Source of the DNA: Vairimorpha necatrix
Lineage: Eukaryota
Assembly (NCBI GenBank): GCA_036630325.1
Contig: CP142734.1
Coordinates: 868,001-932,000 of the forward strand
Length of the DNA stretch: 64,000 nt
Reading direction: 5' to 3'
Numbering within the stretch: position 1 is the first letter of the stretch; every line of letters begins with the position of its first letter. The translations under genes were made by a program, and so were the position numbers. The notes under the pieces were generated by a model that was given only the letters and a program-made list of their open reading frames with translations, was not told the DNA's origin and did not search any database. Shown here piece after piece: positions 1 through 64,000 of the stretch.

Positions 1-149
1 ACTTAAATAATTAAGATAACAAAAAAAAAATTTTACGTAAAACATTATAATAATATTGTTATGTGAGTATAAATACATAGACGATTCAGATAAAAACGAC
101 CTATTTTTATACAGCGACTTGCTTTCGCGTTTTGAATTTTTTATCATTA

Positions 150-240
150 TATCTTGTCATGGGACAGCTCTCCAGTAATCCTACGCCTACCCTGGAGGCC
201 AGAAATAATAGTTTATAGATATTCTCTTCTTTTTTTTAAT
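150..240 (+). mobile_element. Short fragment of the APE-type LINE seen at 54.7-60.3 kb
   Basis: GGGACAGCTCTCCAGTAATCCTACGCCTACCCTGGAGGCCAGA aligns by eye with 55683 GGGACAGATCTCCAGTGATTCTAAGATGACCCTGGAGACCATA. Boundaries are approximate. Confidence 0.45.
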
Positions 241-1260
241 CATCTCTAGAAAAGCATGAAGAAATCTAATAAACCTTTTATAGTAAAGATTCTTCGAGGA
301 CTGTTAAACATAAAATAGTCCACATATCTATTATTGTTTTTTTCATTATGCTTATTTTGTTTGTTTTTTGTGCATCACAATTTTAGTGTCAATATTATAT
401 TTTAATTTCTGAGTACCTTTTTATTAAATGAAGGATTTGTCTGCTACTAAATTCATGATTTTTCTTAGCGTTATATTTTATTGCATTAAAATATGTTACT
501 TGGCTTTTTTTCTGCGTTGTTGTAGTCAGAATTATTTTAAATTTTGCTTTTCTCATGGTGTCTTGCTTGAGGGGTAAAAACAATGATATTAAATTTTGGA
601 AAAATTAAAATGTTATTTAGCAAGAAAAAGTTGGCGATTAATATCATACATTAAATATTAAATAAACTATATTTTAAGATTTTTTATTGTTTTTAATATC
701 TAAAAATATTTTCAGTTTTTTTTACATGTGTAAAATATTACTTTTTAAGATTATTCTTTTTTTACATATATTGGTTTTATTAAAAAATCAGAATATTGAG
801 AACTTGACAGCCCATACAAAATATTTGACATCATATTAAACACATCTTTGTTTAAAGTTAAAAAATCAGCTAAATTAGCATAAAAAACAAATAAACATTT
901 AAAAACAAACATGGAAAAATTTTGTCTAGCTTTTGGTTTTGCGGCAATATAAATATTTGTAATTTCCCCACTCATTTTGACATAAAAATTTATTCAAATC
1001 AAAATTTTGTTTGTTATTAATCAAATTTTTAATAAAAATTGACATACTTCAAATTTCGAAAATTAATTTAGATATAATGATTACAAAAATTAGATAAGAT
1101 TAATTTAATTTTTTTTTTAAGTTTAATTTGCAGTTTGACAACTCTCTATTATTAGTTACATAGTACATCATATTAAAATCGATTCTTTTTGTCACGCATT
1201 GTTCAAAATTTATTTTTTTAATTTGTTTTGTATAAAAAAAAATTCTATTATCCCCCATTA

Positions 1261-2481
1261 ATGAATCAATTTTTTTTATTTTTATTCATCAACACATGTA
1301 TAAATACAGTTTCCATATGCATTAATAGTAAAAAGGATGAGAATATCTTGTACTTGGAAACGGACGAGGATGTAATAAAGACGCCTTCTTGTTCTTTTTT
1401 GTTATTGGAATATGAAACATTGAAAGATACAGAAAATTCTAACTGTTACAAGTTCATATCATGTGATGAAACTGATAATGAATACATCAATTCTGAATAC
1501 TATAAAAACAAAGCAAAAGAAGTACCCTTGGACTCAATAAATATAGTCGTTGATGTAAGGAAATTCATAAAAACATCATTTAATATAAATACACATAATA
1601 TATATAGGATAATAAAAAAGAATGCGATTGACAATGATAGTTATTGTTCAGATTATTTTCTTATGAACGATGATAAAAAATTTCATATAATTAATTTCTT
1701 TGCCCAATCGGTAATCAATGAACAGTTCGACGATTGTATTTTTGATGTACAAAAAAAAATGATCATTTTTGAAAATCATCTAAAAGAATTAAACTTTACA
1801 AAACAACAAGATCAATATCTCACAGAAGGTTACGCATACAATGTAAACATATTATCGGACGAATATACTGCAAAAAAAAAATTTGGAGGAGTTGAAAAAA
1901 AAATTTGTACTTGTAGTAAACAAAACAATAATAATGAATTTAAAAAAAAAGTATCATGGAAGAATAAAATAATTATAAATGGGCAAATATACGATCTACC
2001 GCGATACAAAAATCAAACAATAAATACTGAAGAACACCAGAAAAGACCTAAAGACATCGATCAAATAACTATTAAACATCAATATATGACTCAACTCTAT
2101 CCCGGAAACAAAAATACAGAACCAATCTACGAAAACATTAACGTGGAAAGTAATCGAAATCAAGCGAAATTAATTTATTGCGAAACAGACCAAAACATTA
2201 ATGAGAAAAATAACAGAAACACAAATGAACATAATTATTATAAAATGGAAAAGAACAAAAATAATATAGGTAATGAAATAAAAAATGAAGCATATAATGA
2301 GCAAAAAACAACGTCGGAACAGGAAACTTATATGCATAAGTACGTTCAACCCTCTGAAAATTTTTATGAAGACGGGGCTAAAAAATCTTGTTCTTTAAGT
2401 GGTTGTTTTGGAGGGAAGAAACTATTTAGTAATAAGAAAGCTATTTTAGATTATGATGGCGTTTATAAAAAAATTGAATGA
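1261..2481 (+). CDS. Lineage-specific, probably secreted protein with Tyr-motif-rich low-complexity tail; paralogue of 10402-11367
   Basis: Long ORF. ATG at 1261 follows CCCCCATTA, so it is the likely start rather than 1228. The N-terminus MNQFFLFLFINTCINTVSIC is hydrophobic. The N-terminal ~150 aa align with the 10402 ORF. Confidence 0.8.
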   Translation: MNQFFLFLFINTCINTVSICINSKKDENILYLETDEDVIKTPSCSFLLLEYETLKDTENSNCYKFISCDETDNEYINSEYYKNKAKEVPLDSINIVVDVRKFIKTSFNINTHNIYRIIKKNAIDNDSYCSDYFLMNDDKKFHIINFFAQSVINEQFDDCIFDVQKKMIIFENHLKELNFTKQQDQYLTEGYAYNVNILSDEYTAKKKFGGVEKKICTCSKQNNNNEFKKKVSWKNKIIINGQIYDLPRYKNQTINTEEHQKRPKDIDQITIKHQYMTQLYPGNKNTEPIYENINVESNRNQAKLIYCETDQNINEKNNRNTNEHNYYKMEKNKNNIGNEIKNEAYNEQKTTSEQETYMHKYVQPSENFYEDGAKKSCSLSGCFGGKKLFSNKKAILDYDGVYKKIE

Positions 2482-2878
2482 TTAAGATGTAATTATAAGA
2501 GAAACAATGAAAAAACGTTCCCAAAAAGTTTTATCATCTCCTGAAAGATTAAAATTCTCTTAATAAAAAACATAATTTTATAATCTATATTTAGTAATTG
2601 ATCAAAAAAAATTATATACCATATATTTTTTAGTTATATGGGTGTCTTTTATTTTGCCAAGGCAGTTTAGTTGATAAGTGTATGTAATATAATGATTCAA
2701 TTACATTTCTTATAGAACAAAAAAAAATATATCTAAATTTAAATATAGAAATGGTATGATCATAATTTGATCTTGATTAACACAGTAAATTTCATTTGAT
2801 TTAGTGTTTTGAAATATCGTATTTATTGTGTGTTTCTTCTTAAACTGGTCAAGAATCAAGCCACCTATTTATTGTCGC

Positions 2879-4617
2879 TGTTCGGAGCGATATCAAGGAA
2901 AATGCTTACTTTAGAATAGAAAAAAAATTTTACGGAGTGATGTTTCCTTAAAAATGCTTACTTTATATGATTAAAAAATATTGCAGAAAAAGATCGTTGG
3001 TATTAATTTAAAAGTTGTATGTTTAAATTTTTTTAATTTTAAGGGCATAAAAATAAAATTTAATAACAACAAAAGACAAGAAGTTTTTGTCTTTTTACAG
3101 AATGGTATTGTTTGGGGTGAAGTTAGTATTAAACAATAATAAGAATGTTTTAGAGCAAAATCAAGAAAATTTATTCATTTTGTGGATGTAATTAATGGTA
3201 TCACGGATCTCAGGGTGGGATTTAAAGTAAGTCTATATAGATCATTAAGATTCTTTCCACCAACGAGAGACGCTTCAAAATTGATCCACGTCTAAAATAG
3301 GCATGCGGGACGTGATAGATTGTTTTCATTTTTGCAAACAAAAGTCTTTGGCGCAACCCAAAAAGATATTCAGAGAGTTTTGAATAGCTGTGATATATGC
3401 CGAGCAAAAAGAAAGTTGGTAACTATATTAGTTATTAGACCATTGTTACAAAATATCCAAAAAAATATTTGTTGCTGACTTGATTATATTCCGAATATAT
3501 CTCGAACAAATGAAGCATATGAATGGTTATTTAGTATTGTAGATTCTTGCGCAAAATTTTTCGCACGGTAACACCGCTTTGATAAAACAAGTATTAGTGT
3601 ATGGAATGCTTTTTAAACATTATTTAGAACGTTTGGCTCTTGTTTAATACTTCATACTGATAACGGCAGAGAATTTGTAAATTAAGAACTCGTCGTTTTA
3701 TTTTAGAAATATGAAATATGATGTGTAAGGGGAGAGTTAGATGTCCATGGATACAAGAAATGATAGAATGATGCAATCGAACAAAAAGTGGATGTTTCAT
3801 GTACTCTTAGAACAAAAAATATTTTGAATCAATGGACCAGGGTATTAAAAGAAGTTACCTAGTCATATTATAATTAAACACACTCTACTACCAGACAAAC
3901 ACCATTTTCGTTAATGTTTGGTAGACTCAACGGGACATAATAGACAAGTCTCGACCACGGTATTCTATATTTGATTAATAGCGAAAATCTCTAATAAGAA
4001 TATAAGGACGAGGAACGAGCTGAAGAAAGTTTATCAGATGTTCTAGATTGTAATACTAATAAAGAAATTGCTCCTATATGCATGCAATGAATAGCACAAA
4101 CCTTATTTTTAATGAAGATTATCATGGAACAGCTAGAATTCATACACAAACTGCTACAGATAGAATGATATATGAAGTATGTTGAGAAATGATTTCTTAG
4201 AGTATAGATAGAAAATAGAGTTCTTATAAGAGCTTATTTGGTCATTAACGTTAATACTAAAGACATTATCTTCTTGAACATTTAGATGAAGAAGTCTATG
4301 TTGTAATAGACATAATACAAAATTTAATAAAGTGAAAACATACAGAAGATGATAATGAAATTATTATAGAAGAAATAAGAACAAAAAAGATTAAGTTTGC
4401 TTGGTGATAAAAAAAAGTACTAATTTTTTTTTATAATTTATTTTCTTCCTTTTTATTTTCCCTAAAATTATAAAAATAAAATGCAAACATACCACCAAAA
4501 TCTAGATATAATTTCGACATCCATCAAAGACGATTATTTATTTGTTCTTTTTTTTTCTGGTCCGCCTCTCATCGAAGAGTTTTATTGATTTTTTAACCTT
4601 GGATATCGCTCCGAACA
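2879..4617 (+). mobile_element. Degenerate Ginger/Tdd-like DNA transposon (Gypsy-like integrase with TIRs)
   Basis: TIRs TGTTCGGAGCGATATC(A/CA)AGG at 2879 and the inverse at 4597-4617 give TGT...ACA termini. Broken + strand frames encode an H2C2 zinc domain (IHV*NRHAGRDRL...CDIC), VADLI and LHTDNGREFVN. There is no RT and no visible TSD. Confidence 0.75.
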
Positions 4618-5517
4618 ATTACATTTATTATTCATAGTTTAGTGTCTGTCCTTGTAATGACAGACTAAGTAGGGAATATACGAAGTATAAACTTTATTCA
4701 TCTAAATATTATAACGTCTTGAATTTTTTATTTTACGAAATAATTTCGACATCTTTATTAAGATTATAAATTCAATAAAGTCAAATCATGCCATTAAATT
4801 ATAATTTTCAATTGTGCGTGTTTTAAAAATTTACTTATATCTCACTTATTTACATTTTTAAATTTACTGCTATATCTCATACGTTTGTTTGGTTTTTTTG
4901 CGCTGAACCTTTGCTGCTAAACTTCTATATTTCCACTTTTTGAGTTATTCAACGATGTCACAATTTTTTATCAATATTTTTATTCGTTTCTCATCTATTT
5001 AATCAAATTTAGTCTGTTTTGTCTAATATTATATTTCATTAAACAAATAATTTCTTGTGTAAATGTATTTTCTACACAATCTCAAGCATTATAAGTATTT
5101 TTATTTTCTCTAAAAAACAAATCTTACTTTATTCTGATTTCTTTTTCTCATATTGTACATTTAGACAAAAAATTTTTTAGTGTTATTAGTTTTAAACTCC
5201 TTATTTTATTAATTACTTGATGCAAATAAAAACAAAAAAAAAGTCATATTAATTAATCAATTTGTAATTATGGTGTAAACACCCGATATTTTTATTCTTC
5301 CTATACCTTAAAGGTAATAATAAAGGTTTAACTCGTAACAACTTGAAAAAAAACATGGTATAATTTTGGCAACAATTGAAAAAGATTTATGACAATTAAA
5401 ATCGGTCTTAATTCATCTAATAACATATAGTTTTATATTTTATAAAACATAAGTTAGTTCAAATGGCAAAACAAAATAAACATACAATATAATTGTTTTT
5501 TTTGATTTTTTATGACT

Positions 5518-7530
5518 TGTAGGGGTTAGAACCCCTTGTAAATAAATGGTTAACATAGCGAACACATGGATGAACGGGGAAGCAAGAGAGTTCCGTAGTC
5601 AAGAGGCTAGAACATTAGAGAAAGAGGCAATTAGAATAAAAAAGAGATTAATGTTGGTATCTAAGGTTTTAAAAAATTGAGTGGAAAAATGTTATGGATT
5701 TTGCCTTCTTCTATTTACAGGATTATATTTTTGTGACGAAAGGAGAGCTGGGAAGAAATTTATGGAGTCTTACAAAGAACTGCAAGATTTTAGAGAGAGG
5801 TAGAAGAAAGACAAGTAATGTATAAAGAGATTGGAGATGGAGTGTATAAAGGGATTAGGGATGAAGTCTTTAACGAGATTAGGGATGAAAGAAAAGAGAA
5901 TCTTAAATTGTATAAGAAAAGAAGAAAAATCACAAAATGTTTTATATTTAAGAAAGCAGTCACTACGCTAGAGAATGTCATGAAAGTGCAGCTGGTCGAG
6001 AAAAGGAGAAAATCGAAAAGGAACTTGTTTTAGAGAAAGAACCTGTTGTCAAAGATGGAGGGAAAGGATTATAAAAATTAAATAAGTTAGAACAATTAAT
6101 TGACTAGTATCCTACAGTTTTTAAAGAATCAGAAGAAAAGATAAAATATCTCACATAGGGGAAGTGTAAATAAATACTAAACAAGGTGAAAAGGGGGCAG
6201 AACGTGTTATTCTACCTTAGGGAGTAATTTAAAATTACTTGATAAAGTTGAAAAAAGAGGGATTACAAGACGAACAGAAGTGCGTGGGGGTGTCCTATAA
6301 AAGCACTTTAAACCCCAAACAAGAATGTAAGATTAGTAAGTATTTTGAAAGCGTTTGACGATTTGGTTAAAAAGGACCCGTACGCTTGTCGTCAATTAGA
6401 CATATTATGAAGCCTCGCAGGTTTCGAAGGTATTTACAGTTATCGACTTAAGGTAAGGCTCTATCATATTGAGGAGCATCATAAGCACAAGACAGCATTT
6501 GAAGTGAATGTACGAGTATACAAATGGAATATATGATCATGGGGCTTGAGAATTCGCCTTAAATAATGTAGAGAGTTATGAACAAAATTTTAGACGAAAT
6601 CAGTGGTAAAGGCATAAGGTAAAGATGGATGATATAGTTGTTCATAGTAAAGACGTAAGAGTGCATGGCGAGTTACTAAGAGGATAAATAGAAAGTTTGA
6701 AGAGTTTGGGTTGTAAGTAAATCAACAAAAATACAATACAAAAAAGATAAGGTGATGTTGTTGGGAGTAATAATCATGGTGGGGCCATGGGACTGAATGA
6801 TACGAAAAAACAGGAGACACTAGAGTATAGAAAACCTGAGAATTTTAGATAGTTAAGAAGATTTTTAGTACTTACTGTTGGTTTAGAAACTTTATTGCTA
6901 TCTATGTGTATAGAACAGCAAGGCTTGCTGAGACTTTTAAGAAAGATGTTAAACGGAATTGGACGGAGGATATGGAAGGCGCTTCAAGTATATGAAGCAA
7001 GGCTTGAGGGATAATGAAAAGTTTAAGATTCTTAATGAAAAAAGCTATTTAGAGTAAGAATTGATGCGTATGATAAGGGGATAGAAGCAATTCTACTACA
7101 AGAAAATATAGAAGGGATGGATTCCTATCCTAGGGGGATCGAAAATGTTGACTCCTACATAGAGACGATATACGATAAGTTAGAAGAATATGTTGAAGGT
7201 GTGGAATAAAGAAGTTTTGAAGTGATTTGAGAGGAAAAAATTCCATTTGAATACGGAACATAAAGCGTTGGCAATGATCAGGAATAACCCGTACTTCAAC
7301 AATAACAGAATAAACAGATGAATAAAACAGATACAAGTATTTGTCAAAACAATAGAATATGTAAAAGAGAGTTGATGGCAGACGCAGATGCGTTGAGTAG
7401 ACAATATGATCAGGTAGAAGTTTTGGATAGACAGAAAGAAAAGGACAATAAGAGAAAAAAAAAGTAATTGAAAAACAAATATTAGGTAAAAAAATAAACA
7501 TATTTGTGATAAATAGGAAACATACAACAT
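5518..7530 (+). mobile_element. Decayed, 3'-truncated copy of mini-LTR Gypsy family 1
   Basis: 38-bp LTR at 5518-5555 (TGTAGGGGTTAGAACCCCTTGTAAATAAATGGTTAACA) followed by PBS-like TAGCGAACACA. It is colinear with the reverse complement of 11635-14709 through gag, RT and RNase H, with many stops and frameshifts. It ends before the integrase. Confidence 0.9.
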
Positions 7531-8554
7531 ACTTTATGAATAACCAATAAAAACTAAAACGGCGATGCTTTTTTCGTAACGATCAGTTATGGTCAGTTAT
7601 TATTGGTCAGACCTATATTATTTGCCTTAATTAGTTACTATGCAATAAAAATAAAGAAATTCCATGAACAACATGGTATATCGCTTTCACACTCAGAAAC
7701 ATTCATCCTTCTGTAACTCAGATAAGTCAAACTCTATTTATAACAATAAACAATCTATTTCTTCCATCTATCTTATTTCCGGATTTCACGGTACCCCAAC
7801 CCGTAGCATTATTGAATGCTTGCTTTCCACTAGCAAGCTCCCCGGTAAACAAGCCAAGATTTAAAATCCATTTTCGTTGATTTTCATTTTTTACACTAGT
7901 TAAATCCTTTTCAGGAGATTTTCTAACGATTTTTTGTTCTGTTTTCCCTTTTTACTGTAATGATAATTAGAAATTTAATAGTCGCTTATAATAGATTACA
8001 TGTAAATTTCTTTTCTTGTATATCAGATCTATTCTCGTCCATAGTTCTCGTGCTTCGTTTCTTTGACAGTATTTTAATAATTATAGATTTAATAGTAGAC
8101 CTCTAGCCTCAGTAATTAGAAACCTTTGGGCAAGCGTTAGTTCTTTGCAGTACGTAATGTCTTTACACCGTATATGCATATTGTGGGCGTTGTGTCAGAA
8201 GTTAAATTTTTTGTTTAAACACAAACCTTATCTGGGTTTAAGTCTTGACTATATATAAATAAGTTATAAATATGTGTATGTATTTGTTTATTAGATGTTT
8301 ATATTTACTGCGGACATCTTGAAAAATTATTTTATGAGGCTATTATTGGGTTTATATTATTCTTCAATTTACCTCCACTGCCGCGCACTCTATTTGGTCA
8401 CACCACCTTATAGTTACCTCTACTATGTTCTTGGTTCCAGACCCTATTTCGGCAAGGCCCCGACGGTGTTCAAAGGAGATGCTCTCAGTGTCTTCTTTAT
8501 GTTTTCATTTGGATGTAAGCCTCGGTACTAGTTGATGGCATTAATATATTTGCT

Positions 8555-9135
8555 GTGGTATTTTGTCGCACTTCGTCCCACGCCATGAAGTATGGTATTA
8601 TCTAATTTTGCATTTGTACGTTAGGCCCAATTCATTTGCTAAGATAACAACTTTCTGAATTTTAACTGTTCTACTTTTTGTAAATTATTCTGGGCACAGT
8701 TGTACAAACATCATCATTAAAATACAGGAGAAAAAAGATATTCTACAAAAATATATATAATTTTTCTGGTATAATATTCGGCTTATTAATTACTTTTCAC
8801 AAGATACGCTTACAGTCTCATCTGGCAGTTTCAGGACTTCCTTCTGAGATTCACTCATTGGGCTCTCGAAGGCCCCTTCCTGATCTGTATCAAGCCCATG
8901 TCTGGCTGACATAGTTAGGCTTTCTAAAGTCATTTTAAGGACTCTTGACTGTATATATGCTTCCGTTCTGGGTTCTAGTCTAAGCACTTTGATATGCGTA
9001 CGGTGAAAATTAGTTACTATTCCATCCCACGTCATCACATAAGGAATAATTTTCGGCTTGTATTTGTAGAGAGAAGCCACAAGATTTGCGAGCAAGTCGT
9101 ATTTATGTTTTTTTTCTGTTTCTACTGCATGGAGA
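8555..9135 (-). mobile_element. 3' fragments of an RLE-type (R4/NeSL-like) non-LTR retrotransposon
   Basis: Minus frame EKKHKYDLLANLVASLYKYKPKIIPYVMTWDGIVTNFHR is typical of the C-terminal restriction-like endonuclease region. A second, more degenerate copy of the same motif lies at about 8555-8700. Confidence 0.7.
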
Positions 9136-10401
9136 TTTCTACAAAAATAAAATTTTATTTTTTAAAGTAGGTTTATTTGCATCATAAAAAATTGTTATAC
9201 AAAAAATTACGACGCTAATTTTAGATTGAAAATTGACTGATTTGAATTTATCTTTAGAATAACATTATATTTATACAGCAAAAAAGTGTATTACGAATAT
9301 GATCAGCGACTAATAGTCTCGACGCGATTTATACCTAATATGAAATTCGATAATTAAACAGGCCAAGAACCTTGACGAAAAATGTAATATTTTATTCCTA
9401 TTTTTACTCGTACTTAAACTCATAATAAATAAATCCTGCATAACTGAACAATTTACATAATTTTAATAAACTTATGCAACATATCAATTTTTAAATCTTA
9501 TCTCAAGTTATGTGTTTTTTTAGTATAAACATTTGCGTTCATTGCTTTGGATTCAGAAAATATATTGTCCGAAACACAATAAATTGTATAATACCACAAT
9601 GAGAGCATTTTTTGTAAAAATTTAATCATTGATCGATAGCACCAAATGTGAAATGGCGGTATTATGTGAAACTTAAAAGCTTGATTCTATCTTACTTTGT
9701 AATATTTGTGTTCCCTTGAAGTATTTTATGTTTTTGTTCCTTATTCAAAGCTCCGATGTATGATCTTCTTTCATAGTATTTTCTTCACGGGGACGTATTT
9801 GTTTATATAATTGCTGAAGACACTAAAGAGAATTGACTTCTGTATAGCATTTGTCAAATAAATGTTTTAATGGGCTCTTATTACATAAATACATTGACCA
9901 AAGTTCTGTCAACATTCAACTTTTTTCTTACTCTTTTTATAGACTCGACATCAAATAACTTTCTTCCTTGCGGAGGAAATCTTAGTATGCATCTGGGATG
10001 CACTGACAAACTGTTTGTGAATTTTACGCATAATTTATAAAATCGTTAAAAATAATTTCCAAATATAGTAAATGGATCTTTAGTTTTAATTTTTATTAAT
10101 CAACAAATTTTCTGCATTTATATATTTTCACGTATGTTTTGGTTTTAAGTCATATTTATGCTGTAATGTAGAAATTTTTTAACAATTGACTATTATTTTA
10201 TACTTTAATTGAAATTACAATATGAAAAAGAACAGTTTTTAATTATTTTTTTATATGTTTGAATCAATCATTTTAAATCTAATACTTTCTTGTAAAGCCT
10301 CGATTGCATACTAAACTATCTGTGCTTTTATTCTATATACAAAAATTATTTTCATATTTTTATCTTAAAAATTTTAAGTACTATATTTTTTTACCCCTTT
10401 A

Positions 10402-11367
10402 ATGAGTTGTTATTTTTTATATTTTCTGGCTTATATGTGTCAAAATACATTTTCTTTGTTTACTCGTACAATATCAAAAAATGAAATAATTATATATTTG
10501 GGAATAAACCAAGATATGATGGAAAGTTCATTTTATTATTTCGAAATACTTGAATATGCGTCTATTGATCAAAATGAGAAATTAACAAAAAGATTAATAA
10601 ATATACAAAATTTTACTTCATATAATGATTTTGATCTTGAAAATATAAATCAAGAATATCTTAAATATGTTTCAGATGAAATTTCTTGCGAAAATAATAA
10701 AAGAAAATTTTTTGATTGCTTTGGTATTTTAAGGACATCAATATGTCTGAAAGAAAACAGTTTTTATAAAATAGTACTAAACAATTCCACGACTCTCGAA
10801 AGATCACGTATTTCTTCAGAAATATTCAATTTAAAATATGAAAATAAATTTTATAGCATAAAATATTCTTTGAATCTAAATTTCTTTAATAATATTGAAA
10901 TTTTAGAAGAGAACACAGAATATCATAAATCCCACGATGATTGCAGACAAAGAACAAGCGATTATAAAAATCAACATGTAGATAAAGATTGTAAAGCTTC
11001 TGAAGACTTAGGGAACTCTTTGTGTTATGCAAATCGAGCGTGTTCTGTTTCAGATTATTATCGGGTTGAAAATTGTAAAGAAAAAGGTCCAGTTGTAAAT
11101 AATTCTAAAGAGTCCTCAAAAAATGTCGAAAAGTTTTATTATGCCCCTTTTCATACCGTACCAAGAGATTATAAAGAAACATTTGATGTGTTTACAATTG
11201 AGAATCCTAAACAGTATGTTGAAATGCAATCTCAATATGTACAAATGTACAACAATAATGAGAAGAAAAGCAATTTGTATGAAAATATAAATGATAGGAC
11301 AGATAATGAAGAAAAAAATAGTAAAAGTGTATTTGCTACTATTCAGCAGCCGAAATACCACAAATAA
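10402..11367 (+). CDS. Lineage-specific, probably secreted protein with Tyr-motif tail; paralogue of 1261-2481
   Basis: 321-aa ORF with CCCCTTTA before the ATG and a hydrophobic N-terminus. Blocks IIYLGINQD/ILYLETDED, INQEY/INSEY and SEIF/SDYF are shared with the 1261 ORF. Confidence 0.8.
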   Translation: MSCYFLYFLAYMCQNTFSLFTRTISKNEIIIYLGINQDMMESSFYYFEILEYASIDQNEKLTKRLINIQNFTSYNDFDLENINQEYLKYVSDEISCENNKRKFFDCFGILRTSICLKENSFYKIVLNNSTTLERSRISSEIFNLKYENKFYSIKYSLNLNFFNNIEILEENTEYHKSHDDCRQRTSDYKNQHVDKDCKASEDLGNSLCYANRACSVSDYYRVENCKEKGPVVNNSKESSKNVEKFYYAPFHTVPRDYKETFDVFTIENPKQYVEMQSQYVQMYNNNEKKSNLYENINDRTDNEEKNSKSVFATIQQPKYHK

Positions 11368-11634
11368 ATCAAAATACCATATAATAAACGTAAAAAACAC
11401 CCTATTTTTTATCAACTGATTTTTTTAATATTTGTTTTCTTCAAATCTTCTCAGCTGTACAAGAGCTGAATAAAGGGGAAAAGTTATATAGTTTCTCTTA
11501 TAGTAGAAAAATATGGTGTCATGCTCATGTTTTCAAAAAGGATTTTTGACAAAGCCCCAATTTAAACATAAAAATTGTTTGTAAATAAAGATATATTTTG
11601 CGTTTTTATTTTGATATCTAACTCAAGCATATAA

Positions 11635-11672
11635 TGTTAACCATTTATTTATTAAGGGTTCTAAACCCTACA
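11635..11672 (-). repeat. 3' LTR (38 bp) of family 1 element
   Basis: TGTAGGGTTTAGAACCCTTAATAAATAAATGGTTAACA on the minus strand. It contains the ORF stop codon and AATAAA. Confidence 0.9.
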
Positions 11673-14600
11673 TCCCCCCTCCAGACGGGTAGTCTCTCCA
11701 TCTTCTAAACAACTCTTCCTTATCTCTTTCAAATCATAATGCCTCTTTTTAACAATTTTACCATCCAGTAGTCTCACAATATATGAATCATTTTCACTTA
11801 TAGCTACGATCCTTCCGCGACCCGTGAATCTTCCCTTGTCTGTTTTCGCACGTGTACCTAAATTTTCTCTCCTAGCGATTCTTACCTCTTGGCCTACTGT
11901 AAATGTCTCTCTGTGTCTTCTCTTGAACCGACCAGCATATTTTCCATTTTCATCATTTTCAATTATAACTTCAGCAGTTTGATCTCTCCACGCTTCCATC
12001 GGCGTACATTTTATTGCTGTATGTAGTGTATTATTATATCCTTTGATTGCTCTTTCTATCTTTTCAGAAATATTCCCATCATTTTGCTTTATCAATGTCT
12101 CTCTTATAGTTCTGATGCATCTCTCGATTCTACCATTACTCCTATGAGCTTCTAAGCCCACTTTCCTATGTTTAATATCATTAATACTACACCATTCTTT
12201 AAATCTATTACTTACAAACTCTTTTCCGTTGTCTGTCACATATTCCTCTGGAAATCCATCTTCCCTTATCCACTTTTGTAATACCTCTATAACTTCACTA
12301 CTCTCTTTACATCTCAAATTCGAACCCCACAACCTTCTAGTAAAGTAATCAATACCCAGTAACACATACCTATTCTCTCCACCTATGTCCATTAAATCCA
12401 ACGCCACTTTCTCCAATTTCTTTCTAGTTACTACGAAATCACATCCTCCTGTGTTTTTCCTATTGTTAATCCCACATATTTCACAATTCTTAATTACCTT
12501 ATTAATATGATCTTTCATACCAGGCCAATACCATCTTTGTTTAATGTTATAATAAGTGCCTTTGACACCTCTATGGTTTAACTCCTCATGTACTCTTGTT
12601 ATTTCATGTTCTCTACTATCTAGGCTCAATATCTCTTTCACCTCACCTGTGGAAAATTCCCAATACTGTTTACCGTCCTTTTCTTTAATATGTTTCTGCT
12701 TTTTTCCTAAAATTTGTTTTTCGATCACTTCTTTTCTCCTGTTGTCCTTTTCTTTTTGTTCATCCGAAACTTCTACCTGATCATACTGCCTGCTTAACGC
12801 ATCTGCATCTGTCATCAACTCCCCTTTCACATACTCTATTGTAAAGTCAAACTCTTGTATCTGTTCTACCCATCTGTTTATTCTGTTATTATTGAAGTAT
12901 GGCTTATTTCTGATCTCTACTAATGCTTTATGATCCGTCATCAAATGAAATTTCCTTCCTCTCAAATCACTTTCAAACTTCTTTATTCCAAAAAACACCG
13001 CCAACATCTCCTTCTCACTTATCGTATATCTTCGCTCGGTAGGAGTCAACATTTTCGATGCCCATTGTATCGGAATCCACTCACCCTCTTTATTTTCTTG
13101 TAATAGAATTGCTCCGATCCCCGTATCACACGCATCAGTTCTTACTCTAAATAGCTTTTTTCCGTCCGGAATCTTCAACTTTTTCATATCTCTCAAGCCT
13201 TGCTTCATATCCTCAAAAGCTCTTTCCATATCCTCCGTCCAATTCCACTTAACATCTTTCTTTAAAGCCTCAGTAAGCCTTACTGTTCTATACGCATAGT
13301 TGGGAATAAAGTCTCTAAACCAACCAGTTAGTCCTAAAAATCTTCTTAACTCTCTAACATTCTCAGGTTTTCTATATTCCAATGTCTCCTGCTTTTTAAT
13401 CTCATTCGGTCCCATGACCTCCCCATTAATTGTTACTCCCAGCAACATCACCTCATCTTTTTTGTATTGTATCTTTGTTTGGTTTATTCTCAACCCACAC
13501 TCTTTAAACTTTTTAATTACCCTCTCTAGTAACTCGTCATGCACTCTTACGTCTTTACCATGAATAACTATATCATCCATATATACTTCCACGCCTTTAC
13601 CTCTGAATTCATCTAAAACTCTGTTCATTACTCTCTGCATTATATGAGGCGAATTCTTAAACCCCATAACCATACTATTCCATTCGTATACTCGACCATT
13701 CACTTCAAATGCTGTTTTGTGCTTATGGTGCTCCTCAATCTCAATATGATAAAACCCTTCTTTTAAGTCGATAACCGTAAATACTTTTGACCCCTGTGTG
13801 GCTCTCATAATATCCTTAATTAACGGTAGTGAGTACGGGTCCTTGTCAACCAAATCGTTTAACGCCATCAAATTGCTTACCAATCTTACGTCCCCATTTG
13901 GTTTTTCAAGTGCTCTTATTGGACTCCTCCACTCACTTTTGGAACGTCTTATAACCCCTCTATTTTCCAACTTATTCAAGTACTCCTCAAATTTCACCCT
14001 AAGGTAGTATGGCACATTCTGCCCTCTTTTCACAACCTTTTCACCTTGCTTAGTATTTATTGGACACTTCTCTCCTGTGAGATATTTTATCTTTTCTTCT
14101 GATTCTTTAAAAACTTCCGGATACTTTTCAATTAAATTTTCTAACTTATTTACTGTTTTACATCTTTTCCCTTCATTGTTGATAATTGGTTCTTTCTGTA
14201 AAACTTGTTCCTTTTTAATTTTATATTTTTCCCTACCAGCTACACTTTCATGACATTCTCTAGCGTAATGCCCTTCTTTCTTACATATAAAACATTTTGT
14301 AGTTTCTCTGATTTCTCTTCTTTTCCTATACATCCTAAGATTTTCTTTTCTTTCGCCCCTAAACTCTTTCAACACTTTATCCATAATCTCTTTAATCATT
14401 TCTTGTCTTTCTTCTGACTCTCTCTCAAATTCTGCTCCTTTTTGTAAGCCTTTATAAATTTCCTCCCAACTGCTCCTTCCGTCACAAAAATTTTCAAAAA
14501 TATAATCCTGCAAGTTCGCAGATGCCAAATCCATAACATCTTTCCACTCAACTTTCTCAACTTTCAATATTAACTTTAGTCTCTTATCTATCCTAATTGC

Positions 14601-14681
14601 CTCTTTCTCTAATGTTCTAGTCTCTTGACTACGGGACTCTCTTGTTTCCCTGTTCATCCTTGTGTTCGCCATGTTAACCAT
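11661..14681 (-). CDS. Single polyprotein: short Gag-like region with CCHC knuckle, reverse transcriptase, RNase H, integrase; no recognisable protease
   Basis: CFICKKEGHYAREC knuckle. RT motifs VIDLKEGFYHI, MGFKNSP and YMDD. RNase H motifs TDAC, EKEML, TDH and DALSR. Integrase motifs HEELNH..CEIC, DLMD, TDNGKEF and SNGRIER. The RT-RH-IN order is Gypsy-type. Confidence 0.95.
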   Translation of the reverse strand: MVNMANTRMNRETRESRSQETRTLEKEAIRIDKRLKLILKVEKVEWKDVMDLASANLQDYIFENFCDGRSSWEEIYKGLQKGAEFERESEERQEMIKEIMDKVLKEFRGERKENLRMYRKRREIRETTKCFICKKEGHYARECHESVAGREKYKIKKEQVLQKEPIINNEGKRCKTVNKLENLIEKYPEVFKESEEKIKYLTGEKCPINTKQGEKVVKRGQNVPYYLRVKFEEYLNKLENRGVIRRSKSEWRSPIRALEKPNGDVRLVSNLMALNDLVDKDPYSLPLIKDIMRATQGSKVFTVIDLKEGFYHIEIEEHHKHKTAFEVNGRVYEWNSMVMGFKNSPHIMQRVMNRVLDEFRGKGVEVYMDDIVIHGKDVRVHDELLERVIKKFKECGLRINQTKIQYKKDEVMLLGVTINGEVMGPNEIKKQETLEYRKPENVRELRRFLGLTGWFRDFIPNYAYRTVRLTEALKKDVKWNWTEDMERAFEDMKQGLRDMKKLKIPDGKKLFRVRTDACDTGIGAILLQENKEGEWIPIQWASKMLTPTERRYTISEKEMLAVFFGIKKFESDLRGRKFHLMTDHKALVEIRNKPYFNNNRINRWVEQIQEFDFTIEYVKGELMTDADALSRQYDQVEVSDEQKEKDNRRKEVIEKQILGKKQKHIKEKDGKQYWEFSTGEVKEILSLDSREHEITRVHEELNHRGVKGTYYNIKQRWYWPGMKDHINKVIKNCEICGINNRKNTGGCDFVVTRKKLEKVALDLMDIGGENRYVLLGIDYFTRRLWGSNLRCKESSEVIEVLQKWIREDGFPEEYVTDNGKEFVSNRFKEWCSINDIKHRKVGLEAHRSNGRIERCIRTIRETLIKQNDGNISEKIERAIKGYNNTLHTAIKCTPMEAWRDQTAEVIIENDENGKYAGRFKRRHRETFTVGQEVRIARRENLGTRAKTDKGRFTGRGRIVAISENDSYIVRLLDGKIVKKRHYDLKEIRKSCLEDGETTRLEGGCRV

Positions 14682-14709
14682 TTATTTATTAAGGGTTCTA
14701 AACCCTACA
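14672..14709 (-). repeat. 5' LTR (38 bp) of family 1 element
   Basis: Identical to 11635-11672. It contains a CCC motif, a 6-bp hairpin and the ORF ATG at 14681. Confidence 0.9.
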
Positions 14710-15257
14710 TATAATATGTTGAAGGAGTTAACAAGCATAGGGGGTTTATTTATTAAATATTATAAAGACACCAACTTATTATTTTGTTTTATGTGTATAC
14801 ATGTTTAAGATTAGTAATGTTTTCACAACAAGGATCTTGATTAACTTCAATACAATTAATAATCTATAGAAATTATTAAATTATCTGTATAGATTAATAA
14901 GTACAAAATATTGTTGATTACGACTTTGCAAGTTTTCATTTAGTACTTACAATTGATAATTTTTGGAAAGCTGTCCATAATTGAATAAACATTATATGTA
15001 AATACAACAAATATCTGACTTTTTTAGCTATAAAAGATTCTTATTCCATGTTTTATTTTTTAAAATGGCTTTGTTTTTAATGTATTTAAAGTATTACTTT
15101 AAAGTTAATTATTGCTGTTTCTCTAATAAAACGTGACTTTGTATCAAAAATGTCAGTACTTTTCGATGATATATTGTAGAACAGTGCCAGAAAAATTCAC
15201 CGAAAAATTAAAATATATATTTTTCATAGGGAAATTTATATATTTAATAAAAATTTT

Positions 15258-16425
15258 GGCGCTACTAGGAAAATCGCCCCCCCCCCCCACTAAAAAAAAA
15301 TAATTGAAAATTTATGGAATTTTTATCAGATAACTATGCATTTTTGTTATTGTAGAGAAAAGCACGAAGAATTGAACATTTTTTACATTGGCAATGTCTC
15401 TTACGCCAAGAAAAAATTTCTAAAACTTTAGCGATACGGTCATGATTTAATCCACTTCTTTTTCTATAATCCTGTTTTAAGTGGGACTTTAAATTTTCAA
15501 TCTGATTTGTATGTCCTCCCTTGCTGTTTACAAATCATTTGCTATGATTTACTATCTCATGCTCAGATCCAAAATTGGCCACTGCTTTAGGGTATGATGG
15601 GTATTCATCAGTAACAAGAATAGTTCCAGGAAGTAAATGGGGTTTAAACGCTTCTAGTAAAGTTTCATGCTTTCTGTTAGAAATTAATGAAACAAAAAAA
15701 ATAGTTTCATCACCTTCTACAACTCCTCCAAGTATCCACTGTATATTAGGAGTATCGTCGTGTAGAGATGACGGAATTTCAATCACTAAGCCATTGCATA
15801 TTGCAGTTTCATCGACCTGTACCCTTGTGTTTTCTCCCCCTATCTGTTCTATATCGGAAGGAGTCTCGCTTATAATGTCAATTAGAATGTTTTTAAATTC
15901 AATGTACGTCGACTCGGCTATTTTACAAAAATTGATAGCTTGATAATTTGAGTAAGAAAAGATCCAACAATATAAACACCTCAGAATCTTTTTGAATTCG
16001 ATAGTCAATTCATTAAATTTTGTGCTTTTTTTCAAACTACATTTTCTTTTGCACTTTTTTATTGTACATCTGTACCCCTTCCATAATAAATGAAGAAACA
16101 CTAGCAATTGACATGTTTCCATGACATGATTTTGAGACACATGGAATGGTAGACTTTATTATTCCCAATTCTACCAAAAGGGCAATTGCGAGATCATTAT
16201 TTTGGAAATAGGATTCCAAAGATCAAGTTCTCCTACCTTTTCCAGTATTCTTCCTAACATGAAGGGTATGAAAAATGTGAAAAAAAGACCATTGCTTTGA
16301 AAATCGCCCCCCCCCAGAAAAAAATATGCAAGAAAGTACAAAATCGAGAGATTTTTTTAATTTTAAAGAAATGATAATTTTTTTCTATGCGTGTTTTAGT
16401 AGGGAGCCATTTTCCTAGTAGCGCC
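15258..16425 (-). mobile_element. Merlin (IS1016/ISXO2-like DDE) DNA transposon, pseudogenised
   Basis: TIR GGCGCTACTAGGAAAAT and 8-bp TSD AAAATTTT. Transposase motifs VQVDET, WILGGV, VTDEYPSY, VNHS and HTNQIE. It has frameshifts and a stop at 15535. Confidence 0.92.
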
Positions 16426-16457
16426 AAAATTTTAATATGTACGGATTATTTATATTC

Positions 16458-19400
16458 TGTATCTATTTATCATAATTGGGGATCAAAAATATCAGAATAT
16501 ATAACATCCCCCTCCAAGAAGGTTAGTCTCCTACATCACCATTAACCCTAAGCAGATTTTTCAAGTCATAATGTCTCTTTTTAACATATCGCCCATTAGT
16601 AGCTTCACAACATACGAGTCCCCAGGGCATACCACCACTATAATACCTTCGTCTAAAAACCTTCACTTTTAATATTTATTTCATCCTTTGATGTTTTCTT
16701 TCTTAGCTATCCTTACTCGTTGTCCTTCAATAAACCGCTCTCTATATCTTCTAACAAATCTTTTACTGTAGTCTCCTTCTGGTCCATTTAATATCATCAC
16801 TTTCCTCGTATTGTCTTTTACCGCTTCATTGAAAGTACTTCTTATACCTTCGTGGTAACTATTATTATAAATTTTAAAGCTTTCCATCACTATGTCTTCA
16901 AAACTCGCCGTCTCTTTACTCATTTTCAATATTAGCTCTCTAAGCGTTCCTAAAACTCTTTCAACTCTACCATTGCTTCTATGAGACTCGACACTCACCT
17001 TATTATGGGTAATATCCAATTTTCTACACAAATCCTTCAAGTCAACATTATCAAATTCCCTCCCATTATCCGTTATTATTTCCTCCGGCCTCCTGCCATT
17101 TATACATAAGTTCTCAATAAATTGGGCCACAGAGGATCTCTTCTTATCGTATAATACACATCCCCACGCTATCCTCGTATGGTAATCTATCGCAACTAAT
17201 ACATATTTGCCCTTATCTCTAAAATCAATTAAATCTAACGCTACTTTTTCTAAATACCTGCTTGTAGCAACAAAATCACATCCTCCAGACCTTTTCCTAT
17301 TGTAAATTTGACACTCCTCGCACCTTTTTATCATTTTCCCTATATCTTCTTTTATTCCTGGCCAATAATAATCAAACTTCATGGCATAATACATGCTTCA
17401 TAGTCCTCTGTGTCCATGCTCTTCATGATAACGTCTCATAAGCTCATCTCTTTCTTTTATTTTAGGAATCAATGCTTTCCTCCCCGAATCAAAATTCCAG
17501 TATTCTTTACCGTCTATTGTCTCGACGTGCTTCAACCATTTACCTTCAATTTGACGCTCACTTCTTTTTTTATCATTTCGTTTCTTGGATCAACCTCCTC
17601 GTGTATCCTACTCAAAGCATCCGCCACGACCATATGTTCTGGTTTCCTGTAATCTATTTCAAAGTCAAATTCTTGGATCTTTTCAATCCATCGATTAATT
17701 CTATTATTATTAAAACACGGCTTTCTTATTATTTCCGCCAATGCTTTGTGATCCGTTTCTACTTTAAATTTTCGTCCTCTTAACTCATACTCAAATTTCT
17801 TTATTCCCCAATATATGGCATACATTTCCTTTTCACTTATACCATATCTAGTTTCCGTCGGGGTGAATTTCTTCGATGCCCATTGTACTGGCACCCACTC
17901 TTCTTTATCATTCTTCTGCATGAGTACTGCACCCATTCCTATATTGCTCGCGTCAGTTCTTAATAAAAATTCCTTGTCATAGTTTACAATTTTCAACTTA
18001 CTCATACTTCTTAACGTTTCCTTCATATTTTCGAACTCTTTATTCGGGTCATCAGTCCAATTCAATACTTTACTTTTACCTTTCAAACTTTCAGTCATAT
18101 ATAATGTCTTCTCCGCATAATTATTAATAAATCCTTGAAACCATCCACTCAGTCCTAAAAATCTTCTTATGTCCGACACATTCTGCGGCGTTGGAAACTC
18201 TAGTGCTTCGTTTTTCTTGATTTCAGACGGCATCATATCATCTCCGTTTAATGTAACTCCCAATAACTTGACTTCCTTTTGGCAATACTGAATTCTCCTT
18301 GAATTTATCCGCATATTATTCCGTTCTAACAATTTCATCGCTTCTACAAATAATTTATCATGTTCTTTTCTAGTCTTCGCATGAATCACTATATCATCCA
18401 TGTATACTTCTATTTTACCACCCAAATCGTTTTTCAAAAATCTTATTCATAATTCTCTGCATGATCTGAGGCGAGTTTTTAAACCCCATGACCACACTAT
18501 TCCACTCATATACTATCTTATCAAACTCAAACGCGGTTTTATGCTTATCTTGCTCTTCTATTTGATTCCTTAAAAGGCCTCCTTAAGATCTATAACACTG
18601 AAAAATACTGACCCTTGCGTGTTCCTTATGATATCCCTAATGTTCATAATTCATAAGGGTCTTTCTCCACTAAATCATTTAATGCCATGAGATTGCTAAC
18701 CAGTCTTATACTTCCATCTGGCTTAACTAAAGCTTTAATCGGATTTCTCCATTCCGACGTCGATCTTCTTATGACATTCCTTGTAACTAACCTCTGAATA
18801 TATTTTCTCAGCTCTTCTTTATGCGCTTGTGGCACCTGCTGACCTTTCCTTACAACTTTCTTGCCTTCTTCAGTTATTATTCTGCATTTTTCAATTTTAC
18901 AATATCTTATTTTCTCTTCTTCGTTGTCTATAACGTTCCTAAACCTCTTTCTCATGTCTTCTAATGTTAGACCGTTCTTTTCTACCTCATCATAACATCT
19001 TTTATTTCTTGTCTTCCATTCTTGTTTCTTTTGTCTTTTAGCATCCCATGTGTTCCTATAAGTTCTTTCATCACAGCTACTGCTACCTTCTTTTTTAATC
19101 TTCTCACATTCGTCTTTATTCTTAAGATTTCTATATCTATAATAACACATCAGACTCTTATGTCCCATTCTTCAACAATTATAACATCTCATTGTTCCTC
19201 TCTTTTCAAATATTCTTTCCGCTCTACTAATATTTCTAATCTCCTCTGCCACCATCTTTGTGACCTACTCAATCATCCGTAATCTCATATCCCTTTCTCC
19301 TGTACTTTAACCAATTCCTCTAATTTGGTTTCCATAACTTTCCAATGATCTCCAATCTAAATATTCTTAACCATAAATTCTTTCAACTCATCAGTTCCAA

Positions 19401-19595
19401 GATCAAAAATCTCCTTCTTTACATTCTTCTCAAAATCATAATCAGACAATACTAGTCCATAAACAATCCTCTTAAACTCTTCTAATAACCTTCTGGCCTC
19501 TTGACCACAGCCAACACTTGTTAGCTCACGATTCGGTATCGCCCCATGTATTTATTTATCATAATTGGAAATCAAAAATATAAGCATATATAACA
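16458..19595 (-). mobile_element. Full-length, decayed miniature Ty3/Gypsy element, family 2 (49-bp LTRs)
   Basis: LTRs at 16458-16506 and 19547-19595 (5 mismatches), TSD TATTC, PBS TGGGGCGATACCG and PPT GGAGGGGGA. Frameshifted gag-knuckle, RT, RNase H and integrase frames correspond to ORFs 18644, 17532 and 16681. Confidence 0.93.
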
Positions 19596-20779
19596 TATTC
19601 TATGATATAGCAGTTGAATATTTATAGAATGAATATCGCTATAAAAAATATATACTTTAATTTTTCGACGAATTTAAGGTTCGGTGAATTGATTTTGATT
19701 GAATTTTCCCTAAACCATTGAAGAACGATAGCGAAAAATGTACAGATTATCTTAATTATTCCTATATTTATACATCTTGATAATATTTCAACGTATAAAC
19801 CCCTTAATAAATCGTTTTCATTGAATTATATACTATTTTTCGATTTTTTTTAGAAATGCAAAATATAAACAAATCAATTGACTAACATCGTTTTAAAAAC
19901 GTAGTAATGATTCAGACTTAACTAAAGCTATACAACGTACCTTTTTCTTATCAATGATTTACTTGTTTTGTACAATTCAACGTATAATACATAAACGAAA
20001 TGGTATAAATGACAAAAGAGAATATCATAAATCGCTCTTAGTAAAAGCTAAAGAAAACTTTGATTTAACCCGAAGAAGAGAAACATTGACGACTGAAAAG
20101 ATGATAGAGAGATTTTAGAACAAAGATATGGAAGCTTGCGTTCAAATTCTGAAAACTAGAACAGTCATAAAATTTAATCATAAAAATTACAGATTAATAA
20201 CTTATATTGCTTTATTATGCGATAGTGTACTGTTTAAGTGTATTTTACTTAAGAAAAATTACAAAAAAATCGATCACTTGTAGTGAACATATAAACATGC
20301 TCTCAAATAGATTATTGAGAGTATGTCGATGGCGTTCTATATAGGCGAAATTATAGACAATACGACATTTGAGGTAGCCTGATTTTTTAGAGAGAATATA
20401 GCTAATTACGTGAAAATGAATTACTTTCTGTAAGAAACCACAAAAGTTTACTTAAAAATAGTTTGTATTGTGGCGTTATACCTAACAATCGATACAAATA
20501 CAATTTTAATTGCCAGTGTAATAATAGAAGTTTTATTTGGTTTATATATTCGATCTTTTTAAGATTTGCATTGTCGAATTTAAATGAGTTAATAGATGAT
20601 AAAAACTTTTAAAAAGACTATCTCGATGTTTATTTACATATTTTTAAATGTCTATTTGTTTATATGCATAGGACAAATTTTAAAATTAACACAATATAAT
20701 ATTAAATAACACATTATGATTAGTATTAATTGAGTTTTTAAATAAAATAAAGACTGGTTAGTAAAAAAGAAATTTTATT

Positions 20780-21330
20780 TTTTTGTTCTGATAGATTAGA
20801 TTTAGAAATCATAGTTGAAGTTGATATAACAAACCAGGATCAACTTAACATAGTCGAGAATGAAAAACTAAGAAAATTTATCCTTCTTGCAAATGAACTT
20901 GGACTAATACTTATATTCCGGACAAGAATAGTCCCTTATGTAATGAAGTGTGATCGAGTGATGTTTAAATATCACAGAAAGTTCATTAGGGAACTAGAAG
21001 TCAAACTCTACTTTGAATCATGCATCTAGTCTATTGTGCTAATAAGACTTTATAGTCCACCTCTTTAAAACGATGACGAGGATACGATCAGGAGGATGCA
21101 GGAGATTAAGAAGTGGCTAGAGCTGTAGGCGCACTAGCGAATATTGCGCTGTTAAAGAGTTGGAGTCGGTAAAGGAAAATAAGCTGAAAAGTTGATGTTA
21201 AAAAACATAAAAATTTCACAGAAATCAAAGTCTATGAAGAGCTATATCTTATGAACAATACTAGGGAAAGCTGTGCTATAACAATTTAAGATTAATGATA
21301 GATTAACTCAATAATTCTATTTTAATAAAA
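20780..21330 (+). mobile_element. Degenerate 3' fragment of RLE-type non-LTR retrotransposon
   Basis: Broken frame IVEVDIT..VENEKLRK..LLANELG..IVPYVMK. The 3' tail resembles 61850-62290. Confidence 0.65.
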
Positions 21331-22933
21331 TACCATGTCCTATAAAAAATAAATATTCTACGCAAGTTCTGAATTTAGAGGTCTCATAAGTTTGAATATA
21401 AAGGTATGAATATTGTAGATCTGTCTTCAGAATAATGATATCTTATAAAATTTTAATTAGACGAACAGAAAACCGTAACAGAAGCGAAAACAAATAACAC
21501 ATTTTGGCATTACATGAATATCATAGTATTAGATATATATTTTTATGGGGATGCACTACATGAGATAATTGTATAATTAAAAAACTAGCGCTCTACCCTA
21601 AAATATAAACCAAACAACCAAAGGTCAGCTGTATATAGACAAGATAAATATATATGTATTCATTGGAATTTTTTATGCCGTTGATCAGAGTAAACAATTA
21701 ACTTATATGTTGCACTGTATTGTTTTCTGTTAGAAAGAAAAATATTTTGTGAGCAAGAGGAAAAATATTACCATTAGGAGCACGTAGAAAGAGTGTTACT
21801 TTTTTAGCATCCAAATGCGTTTGAATATTGTAATTTTAAATTGAAAGATACGACGAAGTGGTTTGACTTTTTAGTTACCCGACACATTTTTTTGTGTTTT
21901 ATAAATACAAAAAAGATACGTTGACACTTAACACAACAAATCTTGGAAAATGTTTGAAAAAAATTGTAATATGAAAGAATTGAAAGTAACAAATTATACA
22001 TTAAGCCCTATTACCTTGTTATTGATAAGAAGAAAAAATTAATTATAAAGGTAAAGAGAACATATTAACAAGTTTCACTCAGCATTGTAGAAAATTTTTA
22101 ATGAAAATAAATCTTTGTACATATAAACTAGGTTTAATAATTGAATCACGGAAAAGAATATTTATATATGCGGTGCATGGGAAGAAACTGAGATTTAATA
22201 ACATTGTAATTACATCAGTAGAAATTAACACACGTACTGAAGTAAAAGGTCAGTATATTATGTAGTAAGAGGTTTTGAGGAAACAACTGGTGAAATTATG
22301 AGAGGGAGAGCTGGTCAAGATCTCAGTTAACTGATGAAAGCCTACTGCTTAAAATAAGCTGCGAATATAAATTGTATCTTGTTTAAATACATCACATTAG
22401 ATACAAAATGTTAGGTAAACCTATTAAAGATACCAAGAATAATATAGCAATATATATGATAAAATAAACTTACTCATTATATTTTATCTGATATTCATAT
22501 CGCAAATGTATAAATATAATGTCCAGATCAAAAATGGGATGCACTTACGCATATAATTGACATAAGTTAGCAACAATCGCCATAGTTTAAATTACAAAAG
22601 AAATATTAAATTCAAGGAACTGTATAACTTCAAAAGATGCAAGAAACTACCAAAAAATGTCTGGAACCTAAAACAAAAAAAAATAGTTGGAGATAGAGCA
22701 TTTTTAAAGTTGATAAGTGTCAAAAGCAACTCATTAGAACAATAATATATCCGGGCTTTATAACAACATATTTATGTCGAACATAGATGTAAATGATTTT
22801 TTAGGTTAATTTTCTTTACTGTTTTTAGATATAATTTGTTCAAAAACGATGTTGGTTTTAATGCTTTATATTTTACACAACCCCGAATCTATGGCAGCTT
22901 TTTAACACAAATCAAGCTAGCGTAGATATAAAA

Positions 22934-23772
22934 GGAGGTGGGGTACTTTAGACCCCCCCCCCTTTGAAGCGCTTCAATTTTTTTTTCGAACCCCAAAATT
23001 GAAGTGCAAAAAAAAAGAGGAGCAAGAAAGGGACAAAAATTTCTTATCACTTTAAACATTAAAAATACAAAATAAATATATATTTATGTACACAATTATA
23101 TTTTAATACAAGTTTTTACAATAATATAAACCAATAAGCTAATTTTGCCCTTCTGATTTTTTAGAATTGGGGACAAAAACGCTCCCCTCTGAGAGTGTTC
23201 ACTTTATAATTTTGAACCCAAAAACGAAGTGCAAAATAAAGGAGAAGCAATCATTAGTACTCAAATTACTTGCATCTTCAAACAGTAAAAATACCAAATA
23301 AATATATATTTGTATACGAAATTTAATTTAAAAAAAGATTATAACCATAAAACTATATAATTCTTTATAACTTAACATATTTAAATTAAATTTTTTGATT
23401 TAACAATATGTGTAGATCGTTGAACATTTATTTAAATTTTCTTTTATAAATAATATTTATAATTTCAATTGTTGGTTTATTATTAAAGTAGATTTTCTTC
23501 AAAAATCTACTTTCATAATAAACCAACAATTAAAAAAAATTGAAAAAATAAGAAGGGCGAAAAAAGACACAATACTTCAAATGATTATTATAACTAAATC
23601 TAAAATTAATTTTTGTATAAAAGCATATAAAATTTTGTATTTTTAATGTTTAAAGTGATAAGAAATTTTTGTCCCTTTCTTGCTCCTCTTTTTTTTTGCA
23701 CTTCAATTTTGGGGTTCGAAAAAAAAATTGAAGCGCTTCAAAGGGGGGGGGGGTCTAAAGTATCCTTCACCC
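22934..23772. mobile_element. Non-autonomous foldback MITE (about 140-bp inverted arms), probably Merlin-mobilised
   Basis: Near-perfect inverted arms at about 22941-23075 and 23632-23765, GG termini and 9-bp TSD GATATAAAA. An inverted second copy lies at 51260-52093. Confidence 0.88.
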
Positions 23773-23784
23773 GATATAAAATAT

Positions 23785-24372
23785 TTATTCCTTTATTAGA
23801 ATTGTATCAACAAACTCTGAAAATTCTCTCTTTAGTTCTATTATTCGTTTTCTCCTATTTTGTTTTATCATTTCAATTTCTTCATTTCTAGCTTTTATTA
23901 ATGCTTGCTTTATTGGTTCGTAAGATTCTTTTTTTCTGTTGTATTCCAACACATATTCCTTTTCTTTAACGTACTGCTTTTTACTGCTATTTTTTTTCTC
24001 CGTGTCGATAATTTTCTTTAATTCTTTTATTTCTGATTCATTCTCGGATCTAATCTTTGAAAATGCTTCCCTTGCATTAATAACAGGTAACCAAACTTCA
24101 TTTTTATACTTAATATATTCGTCTGTTATGATTTTCATTTTTTTATATATTTTTTTTTTCTCATTTTTTATTTCTTCGCTGTAATATGTTTTCTTTAATA
24201 AAATACATTTCTGACATTCTTCGTATTCATTTTTAATTTTTATTATTAATTTGTCTAAACGTCTCATGATATCTTTGCTTCTATTTATATCACTTACTAA
24301 TATTTCATTATTCAAATTTAACTCAGTTATAAAAATTGTGTATACATATATAATATAAATTGAAATGTACAT
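23785..24372 (-). CDS. Lys/Glu-rich coiled-coil protein with hydrophobic N-terminus (probably secreted)
   Basis: 195-aa ORF with CCCC immediately before the ATG, a hydrophobic first 16 residues and a charged helical body. Confidence 0.7.
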   Translation of the reverse strand: MYISIYIIYVYTIFITELNLNNEILVSDINRSKDIMRRLDKLIIKIKNEYEECQKCILLKKTYYSEEIKNEKKKIYKKMKIITDEYIKYKNEVWLPVINAREAFSKIRSENESEIKELKKIIDTEKKNSSKKQYVKEKEYVLEYNRKKESYEPIKQALIKARNEEIEMIKQNRRKRIIELKREFSEFVDTILIKE

Positions 24373-27165
24373 GGGGTAATCATTGATATTCCTTATTTTA
24401 CATTTCCTTTTTTAAACGTCAAACTTTGAATTAAAATAAACATAACTACAATTTTAACTTTGTTTATGTTAATAATCTTTATTAGTTTGATTTGAAGTCG
24501 AATTATCAACATTATATTGTTTTCAAAAATAAATTATACTTTATGTTCAATAAACAGTAATAAAAGTATATGATCGGAAATTATTATTAAATAACGACAT
24601 GTTGATTATATAGTCTATTGATGAAATTACATTCAAGAACATAAATACTTTATAAATAAGCCAAGCAACTAGACTAAACAGTAGCCATTTATTTTCTTAT
24701 GTGTCATTAATCTCATCCAACGACTGATATGTTCAAACGAATGTCAAATTTGCTTTGAACTATTGTATTGATTTGTTATACACTGTATGAAAAATAACAG
24801 TGTCAATCGTTTCTCGCTACTAATGATTTTTGAAATTAATCTTATGCATATTATTATTGGCAATGTTTATAATTATAAAAATGCTTTGTTACTGTTCTTG
24901 AGATAATTTCTTGAGTTACTAAACACAGGCGGAAAAATATAAGATAGTTTATTACCAAAAGAAAACTTAAATTAATCTGATATAATAATTCATAAAAAGT
25001 GCTTTACCACAACCAATTTTGCAAAATTTATAAGTGTAAAATTTTGATTTATTGTATAATTTTTGATTTAAAAAATCAAAGAAAAAAAATAATTAACTGT
25101 CTCATTTTTATAATTATAATCATCATTAAACAATATTTTACAATAGGGATATTTTCTTTACAAAAACTAATTTCAAATATCTTTGCATTTTTGGAAAAAG
25201 AAAATGCCCGTTACAACATAAGATCTGTATTTAAATGTTTCTTAGAGATTAGCTTGAAAGATTACGATTATAAAATAAATACGAGATTATGAAACATCTT
25301 TGCTTGTTATATAGTTTGTTTTTTGATTTTCTTCGTTTTTTACTATTATTTTATTCTCAGCAGTTCGTGTGTGAGCTGAGCTACTTCTTTTTTTGGCCAA
25401 AAATCAATTTTTTTAATATTTTTGTTTTTTATACAAAACAGAAATTACTTTTATAATTAGAATTTCATTATATCTGCATGGCAAAACTCGTTTATTAATT
25501 TTACAATTATTTTTAAAATTCTTATTAAAAACATTGAAGAATTGCCGTTATCCTTCGACATAATAATAATTTTAATATAAAACGCTTTGACAAAAAACTA
25601 TGAGATTGTATTACCGTTTATTGCTAAAGTTAGCTTATGAACAAATAAATTCTTCATGCTCAAAATTCTATTGGCCCGGGATTCTGTTAGACACTAGAAA
25701 GAGTGTTTATTATATTTTAATGAATGATTTCAACATTATTTCTGTCTTTATATTCAATACATCTAGCTCTTCCTCATGCCCGCCTTACGTGATTTTTCTG
25801 ACGTAAGCCGTCAAGATTGATCTTTAAATTTTTGTTGTTTTTAATATAAAAAACGAAACAACCTCAAAATTCTATATTAAATCTTTCAAAAACACGCCAC
25901 AATAATCCCTGATAAAAATATGATTTCTTGAAATTTAACTTTTGTTTATAATAATAATAATATAATTTGTATTTTCTATTGACATTCACTGAAGCAAAGC
26001 TATATTGAAGAAAAATTACATTCTCATGTTATATTTTACGAGGAAAGTTTAACACGGCTGATCTAAATACGGACTAGTCACTAGATTTTTGCTTGTTTAT
26101 TAATTTAACAACTATCAACAATTCATAGATCCTGACTTTGTCATCCATAGATCATTTTAAGAATATCAGTTTTAATTTATCTCAACCTCGATGATCATTA
26201 AAGACGTGTTTTAATATAAAAAAATCATATTGTTTGCTGATAAAATCAAAAAAATTAAGTCATCTTTAAATCAAATCAATTTTCTGTGTTTTTCGATCTC
26301 ATTCAAAGTTTCAAATTACAACACAAATTTTTTATGTTTTTAATACCAATCAATTGTTCACAAGATTCATGACTAATCGAAGTCGTTATGAAAACATTTC
26401 TGTTTGTCTTTCGTTAATAAACATTTTTGTTTTCAATATACTCATATATTAAAATAATGTTAGTAATAAGGATTTTGATTGGAGAGCATTTAAAATAATA
26501 GTTACACTTAGAAAAAATACCTCAAATGTCCTCTTTAAGTACAACAAATTATTAAATTTTCTTATTTAAAAAGAGGGCATTTTCCGTCTTTCTCGAATTA
26601 ATTTTCATCTCCAAAAGCTTTATTTTTGCTGTTCACATGGAACTGGAATATGCCTGAATAGTGGGTTTTAATCCTGTCGAAGTAAAATTATTGCTTACTT
26701 TACACAGTTTTTTATTTTCTGTTCCTTTCGAGTTTTCATCTTCCCAGTTTCCTCCCCTCATTAGTGGCTTTTTTATGTAATAATGAGTGACTTTATAGAT
26801 ATTTGTCTTAAGAAGCATTGTTAAATAATTGTCTTACGTGGGCAAGTACATAAATAGGCTAAAATATGCCCTGTCAAAAGTCAATTATTTTCTAGCCTCT
26901 CAAGAACCCCTTCATCATATAACTCATTCCTTAAAAAGTCAGTTCTCTGATACTATTGGGAACGTCCCCTGAATAAAATAATGGGAATTAAGTTCTCAAG
27001 TTTTGTTTCTATCTATTAAAAAGCTTATATATATCCAAACATATGATTATATTCGAGTTGCTGTCAATGTCAAATGATTTATGAAAAATTTATACCTCTT
27101 TTGATCTAAAAATTTTATTAATGCTAAAAAATTTAAGGAAACGCGCAATTTTTTGTTATAATATG

Positions 27166-28170
27166 GGCTAAAGTGCACTATGGGAATATTTTTTGAACTA
27201 GGGTTTTTTTATTTTTTTTGCCCGTTTTTGAAAAATGGAGGAAGAAATCAAAACAAAAGAAGAATTAGAAATTACATATAATGAACTGATAAGAGAAAAA
27301 ACATCTAATATTTGTGATCAATGTGGAGGTAAAATACGTAAAGTAAGTAAGAAGGAGTATTTACTAACCTGGACTTGGAAGGGATGTCGAAAGACAATTT
27401 CTTTTTGGCATGATTCTTTCTTTAGTAATTACTAACTTTGTCATTTACTAAAATTACAAATACTTTATCTGTAGATTCTTGGGTATCCCCGTAAGTTTTT
27501 TATCAAATTTTACGTTATTTGAAAAAACTATATCTACAGTATTAAAAAAACTAAAAGAAAAGAATATTTACGATAAGTATTTGTCATCAATGGCCATTAT
27601 AGGCGGAGAGGACACAATAGTAGAATTTGATGAGACAAAGATAGGAAAAAATAAAAACTAACGAGGCAAGATAGTGAAAGGATTTTGGAATGACCGAACG
27701 TACAATGAAACGTAAAACAATACTAGTACAATCAAAAAAAGAGATAAAAAAACTCTAACAGAACTTTTATTAAAATTTGTAATAGAAAAAATATTATACA
27801 TAGCGACATGTGGAAATCCTATCATTCTTTAGGTACTTTATTTAGCCAACACCATATGGTTATCCATACATTACACTTTAGAGACCCAATCACGGGAGTT
27901 CATACCAATACCATAGAAGATAATTGGCGTTCTCTAAAAAATTTTATACCTAATAGAAACAGATCAGCCAATAGCGCAAAACTATATCTGTTTAGGTACG
28001 TGCTCAATAGAATTTCTTCTACTTTAGTCTTTGCTGCTTTATTAAATCTTTTATTCTACTTGTTAATTTTCTTCTTCCTCTCTATCTTTCTTCCTCCATT
28101 TTTCAAAAAAAGGGGCAAAAAAAAATAAAAAAACCTAGTTCAAAAAACATTCCTATAGTGCACTTTAGCC
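27166..28170 (+). mobile_element. Merlin DNA transposon, pseudogenised
   Basis: TIR GGCTAAAGTGCACTAT(G/A)GGAAT and 8-bp TSD ATAATATG. Fragments CDQCG, IVEFDETKIGK, SDMWKSY and GVHTNTIE. Confidence 0.92.
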
Positions 28171-28352
28171 ATAATATGTTTCGATTTTTACTTTAAGCTC
28201 TTTTAGGTATAATTTTTATTACATGTTTTTTTGCGACGAATTTTTTTTGTTGTGGTAACGTGATTTGACATCTAATACACTTCCACAATAATATAATTAT
28301 TGGTTAATAAAAAAGTGTAACTCTTAAAAAAAAAATATAAAGCAACCCCATA

Positions 28353-28833
28353 ATGAATTATTTATTTTTCTTCAGTCTATGTATGGCGACAATTGAATTT
28401 TTAAAAAATAATACTCCTAGCAATAAAGAAAAAATAAAAACCAAGATAGCTGAATTAAAACAGGAGATTGAACAAACAAAAAAAAATTCTGAAATTAAAA
28501 ACGCGAAATTAAAAAATGATTTTGAAAAACAACGAAAAAATATTCTTTCCAAACTTAACAAAAAGAGAGTGAACAAATTACGACCATTTCTTGGACAAAT
28601 CTCCCCAGATAGGACATTTATAAAAAAAGAAGAAATACCAAAAATTCCTAAATTTGAATATGAAAATGCCAATAGTGAGACACTTGGAAACTATATTAAA
28701 AAAAATGTCCCCATTGTGGAAAATATATGAAAAAAGAAGAAAGGCGTTAGAAAAGACACGAGATGAAAAAATTGGAGATTTATATGATGATTTAGAAGAA
28801 TTCGATGAGGATTTTTACAATACAGACAATTAA
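28353..28833 (+). CDS. Small secreted coiled-coil family member 1 (apparent +1 frameshift in an A8 run near 28698)
   Basis: CCCATA-ATG and signal-like MNYLFFFSLCMATI. It is homologous to 30501. Removing one A restores MSPLWK..., matching TAPLWK of the paralogue, and extends the frame to a stop at 28833. Confidence 0.75.
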
Positions 28834-29015
28834 AAAACACTTATTTTATGTAAAATTTCAGAATTGAATATCACTTTTCGGTGTTAATGCGGTTTAATTA
28901 TATTCTAAGAATATTTCCAATTTTTTTTGTATCATTTGGCACAAATATATGTCGGATAATTTTTTTTCTAAAAAAGCTTTCATCTTTCTAAAAATAATTT
29001 CGGTATGCTTTCTTA

Positions 29016-29099
29016 GGATTTTCATAGTACAACGACGCCCATTGGTTGAAGCCGATGATTCAGTTGAGCAATGCCTGGGCTCAAACCCTGGGGGCACCA
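29016..29099 (+). ncRNA. Degenerate tRNA-like sequence
   Basis: Hairpin ATTGG-TTGAAG-CCGAT, T-arm-like CTGGG-CTCAAAC-CCTGG, then GGGCACCA and a T-run. The 5' acceptor and D-arm do not fold convincingly. Confidence 0.4.
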
Positions 29100-29369
29100 A
29101 TTTTGTTTTTACTTTCTCTGATATTGTTGGAACAACTCAGATGATAAAAAATATCAACAATAATTATTAAGTTGATTCAATAACTTGTGTGCAATCAGCC
29201 ACAAGGAGTCTGGCATCTGGTGTAGAAACGCAACAAAATGATAAAACTGCATCATTCCTGTGATTAATTGAAGATGACTACAGATATCAATCAATACGGC
29301 CTAGTTGGAGCACATAACTGGAGCACTCTACAGTGGGATCATAGAGCAAATTTTTAGACTAGACGATGT

Positions 29370-29806
29370 GGGGCAATACAAAGTCACGTAGACACTATGT
29401 TACAAGATTCTGTAATATAATGGCCGAAACTTCTGGGTGACTAGTGGTCGACGCAGTCCAATAAAATGCCGGGCTGGTGATGTGGCGGTGTATTGAGCCG
29501 TGTGTACGATACTAATGGTCGTGGGTCCTTATAGATAGTACGATTTTGTTATCTCGAGCCATAGAATCACACGTCAAAAAAATACATCCTCTGTGAGGTC
29601 CCTCTAAGCGCGATTTGAGTATAAATGGTAGGGTTTCCTGGTGCCAAAATCCAATGATAAAGGATTAGCTTGCTGCACCGGTAAGTTATATAATGATAGT
29701 TTTAGTGATTAAAATATTACAGTACCAGTAGGATAAATATCGCACCCCAAACCATCTGGTCCCTATGTAAGGCTTCTTTCCACCTCTTATTGTAAAGAAA
29801 AAAAAA
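29370..29806 (+). repeat. Dispersed non-coding repeat with 3' A-tail (copy 1)
   Basis: Colinear with 42820-43296, with shared blocks AGTACGAT, TCCTGGTGCCAA..TCCAATG, CACCCCAAA..TCTG..CCCTAT.TAAG and TTGTAA.G-A8/9. Confidence 0.7.
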
Positions 29807-30500
29807 TTAGAATGTTTAATTCAAAAAATATGATATTTTAATTTTAATTTGATTTATTTAAACTCCAAAATATTAAAATAATGTATTAAGTTGTTATGAA
29901 TTTTAAATATATCTTAGATCATAATAGAAAATCGCAACAAGTACACAATTTCACAAATAATAGATTTTTTAAATCAAATGATCAAGATCATAAAATTAGC
30001 ATATAAATACTGATGATCTTTTATCGTTGTGTAAGACTATACAAATTACTCTCATATATTAGGTATATACTGTTTTTATAAAGTATTTTATTGCGTTTTA
30101 TTTGCTATAATTTATTATCAATGACCATAATATACAATCTGCATCTATTTTGCTTTGTATATGAATATTAACAGTCAAAATATCGTCCACACTAAACTTT
30201 ATTATTTTATGTACGCCACAAAAAAAAGTTATGAAGTTAAAAATATATCTAAACATTTTCTATACATTGCCTCATAAATTTAAAACAATAAAAAAATTGA
30301 ACGGTATATTCACAACTCATTGTAATGCATTTTTATATGCATTAATTCGATCATCCTTGATTGATTTTTATTATTAAATAAATATTTTAAAACAATTTAA
30401 ATAAAATAAACCATAAATTATTATTTAATTGTACGTCCTAGACTTTTTTTTTTAAATTATAAAATAATATATTTGTTAAAAAATAAAAAATAGCCCCACA

Positions 30501-30983
30501 ATGAATTTATTATTTTCTTTTGGTATTTGTGTGACAACATTTATATCATCGAGTATAATTTCTACTAGTAATCAGGAAAGAGAGATGCACAAACTGGAAG
30601 AAATTAAATTAGAAATTGAAAATGAGAAAAAACTTGCTGAAAGTAAAATAGAAGAACTGAAAAGAGATTTTGAAAAAAGACGTCATTTGATTCTTGATGA
30701 ACTTAATGAAAAAAGAATTAAATTTTTGGAACCATATCTAGAAGATGTTGTCATAAATAGGACATATATAAAAAAAAGTGAAATAGCAAAAATACCAGAA
30801 AAACTATACGAAAAGACTAGAAATGATGCACTTGGTGATTATATTAAGAAAACTGCTCCGTTGTGGAAGGATTATTTTATTACTAAAAAAATGATAGAAC
30901 TAGAAAGAGACTGTATTATTACTTCTTTATACACGAAAATGACAACGAATTATGCAACTATTTATGAGTTACCTGATGAATAA
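30501..30983 (+). CDS. Small secreted coiled-coil family member 2
   Basis: 160-aa ORF with CCCCACA-ATG and a signal-like N-terminus. LK.DFEK.R..IL..LN.KR and KIP blocks are shared with 28353. Confidence 0.85.
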   Translation: MNLLFSFGICVTTFISSSIISTSNQEREMHKLEEIKLEIENEKKLAESKIEELKRDFEKRRHLILDELNEKRIKFLEPYLEDVVINRTYIKKSEIAKIPEKLYEKTRNDALGDYIKKTAPLWKDYFITKKMIELERDCIITSLYTKMTTNYATIYELPDE

Positions 30984-32126
30984 AGTATTTAAACAATGTT
31001 TTTTAATACAATTCCTCTATGTTAAATAAAATTCATTTTGCAAAATCCAAATAAATAAAAATTGGTTCAGATTTATAAACGATTTTTGAACCTATCAAAT
31101 TGTTAAACAAGTTTATTATATCACAATACGATACATATAAGACAATGGATTTATGATAAATCATAAAAGTATGATTATATGCTCCAATTAAATCATAGAT
31201 ATTTGACAATCGTCATTGAGAGTCATTTAATAAACAATATGGATTTGAATTGCCGCTCAAAGGATTTTTATTTCATTTTAATGCAGAAAAAATCGTCAAA
31301 TCTTTTAGAAAATCTCAATGAATTATAGTTAAGTTCTATTATTTACTTTTCATATAATTGCAAAACTTAATTAATATATTGATATTCGAGCTTTTTTAAT
31401 GAACAAAACAATGTAGAAATAAATTATAACTACACGCGTTTTCATAAAAAAGTTGTACAAGATATTGTTTTTTGGCTTTATTAACCTCATAAAAATCACC
31501 ATTTAATAAATTAAAAAAAACCTCATTAATACATTAGAAAAACTTTACTGAATTGAAAAATGTAAATCATTACGATGTATTATATAATTAAAAGCAGATA
31601 TGTATAAAAATTCATTCTCATTAAAATTTAAGCTCGTCTAATCATATTTTAAAAATACATTTTTACTTATTTTGAGATACTATATCACATAAGGATAAAA
31701 TTTACGCACTTTTTTTTTGAAGACAAGATTGTAGTACGCATATGGACAAATTAAAAGATTCTTTTGCAAACTACTTTGAAAAAACGATATGGGCATTGAT
31801 TTTTCGAATTATACATCCATTATAATTTGCGACATTTAGGATATTATGCAATTACAGAAATTTTGGTTAAGATTGTTAAATTATAAGTAAGATCCGTTGT
31901 TCAATATTAAAACAAGTCTAATATGTGTAAACGATAAATACTTTATTTTCAAAAATAGCATCTACTGAATTAGTTTGAATTTGTTTCGTCGAAATAAATA
32001 AAACAATCCAACCGCGGAAAAAAACTTTACTGATAGTTTAATTATTAAAATTCAATCATATTATAAAATCCTTTGCAGAAAAACAGTTTCGTCGTCGTCA
32101 CACAAAAACAATCATGAACCCCCATT

Positions 32127-32130
<4 letters not shown>

Positions 32131-32158
<28 letters not shown>
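32131..32158. repeat. (AT)14 microsatellite
   Basis: Read directly from the sequence. Confidence 0.9.
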
Positions 32159-32163
<5 letters not shown>

Positions 32164-33567
32164 CTCTCGGTATATTCTAAAATGTTATCATTTGAAAATA
32201 ATTAATCGTTTTTATATTTTTTGTGATTTTAAATTTATAAACTAATTATTTTTTTATTATTGTGTTGATGTAACATCAAAACAAACTTAATAAAGCACTT
32301 TGCACATTATTATTGCGTAAAAAATACGATAAAAAATATATGTGCTATTAATTTTTAATAAGAGGTTCAAAATATCTTCAGAATTGTTTTAAGGGGTTTT
32401 CTGAAACTTCCTTTTTTATATTGCAAATGCAATTTTCTGAATAAAGTATCATTAAAACAAATAAAAGGAAACTGAAAAAATATAAAATATTATCATTGAT
32501 TTGATATCTGTTATTTATGAATTTCACTTTTTTATGTTACTTAAAAAGGATTTTCTTCTTTTAAAATTTTTTTTTTCATTTTAAATTCATAACTACCAAA
32601 GTAAAATTGAAAAAAGTAAAGATGCTTCACATTTCGAAAAAAATGTAATTAATTACGTTCAAAACATTTTAGTTTAATTATTTTTCATGATAAAATTTAC
32701 GATCAAACGATAATAATATTATAGTTTTTTTTTGATATTGATATAAGAGTTTGTTTATTAGAAAAATTTATTTACAATATATTCATAATAAAAGAATCCC
32801 GTTTAATTTTTTAGATGATCGTATTTTATTTGTTGAAGAAAAACTCTTACTAAATATATGCGAAAAGATGAAGAAGGGTGTCAAAGGCTCTCTAATTTAA
32901 AGACTCGTTCATTATTTCGGGATGCACCATAAAAAACGAAAGTAAAGATTTAGAGCAAAAAAGGATAATACTTACTGATCATTCCTCATATTAAAAATAT
33001 AATTTTGCATCAAAAATTTAAATTTTTATCATGCACTTATACTAAACTTTTTTATAATAACACCAAATTAATTGTTATAAATATAAACAATTCTAGAGCA
33101 TAAGGTTGTGTTAAATTGTACTACAATCATAGAATTTTTTTCAAATTTACCTACTTCTAAAAGGAGATGCATAAAAGGCCCCTTTAAGACAAATAACATT
33201 TTTTGATAGATAATGTTGTTCAATAATTTATTTGTATTTTTCATTTCTATACTAAAAAGTTTTAAAATTTTTTTTATAGCTAATCGAATCTGTTCATCTG
33301 TAAGCAGATGATTGGTCAGTATTTGATTGGCTACAACAAGAATTATAAGGAACATGAACTTAGTGTTTAAAGCCTTATAGTAATACCATAATTTGATATA
33401 GTTAGTTTTTTTTAGCTATTCTTCTAATTTTTCGTTCAAAGTGGTCGAAATTTATGCACCATGCTTGTTTCTTTTTTTTGAAAAAAATCAATACTCAAAC
33501 TGCTAATTAGTATTCACCCCTTTATTTATTTTTTAAAGTATAAATATGTTTTTGAGACAACCCTTTA

Positions 33568-35770
33568 ATGAATGTTTTGTTCTCACTTGGTCTTTGGATT
33601 GCAACAATTGAATTAACAAAAGAAAGACCGCCTGGTTCCAAACGAAAATTTAGTGATATTACAGAAGATTCGACCGAAGAACGGGAAAAAAAGATCAAAC
33701 GACGTTCTTTATCACTAGAAGAATTGGATTTTACCTCTGTATACACGGTAACCGTAAATTCGCCTGTAGGCGAATTTACGGTTTTTCGCCAAAAATTAAA
33801 ATTTGCTCGTTTTTCGCCAAAAAAATATAAAAAAAAATTTATTGGTATTAAGAAAAAAATAAAAGATTTGAAAAGCTTTATTATAATTTTAATTAAAATT
33901 TATTGGTTATAAAAAAAGCATTTATAATAAAAATAGGTTTATTGAATTAACTTATTCGCATTTGAAATTCACGTGTTGCAGTAAAGCATTCATGTACTCT
34001 TCACGAGAATAATGTTTATAATTTTTAACGATTATTCTAATTTTTTCCTCCGCTTTTTGGGTTTTTTTTAGCTTCAAATAATCCTTTTTTATAACGTTTT
34101 AGATTATATATATCCATTTCTTCACAATCGAGTATTCTTGAAATAAAAAGAGCGATATTTGGATTTCTTGTCTCCATCCTCTTGTTTATGGTTCTATTCC
34201 AGCTTTCTGCATTGTTAGAAGTCCGAGGAATTTCATTTTTTACCCTATCAAGTACATTCCAAAAATTTATATTGGCGACAGCTCTCCCGCCGTTATCTTC
34301 TCTAGTTACATGGGAAACTAAATAATTATTTTCAAAGTATAACTGAAAGTTAGCTGTGGTTGTAATTGAATTATCTTTTATAAATTTCTTAATATCTTCA
34401 TAAAAAACCAGAACATCTCGTATTGGCACAAAAGCTAATCTAAGAATCTTTTTGAATACTAGATTATAGTTAGAATCGTTTTTAAACTTTTCTATGTCCC
34501 CCATTGCCCCGACTCTTTTATAGGCTGCCTGCCCAAGATGAAACAAGCATCCATTACAGTTTGCTCCAGGGAAAGATATTCGTAATGCATTGACCAATCC
34601 TCTCTCAAAATCAGTCACAAAGTTCTTAACATTCATGTAACTAATTCCTTGCATTTATCGAAGGCTCTAGAATATGACCTTTCACTTTTTCCCTTGAGTA
34701 AAATATAAATGTATGGAAAACTTTTGCCAAATATATGTCCATGAAAGACGACAATTTGGTAAAATCCTTGAGGAGAAGATTTAAACGTTCCATCGACAAC
34801 GAACGTATCTATTTTTTCAATCATACTTTTTTTGAATTCTGAAAAAAAATATTATAAATCTATCATTATCCTGCATACCACTATCAAATCTAAGAAAACG
34901 ATTTTTTTAGAATCTACTTGCAGGACTTCGGGTATATCCATAATGCAACCAGTTATAAATCCGAGTCTTGAATTTCTTGTTCGTTTGATTGTATCTCTTA
35001 AATATTCTATGGAAGGCATTTTAGTAATATCTAAGCTGGTTGACAATGCTGGGAGTTGTTTTTTTATTATTTCTAATGAGTTTTCATTACTTGTAGCAAC
35101 TTGTTCTTTTATTTTTTTGATTGTTTTTAAACATGCATTTCTCAGGTACTGGTTCATGTGAATGAATAACTTTTTTAACGATTTCGTTTTGTTCATTCAT
35201 TATAATGGCACCTCTACAAGACCTATTACTGCACCTCCATCGCATAGTGCCGTCCTTATTGTAGTCTAAAGTGTATATCTGATCTTCATAGATAAGATTT
35301 TGCCCTCCACGTTGACCTTTAAAAATTTCAAAGTTGTCGTTCATTTTTTTAAGGGTAGATTTTCGGCGAAAAAAAAGGAAAAATTTTATGGGCAAAATTT
35401 TTGGCGAAAAACAACCATTTTGAACTTTTGGCGAAAAACCGTAAATTCGCCTGTAGGCGAATTTACGGGTACCCCTGTATACAGACAATGGGAATTGATT
35501 TGTGAACTTGAAAAAGAACTAATACAAAGGTTTAGCCCATATCTTAAAGATATGCCCCCAGATAAGATATCATTGGATGAAAGTGAAATGAAAAAAATAC
35601 CAAAAGAATTTCACGATAAAATAACAATGAGTGCGATCTTTGAATTTGTAAGACGAACAAATTTGTCAGAGGGAGGATTTTGTGAAGAATAGCTAAGACT
35701 TAAAAAATAGACACGTCAAAAGATGTCAAACTTGGTTAAAAAGAAACTAAGAGAACATACACGCGATTAA
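33568..35770 (+). pseudogene. Small secreted family member 3, interrupted by a MULE
   Basis: The MNVLFSLGLWIATIE start resembles 28353 and 30501. Removing 33746-35474 plus one TSD fuses ...FTSVY to RQWELI...FSPYLKDMPPDKISLDESEMKKIPKE in frame. There are later in-frame TAG stops. Confidence 0.8.
33746..35474 (-). mobile_element. Mutator-like (MULE) transposon with FLYWCH-type zinc finger, frameshifted
   Basis: TIR (C/G)GGTA(A/C)CCGTAAATTCGCC and 9-bp TSD CTGTATACA. Motifs WRCSNRSC..HSH, VVDGTF, VTDFERGL..NA, GCLFHL.QA and RTSNNAESWN. Confidence 0.93.
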
Positions 35771-37110
35771 ATTTTTTTAAATATTGTTTATTTAATGTAC
35801 TTTGTAAAACATTAGTATTATTTTTATTTATATAACAAAAAAAAATTCGTAAACACGGTAAACACGTTTTAATATGTTTTATTCAATTTCAATACGTGTT
35901 AATCAAACTTAGTCTTTGCATAAGTTTTTTGGTGTATGTATATGCTTTAGCTAATTGCGAATTATCTAACAATATTTTTATGTTTATATTTGTGCTAACG
36001 TTTAACCCGATTTGCATCTATTCCCACGCCCCCTTTGCAACTTTCAATAACTTAATTTTTAGAGTCAACATAAGTTTTTATTTACCTAGTCAATAAAACG
36101 ACTTTTCAGCCCCAGCGCAATTTTATAATGTCGGCGCTATAAAATTAACGCACTCTCACGAAACCCTACAAAATAGGAGTCTTGTACGTAGTAGTGTGTA
36201 GGCTGCTAAACAAATTAAAGATCATAAATTTTCAAAACAATATGAAATTTTACCCTCTAAAATTTATTAAAGTTTTACAAAATATCTGCATTCGCTTTTT
36301 CGTTTTAAAAACTAAAGTTATTTACCCTCCATATCTATTTAATCCACTTTTTCAGGTTGGAATTAAAAATGTATAAATTATAATTTTTTCAGCACAGTAG
36401 AAATTGTATTTTAAGTAAAACCTAATATAGAATTTAATTCATAAAAAATATATAATTCAATGTAATGACTTTCTAATGTCTTTAAATATGATTTTGACAC
36501 CCAATATTTACATTTATTGAATAATTAACAATTATACAATTTTTTGAGGAAGCCTTAAATAAATTCTTAAAACGATTCTGACGATGTTTTGATAATGAGT
36601 TTTACAAAAATAGAAATTATAATAAAAAGTTAATACTTTAAGTGTGGCACTTGTAATTATCAAATTAGACCATAGAATCTAAATTTGTTGTTTTTTAACA
36701 CAAAAGATTAAAATATGTGTATACAGACTCTAAAAAACAAAAAAAGGGCAAAAAATTGAATAAAAAGCTTCTAAAATAAATTTCAAATATTTTGAAAATT
36801 ATTCTTTCAATTTGATACACATAGAAAAGATGACTTTTCTGTAATTCGCTAAATATATTTTATGGGGAAACTTATTGTGGCACAAAAGGAATAAAAAAAA
36901 AAATGTCAAATTTTAATGCACGTTTACATCTAATTACAACCTTGACGAAGTTTTTTAAAATTTTTTTTATTAAGAAAAAACTAGGAAGAAATCAAAAAGT
37001 AAATTTTTTTAAATTAATTAATCTAATAAATATAGTTGCCGATTGATCATATTTTTACAAATAAATTTATTTATCTAACAGAAATAGTGATATTTTGTAT
37101 ATTTGTTTTT

Positions 37111-37815
37111 TTATATGACACATGACTTATGGCAATATTCTTCCTCATCTAATTTAACTCCTGTACTAAGCACAAATTCATCTTCTTCTTCATCCCAAAC
37201 TGTCTCTATTTTATGTCCACATATTTTACATAAACATGTTCCCCCACTATAAATCACTTTCTCAATTTTATCAATTTTAAGATTTAATGTTATTTTCTCC
37301 ATATTTTTTATCCACCCGTCAAATGTTGAGAAATATTCCCTACTAAGCGTACTCTTTTCATCTAGTGCTCTCGTTTTTCTCATATGGTCTTCTATATGGA
37401 CATCATACGAAGGATCATTTTCTTTATACCGTAAGCCGCATAATTTACACTGAACTTTCTCAAATAAAATGTTGTACATTAAATCATCTGTTTTTACATT
37501 CTCTTTGGGCGGCGGAGAGAGTTTTATTTTTTTTGTGTTTTTATATTTTGAAAATAGGTTGGTCAAATTATCATTTTTTGAGTCAAAGAGTTTTGAATAT
37601 CTTGAAAAATATTCTAAATAATTTTCATCTTTCTCACATAAGACAGTTAAGAACCATCTTATGCTTTCAGGATTGGTACAAGTTTTGTAGTATAATAAAA
37701 TAGATTTACCAATAGACTCGTAGTCAGATTGACTTTCGGAGATCATAACTAAGACGTTGAGAGTTATTTTATCATTTTTTTGTAATTTCTTCATTAGATC
37801 TGTAAAAATATCCAT
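37111..37815 (-). CDS. PCF11: Pcf11-like mRNA cleavage/polyadenylation factor
   Basis: Reduced CID-like N-terminus (NDKITLNVL..ISE). Zinc fingers CKLCGLRY...H...H and CKICG...WDEEEDEFV...HKSC match Pcf11. A CCCC motif precedes the ATG. Confidence 0.75.
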   Translation of the reverse strand: MDIFTDLMKKLQKNDKITLNVLVMISESQSDYESIGKSILLYYKTCTNPESIRWFLTVLCEKDENYLEYFSRYSKLFDSKNDNLTNLFSKYKNTKKIKLSPPPKENVKTDDLMYNILFEKVQCKLCGLRYKENDPSYDVHIEDHMRKTRALDEKSTLSREYFSTFDGWIKNMEKITLNLKIDKIEKVIYSGGTCLCKICGHKIETVWDEEEDEFVLSTGVKLDEEEYCHKSCVI

Positions 37816-38708
37816 TGGGGTAATAAAATATTAGGAAATTAGAATTTCTATATTATTTGAGAATTTTTAAATACTAGCGTATGTTTTCCCGTTTGAGAAC
37901 AAGACTTTTGGAGTATGTACCTTGTTTAATCTTAATCTTTTTGAGTTTCCATTATGAAAATAAAGAATTTTATAGGAAAAAATAATCATTTTAAGAAAGA
38001 AATAGTTTCAAAGTCAAATGTAAAGATTAAATGTTATAGGTATTTGAAAACTCAATTTATAGCACTACTTTATAATTTTAGATGGTTGTTTTTTTTGTTA
38101 TTTACAGGCGAGGGCTAAATAAACTTAAAAAACGTTCTGACGGTATTTGGTAACTAAAATTAAAAACCAAGATAAACATGTTTTTACAAATGATATACGC
38201 ATGTATAATAGTCAAATTTCAGTATTAAATCTATATTTTACATCGCTTTGAGTAGATAAGCATAAAATAAGTAGATTAGCCATTTTAAAAAAACAAAAAA
38301 AAAGAGGGGCAAAAATTAAATAAAAATCTTTTTGTGATATGTGGAAAGATGGATAACATGAGGAGCATCTCATATTACATTTTAATACAAATCATGTGGT
38401 TCCCCTTCATCTTATACATAAACTTAGCAAACAATAAACTTGTGGCGAGCTAAATTTGTGAATATACACCGAGACTTAAAACTATAACTTATAACACATC
38501 TACCAAATATTATTTAGTCTGCATTTTTTCTTTAAATAGTATAAGCTAATTTACTGACAAATATTTACCAAATCATAAAAAAATTCCAGACTCAAATCTA
38601 ATACATTATTTACCAACAGCGCATGTAAATAACAAGACTCTTCTTAAAAGATTTTTTGTTTGTTTATGTTTCAAAATAATAATAAATTTCATTCTGTTTT
38701 GTTTATAA

Positions 38709-39650
38709 ATGATTAGACCTTCTTTATTCTTCTTTTATAACCTTCAGCTCTTCATCATCTCTCTCCATTTCTATTCTTCTTCCAGACATATCTACATGCT
38801 TCTCTTTGGTTTACTTTTACACAAAACTTCTACTTTATTTTTATCTACAAGATTCAGATTTGCACTAGGCAGTCTTCTAATTCTACTTTATTTGTGGTAT
38901 CCTTTCTTATATTTCTTATCTTTTTCTTATATACTTACTAATACATATTACAGTATGTCATTATTAATTAAGTCTACTGATTTGTCTGTATATGTTTATT
39001 ATGTAGAGGTAAGTAGTATTATTATGTCTTTTCTGGTTAGTGTAGATCATTCAGTGATTTGTTTGTTGTTTTTTTGTGACGTCATTTTAATTTATTTTAA
39101 GATGTCTCCACCATATGAGTCTAGAAAGTATAAAGTTATAATAAGTAGAATTAAGTATGTGACAGATGATATTTTATTAAGAAAGAAGGAATATCGCTCA
39201 GTATTAAGTGAGTATACAATTTTATCAGTTTTTGATGAGAGAAATGAAAAAAGTAAAGAAGTTAAGAATAGTGCGATAAAGAAAGATAAAAAAAGTCAAG
39301 AGATAGAACATTCTATTAATGAAGATTATAATATTGTAGAAGCTCCAAAATATCAAAGTAAAGATTTAAAAAATAAGCAATTTAATAAGAGGCTTAGTTT
39401 AGATTTATTTACACCTCTTGTTCTACTTAATAAGGATTTATACTCTTTATTATTATTAATTCTCAGGCTTTTTCCTGTATTTAGGTTAGATTTTTTATGT
39501 TTCTTTTTCTTATTTCTTTACATATTAGATTTTAAGATACTGAGTCTTGTTGTGAGTTTATTCTGTGATTATTCTAATATAAAAAATATTAGTAGTAGGT
39601 TAATTACAACGGTATTAATTTACTATTTATTATTTATAAATCAATTATGA
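38709..39650 (+). CDS. Hypothetical multi-pass membrane protein
   Basis: 313-aa ORF with several hydrophobic segments at both ends and a charged central loop. It lies in the core-gene island. Confidence 0.7.
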   Translation: MIRPSLFFFYNLQLFIISLHFYSSSRHIYMLLFGLLLHKTSTLFLSTRFRFALGSLLILLYLWYPFLYFLSFSYILTNTYYSMSLLIKSTDLSVYVYYVEVSSIIMSFLVSVDHSVICLLFFCDVILIYFKMSPPYESRKYKVIISRIKYVTDDILLRKKEYRSVLSEYTILSVFDERNEKSKEVKNSAIKKDKKSQEIEHSINEDYNIVEAPKYQSKDLKNKQFNKRLSLDLFTPLVLLNKDLYSLLLLILRLFPVFRLDFLCFFFLFLYILDFKILSLVVSLFCDYSNIKNISSRLITTVLIYYLLFINQL

Positions 39651-39831
39651 AAAAAAGATAAAGCAAATAAATTCAATATAGCTACTTAAATTACAAATTC
39701 TATATTAAAAATATAATTAGAAAATTATAAATTCAATACGAATATTATAATTATAAATTTGATAAAAATTAAATATAAAATGTTAAGATATTATATAAAT
39801 ATAAGTTAAAAATGTAGTAAACGCATTTATT

Positions 39832-40401
39832 TTACAATTTACTTATTATCTTGAATACATTCTGTTTCTTTCTACTCTTTTTATCCTCTGTCTCTATTAA
39901 TTCTTTAACTTGTTTCTTATAATTGTCATTAGGCACTTCTCTAAACATCTTTGCGGCATCAACATTGGCAGGAGAATCGGGATTGGGATTATCAAGTAAA
40001 ATGACCATAGACAAACACACGACTCTAATATTCTGAACAGGAGACCACCTGTCTTCAGGCGCCCCGCAGCCCAGTGGGCCGGGCGAGTCCTCCTCTAAAA
40101 TACTAATACAGACTTTACCATCCTCGTAAATATTCGGGTGGAACATTTTAGTCTTAAAAACAAACTTAGGTGGGTGATGGGGGTAATCTTCAGGAAAAGT
40201 GATCTCTGCTTCTATTATTTTGCCTTTGTAGAGCGAATTTTCATCATAGAGACGGAAATAGACATCCCATGTCTTGTAAATTGTTTTTCCATTTATGGTC
40301 CTAGGGAATGCCATGAAAATATGATCAGTCTCTTTTTTGAGAAGTTTCTCTTCGTTGACGAGTCTTTTTAAAGCTGCAGCTGATAGTTTATTTGAACTCA
40401 T
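39832..40401 (-). CDS. Ubiquitin-conjugating enzyme E2, Ubc7/Cdc34 type
   Basis: FPEDYP..PP, HPNIYEDGKVCISIL with the catalytic Cys, an acidic insertion before RWSPVQ, and PNPDSPAN.DAA. Confidence 0.92.
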   Translation of the reverse strand: MSSNKLSAAALKRLVNEEKLLKKETDHIFMAFPRTINGKTIYKTWDVYFRLYDENSLYKGKIIEAEITFPEDYPHHPPKFVFKTKMFHPNIYEDGKVCISILEEDSPGPLGCGAPEDRWSPVQNIRVVCLSMVILLDNPNPDSPANVDAAKMFREVPNDNYKKQVKELIETEDKKSRKKQNVFKIISKL

Positions 40402-40512
40402 TTCAGAATAAGGGCAAAAAAGTAAAGAAAATAAAAACTTACAAATTTATGTTATTTATAGTACTTGTGCATAATATAAATATGCCTAGTATAATAATAT
40501 AATAATATTTAT

Positions 40513-41523
40513 TTATGAATCTGTCGCATTGCTTATTCCTCCTTCTGTGATCGCATATGTCGCCTCTGATTCTGCATAATCTGGAGAATCATAAATCTTT
40601 GCCACCCTTGTCTCCCCTCGACCTTTCCTTAAAGAAATCCTTGTTGTAGACGCATGGGCCAAGACATGCCCACCTATGGGCTTCTTAGGGTCAGCCACAA
40701 AGGTCATCGCCCCTGATGGATCGGCCATCATCTGATTCGTTATAAACACTGCTATGTTAAACTCCTCAGAAATATTTATCAATTTAGACAAGAATTGATT
40801 GAGTTTTTGTTGTCTTTCTCCTAATTCACCTCTTCCACTAAAATCTACTCTAAATAATGAAATTATTGAATCTACTACTAATATTTTATACTTGGGATCT
40901 TCTGCAAATTTAACTGTAAGATTTTGGACTAACTCATTCTGGTGCTCACTATTGTATGCCCTAGCATAAATAACATTATCTAAGGCTTCATCTGGGTCCA
41001 AATTAAACCTAACTGCTATTTCTCTTAACCTTTCTGGTCTAAATGTGCCCTCAGTGTCTATAAAAGCAGCCTTACCATTGGCACCCCCTAATTCTTCAGA
41101 AAGTTGTACTGTAATACACATTGTAGTAGCCAACTGCGTCTTACCGGTACGGAACTCACCAAATACTTCAGTAATACTCATTGTTTGTATACCTCCTCCT
41201 AATAAAGCATCGAAATCTGAACTACCTGTACTTATTCTGTACAATTGAGCTCTTTTTACTGCGTAAGCTGACGCAGTCATAAAATCAACATTGAGAAGTT
41301 TATTCACCACATCTTTCATCTTCTCAATTTTGATATCACTAAGGCCTTTAATTTTTACTAAAGATTTCCTTGGTGTCATGAGAATCCCTTTTAATGTGCA
41401 AATACCTGATGCCCTTAATTTGTTTATGTCTTGGAGAGATATTCCTGAATTGACAAGAATATCTAAATTCCCTTGTTCTTCGTCTGCAGATTTCTGCATG
41501 TGGGAAGAGTCGGTTTCTAACAT
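40513..41523 (-). CDS. DMC1: Meiotic recombinase Dmc1
   Basis: Walker A GEFRTGKT, DFSGRGELGERQQKL and GGHVLAHASTTRISLRKGRG (Dmc1-type rather than Rad51 GGNIIAH). The likely start is ATG 41523 (MLETD), giving 336 aa. Confidence 0.92.
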   Translation of the reverse strand: MLETDSSHMQKSADEEQGNLDILVNSGISLQDINKLRASGICTLKGILMTPRKSLVKIKGLSDIKIEKMKDVVNKLLNVDFMTASAYAVKRAQLYRISTGSSDFDALLGGGIQTMSITEVFGEFRTGKTQLATTMCITVQLSEELGGANGKAAFIDTEGTFRPERLREIAVRFNLDPDEALDNVIYARAYNSEHQNELVQNLTVKFAEDPKYKILVVDSIISLFRVDFSGRGELGERQQKLNQFLSKLINISEEFNIAVFITNQMMADPSGAMTFVADPKKPIGGHVLAHASTTRISLRKGRGETRVAKIYDSPDYAESEATYAITEGGISNATDS

Positions 41524-42002
41524 TGCATGAAAAAAACTAAGCGAATTTATAGTTTTTTTGCATAAACAAAAGAGTTTGTTGGCTAAAAATAAAATAAGGT
41601 TAACTTTATTGTAAAAAACGAACAAAGTCAGATTAAATGTATGTCAATATGGACAAGTTTATTTTTTAATGTTCTTAATATGATGAACAAGGTATTTTTG
41701 TACAACAGAAGGGCAACAAAATATTTAAGGTAATCAAACAATAAGGTAATACGACTATAAACTTTTATATTGGTAATATTAAACTTATAATTACAATCTG
41801 GCATTTATTTTAATCATATATAAAAGATTTTCGAAGTGTGTAAATGCATTATATTTTAGCACAAATAAAACATATTTAATCAACATATAAACAATTATTT
41901 TATGATCCTATTAAGGCTTATATTATTCAGGCCGCGAGCTAGAGCAAGATGATGATTTTCATTGTTGATTTTTCTTGGCTTTGTTGTAGCAAAAATAAAA
42001 TT

Positions 42003-42075
42003 CGAGGTTTAAAGTAAAGTGGTTAGGATTTCGGTCTTTTACAAAGGGTCTTTAGTTCAAATCCCAAACATCCAA
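42003..42075 (+). ncRNA. Degenerate tRNA-Glu-like sequence
   Basis: AGTGGTTAGGATT (A-box/D-arm as in tRNA-Glu) and GTTCAAATCCC (B-box) are correctly spaced and followed by a T-run. The stems are poorly paired. Confidence 0.4.
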
Positions 42076-42819
42076 ATTTTATTTTGGGCATCGTGCCTTG
42101 AAAGATGAAGCAATATATAATTTAAAGAACCTGGGTTGTATATCCAGACGTATAAACTTTATTTAGGTGTTCTTGTTTTCTTGTCTAAAACGTTGTGTGT
42201 ATACTCCCCGTATTATAAGCATATCTATTGTCTTCTTGTTAATCATAAGATCAAAACTGATTAATAATACAATTGATAATGATCTGAAACTCAAAGTAAG
42301 CAAGAACTCCTAAGTCCAAAATTATGAATACATAACAAGAAATAAGGAAATGGTATTACATATTACATGAGAAGTTCCAAAGCAACTCTTAACTACACTC
42401 ATCGTAGTCTTGTCGAAATAGTAATAAAGAACATATATTTAAACATTTTATTTATATGGGCTCAATAAGAAGCATCATTGAGAATTATATCTGTTCTGGT
42501 TTTCAACCTGCATGTTATTTCACATATTTGGCAAATACCTAAAGAAGCGGTTACGATTGTGGTATAGAAATTTTATTTGGGTGTTCGTGGTTTGTCTGTT
42601 CAAATCATTGTATTGATAAATTCAGGACTATATTCGTTCACGACATGCACTAAAAAAAATATTCTGTAACACCTTAAATATCTAAGCATTATATGTAGTC
42701 GATAAGTTATTCATCGAGGTAGTTAAATTAAAGACACCGAAGAATTAACTTAGGTGCAAAATGAATCTTAATACTAGAATTAATTATGAATTGAACTTAT
42801 TGCATTGTCATAAGAGATA

Positions 42820-43296
42820 TTGTTGGTTATCAAGCCGTTAGTAGCACATACAAGGGACTATAATATGTAAAGAAGGGCGGTAATTGGTTTAAGCCTTGCC
42901 TATAATTTAGCACTCTGCTCGAAACTAGTTTAAAACTAATTATCGGCCAAGCCTATAATGCACTTTAAGATATGTTTATAAAAACGTGTGCAAGTTTCAT
43001 CGATTGATAAACCTTTGAGGCAGTACGATAATTTGATATTCGGGTTATTTAACTCATGCCACTTAAGTATATTTGTTTTGGGCTCACTGTCACTTTGGGC
43101 GTGATTGGTGGTATATATAGAAAATATTCTCCTGGTGCCAATGTCCAATGGATTTGGCGGAGATTGTTACGCCAGTGAAAATTATAGTGGGAGTTAAAGT
43201 GAGTAAGAAGGCTATAGAACTAGATGTAAAAGATCACCCCAAATTCTCTGCCCCTATCTAAGAGGTTCCACACATCGTACTTGTAAGGAAAAAAAA
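42820..43296 (+). repeat. Dispersed non-coding repeat with 3' A-tail (copy 2)
   Basis: Colinear similarity to 29370-29806. Confidence 0.7.
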
Positions 43297-44049
43297 TTAA
43301 TAAGTATTACCCAACATTTTTATTCTTTTATCAAAAAAAATATATTAAACGTGATTATCTACAAATTAAACTTAAAGATTTAAAGTAATGAACATATAAT
43401 TAAAACTAAAAGTACATCATAACCAATTCATATAATATTTAAGTTTTTTTATATTTTTCTGTCTATATTATTGATCGCAAAAAGATGTTCTAAATATTAT
43501 TTTATTGTAATTTTGAGCGTTATATTGTTTAACTTTTTTCTTTGATGAACAAAAAAATCGTAGTTTGTATTATTTTGTATGAAAATATTAACAAAAGTTA
43601 ATTCATTGTCATACCATCGTTGGATCTTGTGTTTTCCTACATAGACCCGTCAAGATCATAAACAATATAAATAAATCGCTCTGGACGAAATATGGATTCT
43701 GACTAGCGCGCCGAGAACTTTAAGTACACCACATAACTTTTGTCCACTATAAAAAAAATGTTTGAAAACAATTAATGTCATAGACATTTGATAATTGTAA
43801 AAAACCAGAACTAATATAAATTGAATTTTCCTCCAAAAGTTGTTCATTACAATAATTTATTAGTGAATTTTATAAGGCAAAAATATGAGGTTGTTTTATA
43901 TACGAAACATACAAAAGTTTGTTAAAAAGCATTAAAATCTCTTTGCAGATAATGTTATATTTAAGGGACGAGTCTAAAGGATACAGCCAAAGAGAAACCA
44001 TATTGAAGCTTTTTAAGTTGTAAAATAACATGTAAAACTTTTTATAAGC

Positions 44050-44252
44050 TTCATCATTAGGGATTTAACAGATTTAGAGCATCATTCAAAAAGGTTTTTT
44101 CAACAATTCCTAGGGACATATAAGTAAAGTTGTCTATGTATGCATCACATTTGGACCACTGCATTCGTTAAATAATAAAAAGCGCTAAGCCTATATGTAG
44201 GCCTCGAGTTCGATGGAACGAACCATGATTGACATAATTGATTTGAGCGAAA
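44050..44252 (+). mobile_element. Remnant of Ginger/Gypsy-like integrase
   Basis: Broken frames HH*GFNR..., TIPRD, KVVYVC and ERTMIDIIDLS resemble the integrase zinc domain and first catalytic Asp. Confidence 0.4.
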
Positions 44253-46475
44253 TAAAAATTTTATTGTGGTGGTGTTGGATTTTAACTAATAAAAAATATT
44301 TATAATTTGACTGGTCTTTTTATTTAAAAGTAAAAAGGAAAAAAGCGTTCGAAAAAACTTGGAATTTTAATTTTATAGTCTGACTGACCACTAAGAGCCT
44401 TAAAGCGATAATAACAGTTATTGAAGGATACAATATAAACAGCTTTGCATAGACTTTGTAATTGTTCAAAAACATCGTATTTATAATACATATATTGGAA
44501 TGAGCAGAAAAAAGGTTTTAACAAAACATCAACTAGGACTATTCCCCAAACATGCATTCGAAGAAGTTTGATATTCGTTAGAAATTTTAGGATTGAATAT
44601 ATAGTAGTGAAAAATTCCAGACGAATTAGTTTGTCACTAAAAATTACTCAAACATGATGCGACCAATGAGGGTTAGTTACTTGTAACATTATAATTACCA
44701 AGATATTAATTTTCTTGTACATAGAAAAAAAACTCGATTTCAAATGATAGTATGTGAGAAATATTATTCAAATTTGAGATAGATAATATGAGAAATGGTC
44801 TATTTGTGTTCTTAGAAAAAAAGTAACTAATTATGTTGTTCCTTATCACATCGCAATAATAGATTGTCATCCATTAAGCATACCTTCAAATATACTTTTA
44901 AAATTAGTGAAAGTACAGATTTTCGGGTTAAGAGATCCACCCATAGAAAAGACCATGGATTTTTTATGCGTGGATCTTTTATTTCACAAAAATATATGAA
45001 ATTTTTTTTAAATTTTACTGAAAATTTACCCATATAAAAAAAATTTTACACTCTAAAAGAAAAATTACGTAAAACAATGAGAAAAAAGTATGACTGATCT
45101 TGAGTTGCATATTACTAGTAAAAATTAAAGGTTTTTTTTAGGTTTCAATTTTTTTTAAAATGAATTTTTTACCATTTGGCTATGGGGTAGATATCTTCTA
45201 CTAGTATAGAAATTTCTTTTCTTTAAAACCGTAAATTTGACTTTTGAGGTGATCTCTTGGCCCGGAAACCCCTACTATTGTAGCTAAGACTTTAAATAAA
45301 ATTTTATTATAAAAAACTCGAAATATCATCTATTTTCTTTAAATAAGTAGTAATTTTAAAATTTTTTTAAAAACGAAGTAAAATGTAAAATTTAAGAGAT
45401 AAACAAATCTCTCATATCTTATATCAAAAAACATTTTAATTAAACAATCTACTTGAAGATTGTGTGTGCTTCCTTTATATCTTATTTTTTACGTATTTTT
45501 ATGCGTGTCAACGCTGGATCCTACATACATAAATGATCTAAGCATACTTATCTTATACACAACACAAGGAAAGAGAATTTTTTGATAATATTTTTAGTAA
45601 CAATGAAATCTTTAATTAATTTTTTTTAATAACGTTTTATTTGTATACCTATATATGAGGTTAATGAAAAAAGAATCCGAATGTAGACTTAACTCTAAAA
45701 AATTTATAAATTTTTTTTTTTAATTGAAGACATTAGCCACACAAAAACATATATTACATAAATAACTTTAGTGTTATATTATTTGGGAAAATATTGTACA
45801 TTCAAAAGTCTGAGTTTGAAAATACGACTAAGATCTACGTTTCAGATGTAAATTTGCAATGACTGTTATATAATTCCAAAAAAAAATAATATTCTTTTTT
45901 TTTTACTTGTACTATTTTGCTCGCTAAAAAGGAAGATGTTGTTTGTTTTTATTTCATTTTTTTTTAATTTTTTGAAACGAAGAATTAACATATAAAGTTA
46001 TATTTTTTCGATCAAATATGCGTTTCATATATTAATATTACAAAAGATTATAGAACAACTATAACGTTTAATAAGATAGTTGTAAATATACAATGTCACT
46101 TTTTTCGCTTTTAGATAAATAAATGGGCTATAAAATATGGAAGGAGAAATTGACATGATACGATTCTTGATAATTTTTTGGAGCTGTATTTTAATAAGTC
46201 AAAACTATGAATCCTGTTAAATCTTCGTTCATGCATTTATATTTATCAAAAAATCACTAAAAATCCGGATAAATTAATATAAAAAACATAACAAAAAAAT
46301 ATCTTTTGGGATTACAAACCTACGAAGAAGAAATCAAGATATTCAGATGCTTATATTTATAGTTAATGTAATTATTAAGCCAAAAAATGACTAGAATGAA
46401 GACGATATATATATATATATCTATAATATAATACGTGTCGTCAGCAGAAAATAAAAGCTTTCGAATGAAATATTA

Positions 46476-49400
46476 TGTGATATATTTGTATAATTTCTAT
46501 TCCCTATTAAGACAAATAAAGACATAAGGGCGATACCGAATCGAAAGTTTAAAAGTGTGGACTGTGGTCTAGAGGCCAAAAAGCTATTAAAGGAAGTTAG
46601 AAGAATTATCTATAGGTTAGAGATGGAGGAATTAGAATTCAGTATGTGGAAGCAGAGAATATTTATCGAAGGACGTGAAGAAATAAAAAATTCTATGGTA
46701 GAAAGAATTAGTAAAGAGGACGAATATTATAAAATAATCGAGAAATTGGAGGAGGAAATGTTTAGAAAAGAAAGAAGAAGAAAATAGGAGAGAACTTATG
46801 GAGGCTATAAGTGAGAATGTTATAGAAAGCGTGAGAAAGAAATGCAACAGAAAGATTTAGTTTTAGGAATCCAGTAAAGATTTATGAAGGAATAGGAATT
46901 GTTTTAATTGTAACAAATTTGGCCATATGGCTAGATCTGCAATGTAGGAAGGAAAAATAACGGGAAAATAATAAAAGTATAATCCGTACTTAAAGTTAGA
47001 CGAAAGTTGCAGTCGTAGTAGCAGTAATGATAGAAAAAAATATAAACCAAGTGCAAATACAAAACGAATTAAGTTAAAGCAATATAATAATAGTGATAGA
47101 AGACATAAAGAAAGAATATATGCGAGCAATAAAGAGACGAAAAGAAGATTACTGAAGAGGGAATTTACGTTGGAAGATCTCAAAGCGGAATATGAAGAAG
47201 TTTTTAAACAAGGAGATGAGGTTATAAGTTATTGTACATTAGAGAAGTGTAAGATAGATACTCCAGAGGGTAAGAAGATAGTCAGAAAGGGACAGACGAT
47301 CCCACAGGCTTTGATCAAACAGACTGAGGAATATATTAATGATTTAGAAAATAGAAAAATTATAAGAAGATTGTCATCTTAATTTACAAAACTCAATAAG
47401 AGCGATACTTACCCCACGGTATAGTAAGAGTAGTTAGTAACTTTATAGGGTTAAATGCTTTAGTCGAGAAAGACTCGTATGAGCTAACGAATATCAGGAA
47501 AATAATAAGAGCTACCCAAAAGTCGATAATATTTACTGTGGCTGATTGCAAAGAAGCATTTTGCCATTTTGAAATCGAAGAAAAAGATAAACATAATATG
47601 GCGTTGAATTTAATAAAAAGTTTACGAATGGAATAGTATGGTGATGGGATACAAAAATTCCCCACAGATACTACAGCGAACGATGAAAACGATTTTTGAG
47701 GATTGCACAGAAAAAGGCGTTGAGGTATACATGGACGATATAGTTATACATGCCAACAAATTACGTATACACGATGAACTAGTAAGAGAGGTTTTAGAAA
47801 GAATTCAGAGAAATAAAATATTAAAATACGGGTTAGACAAGCGGAAGTAAAACTATTAGGTGTGACGCCGAATGGAACAGACATGAAGGCCGACGAAATA
47901 AAGAAAAATGGAGCCTTGGAGTATCCAGATCCATAAACTTTGACGGAATTAAGAAGATTTCTAGGATTTACTGGGTGGTTCATACCATTATAAAAGATTA
48001 TGACGGGTTGACGTTGAAAATGACGGATAGTTTGAAGAAAAATGGCAATTCATGGAAATTAACGGAAGAGATGAAAAAGGAATTTACTGGAATACAAAAA
48101 TGTGTTAAGAAATATGGGAAGACTAAGATTGTCGGACTATAATAAGGAGTTCATACTAAGAACAGACGCTAGCAATTTGAGATTGGATGCGGTGTTACTT
48201 CAGAAGAATGAGAGTGGAGAATTGTTGCTATACAATAGGTATCTAAAAAGCTAACACCTACCGAAATAAGATATGGAATATCAGAAAAGGAAATGCTTGC
48301 GATATATTGGGTCATTGATAAATTTAAATACGAGTTAAGAGGTAGAAAATTCAAGATAGAAACGGATCACAAAACACTGGTGGAGATAAGAAACAAACCG
48401 TTCTTCAATAATAACAGAATAAATTTACAATCGAAAATATACATGAATATGTTTTTAGTATTGAATATAAAAAACATGATGATATGGTGGCAGCAGATGC
48501 GTTGAGTCGAATAAACATGGAAAAGGATATTAATCAAATGAAAAATAAAGAGCGAACAATCAAGCAAATAGAAGGTAAATGGAAAGCAATATTGGCAATT
48601 TGACTCAGGACGTAAAGTTGAAATACCACCTGAGAATATAAGGAGACAATTAATCCAAGAATATCATGAAAAAGTAGGCCACAGATGCATGACAAGTGTT
48701 TATTATGGAATGAGAGAAGAATACTATTGGCCAGGAGTAAAAAAAGAAATAAACGAGGTTAAAAACAGTGTCAGAAATGCCAGATATATAACAGAAAAAA
48801 TATGGGTGGTCGTGAATTTGTAGATACGTCGAGATACCTAGAGAAGGTTGCATTAGATTTGATAGACTTCAGAAATGAGAAGAAATATGCCTTAGTTGCT
48901 ATAATTTATTTTACACGTAGAGTATGGGGAGTAGTTATAAATAACAAGTCAAGTAATAATGTTGTTGGATATTAAAAAAAATTATGTGAGCAAGGGAAGA
49001 ACCCGGAAGAAAGCATTACAAATAACAAAAAAGAGTTTATTAACTTGGAATTTAGAAAATTATGCAGAGATCTGGACATAATACACGACAAGTAAGTATA
49101 GAAGCGCATATAAGTAACGAAAAAGTAGAGCGTGTTATAGATACTCAGAGAGAAAATATTATAAAGTCGGATGCGGAAACTTTTGAAGGTAAAAAGTGCG
49201 ACAAATATAATCAGAGCTATCATACAGGAATAAAATGTACACCAATAGATGCGACCGAAGATAAAACTGGAGACGTAATGCTTGTAAATAGCCCTATAGG
49301 GAAATATTGCAATACGTTTAGAAAAGGAAAGATTGAAAAATTTAGTAAAGAACAATTGATAAGAATATCTAAACGTTTTTTTTCGCAGGAGTTAATAAGT

Positions 49401-49621
49401 ATGAGAAAGGAGATTTTTGGATACAGGGAAAATTGTCGAAAAGTGTGAAAAAAATTCTTATATTGTAAAACTTAGTAATAGTAGGCTTGTGAAAAAGAGA
49501 CATTATGATCTGAAAAGTATGCTTGGTATAGATGTGAAAATTGGATGAGACTAACCGTCTTGAGGGTGTGTGTGTGATATATTTGTATAATTTCTAACCC
49601 CTATTATGATAAATAAAGACA
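46476..49621 (+). mobile_element. Full-length, decayed miniature Ty3/Gypsy element, family 2-related (49-bp LTRs)
   Basis: LTRs at 46476-46524 and 49573-49621 (4 mismatches), TSD TATTA and PBS-like TAAGGGCGATACCG. Fragments CFNCNKFGHMARSA, MGYKNSP, YMDD, TDH and integrase. Confidence 0.92.
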
Positions 49622-49859
49622 TATTATATACTTTTACAAATGCGAAATCATTGCTTTAAAAATTAAATTTATAGTGAAATCAATTTAAGAGAATAAAACT
49701 TTCTGCAATTATAAAAATAGCAATAAAAGTCTAGAAATTATAAAAATTATTACGTTGCATGAAACAAATATCATCGCAATTATTTTGAAAAAATGTTATC
49801 AATAAACATTAACAACTGAATCTTATAAGATATGAATAAATGTAATTTGGGTAAGCTTA

Positions 49860-50465
49860 GTGTTGTTTTACTTCTAATTTAAAAAGGATAGGTTTCGATT
49901 TGGCGTCTCCTACATGTAATAAGCTTTTGCTCATAGCTTTATCCTCATCGGCTTCGTCTCCTATCCTTAGGTAGTCTAGAGAAATGCTTTCTAGCGTTTT
50001 CTTAGCGTGATAATCGGAAAAAACGCTTCTACCTTCTTAGTGATTTCAAGTTTTGTGGCATAAGATTTGTATGACTTAGTAACTATACCGTCCCAAGTGA
50101 TTACGTATAAAATTATTTATGTTTTAAAACCATATATTTAGCTCGGTTCGTTCGCAAGAACATCATACTTTCTTAATTTATCGTTTTCTACTTGCTGTAG
50201 ATTCTCTTTTGATGTGACTCCTATTTCGATCATTCTAATCAATTTGTTCTTTTTATCTACTACGACAATGTCCGGTTTATATTTGATCTTTATGTCTGTT
50301 TTTACCGTCGTGTCTATTCTTATTTCCACATCTTTGTTGGCAACTATCTGTTGTACTGAGTGGTTTCTTAATCTCTTCTTGGGCTGCACTTTATATTTTT
50401 TACACAGTAGTAGGTGAATGCACTTTAAATTTCATTATGCCTTCTCATATAATCGTGTCCTAACA
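49860..50465 (-). mobile_element. 3' fragment of RLE-type non-LTR retrotransposon
   Basis: GHDYMRRHN, KPDIVVVDK..IEIGVT and KLRKYDVLANE form a PD-(D/E)xK restriction-like endonuclease motif. Confidence 0.8.
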
Positions 50466-51259
50466 TAATTATATAATTATATGATTTTTTATTTTCGTAT
50501 ATTAAATATTATATCCTTATAAATTTGATGTTATTAATGATTAAAGGATATTTAAAGACCAAAAATTTTAAAATTTACGGCATAGCTTTACTATAAAAAC
50601 CAATGAAATAGTAAAATAAGACCAAATTGATATATGCAAAAAAATATAATAGCCAAACTTAAAATCTGTTTATAACAACAAAATCCGTTTGAAAACATGT
50701 AGAAGAAAAAGAAAATGATTGTAACGACAAAAGAATAAGAAATTTAAGACATATTTTTACAAATTGAAGTTATATAAACAATCACTTTATGCAGATACAT
50801 TATTCAAAAGTATTTATTTTAATGCCGTAGAGGAATAAGGCTCAAATTAAATCTTAAAAATGACATTTTTACATGGTATATTTTTGTCTGTTCCTTTCCG
50901 CTCTAAATGCTTTGACTTTCAAAAACAAGGCTAAAAAAATTTGCATTATAATACAAGGGGAGGCAAAGTGGAAATTGGCCGTTATACATGATATTCTTAT
51001 ATTTAGTAACATTAAAACAAAAATAATTATACGAACAAAAAAACATAATAAAAGAACAAATAAAACGAACATTATTTTATTCAACCATATTTTATAAATA
51101 TCATATACGATAAACATCTAAAAAAAGAGTTTTTTTTTTGAAATATTATAACAATAAGTTTTTATCTTCGTTTTATTTTCTATATATATATATATATATA
51201 TCCCAAATCCATTCCAAATAATTGATAAAAATTGATTTCTTAAAAAAAAAAGAAGATTC

Positions 51260-52093
51260 GGAGCTGGGATACTTACAGCCCCCGCATTTGGGGCGCTACG
51301 ATTTTTTTTTCCGAACCCCAAAAATGAAGTGTAAAAAAAGGAGGAGCAAAGAAGAGACGAAAATTACTAGGCACTTATGATATTAAAAATACTAAATAAA
51401 TATATGCTTTTATACAAAAATTAATTTTAGATTTAGTTATAATAATCATTTTAAGTATTGTGTCTTTTTTCACCCTTCTTATTTTTTCAATTTTTTTTAA
51501 TTGTTGGTTTATTATGAAAGTAGATTTTCTTCAAAAATCTACTTTATTAATAAACCAACAATTAAAATTATAAATATTATTTATATAAGAAAATTTAAAT
51601 AAATGTTCAACGATCTATACAGATTGTTAAATCAAAAAATTTAATTTAAATATGTTAAGTTATTTTGAATTATATAGTTTTATGGTCATATTCTTTTTTT
51701 AAATTAAATTTCGTATAAGAATATATATTTATTTGGTATTTTTACTGTTTGAAGATGCAAGTAATTTGAGTACTAACGATTGCTTATCCTTTATTTTGCA
51801 CTTCGTTTTGGGGGTTCAAAATAATAAAGTGAACACCCTCAGAGGGGAGCGTTTTTGTCCCCAATTCTAAAAAATCAGAAGGGCAAAAAATGCTTAGTGG
51901 TTTATATTATTGTAAAAACTTGTATTAAAATATAATAGTGTACATAAATATATATTTAAAGGTATTTTTAATATTATAAGTGCCTAGTAATTTTCGTCTC
52001 TTCTTTGCTCCTCCTTTTTTTACACTTCATTTTTGGGGTTCGGAAAAAAAATCGTAGCGCCTCAAATGCGGGGGCTGTAAGTTCTCTTTAGCC
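51260..52093. mobile_element. Second foldback MITE, inverted relative to 22934-23772
   Basis: Inverted arms of about 130 bp, GG termini and 8-bp TSD GAAGATTC. The internal region is the reverse complement of the first copy. Confidence 0.88.
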
Positions 52094-52579
52094 GAAGATT
52101 CAATACGCCATATGATAATCTTATAAAAGATCAATTATTTCTAAAATTTTTTATAAAAATTGAACGCATTTCTCAAATGGAAAAATAAAGATAAAATAAT
52201 TAAGAACTGGGATTGAATAAAATAAAATGTAAAAATTTGCAAATAAAACAGATGATATTTATTTTTTGATCATCTTTAGATGGAGAAAAAATGTGATTTG
52301 AAATTTTTAATAAAATTTCACACATCATTTTAATTTATAGTTGCGCAATAATTTAATCAATTATAAAAAATAAAGAACATAAGTGATTTTATTTTTGAAG
52401 ATGATTAGTTATGTTTTAATTAATAAAATTTAAATATCTGAGAATTTCAAGGTAAACAAGAAATTGATTTATAAAACGTTTGACAAGATATTTACATTAA
52501 GTTATCCAGATCTCGAGGAATAATCCAATTTTGTAATTAAATTTTGGTATAAAAATTAATTTTTGCGCTACCCCCAAAT

Positions 52580-54242
52580 ATGAATCTTCTTAAAGTACTT
52601 TCTGTGATTATGTTTGGTTTTGCACAAACCGAAGAACTTAATGAGTTAATAAGAAATCAGCTTTTTGAAAGAATTGAAACGGGAAGATACCTTTTTTGTG
52701 ATAAGAAAAAAGCTAATAATTACATTAATGTCTATGCAGATTTAGGTATTGGTAAATATAATATTAAATTTATTACGAAGGTTGGTTTCGGTGATGAATG
52801 CATTTTAGAATTAATTATTCCAATAAAGAATAAATCATATGATGATATTATTAAGATAATTGAAGGCAACATAAAATTAATATCAAATGATTCTCGGGAG
52901 TATACATATCTATTTTACTGTGGATATTATCAATTTAATTATCCTAATATTAAAAATCTATTGAAAAAACTCAAAGAAATTAACACCCTAAGAAGAATCG
53001 ATAGTAAAAACACAGATATTTACTATGAAAATATTTTCTATGATATGGATGTTTTACAAAGAATAATTACAAAAACGAGAACTTATGAAAATGAGTCTAT
53101 TAGAGAACCGCAATCTTCAATAGTTTATTATGATGAATTATTTACAAACAATAAAATTGTTTTGTTGATTATCGACATAGAAAATGTGCTATTTTTTTTT
53201 GATTTTTGTGTTGATGAACTTTATAACAAAGTAGACGTAGAAGTTTATGAAGATGGTAGCAACGAAAGTAAAATGATAAAAAAAATTCTAGATATACATA
53301 AGTTATCACGAGAAAAATTTAATTTATATGTCGTAGAGGTTGATGATTCTGTAGATATTTATAGTAACTGTATTTGCATAAGAAAACGCGATCGAGATTA
53401 TGAGATTGATATCAAAGCAAATAAAGTAATTTTTAAGTCAAAAGATAAGAAAACTACTTTTTATGTAAAAGACTCCAAGCCTAAAGAGAAAGATAACCGC
53501 TACATTAGTAAAGCTTGTCATATAGAATTTCAAAGAATATTTTATCGATTATCTGGTACAAATTATTTGAGAGAAATTGAGCTGTTTTTCGTTTTACTAA
53601 AGAACCATAAGAAGATAGAATATTTTGTTCAAAGAATTTTGAACAAACCAGGATCCGCTTTATATATGATATTTGCTTGGCAATTGTATGATTGCTTCCT
53701 ACAACATTATCGTGATTCACGAATTAAGATCCAAAATAAAGAAGACAGTGAAACTGAAAGAATCCAATTCATAAAAGATCTAACCGTTTTTATAGAAAAA
53801 AAAAAATGGCAGTGATCTTTGTGTAATAATTATTTGTTTAATCATTGAAGCAGAAACATACATGCAAGAAGATAATCTAATTGACGATAAATTGTTTAAA
53901 ACGATAAAAGAAATCGGCAATATCATTGCTGAAAAGGACGTTATAACTGATGATGATACGGGTATACGTGAAAAAAGAATTGATTTGTTCTATATTCTCG
54001 GTGAAATGGTAACTCTATACAGAGATGCTTTAAAAATATATAGTGAAAAAATTACGGAAAAAGTCATTAAAACAGCCGCATTATATACTGATTTAAGCTA
54101 TATAAATATCTATGAATATGAAAAAGGGCTAATCGAAAAAAAGAAACTAATTATTAAAGAATGCGACATCGACGCAAGTGAGCAAAAAAAAAATATGGAA
54201 GAATTAAAAGGAAGATTAAAGAAAAAAATCAATAAATCGTAA
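52580..54242 (+). CDS. Hypothetical ~553-aa protein with signal-like N-terminus (apparent frameshift in A11 run at ~53796-53806)
   Basis: CCCCCAAAT-ATG. Deleting one A joins ORF 52580 to ORF 53862 through EKKNGSDLCVIIICLIIEAETYMQ with no stop. Confidence 0.75.
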
Positions 54243-54719
54243 ACTAATTATGGATATATTAACATTGTAGTTTAATCACTTCAAAGTCTTTTTGTAGAAA
54301 TACTTATTAGTATCAATTTGAATTTAGAAAATAGCGCTTTTATATATATTTTAGGAAAAATAAGAAATTTTAAATGAAAAAATAGGAAAGCTGATAAAAA
54401 TGCCTGAAATGAATCATGTATAATAAGAAACGATAGGAAAAAATCAAACAATACGCTTGACTAAAACGATTGTAGGTGAAAAATTCTAAATAAGTAAACA
54501 TTTGAAAGTAGTTGAAGATTCAATTTGATATACTAATAAAAATACGATCCAAAACAAGCAGCGGTTAAAAATTCATCATATCTAAAATAACGAATAATTT
54601 ACAAATATCTAATGATGTTTTGAACGTACAATAAAATTTTTTATTATTTTTTATTTACTTAAATATTTTTATCCAAATAATTTAGTAAATGAATGCAAAA
54701 TTTATGAGCATAGGCAGTA

Positions 54720-57700
54720 TGTAATTACTCATAGAATTCAGGTCTAAAGGTTTATTGTTTATGTGGTCTAGTTATAACTTTTCTGCTTTACGGCAGGAGC
54801 CTTTGGTCAAGTTGTCAAAGACGATGCTCATTAAGAAATGGCTGATTTAAAATCCCGGACCGTAAAAATTGTTGTTACTTTCCATGAGGCTGCTGGAAAA
54901 TCTCAGATGATTTAAATATCAACGATAATCATTTAGTCAATTCAATAAAATTTGCTGAGACAAGCATTTAAAAGGGGTTATGTCTGGTTAAAATAACGGC
55001 CAATCATATCAAAGAAGAAGGTCGACGACAACAGCTAGACAGAGTGTCAACGGGATTATCGGACTCTCTTATCTATACCAGAAAGCCTAGCAAAATTATG
55101 CCAACTTCGCCTTCTGGGAGTCAGAAGGTCAAGAAAAAAAGAAATTTCCGAAGCCATAGATATACTGGGCCTAGAAAATTTTAAAAGAAATTCCAAAATG
55201 CAATAGAATGCTGAATAAAGAAGATGCAAGTCTATAGAGAAAGGTATGCTCTATGGTCTTAACATCAATCATTTATATGGAAAATAGTAGGACATAGAAA
55301 TCCTCTTAAAAGTAGAAAAGCCAACAGTCTAAGGCCTTCAAGAAACTTAAAAGAAACCCTCAGGTTAAACAGGACTAGAACTGTTATGGTGGTTGTGACA
55401 CCAGTTATAGGAAAGAATAGGCCGGATCTAATGACTCTGGCCAGAAAGAAGGGGCAGTAAGATGTTATAAAAAAGAGAATGACGAAATATTCTAATTACT
55501 GTCGTTGAATTCAAAACTAGTACGAAGAAAGGGCAAAGATCTTAATAATCAATGTTTACGTTTTAAAAGAAAAGAGAGTTAAAGGCCGAACCTCTAAGTA
55601 AAGTCATTGTCCTTATTAGTATCGAAAGGATAAAAAAACTACAAGAAAATAGTAGTGAAGGGGAAATGAATACATAATGTTAAGGGACAGATCTCCAGTG
55701 ATTCTAAGATGACCCTGGAGACCATAGACTACTATTCTATAAGTATTATTATTCTTCTTCTCTTAATGTTTTTGGTGGGAAATTGGACAGTTTCTTCCCT
55801 CCGACAAACAAGAAAGAAACTCATACCCAGAAGGGTATCAAGAATAATAAAAATAGTAGTTTAAAACATTCTTCTCGGTCTGTTGGGAAATTGACAGATC
55901 ACACTAGTAAATCTTCCCTCAAAAAGAAGCTTATTTTTGGAATTATGTTTTGAAAAATTAACCGATTTTCAGGAATAAGAATCCTGAGTGATAGACAAGT
56001 TCTTGAAGACAAATGGATACGATATTTAGAGGGTTTAAATCGGACAATATGAAAATAACAATTTCAGAAAGATGGACGGTAAGTGATCATCTTTTGCTAT
56101 AGATAATGATATCTCTCCCCTTCCCAATGAGAGAACGACATTTTGCATACAATAGGAAGAAACTTGAGCATCTAGGAATAGAAGCTAAGCTTTCAAGAAA
56201 GTTGAATGAGAAAACATTTAAACTAGATGAACTCTCTAGAGTTTTAAAGAAGTTTGTAGGCGCTACTTCATTTTTTTGCCCCTCTAAAAACATACATAAA
56301 AAGATACAAAAACGTGTTATTTTTCAAATCTAAACATTTTTTTTTTTGAGGGGGGCAAGAAAATGAAGTTAAGGTATTTTTTGTCGATTTGAGAATTTTT
56401 AAATGCCTCCTTTAAATTCCTCATTAAGGGGTTAAAAAATTATAATTTTTTAATCCTTAGTAAGAAATTTAAAGGAAGCTATTCGGGAGCTAAATATCTG
56501 CGAAGATGCGTGTTTAGGCACAATGAAGCAGCAATTGATTTTTTTTAGATAATGGTCTTCTAAAAAGATCGATTGCTTGCAAACATTGTTCGACATCAGA
56601 ACGAACTGTTCTTATGAACATTAATGGATGTTCCGGCTAAATTGACGGTAAAGCTTATCGTTGTGTTAATAAAAAGTGTAGTTCGAAGAGCTCACTTAAA
56701 AATGGTACGATGTTTAAAGGGATAAGCGTTCAATTTCACAAAATTCTTAGAGCATTCTATGGCTGGGTATTAAATTATACTACTTACCAAGCAATAGATC
56801 TTTGCAAAATATGTGAAAATTAATATATTAAAATCAAGGATACAGTGATGGAGGTCATTGCTTCTAAAAGCGATGATAGCTACAAAATATGAGGAACTTC
56901 TGTTTGTGTACAATTTGATGAAACCGCCATATGTGAAGGGGTAATTATATCCAATCCTTCTTCAACTTTGGATTCCATGTCTGGAATTCAATGGATTATA
57001 AGCGGCAAAGTAGAAGGTGATTCTAGAGAATTTGTTCTTGAATTGCTACCTAATCGATAATCGAGTACTATTGAAGACTTTTTTAGACGCAGAGTAAAAC
57101 TTGGCTCAATTATAATTACTGATGGATACCCTTCATACCCATCAGCCTCTGAAAATTTTGGGAGTGAACATTACATAGTAAATCATTCGCTTGGATTTAT
57201 AAATGCAGAAGGAGACCACACAAATAATATAGAAAATTTGTGGTCCCATTTGAAGAATGAATATAGATCGAGAATGGGGCTTAAAAGGCATAGGATAAAT
57301 TTATCTCTAAAATAATTCGCTTGGGAAAAAAAATATCAATCATTTCAATAATGATGATCATAGGTGTGCGTATATAAAAATTTAAAACTTTGTAGGTTGG
57401 AATAAATAAAATTTGTTCTAAATAATTTTTTTTTCTAGGGGGGGCAAGAAAATGAAGTAGCGCCAGTTTGTATATCTTCCAAGATATGCAGTAAAGTAGA
57501 GCTATTTAAAGGGCTACCCATCAGATAAAGACGTGTCAATGTCTTTATAAGTTTTAGATATGCTACTAAGCGTATGCTCACGAATAGGTCCGTAACGTCT
57601 GTGCATAGGTGCATGTGTCTGAAGGATAAGATTAAGGCAACAAAGATAAAAGTTCTGAAAGATCGTGCTAAAATTTGGGCCTTTTGGGGCATCGAGCTCT

Positions 57701-60300
57701 ATAAAAGTAACAGATCTAGAGACTTCTGTTTATGAATGAAAACTTCTTTTAACGTCACTGTTAGATCATAAAATCTTTGTCTGAAAGATGCATCGGGCTT
57801 GGCTCATAACGAGCACTAAAAGAAGTTAGAGATAGCTAATGATTTATATGCTACTCTAGCTGATTCAAGTGCAGATGAGGAAAACGTCTATCAAAAGAAT
57901 ATCGAATGGAATTCTCCAGAGAACATCACTTTGGAGGAATTAATGAGAGCCACTAATAACTGTGATAACAACAAGGCAGCAGGTCCGTATGAGATACCGA
58001 CCGAGCTATACAAGATACTACTTAAACCTAGTTTAGACGATAAGGGCTACCTCTGTTCTTAGTGTACGAGTTCAACAGAATACTTTCAGAAGGCAGCCAT
58101 CCTGTTAGCTGGAGTGCTGCTGAATTATTTGCCTCCATAAAAAAGGAGATGTGTCAGATCTCAACAATTATAGAGGAATTGCGCTAATAAATACAATTAG
58201 CAAAATTTCCTTAAAAATAGTATACGACAGACCCTCAAGTTTGTTGACGAAAAGAACATTCTCCCTCCTTTCCAAGTTGGATCTAGAGAAAGAGAAGAAT
58301 GTATGAATCAGATTTCAACCTTGCTGGAGGTTGTTAAAAGAAGTGAATATCGAGGTCAACAAACATTTTTATGTTTTACTGATTTTGAAAAAGCTTACGA
58401 CAATGTTAGGCATGAGCTACTTTATAATAAGCTAGATAAGTATAGTATTCCAGGATATCTTATAAACACATTGAAAGATATTTATGGAAATACTAAGATT
58501 ATAATTTGTACAAAAGGAGACACGAGTATAGGATATCTCTACAAAAAAGGTGTGAGAGAGGAATACCCCTGTTTTCCAACGCTGTTCAATCTATTCATAA
58601 ATGATATCTTTGGCTGCATAACAGGATTGAGGGGGGTTCGCTCAAATATAAGCCTGGCGGACTGATGTTTGCAGATAACATCGTAGTTCTAGGCAATTCT
58701 CTTGCTGATTTGAAATATAAAGTGTGCCAAATCAGCAGATGGGCAGTTGAGAATCGTATGAAGATCAACTGTGACAAAAGTGGTATTTTAGTATGGTATG
58801 TTATAATAGATCCGAATCGGTAGATGTCTCTATCAGGAGTGAATTTGGAAAAAAATCTGCGAAGTCGCCGAATACAGGTATTTGGGTGTTCTTATAAAAA
58901 GATCTACTTTAGAAGAACACCTAGTAATTGATAAGACTTCAGAGGCAGAAAGCCTTAAAAGTCTTGAAACCAAAGCTTCTAAATAAAGGAATTCTTATAG
59001 CCCCTAAGGGATACTAATTAAAAATGTGCTATTCCTCACTAATGTACAAAGTGAATTATGGGGGATATCGAGTATAAGGTCTGGTGGGATTAATGGAATC
59101 CCAAGAAAAGCGATCCAAATGATATATCGGAAAAAAAAGTGCCATTAAATAGGATAATGAACGAACTCTGTATAAATAGAGTTCATAAACAGGCGGCTCA
59201 TAGTATATTTATGGCATTTAGGAAGTAGAAACACAATAAACCGATTATCTCGGAATTTATTAACCAACCCTCGAGGGAAAGGAAAACAACGTGGAGTTCA
59301 AGGACTAGACGTTGGTGTAAAAGGTATATCGGCAATGATTATGAAATCATGACTATGTTATAGGCAAGAACAAGATTTTAGAGGTACTCAAGGCAAGTTG
59401 GTCCTACAACACCACCTTAGGGGCTCTAGTAGCAGAAAGTATGGGATCTATGACTCGAAGATCAAGTAAATACTATCGAAGGTCAATAACAGGCAGATCA
59501 GGAATTTTACTAGGCTTCGGTGTAATTTAGTCAGATGGTCTTCTGCATTGGCTAATGCCAACAGAAGACCTTCTTTTTATGGGACTCATTGTTTCCTATG
59601 TGAGGGAGAACGAGAAGACCTTGAACACTTCTTGTTAGACTGTCCGACGCTCTCTAACACAAGATCTCTATATAAGAATAAAATAGCGAAGTTGAAATCT
59701 TCAACTCAAACAAAGAGGAGCTAGTTAAGATAATTATTGGTAACATCAATGGCATCAAAACTTGTTTTGATAAAAGGAAGTCTCTACTTGTAAGAGTAGA
59801 GTTCTAGACAGGATGATTGTACAACGATATATCGTTATACGAGAAAAGAAAAGGCTTGTAAGCCAGAACAGATCTAGAGAAATCTAGAAGAAAAAAAAAC
59901 ATGCTTTTACCTGGGGGAGGTATGGCAAGCTGCTGGTGCCGTAGCATTTACGTTGAACTAGTTAGGTTCTTAACTGACGAGTATGTCAGACGTGTTATTC
60001 ACTTAGAACATTGCTGAACGCAGGTCACAGACAGGAATGTTTGTGGTTCTAATCCTAAGGGATATTTTTCTCCTACAAGCAAGGCCTTTATAGTATGCTG
60101 GTGTGTATCACAAGTTATTGGCTGTTGAAGTTTTTACCGCTGGGTGGCTTTTCTTTAGTAACAATAAAAGTTTTTTGTGTTCTTTCGTAATTTTTCATTT
60201 TATAGTGTTGTAAAATTTCTCCAGTTTAGGCCTTCCCCTGGAAACCCTGTATTTTTTTACGTTAATTGCCCTGGAACGGGTCCTAGCGCATTTGTAAATA
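54720..60300 (+). mobile_element. Decayed APE-RT non-LTR retrotransposon (LINE), interrupted by a Merlin
   Basis: APE-like KPTV*GLQET near 55320. RT motifs KAAGPYEIP, NYRGIALIN, DFEKAYD, PTLFNLFINDI, MFADN and YRYLG. C-terminal CFLC..EDLEHFLLDC. The ends are approximate. Confidence 0.85.
56259..57464 (+). mobile_element. Merlin DNA transposon nested in the LINE, pseudogenised
   Basis: TIR GGCGCTACTTCATTTT and 8-bp TSD AGTTTGTA. Motifs VQFDETAIC, ITDGYPSY, VNHS and HTNNIE. It is related to 15258-16425. Confidence 0.92.
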
Positions 60301-60419
60301 ATGTGTCAAATACTAATTTTTCTTTAATATATTTATAAGAAAAAGGTCTTAATTCACTGATTTGTCATATGTATTTTAACTTGTTCTTTAAAAAATAAAA
60401 TTTTATTAAGGTGCGCATA

Positions 60420-60750
60420 GTGTAGTTTATACTTCTTATTTAAGAAGGATAGGCTCCAGTCAGTGTCTCCTGCTTGTAGGTAGCTTTCGGCTCCATGTTA
60501 TTTTCCACATCGGCTTCATCTCCTCTCCTTCGGTAGTCTAGAGAAAGGGTTTCTAGCGTCTTTTTTGCGTGATCATCTGAAAGTACGCTTCTACCTTCTT
60601 AAAGATTTAAAGTCTTGTGGTATAAGATTTGTGAAACTTGGTCACTATATCGTCCGAAGTGATTACGTAGGGAATTGTTTCTGTTTTTAACCCATATATT
60701 TAGCTCGGTTCGTTCGCAAGGACATCATACTTTTTTATCTTATCGTTTTC
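60420..60750 (-). mobile_element. Short 3' fragment of RLE-type non-LTR element, close to 49860-50200
   Basis: Near-identical blocks such as CATATATTTAGCTCGGTTCGTTCGCAAG and GTAGTCTAGAGAAA are shared with the 50 kb copy. Confidence 0.75.
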
Positions 60751-61849
60751 GAAATATCTACTACAATGTATTTATTTTGAATATTCCCGTAAAAATATAG
60801 TTCTTTATTTTCAAAAAATAATATAAACCAAAAATTTATATGCAGAGCATGAAGAAGTCCAAAGACTGACATAATAATTTATTGGAAAAAAAATTACACC
60901 TAAAGCTATATAGAACTAAAAAGTCAAATTAAATAGCATTAGCGGCTCTCATTATAGCATACAAAGGGGGAATATACTCTATTGAAGATGTTTTATTATG
61001 AAATGGCAAAATAAGAATATTGTTTAAAAAGAACACAAAATTATTTTAATTTAAAGATTTAAATAAATGAACATTTGATCAAATGGCAATAAAGTGCGAA
61101 AGAATATTTGACCCGGTTATATGCGGAAACATGACAGGATAAAAATTTTATTTTCCTATATTGTGCTACAATTCTGACCGACAAGATGTAAAGAACAATT
61201 ATTCCTCGATTCGAACATTTTTTCACACTAAGTCGAAAGATATTGGGTGTGCATCAACATACAAAGTTAGTTTAAATGAGGTACAATAAGCCGGACATAT
61301 AAAGGATGAACAAATATATAAAAGAAAATAAGAGGAAGGTAATATTACACACCTAAATGTTATTTGTTTTTATTTAATTGTTTCAAAATCAAAATTCAAA
61401 AAATAAGAAGCCAGAAAAGACAAAAATTACTGACCACTTTTAATCTTAAAAATAAGATGTACATATATTAAAATATAAAATTTGATTTATAATTATGTTA
61501 AAATCATTAAATTATACGTTTAAAGTTCATTATGCCTAATTAATATGAAAATTTTATAGACTCTAAAAACAATTCTAAAATGTTAAAATGTGTTATATTG
61601 TTTTCAAAAAAGGGTAATTTATATTTGAACATGTATTTTATTTTTAAATAAGATTCATTCTTCAATAGTTTCAAAGAATGCTTGATAACCATAATTCTTC
61701 CCGGTGTATATTCAATCTCTTGTTCTGAAAAGGACTCTTAGAAGTGTTTCTTCGAAATATAAAAGAGCAGGAGATCTTGAGTGATAAGTAAAGACGAGAG
61801 ACGGAGAGTCTAATCAACTCTACTCACAGAGAAAGGCATATGAGACTGC

Positions 61850-62290
61850 AATAGAAGCATAAGGAAAGATGCTTCGTTAAATAAAAATAAACTTCACCGA
61901 TAATTAGTTCGTTATGTAATAACATGGGATAAAGTGATGACCAAATTTTACAGAAAGTACATCAGGGAGCTGGAAATTTGACCCTCCCTTGAAAAATACA
62001 TCCAGTCTATTGTGTTGAAGTATACTAGAGATTCCATCTCTATTTAACGACGACAAAGATACGATCAAGATGAAGTTGGGAAAAATAAGTGACTAGAGCT
62101 GTATGCGCACTAGAAAAATGGCGACTTTAAAGATGTATTGTCGTTATCAAAGGATAAACCAACCCCAGAAGTTTAATTAGGAGAATAATTCCACAAGAGT
62201 CATTTCTGAAGATCTTTATTGCATGAGCTATATAGGGATAAGCTGTGTTACAAATATCTAAGCTAAAGCAATAAAATTTATTTCAATGAA
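61850..62290 (+). mobile_element. Degenerate 3' fragment of RLE-type non-LTR element, related to 20780-21330
   Basis: YVITWDKVMTKFYRKY motif. The 3' tail TAGGGA(T)AAGCTGTG is shared with 21260. Confidence 0.6.
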
Positions 62291-62357
62291 CTATTTATAA
62301 TTTCTTTGGTAATCTAATTCTAAACAAACAAAACATTTTAAATCATATGGAAACTTA

Positions 62358-63629
62358 GGTTAAGTTCTCGACTTACCCCCCCCCCACCCCTAAAAAAAAT
62401 AAAAAAAGGGGAAAAAATAAAAAAAAATAAAAAAAGGGGAAAAAATAAAAAAAAATAAAAAAAGGGGAAAAAATAAAAAAAAATAAAAAAACGTTTAATT
62501 CTCGACTTAACCCCCCTTACCCCCCAAAAAAAACAAAAAAAATTATTCCACAATTGTAAAGTCTATTTCAGGAATAATATCATAAGCTACAATACTAAAA
62601 TTACCTATTTGAAAAAATTCTAACATTTTATCCAATAGATTTTCACGATATATTAATTTGAATCTGTTAATGTAAATCTTTCTTACAAGATTCATAATAG
62701 TACCATGACTAGTTCCTCCTTTTCTTAGTTCTCTTTTAATAACCGACCACATTCCCTCTATAGTCTGAGTATGCGCACCAGTTATATTATCAACAAAATT
62801 TTGGCTGTGATTCACAGTCAAATGTAGATACTCATATTCTACACAGATTGTTTGAATATCACAATATCCACGCCAACAATCTGTCACAATTGTGGTCCCC
62901 GGAGCAATTTTTCTTGTAATTAATTCAACAAGAGTAGCTCTTGTTCTATTTTCTACGATCTCAAAGAAAAAAGAATTTGCATCCCCTCTCACAACGCCTC
63001 CAACTGCCCATACTTGATATTGAAGAACCCTTCCCGCATGGTTTTTACTTTTTACAAGTAAAGTTTCATCAATTTCAACAATACAACCGACGCCGCCAAT
63101 CGTTTGATTGTTTATATATGTTGAATAAGAGACGTACACGGCGTTATTAAAACGCGTAAACCATCTTGATACCGTACATTTACCTATATCAAGTTCTAAC
63201 GTGGAGGCCAAATTACTTGAACCCTTTACCCATTCGCTAAGCAATATTAAAAGATCCTCAATAGGCAATTTTGAGTTCTTAAAAACGCTTTGTTTCATTA
63301 TGGTTCCTTTGTTAGAACATTTTTTACCATCACGCCTTGAATAACAACGATAGTTTTCAGTGTTGGTCCGATTTTGAGTCATTGGTATATTGCATTTATT
63401 GCACATAGGGACCCTCAAAATGTTTTTTGCAATTAAAAATTGCATTAACTCATTTTTTTTATAGATGAGTTTTCTAAATTCTTTAATTCTCATTATGGGT
63501 CAAATTTTTTATTTCTTTTATTTTTTCCCCTTTTTTTATTTTTTCCCCTTTTTTTTATTTTTCCCCCCTTTTTTATTTTTTTTTATTTTTTTTAGGGGTG
63601 GGGGGGGGGGGTAAGTCGAGAACTTAACC
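62358..63629 (-). mobile_element. Intact Merlin DNA transposon
   Basis: Perfect TIR GGTTAAGTTCTCGACTTACCCC and 8-bp TSD GAAACTTA. Subterminal tandem A/G-rich units occur at both ends and the transposase is uninterrupted. Confidence 0.95.
62543..63493 (-). CDS. Merlin/ISXO2-like DDE transposase
   Basis: N-terminal CxxC..C..C zinc ribbon, VEIDET, WAVGGV, VTDCWRGY, VNHS and HTQTIEGMWS. Confidence 0.93.
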   Translation of the reverse strand: MRIKEFRKLIYKKNELMQFLIAKNILRVPMCNKCNIPMTQNRTNTENYRCYSRRDGKKCSNKGTIMKQSVFKNSKLPIEDLLILLSEWVKGSSNLASTLELDIGKCTVSRWFTRFNNAVYVSYSTYINNQTIGGVGCIVEIDETLLVKSKNHAGRVLQYQVWAVGGVVRGDANSFFFEIVENRTRATLVELITRKIAPGTTIVTDCWRGYCDIQTICVEYEYLHLTVNHSQNFVDNITGAHTQTIEGMWSVIKRELRKGGTSHGTIMNLVRKIYINRFKLIYRENLLDKMLEFFQIGNFSIVAYDIIPEIDFTIVE

Positions 63630-64000
63630 GAAACTTAAAATAATCTAAATATACTTAATGTTTAGAATTATAGAAATAAAAAAAATTAAATTAATTTTGA
63701 ACTTGTAAGGTCTATAGAAATTTGTTTAACCTCAGATCTAAATTTTTAAACTTGTTTTTTAAATGTGTAAAAATAATGACCGATATGCGTACTTTAAAAG
63801 AATCGATAACCCGACATGCTATATTATTATGTAATAAACGTAAAGTCGTTTTATTCAAATTATCTATGCTTTAATTATTAACAAATAAAAATTTTAAATT
63901 AATTAGTTTATTCTTTTGCCTTTTGCATGTCATTCAAATTTGCTAAATATGTGAATAAAATCCCCCATACTATTTTACTAGCACTCATTTCTGTGTTTTT

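Follow-up and report, generated by a model that had tools for sequence, protein, structure and literature searches.

A 64-kb stretch of DNA from a microsporidian genome, referred to here as the window, carries at 11635..14709 an intact LTR retrotransposon that encodes reverse transcriptase (RT), RNase H and integrase in a single polyprotein but no retropepsin. We consider it likely to be an intact member of a microsporidian lineage derived from Ty3/gypsy elements and stripped to about 3.1 kb, with 38-bp LTRs that would act as a minimal transcription unit. The parts of the element are given below.

11635..14709, minus strand: intact LTR retrotransposon, 3075 bp, with one 1006-aa ORF
14710..14714, unstranded: target site duplication (TSD) on the element's 5′ side, TATAA
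14672..14709, minus strand: 5′ LTR, 38 bp, TG..CA, same sequence as the 3′ LTR
14658..14671, minus strand: putative primer-binding site (PBS) TGGCGAACACAAGG, abutting the 5′ LTR and starting with TGG
14681..11661 (= 11661..14681), minus strand: polyprotein ORF, 1006 aa, stop codon counted in the coordinates
11673..11682, minus strand: polypurine tract (PPT) GGAGGGGGGA, abutting the 3′ LTR upstream and lying within the ORF
11635..11672, minus strand: 3′ LTR, 38 bp, TG..CA, exact repeat
11630..11634, unstranded: TSD on the element's 3′ side, TATAA on the plus strand, TTATA in element sense

The borders proposed in an earlier note on this DNA, a 3075-bp element between identical 38-bp TG..CA repeats with a TATAA TSD, were confirmed from the sequence and by pattern search, in which the LTR pattern occurred in the window at these two sites only and in none of 100 shuffles. 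The exact repeat reaches 40 nt, with one flanking base per side matching by chance. The ORF is a single frame with no gag/pol frameshift, as had been claimed, and runs uninterrupted for 3021 nt (98% of the element; surrounding GC about 30-36%). The earlier description needs correcting in that the sense of the element is the minus strand and both ends of the ORF lie inside the LTRs. The first in-frame ATG occupies LTR positions 29-31 of the 5′ LTR, a second ATG spans the LTR/PBS junction (CA/TGG) by joining the last A of the LTR to the TG of the PBS, and the PBS also codes for the conserved N-terminus MANT of the polyprotein. Read in sense, the 3′ LTR contains the TAG stop codon of the ORF at positions 10-12, CCC at positions 15-17 and AATAAATAAA, which includes AATAAA, at positions 20-29. 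Direct TG..CA LTRs and a 5-bp TSD fit Ty3/gypsy, with the LTR length far under the usual range.

The polyprotein was divided into the following regions.

14301..14642, minus strand: helical Gag-like N-terminal region, residues 14-127 (AlphaFold model)
14253..14294, minus strand: single CCHC zinc knuckle, residues 130-143 (weak Pfam match spanning 129-144)
13428..13907, minus strand: RVT_1, residues 259-418, YMDD present (Pfam)
12849..13241, minus strand: RNase H-like domain (RT_RNaseH), residues 481-611 (Pfam)
12459..12614, minus strand: Integrase_H2C2 zinc-binding domain, residues 690-741 (Pfam)
12165..12386, minus strand: integrase catalytic core rve, residues 766-839 (Pfam)

The order RT, RNase H, integrase and the affinity of the homologues are of the Ty3/gypsy type (Pfam, homologue searches and tree), and YMDD, the RNase H TDA, the integrase HHCC and its D,D,E are invariant across 29 aligned relatives. 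The knuckle motif, C..C....H....C, begins at residue 130. RT-like sequence had been placed 35-60 aa past a single CCHC knuckle; the knuckle stands, and the model narrows the gap to about 33 residues, with an N-terminal extension or helix of the RT starting at about residue 177.

No retropepsin is encoded by the element, as the earlier note had proposed, since there is no room for one between knuckle and RT, no HMM match and no retropepsin fold, while the controls work. Pfam returned no protease family on the 1006-aa protein even at E ≤ 1. Its protease models are weak in this lineage (P0050 is missed, and P0045, P0046 and P0054 are sub-threshold). A custom HMM built from 32 protease regions recovered 11 of the 16 proteins held out, at E < 1e-4. 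Applied to the query and 47 relatives among P0001-P0049, it gave a best E of 0.54, the only matches within P0001-P0049 being P0045 and P0046, both training sequences; the six frames of the element gave no match, and over the six frames of the whole window its best E was 0.21. The AlphaFold model of residues 1-270 has no beta domain ahead of the RT, and Foldseek with this model gave 0 matches at E ≤ 0.001 and only RT N-terminal fragments at E ≥ 0.06. The N-terminus of the sister element L046, used as positive control, folded into a confident beta domain around DTG and retrieved 54 PDB matches at E ≤ 0.001, with Ddi1 and retroviral proteases on top.

The weakness of the Pfam models, together with low model confidence at residues 163-176 and 200-219, gives a little room to a protease of non-retropepsin or highly divergent type, sited in the N-terminus, the RNase H-integrase linker or the C-terminus. 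We regard it as extremely improbable: the knuckle-RT spacing is too tight, the pre-knuckle region is confidently helical, the lineage-specific HMM was negative over the full length as well as in six frames, and all that is left over is the domain-free stretch at residues 612-689 (about 78 aa) and about 100 aa at the C-terminus, the latter bearing motifs that the family alignment shows to be conserved at the integrase C-terminus. With the retropepsin between Gag and RT not found and the controls positive, we file the element as a derived, protease-less Ty3/gypsy offshoot by descent and not as a canonical member.

The stretch ahead of the knuckle, described earlier as short, comprises about 128 aa and is all-helical in the AlphaFold model, with three short helices and one long helix (72-127) in residues 14-127 and a pLDDT of 88-96 across residues 21-140. 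It may be capsid-like, on weak leads. Compared with the Arc C-lobe (4x3x_A) it gave Z 5.5 with an rmsd of 3.1 over 63 residues, a score tied by unrelated helical bundles, and a wide structure comparison returned generic helical bundles at Z ≤ 6. In ESM features the region approached Retrotrans_gag clusters at 0.84-0.86, under the 0.9 mark, and hhalign against the Gag of sister elements gave a probability of 1%. A two-copy model of residues 10-165, examining self-association, scored 0.00, which counts neither for nor against. Searching the N-terminal region against 1.84 billion representatives yielded 68 matches at E ≤ 0.001, nine of them at E ≤ 1e-10; those covering the pre-knuckle part are most likely fragments, being short proteins (45-210 aa) whose ends vary, and the remainder match the knuckle only.

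Three further members of the lineage lie in the window.

5518..7504, plus strand: copy B, same family, old, degenerate and truncated, 80% nt identity to element positions 1-2023
16458..19595, minus strand: element C, second family, degenerate, 3138 bp, 44-52% aa identity
46476..49621, plus strand: element D, third family, degenerate, 3146 bp, 35-40% aa identity

Homology in copy B begins exactly at the TG of the 38-bp LTR (5518-5555, 34 of 38 bases identical). Element C has 49-bp TG..CA LTRs about 90% identical to each other, a 5-bp TSD (GAATA) and TGG after its 5′ LTR, and element D has 49-bp TG..CA LTRs about 92% identical and the 5-bp TSD TATTA. Short LTRs with 5-bp TSDs were also found in L004, and L001 has a 38-bp 3′ LTR, so that LTRs of 38-49 bp occur in these three further copies or families of the window and in two relatives from public contigs; the four complete ones measure 3.1-3.2 kb. 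The positions of the PBS-like TGG and of the PPT are conserved in relatives (purine-rich tracts at the latter in C, L004, L008 and L001, degenerate in D), and elements C and D share a PBS that differs from TGGCGAACACAAGG. No tRNA gene was found in the window. An Rfam scan of the window gave no family. Two other candidates were set aside: Tf1-like self-priming, the LTR having no complement of the PBS visible by eye, and an LTR hairpin (AGGGTT..AACCCT), which folds no better than shuffles (z 0.13 to -0.51) and has a compensatory change in copy B as its sole point in favour.

In a tree of 64 rows the query falls in a 40-row clade (SH-aLRT 99) with no protease detected, the protease state being known for the 34 of these 40 rows that have at least 100 residues ahead of the RT. 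Since this clade is diverse, with identities down to about 37-45%, and other members have LTRs of 38-49 bp, protease loss and tiny LTRs are, judging from the sequences compared, a property of a diversified lineage and not of a recent, one-off deletion derivative, in line with the earlier view of a streamlined element. Nor did the check for a long-LTR, protease-bearing parent turn one up: no close one occurs among the 120 homologues listed. The closest named proteins among the matches listed are from Nosema granulosis, Vairimorpha necatrix and Enteropsectra breve, and the nearest protease-bearing relatives among those matches are 36-38% identical and likewise have tiny LTRs of 53-75 bp.

These protease-bearing sister lineages branch beside the protease-less clade. 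L046 (= P0050), L049 and L008 have LTRs of 58, 75 and 53 bp, respectively, and, like the element at 11635..14709, a single ORF across the element, which in L046 and L049 has its start at the LTR or where the LTR meets the PBS and in L046 stops in the 3′ LTR; L046 and L049 also share CCC and AATAAA within the LTR. Unlike our element, L046/P0050, L049, P0045/P0046 and L008 retain a retropepsin of about 100 aa (DTG/DSG, HMM E ≤ 1e-10, with a fold match for L046), and such sisters measure 3.4-4.7 kb and share only 27-38% identity with it. Their adjacency in the tree raises the possibility that the polyprotein is cut in trans by the retropepsin of co-resident relatives of the P0045/P0046 or P0050 types, the lineage being a long-term parasite, and one metagenome bin (G001, contaminated) does hold both the protease-less relative L001 and the protease-bearing L046, L049 and others. 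We judge this arrangement unlikely, as no protease-like sequence occurs in the 64-kb window despite its four lineage elements, the nearest candidates are as distant as stated, and in a clade this old and diverse (40 rows) the sites of cleavage would have had to keep in step with an enzyme encoded by other elements.

Copies of the element were sought in contigs of four public runs. Element pieces at least 99% identical were recovered in runs from four studies. In one run, which may be the same sample as the window, interior word depth was 60-65 against about 0-8 in flanking bins and contigs break within the LTRs, and in another one contig passes from the LTR end into a different flank, observations that hint at multiple near-identical copies. 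No empty site or insertion polymorphism was seen, and no contig in the four runs links both flanks across the element; loose contig ends at the right flank are uninformative because 14710-14780 is itself a high-depth repeat. The intact ORF and the near-identical contigs agree with the earlier description of a recent insertion, whereas the identity of the LTRs, also invoked for it, is a weak clock, which at 38 bp bounds the divergence, by arithmetic from the length, only to roughly <8%. Five of 15 differences between copies in the run contigs are synonymous and 10 non-synonymous (19% synonymous expected at random), giving no clear sign of purifying selection.

An inactive relic or a domesticated copy, its ORF open by chance or kept for a host function, would accord with that synonymous share, with so weak a clock and with the degenerate state of B, C and D, three of the window's four members of the lineage. 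It is nevertheless quite improbable in our estimation: a 3021-nt frame has stayed open in DNA of about 30-36% GC with every catalytic residue kept, the LTRs, the TSD, the PBS-like TGG and the PPT have each stayed intact, and the excess interior depth, the contig breaks at LTRs, the alternative flank and the near-identical pieces from four studies all speak against it.

The host setting is microsporidian: the DMC1 of the window is nearest to those of Nosema granulosis (74%) and Vairimorpha apis (73%), followed by other microsporidia. The window otherwise contains intronless genes and Merlin and MULE elements. In four of six ORFs of the window, CCC(C) precedes the ATG by no more than 15 nt, and AATAAA lies at the stop codon in two host genes. 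Microsporidian genes have been described as having 5′ UTRs shorter than 7 nt, together with a CCC-like motif and with AAUAAA close to the stop (Peyretaillade 2009, PMC2803860).

For retrotransposition and polyprotein processing we infer the following scheme. The LTR would serve as a minimal transcription unit of the host type, in which CCC, located 11 nt ahead of the ATG in the LTR, probably places the transcription start between LTR positions 18 and 28 and AATAAA (positions 20-29) probably directs 3′-end formation at or just beyond the LTR end. For the first strand transfer, the terminal redundancy of the RNA (R, or R+U5) would then amount to only about 10-20 nt. Synthesis of the minus strand would be primed at TGGCGAACAC... 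adjoining the LTR and that of the plus strand at GGAGGGGGGA, and the cDNA would be inserted by integrase, duplicating 5 bp of target. Gag and Pol would be produced 1:1 as a single chain, estimated from its 1006 residues at roughly 115-120 kDa, and as no retropepsin is encoded this chain most likely stays uncleaved or is cut by the host. We tentatively prefer, at somewhat short of an even chance, a polyprotein that works uncleaved in a small RNP and not in a closed capsid shell; that it works after cutting by a host protease seems rather unlikely. The full scheme, in which an uncleaved 1:1 chain would bind the RNA that encodes it, carry out reverse transcription within a small RNP and integrate the product, with about 10-20 nt of redundancy and neither retropepsin nor closed capsid, is possible but doubtful. 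Protease-defective retroviruses and Ty elements fail to replicate, and we accordingly know of no precedent for unprocessed replication in integrase-bearing elements. If true, the uncleaved-RNP design would be that of the smallest self-sufficient LTR retrotransposon, and protease and capsid maturation would be dispensable for the LTR/integrase life cycle.

Canonical Ty3/gypsy elements (Metaviridae: Ty3, Tf1) have LTRs of hundreds of bp and a total of about 5 kb, and Tf1 has a single gag-pol ORF. The present element shares their domain order, TG..CA ends and 5-bp TSD, with a putative TGG-type PBS and a putative PPT in the corresponding places, but it has no retropepsin, its Gag is reduced to about 128 helical residues and a single knuckle, and its LTRs measure 38 bp in a total of 3.1 kb. 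DIRS and Ngaro elements combine a Gag-like protein and RT/RNase H without an aspartic protease, and have a tyrosine recombinase and split or inverted repeats, in contrast to the DDE integrase (rve, Integrase_H2C2), direct LTRs and TSD found here, with no recombinase match. Very short LTRs, TGT..ACA ends and a 5-bp TSD are shared with SMART/TRIM elements (Gao et al. 2012, PMC3281118). SMARTs, however, are plant elements of 292 bp that are non-coding and non-autonomous, and their 85-bp LTRs were called very short (PMC3281118), whereas our element has a 1006-aa ORF with RT, RNase H and integrase and an LTR less than half that length.

Closest in host and layout are the microsporidia-specific Ty3/gypsy groups (Parisot et al. 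2014, PMC4202319) and the Nbr elements of Nosema bombycis (Xu et al. 2006), which likewise have a fused Gag-Pol ORF and the order RT-RNase H-integrase; in the passages of Parisot et al. drawn on here, the main text has no mention of a protease and gives no LTR or element length. A passage of Gill et al. 2008 (PMC2474625), citing Xu et al. 2006, states that nearly all gypsy elements of Nosema bombycis encode a protease, so that a protease is reported for Nbr elements as against none here, where LTRs are 38-49 bp. Either those elements are members of the sister lineages that keep a protease, or their domain annotation followed convention. Our literature search found no description of protease-less or sub-50-bp-LTR gypsy elements; such features may already be on record in Xu et al. 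2006 or in published supplements.

Every integrase-bearing LTR retroelement and retrovirus is regarded as having at its core a protease, a capsid of two lobes and LTRs hundreds of bases long. A diversified lineage with no protease and with LTRs of 38-49 bp would lower the bound on what such an element needs to about 3.1 kb, a single protein and a terminal redundancy of perhaps 10-20 nt, and would allow the need for Gag-Pol processing to be examined in a natural system. LTR finders have a default minimum LTR near 100 bp, at which such elements would be missed or their borders misplaced, and for this reason figures on microsporidian transposable element content, insertion dating and solo-LTR counts may be biased. 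Such elements also find their way into metagenome bins of bacteria and into protein databases, labelled as 'bacterial' reverse transcriptases.

Element A is a Ty3/gypsy-type LTR retrotransposon of 3075 bp on the minus strand (11635-14709). A 38-bp direct repeat stands at each of its ends (11635-11672 and 14672-14709); the two copies are identical and run from TG to CA, and TATAA is present at both ends as a target-site duplication, in agreement with the earlier note. With up to 3 mismatches allowed, the LTR pattern occurred at two sites in the whole window, which are element A's own LTRs, and 100 of 100 dinucleotide-preserving shuffles gave no match. In the sense orientation, TGGCGAACACAAGG lies immediately 3' of the 5' LTR and GGAGGGGGGA immediately 5' of the 3' LTR. 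The single uninterrupted ORF of 1006 aa claimed in that note is likewise present (minus strand, 14681 to 11661). Its first ATG lies within the 5' LTR (LTR positions 29-31) and its stop codon within the 3' LTR (positions 10-12), so that coding fills 3021 of the 3075 bases; the last A of the LTR and the TG of the putative primer-binding site (PBS) together give another in-frame ATG, the second. In the public sequencing runs X1 and X2, the right flank (14710-14887) is a high-depth repeat preceded by several different sequences, and element A may have landed in another repeat. Pfam assigned the following domains to the ORF:

Residues 129-144: zinc knuckle, weak (E 0.0014)
Residues 259-418: RVT_1 (E 4e-31)
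Residues 508-611 (domain span 481-611): RT_RNaseH (E 3e-30)
Residues 481-579: RT_RNaseH_2 (E 1e-27)
Residues 690-741: Integrase_H2C2 (E 3e-14)
Residues 766-839: rve (E 3e-10)

A protease is truly absent from element A, as had been proposed. Pfam detected no protease family in the ORF even at E<=1. In an AlphaFold model of the N-terminal part (29-row alignment, mean pLDDT 77.5), the first RT N-terminal helix begins at residue 177 and the knuckle ends at residue 143, which leaves no room for a protease; no beta domain was modeled upstream of RT. Foldseek returned 0 PDB matches at E<=0.001 for this model, its top rows being RT N-terminal fragments. In contrast, the N-terminal 335 residues of the sister element L046 (protein P0050), treated identically as a positive control, gave a beta domain (pLDDT 82-90) around its DTG and, at E<=0.001, 54 PDB matches with Ddi1 and retroviral proteases at the top. 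A custom HMM trained on 32 protease regions from more distant homologues detected 11 of the 16 proteins held out for testing (E<1e-4); among the homologous proteins P0001-P0049 it matched P0045 and P0046 only, both in the training set, and its best value for the query and the other 47 was E=0.54. It found nothing in the six frames of element A with 200 bp on each side.

The single chain, with Gag and Pol at 1:1, and the missing protease make a closed capsid of free Gag unlikely. Residues 14-127 are confidently helical in the model (14-38, 46-52, 55-65 and a long helix 72-127). Against this Gag-like region the Arc C-lobe scored Z 5.5, tied with unrelated bundles, and ESM features gave 0.84-0.86; the region resembles no more than one capsid lobe. 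The pre-knuckle region is fast-evolving (P0122-P0130, P0139 and P0169), with R17, S18, Q19, A53, L57, I61, W72 and R116 kept or nearly kept. The catalytic columns are invariant across 29 aligned relatives. We tentatively favor the reading that the uncleaved polyprotein would act as a small RNP, at somewhat less than even probability. Cleavage of the polyprotein by a host protease is unlikely, and its cleavage in trans by co-resident protease-bearing elements quite unlikely; in the six frames of the whole window, the best match of the custom HMM was E=0.21.

The protease-less build is a property of a lineage and not of a deletion derivative. Three relatives lie in the window:

5518-7504: copy B, 80% nucleotide identity to element A, truncated and degenerate, the first homologous bases being the TG of a 38-bp LTR
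16458-19595: element C, 44-52% aa identity, 49-bp TG..CA LTRs, 5-bp TSD GAATA, degenerate
46476-49621: element D, 35-40% aa identity, 49-bp TG..CA LTRs, 5-bp TSD TATTA, degenerate

Outside it, the metagenome contig L004 (50% aa identity) carries an element of 3163 bp (LTRs of 39 bp, TSD TTATA). At the 3' end of L001 (67%) a purine tract leads into a 38-bp TG..CA LTR, beyond which the flank is unrelated. Among the 120 protein homologues listed, many relatives of about 1000 aa are encoded on 3.0-3.3 kb contigs. Knuckle and RT anchor lie close together, about 64-143 residues apart with the knuckle and the RT N-terminus counted in, in nearly all knuckle-bearing P0001-P0044 (about 200 in P0035). 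P0001-P0044 contain no D[ST]G[ASC] motif except a low-complexity one in P0009; clear ones appear from P0046 onward. A quick IQ-TREE analysis of 64 RT-RH-IN rows placed the query in a 40-row clade (SH-aLRT 99) with no detectable protease, the protease state being readable in 34 of 40 rows (at least 100 residues before RT) and 6 being N-terminally truncated. Neighbors of the clade (P0045 with P0046, the P0050/P0054 group and L008) bear proteases, and the four "no protease" rows outside it (P0048, P0051, P0053 and P0055) are N-terminally truncated. No close, long-LTR, protease-bearing parent was found among the relatives listed. Named relatives are microsporidian. Element A is probably best explained as an intact member of a stripped-down microsporidian Ty3/gypsy-derived lineage, its mechanism being what we infer; the earlier interpretation was largely borne out for structure and lineage (no protease, 38-bp LTRs, 40-row clade).

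Three protease-bearing relatives also have tiny LTRs: L046 (3364 bp, 58-bp LTRs), L049 (3590 bp, 75-bp LTRs) and L008 (177-4856, 4679 bp), a gypsy element with a single ORF, a DSG protease, identical 53-bp LTRs and TSD GATGT. LTR shrinkage therefore seems, from these comparisons, to predate the loss of protease. L008 is distant from element A (27% identity) and belongs to another organism of lower AT content, so very short LTRs may also occur outside microsporidia.

Passages of PMC2803860 describe microsporidian 5' UTRs of <7 nt, a CCC-like motif just 5' of the start codon and AAUAAA near the stop codon. The window contains two genes for comparison:

40513-41523, minus strand: DMC1/Rad51-family meiotic recombinase, intact, intronless, closest to Nosema granulosis (74%), Vairimorpha apis (73%) and other microsporidia
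39832-40401, minus strand: ubiquitin-conjugating enzyme (UBC)

In both, AATAAA either overlaps the stop codon or comes immediately after it; CCC precedes the ATG in UBC and not in DMC1, and CCC(C) lies within 15 nt of the ATG in 4 of 6 window ORFs. The sense order in the element A LTR is TGT, the stop codon TAG, CCC, AATAAATAAA, ATG and a terminal ACA, with the same 11-nt spacing from CCC to ATG as in UBC. CCC followed by ATG also occurs inside the LTRs of C, D, L004 and L049, and the ATG-forming CA|TGG junction is found in element A, C, L004, L046 and L049. We infer that the LTR could serve as a minimal host-type promoter and terminator, in which transcription would start between CCC and ATG, leaving only about 10-20 nt of terminal redundancy for strand transfer. 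The LTR also holds a small inverted repeat, AGGGTT..AACCCT (14692-14706; copy B 5521-5536), which reads GGGGTT..AACCCC in the old copy B, both arms being changed; its folding energy was no better than that of shuffles.

Homologues begin with the translated PBS (MANT.., first residues MANTR). Directly after their 5' LTRs, C (19521-19546) and D (46525-46550) carry an identical 16-nt putative PBS, GGGCGATACCGAATCG, despite being only 35-52% identical to element A in protein. It differs from element A's TGGCGAACAC, which suggests that different primer RNAs may be used within one lineage.

In favor of activity, the ORF and all cis features of element A are intact, besides the invariant catalytic columns. 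In X1, which may be the window's own sample, word depth was 60-65 in the element interior versus about 0-8 in flanking bins, a contig depth that is not a copy number. Two X1 contigs, one of 1665 bp with 4 differences and one of 1411 bp with 3, end inside the LTRs, and one X2 contig passes from the end of the LTR to a different flank. At least 99% identity to element A was found for 11 of 13 pieces in X3 (bat-gut metagenome) and 6 of 6 in X4 (freshwater metagenome). On the opposing side, only 5/15 copy differences were synonymous (19% expected), and no empty insertion site was seen in the contigs of X1-X4.

Parisot 2014 (PMC4202319) describes gypsy groups specific to microsporidia that encode, as element A does, one polyprotein; the passages give no LTR lengths, and the word "protease" is absent from the main text of that paper. 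Passages of a 2026 genome paper (PMC13174016) repeat the single-polyprotein point only, and Gill 2008 (PMC2474625), citing Xu 2006, states that a protease is encoded by nearly all elements of N. bombycis. SMARTs, non-coding and 292 bp long with 85-bp LTRs, are the smallest LTR elements according to Gao 2012 (PMC3281118), who called such LTRs "very short"; by comparison, element A has 38-bp LTRs and a 1006-aa ORF. The literature searched held nothing closer on short-LTR or protease-less gypsy elements, and an earlier record elsewhere is possible.

The window is TE-rich and also contains DNA transposon sequences:

15535-16122, 62543-63493 and 34037-34654: ISXO2/IS1595-like (Merlin-type) transposase ORFs and a MULE transposase fragment

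The metagenome bin G001, labeled Clostridium sp. and the source of L001 and L046-L060, yielded 31 retroelement polyprotein matches, with whole microsporidian-type elements among them; it resembles a bacterial bin contaminated by AT-rich eukaryotic DNA. One G001 protein also stands under bacterial WP_ and UniRef entries as "reverse transcriptase family protein".

Follow-up and report, generated by a model that had tools for sequence, protein, structure and literature searches.

A Ty3/gypsy-type retrotransposon of Vairimorpha necatrix with start and stop codons inside its 38-bp long terminal repeats

Positions 14650 to 14709 of the window, the whole 64,000-nucleotide stretch of Vairimorpha necatrix DNA analyzed here, hold the 5' long terminal repeat (LTR) and putative primer binding site (PBS) of a Ty3/gypsy-type LTR retrotransposon that is intact and probably inserted recently. 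This retrotransposon, element A, is among the most compact of its kind.

Results

Element A and its relatives

Element A occupies positions 11635 to 14709 on the minus strand (3,075 bp). It was delimited by its identical LTRs, a target site duplication (TSD), and a single open reading frame (ORF) with Pfam matches to reverse transcriptase (RT), RNase H, and integrase, together with tblastn and blastn searches of the window. The 38-nt LTR sequence was found exactly twice in the window, at 14672 to 14709 (5' LTR) and 11635 to 11672 (3' LTR), both on the minus strand. The two copies are 100% identical and have TG..CA ends (TGT...ACA); judged from 100 shuffles, 0 occurrences of such a 38-nt repeat are expected with 3 mismatches tolerated. 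The direct-repeat search reported 40 nt for this repeat, since it was extended by a coinciding base of the flanking duplication and by another shared by the polypurine tract (PPT) and the PBS. A TGG adjoins the 5' LTR, and a purine tract adjoins the 3' LTR.

The 5-bp TSD TTATA brackets the element on the minus strand, with the 5' copy at 14710 to 14714 and the 3' copy at 11630 to 11634. The other two full-length elements of the window, C and D, are flanked by GAATA and TATTA, so that all three carry 5-bp TSDs; the chance of a 5-nt flank match is 0.0022 per element. TG..CA LTRs and a 5-bp TSD are also features of Ty3. No solo LTRs were seen in the window.

Copy B (5518 to 7504, plus strand) is a decayed member of the element A family with 80% nucleotide identity, a truncated 3' end, a 5' LTR at 5518 to 5555, and a PBS mutated to TAG.... 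Elements C (3,138 bp, 16458 to 19595, minus strand) and D (3,146 bp, 46476 to 49621, plus strand) belong to older related families and have broken ORFs. Their LTRs are 49 bp long and are 89.8% identical in C (16458 to 16506 and 19547 to 19595) and 91.8% identical in D (46476 to 46524 and 49573 to 49621). A scan of genome contigs outside the window returned 26 pattern matches, with locus L001 as the sole confirmed one. The layout of element A recurs in copy B, L001, C, D, and the "Aalg retro L" consensus of Anncaliia algerae, which is listed with a 50-bp LTR, an ORF at 32 to 3049, and a total length of 3,127 bp in the supplement to Parisot et al. 2014 (PMC4202319). The repeat, the TSDs, and the recurrence of the layout in relatives are above chance.

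Signals within the 38-bp LTR

Read from 14709 to 14672 on the minus strand, the LTR is TGTAGGGTTTAGAACCCTTAATAAATAAATGGTTAACA, and it is followed by TGGCGAACACAAGG. An initial annotation of this segment had described a series of overlapping signals, and as sequence features they are all present. A 6-bp inverted repeat with the loop TAG (AGGGTT-TAG-AACCCT) spans LTR bases 4 to 18 (14692 to 14706, minus strand). Its 3' arm contains a CCC at bases 15 to 17 (14693 to 14695), which is separated by 11 nt from an ATG at bases 29 to 31 (ATG1; 14679 to 14681, minus strand). Two overlapping AATAAA motifs, at bases 20 to 25 and 24 to 29, lie in AATAAATAAA (14681 to 14690, minus strand; bases 20 to 29), and the final A of the second is the A of ATG1. 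AATAAA is, however, frequent in this DNA of 71% A+T, with a background of 0.003 per nucleotide per strand.

The ORF was correctly said to begin within the LTR: it runs from 14681 to 11661, with ATG1 at LTR base 29 as codon 1. A second in-frame ATG (ATG2; 14670 to 14672, minus strand), composed of LTR base 38 and the TG of the PBS, is codon 4 (MVNMA...); such a junction ATG is automatic wherever ...CA meets TGG. The ORF crosses both the PBS and the PPT, GGAGGGGGGA (11682 to 11673), which are translated as had been claimed, and ends with ...LEGGCRV at a TAG (11663 to 11661) that forms the loop of the palindrome in the 3' LTR and closes at its base 12.

The palindrome was rejected as a significant fold. 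In the LTR of element A it folds at -5.9 kcal/mol (z = -0.24), and across the three z-scores obtained (-0.24, -0.71, and -0.09) 78, 49, and 83 of 200 shuffles, respectively, folded equally well or better. The inverted repeat seen in the initial annotation is real as a sequence, but it is not clade-wide: the palindrome is missing from the 49-bp-LTR families C and D and was not found in retro L. That the hairpin is nevertheless a functional RNA or DNA structure central to the LTR (a terminator or a packaging or dimerization signal) is quite improbable in our estimate. Copy B has retained the palindrome through a T8>G change coupled with T18>C (-8.8 kcal/mol), and L001 keeps it only as GGG/CCC, both of which speak for such a function; the shuffling results and the lack of an equivalent in C, D, and retro L speak against it. 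Moreover, a GGG-like motif is itself described as an alternative start-proximal signal in microsporidia (PMC2803860; PMC4072689), so that the palindrome may simply result from the presence of two G/C motifs in an A/T-rich context.

Host start and stop signals in the LTR

Among the ORFs of the window that encode at least 120 aa and do not belong to the elements, 9 of 14 have a CCC(C) located 0 to 10 nt before the ATG, as opposed to 114 of all 2,227 ATGs (5%; binomial p = 4e-9). This and other p-values are nominal, and the LTR families share ancestry, so their recurrence is not independent. The claim that the LTR uses the same signal as host genes was borne out by these counts, and sequence comparison supports the CCC before ATG1 as the host's own start-proximal signal, with the qualification that the 11-nt gap in the LTR of element A is longer than all nine host gaps (0 to 10 nt). 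The ORF of a Merlin transposon at 62543 to 63493 also bears the host-type CCC start signal.

Comparable signals are described for genes of other microsporidia. Encephalitozoon cuniculi has 5' untranslated regions shorter than 7 nt, a CCC-like motif just before the ATG, and an AAUAAA near the stop codon (PMC2803860), and in Nosema ceranae a C-triplet peak at -10 to -3 is immediately preceded by a T-run, while TATA peaks at about -27 (PMC2685015). The 5' untranslated regions of Edhazardia aedis average 180 nt (PMC2474625), so short leaders are not phylum-wide. The LTRs reproduce the host-gene grammar of a CCC-like motif, an AAATTT or T-run, and an AAUAAA at the stop codon; the LTR of C, which reads ...ATATTTTTGATCCCCAATTATG, resembles upstream sequences of N. 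ceranae ribosomal genes (PMC2803860, Table 1). A host gene, however, keeps its promoter and poly(A) signal apart, at its two ends, whereas the LTR holds both in one 38-bp unit that has to serve as a promoter at one end of the element and as a terminator at the other.

The C-run, the ATG, and an AATAAA all fall within the last ~25 nt of every related LTR, and an AATAAA was found in the LTR of each family. The distance from the last C of the C-run to the LTR end is 21 nt in A, 20 nt in B, L001, C, and D, and 19 nt in retro L, a near constancy that is based on five families. It holds although the ATG falls anywhere from 0 to 11 nt after the C-run and the LTRs are 38 or 49 bp long. By eye, the consensus LTR of retro L in the PMC4202319 supplement opens with TGTTATATAT, holds AAATAAATA-CCC-ATG, and ends in GTTAACA, which is followed by TGGCG. 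The LTRs of C and retro L both begin with TGTTATATAT, a match to TATAWAW ~27 to 30 nt ahead of ATG1.

A-type LTRs have merely 14 nt upstream of the CCC and contain no TATAWAW. This shortage of sequence favors a reading in which the mini-LTR does not itself act as a promoter, the element is transcribed from flanking host DNA (by read-through or from a nearby promoter), the whole 38 bp serves as R, and the CCC and AATAAA are present only as the host-type translation and 3'-end context of the ORF. Transcription overrun and polycistronic RNAs are documented in E. cuniculi (PMC2803860), and the TSD of copy A places a TATA 29 to 32 nt ahead of ATG1, which suggests dependence on the target site. However, no TATA was found in the 5' flank of copy B, and a TATA supplied by the target site at copy A is an idea only. 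In addition, strong-stop DNA copied from RNA started in the flank would end in sequence missing from the 3' end, so that transfer would be impaired; TATATAT, a T-run, and CCCC occur at host-like spacing in the 49-bp LTRs of C and, judged by eye, in the LTR of retro L; and three families have spread in this genome. We therefore regard a promoterless LTR as improbable, if slightly less so than a functional hairpin.

The start codon

Of the 27 homologues that reach the junction ATG, 21 have an ATG1 ahead of it in the same frame, against a background of 261 of 2,227 ATGs (11.7%). The pattern M-x(2-6)-[HYDN]-M-[AG] matches 21 of the 52 proteins examined. The residues flanking the junction methionine are H, Y, D, or N before it (codons NAC) and A or G after it (codons GCN or GGN), as expected from ...NACA joined to TGG. 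Six homologues are annotated from the junction ATG alone, and in P0034 the annotated start is, by eye, an internal methionine of the RT. In the retro L consensus, too, the junction ATG continues the frame set by ATG1 (MKQVVNMA). ATG1 in the LTR thus appears, from these comparisons, to be the start codon in use.

The initial annotation had concluded that R can only be a few nucleotides long. In its strict form, transcription would run from the AATAAA onward, ATG2 would be the true start, and R would be at most 9 nt. With A-type LTRs, such an arrangement would yield RNAs whose 5' end is free of AAUAAA, and it draws some support from the context of ATG2 (ACATGG) and from the six homologues annotated from the junction ATG. 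In C, D, and their relatives, however, the AATAAA follows ATG1 and lies within codons (MINKD, MENKY), where it is unavoidable in the RNA if ATG1 is used. The retention of ATG1 well above background also argues against the strict form, as does the C-run, which in host genes lies 0 to 10 nt from the ATG used, whereas in the LTRs it lies 20 to 21 nt from ATG2. A homology of 9 nt or less would furthermore be shorter than the shortest retroviral R cited in PMC6088434 (16 nt). With the C-run 19 to 21 nt from the LTR end and ATG1 kept in most homologues, the original statement was too strong, and we consider its strict form unlikely, about as much so as a functional hairpin.

Polyprotein and protease

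The single ORF (11661 to 14681, minus strand) encodes 1006 aa, with a short Gag containing one nucleocapsid CCHC knuckle (aa 129 to 144) and, in the order assigned by Pfam, RT (259 to 418), RNase H (481 to 611), and integrase (690 to 839). The YMDD motif, RNase H D516, the HHCC motif, and D762/D817/E853 are invariant in 26 full-length homologues (alignment A3). Ty3 is the best match among solved structures (7q5b and 4ol8), and the order RT-RNase H-integrase is common to both elements. Profile positions 205 to 658 align to residues 560 to 1012 of Ty3 Gag-Pol (E = 2e-113), preceded by ~560 residues in Ty3 (Gag3, protease, and junction) as opposed to ~205 in element A. By similarity alone, element A resembles microsporidian single-ORF Ty3/gypsy groups, its best named matches being microsporidian; the named relatives of the polyprotein come from N. 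granulosis, V. necatrix, and Enteropsectra breve. A microsporidian host close to Nosema and Vairimorpha is also indicated by the DMC1 ORF, for which Nosema granulosis (74%) and Vairimorpha apis (73%) gave the best named matches. Fifteen relatives of 976 to 1039 aa are each encoded on a contig of 3,035 to 3,283 bp, and near-total coding density is therefore a feature of the clade. The record of one relative sits under a Clostridium metagenome-assembled genome.

No Pfam protease match was obtained at E<=10 for aa 100 to 270 of element A. Nor was a protease family found among the Pfam annotations of the 51 best polyprotein matches, and the D[ST]G[AS] motif is absent from 49 of the 52 proteins examined. 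The distance between the knuckle and RVT_1 is 115 aa in element A versus ~383 aa in the protease-bearing relative P0075, and the N terminus of Ty3 RT aligns ~30 residues past the element A knuckle. The form without a protease is clade-wide and occurs in several microsporidian genera.

A polyprotein that lacks a protease may mean that the element is not autonomous. It could be moved in trans by larger, protease-bearing Ty3/gypsy elements residing in the same genome, whose particles the mini-LTR would need, and most of Gag is missing as well. Larger elements do exist in microsporidia: those of A. algerae are 3.6 to 4.3 kb long (PMC4202319), and the N. bombycis Nbr elements are described, in a passage of PMC2474625 citing Xu 2006, as encoding Gag-protease-RT-RNase H-integrase, in contrast to element A. 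On the other hand, the invariant RT, RNase H, and integrase residues and the intact ORF argue that the enzymes encoded by the element are themselves under selection, forms without a protease are found throughout the clade in several genera, and no protease-bearing LTR element was seen in the window. Of the alternatives weighed here we take mobilization in trans most seriously, while still considering it unlikely.

PBS, PPT, and a hairpin in gag

The putative PBS, TGGCGAACACAAGG (14658 to 14671, minus strand), is translated as (M)ANTR. The N-terminal sequence MANTR or MANTK is kept in P0003 to P0006, P0008, and P0031, and P0011 has MANTT; 12 to 13 nt of the putative PBS are thus conserved at the amino acid level (MANTR) in distant relatives. 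The assignment rests on position, the TGG, and this conservation. The stretch predicted to pair with a tRNA 3' end is TGGCGAACAC in A and TGGGGGCGATACC in the C/D type. The window contains no tRNA genes by ARAGORN and no Rfam matches at the gathering threshold. Self-priming of the Tf1/sushi type was rejected: a search for the complement of PBS bases 1 to 11 gave no match in the LTR or the rest of the window apart from the PBS of A itself and, with 1 mismatch, the PBS of B. The TGGGGGC of the C/D type presumably resembles the tRNA-Pro PBS of murine leukemia virus, which we take as a lead.

At the other end, a conserved block, GAGACTACCCGTCT, and the PPT, GGAGGGGGGA (11673 to 11682), together span 11673 to 11696 on the minus strand and are translated as ETTRLEGG. 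The PPT is conserved in L001 and C and decayed in D (alignment A1, comprising A, L001, C, and D), and conservation of the ETTRLEGG region is also evident from the C termini of homologues. A 5-bp hairpin, UAGUC-AAGA-GACUA, lies in the gag coding region 41 to 54 nt after the PBS start (14618 to 14631, minus strand). It is present in the minimum-energy folds of A, B, C, and D, each folded separately, with 20 of 20 cells paired and a single compensatory change (AU<->GC); for these four sequences (n = 4), a value at least as high as that observed was obtained in 81 of 500 shuffles. Retro L has a similar hairpin downstream, UAGUUC-AAGA-GAGCUA.

Discussion

The initial annotation viewed the LTR as a compressed U3-R-U5. 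Its idea of a borrowed host start signal stands, but the three-part layout is a poor fit to the position of the AATAAA, which ends 9 nt from the LTR end in A and 4 nt from it in C and D. Cleavage ~20 nt downstream of the motif would therefore fall at or beyond the end of the LTR, which suggests a poly(A) site at or past this point. A U3 and an R with little or no U5 are likelier on this evidence than a squeezed U3-R-U5. Together, R and U5 probably measure no more than about 20 nt, and a U5 may be lacking altogether. Given the constant 19 to 21 nt between the C-run and the LTR end and the apparent use of ATG1, a length of 10 to 21 nt is likelier; it would be at the known retroviral lower bound, the 16-nt R of mouse mammary tumor virus, which is the shortest cited in PMC6088434 and a length at which minus-strand transfer works. 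The transcription start and the poly(A) site are both placed here on the model of host genes in other microsporidian species.

In the mechanism that we propose and consider probable, LTR bases 1 to ~17, ending in the CCC, would be U3 and would act as a host start-proximal core promoter, with RNA synthesis starting within the 11 nt that separate the CCC from ATG1. The last 21 nt or fewer of the LTR would constitute R, which would bear the start codon and serve minus-strand transfer. In the 3' LTR, the AAUAAA just past the stop codon would direct cleavage to the end of the LTR or a position just past it, leaving U5 minimal or absent. A tRNA 3' end pairing with TGGCGAACAC... would prime minus-strand synthesis, and the strong-stop DNA would be just ~10 to 21 nt long. 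As the element has neither an untranslated leader nor an untranslated trailer, its PBS, the conserved hairpin, and the PPT with its upstream block lie inside the coding sequence. Taken to its full extent, the proposal would make these the most reduced self-encoding LTR retroelements known, with an LTR composed of U3 (~17 nt, a core promoter borrowed from the host) and R (~10 to 21 nt) without U5, a poly(A) site in the flank, a strong-stop product of 10 to 21 nt, all cis signals (the PBS, a hairpin of packaging type, and the PPT) in one ORF, and a Gag-RT-RNase H-integrase polypeptide that lacks a protease and functions unprocessed. We advance this combination tentatively, as a possibility that falls short of being probable.

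Ty3 itself has 340-bp LTRs, separate, frameshifted GAG3 and POL3 ORFs, and an untranslated PBS and PPT. Textbook LTRs range from ~100 bp to several kilobases and have to accommodate a promoter, a strand-transfer repeat, and a poly(A) site each, and retroviruses with a short R have LTRs of more than 1 kb with distinct U3, R, and U5 regions, whereas the whole LTR of element A is 38 bp and may lack U5. Closer parallels come from A. algerae, where Ty3/gypsy elements have a single polyprotein ORF whose start coordinate, in 43 of the 50 complete consensuses, falls within the 5' LTR (PMC4202319). Their LTRs are mostly 105 to 272 bp in elements of 3.6 to 4.3 kb, both larger than in element A, and the minimum among all 50 complete consensuses is 45 bp (PMC4202319). 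Elements A, C, and D share with retro L one ORF, a length of ~3.1 kb, an LTR of at most about 50 bp, and a start in the LTR. The stop codon differs in place: by the coordinates tabulated for retro L it precedes the 3' LTR by 28 nt, whereas in element A it is inside the 3' LTR.

The family is thus already catalogued as retro L; in the parts of PMC4202319 that cover it, its LTR signals are tabulated and not analyzed. The main text of that paper contains the word "promoter" once and never "overlap," "start codon," "primer binding," "PBS," "polypurine," or "protease." In the literature on microsporidian elements, we found no discussion of mini-LTRs or protease loss beyond the PMC4202319 tables, and the literature on minimum LTR size yielded nothing concerning microsporidia.

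An intact element with 38-bp LTRs raises the question of how small the promoter, strand-transfer repeat, and poly(A) functions can become, and its clade of relatives of 3.0 to 3.3 kb means that it does not stand alone. Should the start site be set by the C-run, R would be an A/U-rich RNA of ~10 to 21 nt, as short as or shorter than the shortest retroviral R cited. The absence of a protease is relevant to whether LTR retroelements can function with their polyprotein uncut. Standard LTR finders have a default minimum LTR length of 100 bp, and a minimal U3 plus R, if true, would explain why they miss a clade that is widespread in microsporidia; such elements are likely misannotated as "LTR-less" pol genes. 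The same reading, if true, would define how short an LTR and its R can be in practice while still supporting retrotransposition. For microsporidia, which are unculturable parasites and in which promoter and 3'-end signals are therefore difficult to study, these LTRs represent a compact natural test object for such signals.

A complete retrotransposon with 38-bp LTRs

The 38-nt sequence TGTAGGGTTTAGAACCCTTAATAAATAAATGGTTAACA, followed by TGGCGAACACAAGG, forms the 5' LTR of element A (14709-14672, minus strand, 5' to 3'). The window contains just two exact copies, 14672-14709 and 11635-11672, both on this strand, with 0 such repeats expected by chance (100 shuffles, up to 3 mismatches). A single ORF of 1006 codons (14681 to 11661, minus strand) lies between the two copies, and TTATA flanks both outer sides (14710-14714 and 11630-11634; chance of a match, 0.0022). 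Pfam placed one CCHC knuckle (aa 129-144), RT (aa 259-418), RNase H (aa 481-611) and the integrase zinc and core domains (aa 690-839) in the ORF. By its terminal repeats, flanks, single ORF and domains, A is a complete 3,075-bp LTR retrotransposon of the Ty3/gypsy type.

The observation is confirmed, with all six sequence features that the initial annotation had listed being present. The LTR contains a palindrome, a CCC separated by 11 nt from an ATG, and two overlapping AATAAA motifs, the last A of the second being the first base of that ATG. The ORF starts there, inside the LTR (ATG1), and a second in-frame ATG is formed by the final LTR base and the TG of the putative primer-binding site (PBS). 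Both the PBS and the polypurine tract (PPT) are translated, and the TAG stop lies in the palindrome loop of the 3' LTR (...LEGGCRV*).

Related elements were found in the window and beyond. Copy B (5518-7504, plus strand; 80% nucleotide identity, LTR 34/38 identical, PBS TGG>TAG) is a decayed member of A's family with a truncated 3' end, stopping abruptly near 7504 without a 3' LTR (region 7505-8700, plus strand). Elements C (16458-19595, minus strand; 3,138 bp, target duplication GAATA) and D (46476-49621, plus strand; 3,146 bp, TATTA) belong to older families with 49-bp LTRs that are 89.8% and 91.8% identical, respectively. The window held no solo LTRs. A search of genome contigs returned one locus, L001 (NZ_JBOFRG010000340.1, 3,024 bp, labelled Clostridium sp. 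MAG), whose polyprotein is 67% identical to that of A. Its 3' end reads GGAGGAGGGGA and continues into a 38-nt unit (TGT...ACA) that contains GGG, the TAG stop codon, CCCC, AAATAAATG and ...AACA. A second polyprotein of this type, P0051, carries the same MAG label. L001 probably represents eukaryotic sequence, from a microsporidian, that was wrongly binned with a bacterial genome. In the protein search, the named relatives of the A polyprotein came from Nosema granulosis, V. necatrix and Enteropsectra breve. Fifteen members (976-1039 aa) of a clade of ~1000-aa proteins lie on contigs of just 3,035-3,283 bp; thus, the ORF occupies nearly the whole element across the clade.

Host start signals in the LTR

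The window has 29% G+C and few genes. The CCC before the ATG had been taken for a signal of host genes, and this was borne out: of the 14 ORFs of 120 aa or more outside the elements, 9 have CCC(C) 0-10 nt upstream of the ATG, a Merlin transposase ORF being among them, versus 114 of all 2,227 window ATGs (5.1%; binomial p = 4e-9, nominal). Published microsporidian motifs agree. In Encephalitozoon cuniculi, 5' UTRs are mapped at <7 nt, with a CCC-like motif, or alternatively GGG, immediately 5' of the ATG and an AAATTT-like element upstream (Peyretaillade et al. 2009, PMC2803860). For N. ceranae, Cornman et al. (2009, PMC2685015) place the C-triplet within 15 bp of the ATG (peak at -10 to -3), directly preceded by a T-run, and describe a TATA peak near -27.

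The C LTR (...TATATAT...ATATTTTTGATCCCCAATTATG) contains this full host start grammar, and the D LTR reads TATAAT...CTAACCCCTATTATG. The LTRs of A and L001 have just 14 nt upstream of the C-run and no TATA. The target duplication TTATA (14710-14714, minus strand) sets a TATA 29-32 nt upstream of ATG1, near the -27 peak of N. ceranae genes; the flank of copy B has none. The upstream promoter element that the 38-bp LTR lacks might come from the A/T-rich target sites (TTATA, GAATA, TATTA).

Merlin (IS1595-like DDE) transposase ORFs or fragments lie at 62543-63493 (minus), 15535-16122 (minus) and 27748-28125 (plus). The intact one has AAATTTGACCCATA immediately 5' of its ATG, so a DNA transposon, too, bears the host start signal. 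More transposon remains in this gene-poor stretch are a MULE transposase fragment (34037-34654, minus), an adjacent FLYWCH zinc-finger ORF (35090-35518, minus) and a separate RVT_1 fragment (58201-58662, plus) without a match to the mini-element protein.

The LTR palindrome had also been called a 6-bp hairpin. Folding reproduces it (-5.9 kcal/mol, z = -0.24), but it is not established as a structure, since 78 of 200 dinucleotide shuffles fold equally well or better. The values were -8.8 kcal/mol (z = -0.71) for B and -4.6 kcal/mol (z = -0.09) for L001, and the LTRs of C and D contain no equivalent hairpin. In B, the palindrome is preserved via two changes, T8>G and T18>C, which is suggestive in its favor. 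The hairpin is unproven, and the pairing is possibly a by-product of GGG-like and CCC-like motifs.

The LTR start codon and the extent of R

We compared the start codons of the best 52 proteins, query included. Twenty-one began with M-x(2-6)-[HYDN]-M-[AG], where H, Y, D and N are the NAC codons predicted by ...NACA|TGG, and A and G the GCN and GGN codons predicted after TGG. Seven began with M-[AG] (one of them, P0034, by eye at an internal RT methionine), 20 had other starts, mainly truncated or extended, and 4 lacked a starting methionine. An in-frame upstream ATG without an intervening stop was found in 21 of 27 homologues versus 261 of 2,227 window ATGs (11.7%), a comparison of related sequences for which p is nominal. 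The residues separating ATG1 from the junction ATG show no conservation. Probably, the start codon in use is the LTR ATG, in which case transcription would start upstream of it and the minimum length of R plus U5 would range from 10 nt in A to 19 nt in retro L, a published Anncaliia algerae consensus.

Counted from the final C of the C-run, the distance to the LTR end is nearly constant: 21 nt for A, 20 nt for each of B, L001, C and D, and 19 nt for the retro L sequence as printed (20-21 in a scripted count from the first CCC). Within this unit, the gap from the C-run to the ATG varies from 0 nt (retro L) through 4 (C, D) to 10-11 (A, B, L001), and AATAAA lies 5' of the C-run in retro L, between C-run and ATG in A, B and L001, and past the ATG within codons in C and D. 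LTR length varies solely in the part 5' of the C-run, which measures 14 or 25-27 nt. For these five families of common ancestry, the pattern is consistent with R (plus any U5) being a fixed-length unit that starts at the promoter C-run.

AATAAA occurs in 5 of 5 families, with ~0.1 expected per LTR from a background of 0.003 per nt per strand. In the 3' LTR of A it begins 7 nt past the stop codon. This arrangement resembles that of the host UBC (39832-40401, minus strand) and DMC1/Rad51 (40513-41523, minus strand) genes, where AATAAA overlaps or abuts the TAA stop; E. cuniculi is reported to have AAUAAA close to the stop in about half of its genes (PMC2803860). The DMC1 ORF (best named matches N. 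granulosis, 74%; Vairimorpha apis, 73%; Astathelohania contejeani, 69%) has no CCC upstream of the first ATG, and translation may therefore begin elsewhere. Together with the named relatives of the polyprotein, these matches place the host among the microsporidia, near Nosema/Vairimorpha.

From the end of AATAAA to the LTR end there are 9 nt in A and 4 nt in C and D. Given the cleavage distance of ~20 nt quoted in PMC2803860, the RNA would end at the LTR end or past it. As sequence 3' of R is left uncopied, such an end would do no harm to replication; it would leave a separate U5 minimal or absent.

The initial annotation had limited R to a few nucleotides; C-run spacing and the probable LTR start codon point instead to R of ~10-21 nt as the best reading. 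Its view that LTR functions are compressed by way of host grammar holds insofar as these true mini-LTRs reuse start- and stop-proximal host signals, but a U3+R design fits best. Retroviral R is described as short as 16 nt in MMTV (PMC6088434), which places R of 10-21 nt at the known limit, still not implausible.

Primer site, polypurine tract and polyprotein

TGG adjoins the LTR in A and C and is mutated in B and D. 'MANTR/K' (= TGGCGAACAC...) is conserved in relatives of just ~50% overall identity, GGGCGATACCGAATCG is common to C and D, and MGAIPN in relatives suggests a functional putative PBS, TGGGGGCGATACCGAAT. Relative to these, one G appears to have been lost from C (19530-19546, minus strand), shifting the ORF frame, and D carries TGG>TAA (46525-46543, plus strand). 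In the two old copies, the primer site is disabled, as is the ORF. The window contained no tRNA genes and no Rfam families. Self-priming of A was excluded by a search for the PBS complement.

The gag coding region of A contains, 41-54 nt past the PBS start, a conserved 5-bp hairpin (14618-14631, minus strand) of a type whose loop is AAGA or UAGA. Separate minimum-energy folds showed it in A and, as equivalents with the distance from the PBS fixed, in B (~5597-5610, plus), C (~19493-19506, minus) and D (~46565-46578, plus). All 20 of 20 cells are paired, with one AU<->GC compensatory pair, versus 20-55% in a slid control, and with n = 4 the observed value was attained by 81 of 500 shuffles. By eye, the hairpin is also visible in the printed retro L sequence, in a different reading frame (PMC4202319). 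Candidate roles for it are packaging or primer contact.

The 14 nt upstream of the PPT (A 11683-11696, minus strand; GAGACTAMCCKTCT / GAGACTACCCGTCT) are near-invariant in A, L001, C and D, families sharing only 35-50% protein identity. Many homologues carry the block as ...ETTRLEGG at the C-terminus, past which the LTR TGT(T) is translated in one or another of the three frames (C.., ML.., DVV..).

Pfam detected no protease in the A polyprotein, even at E<=10 over aa 100-270. No protease family occurred in the best 51 matches, whereas such families were present in more distant, animal-type ones. The D[ST]G[AS] motif is missing from 49 of the best 52 proteins. In A, 115 aa separate the knuckle from RVT_1; in P0075, which has a protease, the distance is ~383 aa. 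The N-terminus of Ty3 RT aligns ~30 residues past the A knuckle; 205 profile positions precede this point, as opposed to 560 residues in Ty3. Catalytic residues of RT, RNase H and integrase are invariant across 26 full-length homologues. Gag of A has ~128 aa ahead of its single knuckle. Absence of an aspartic protease and a short Gag (A ORF 11661-14681, minus strand) also characterize the whole clade of ~1000-aa relatives.

Relation to described elements

Parisot et al. (2014, PMC4202319) list 50 complete A. algerae LTR-element consensuses in Supplementary Table S1; by our count, the ORF start coordinate lies within the 5' LTR in 43. The LTRs are mostly 105-272 bp, and that of A is shorter than every one in the table (minimum, 45). 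Retro L is tabulated with an LTR of 50 bp, an ORF at 32-3049 and a total of 3,127 bp. By eye, its printed 5' end is laid out as in A: TGTTATATAT..., AAATAAATA-CCC-ATG, ...GTTAACA, then TGGCG, with both ATGs in frame. The main text of that paper mentions 'promoter' once and has no mention of protease, overlap, start codon, primer binding or PBS, or polypurine. No analysis of the LTR signals of this family was found in the literature searched. With retro L in the table, the mini-element family is already catalogued, its signals being unanalyzed in that literature, and A adds a new and more extreme member to this microsporidian clade.
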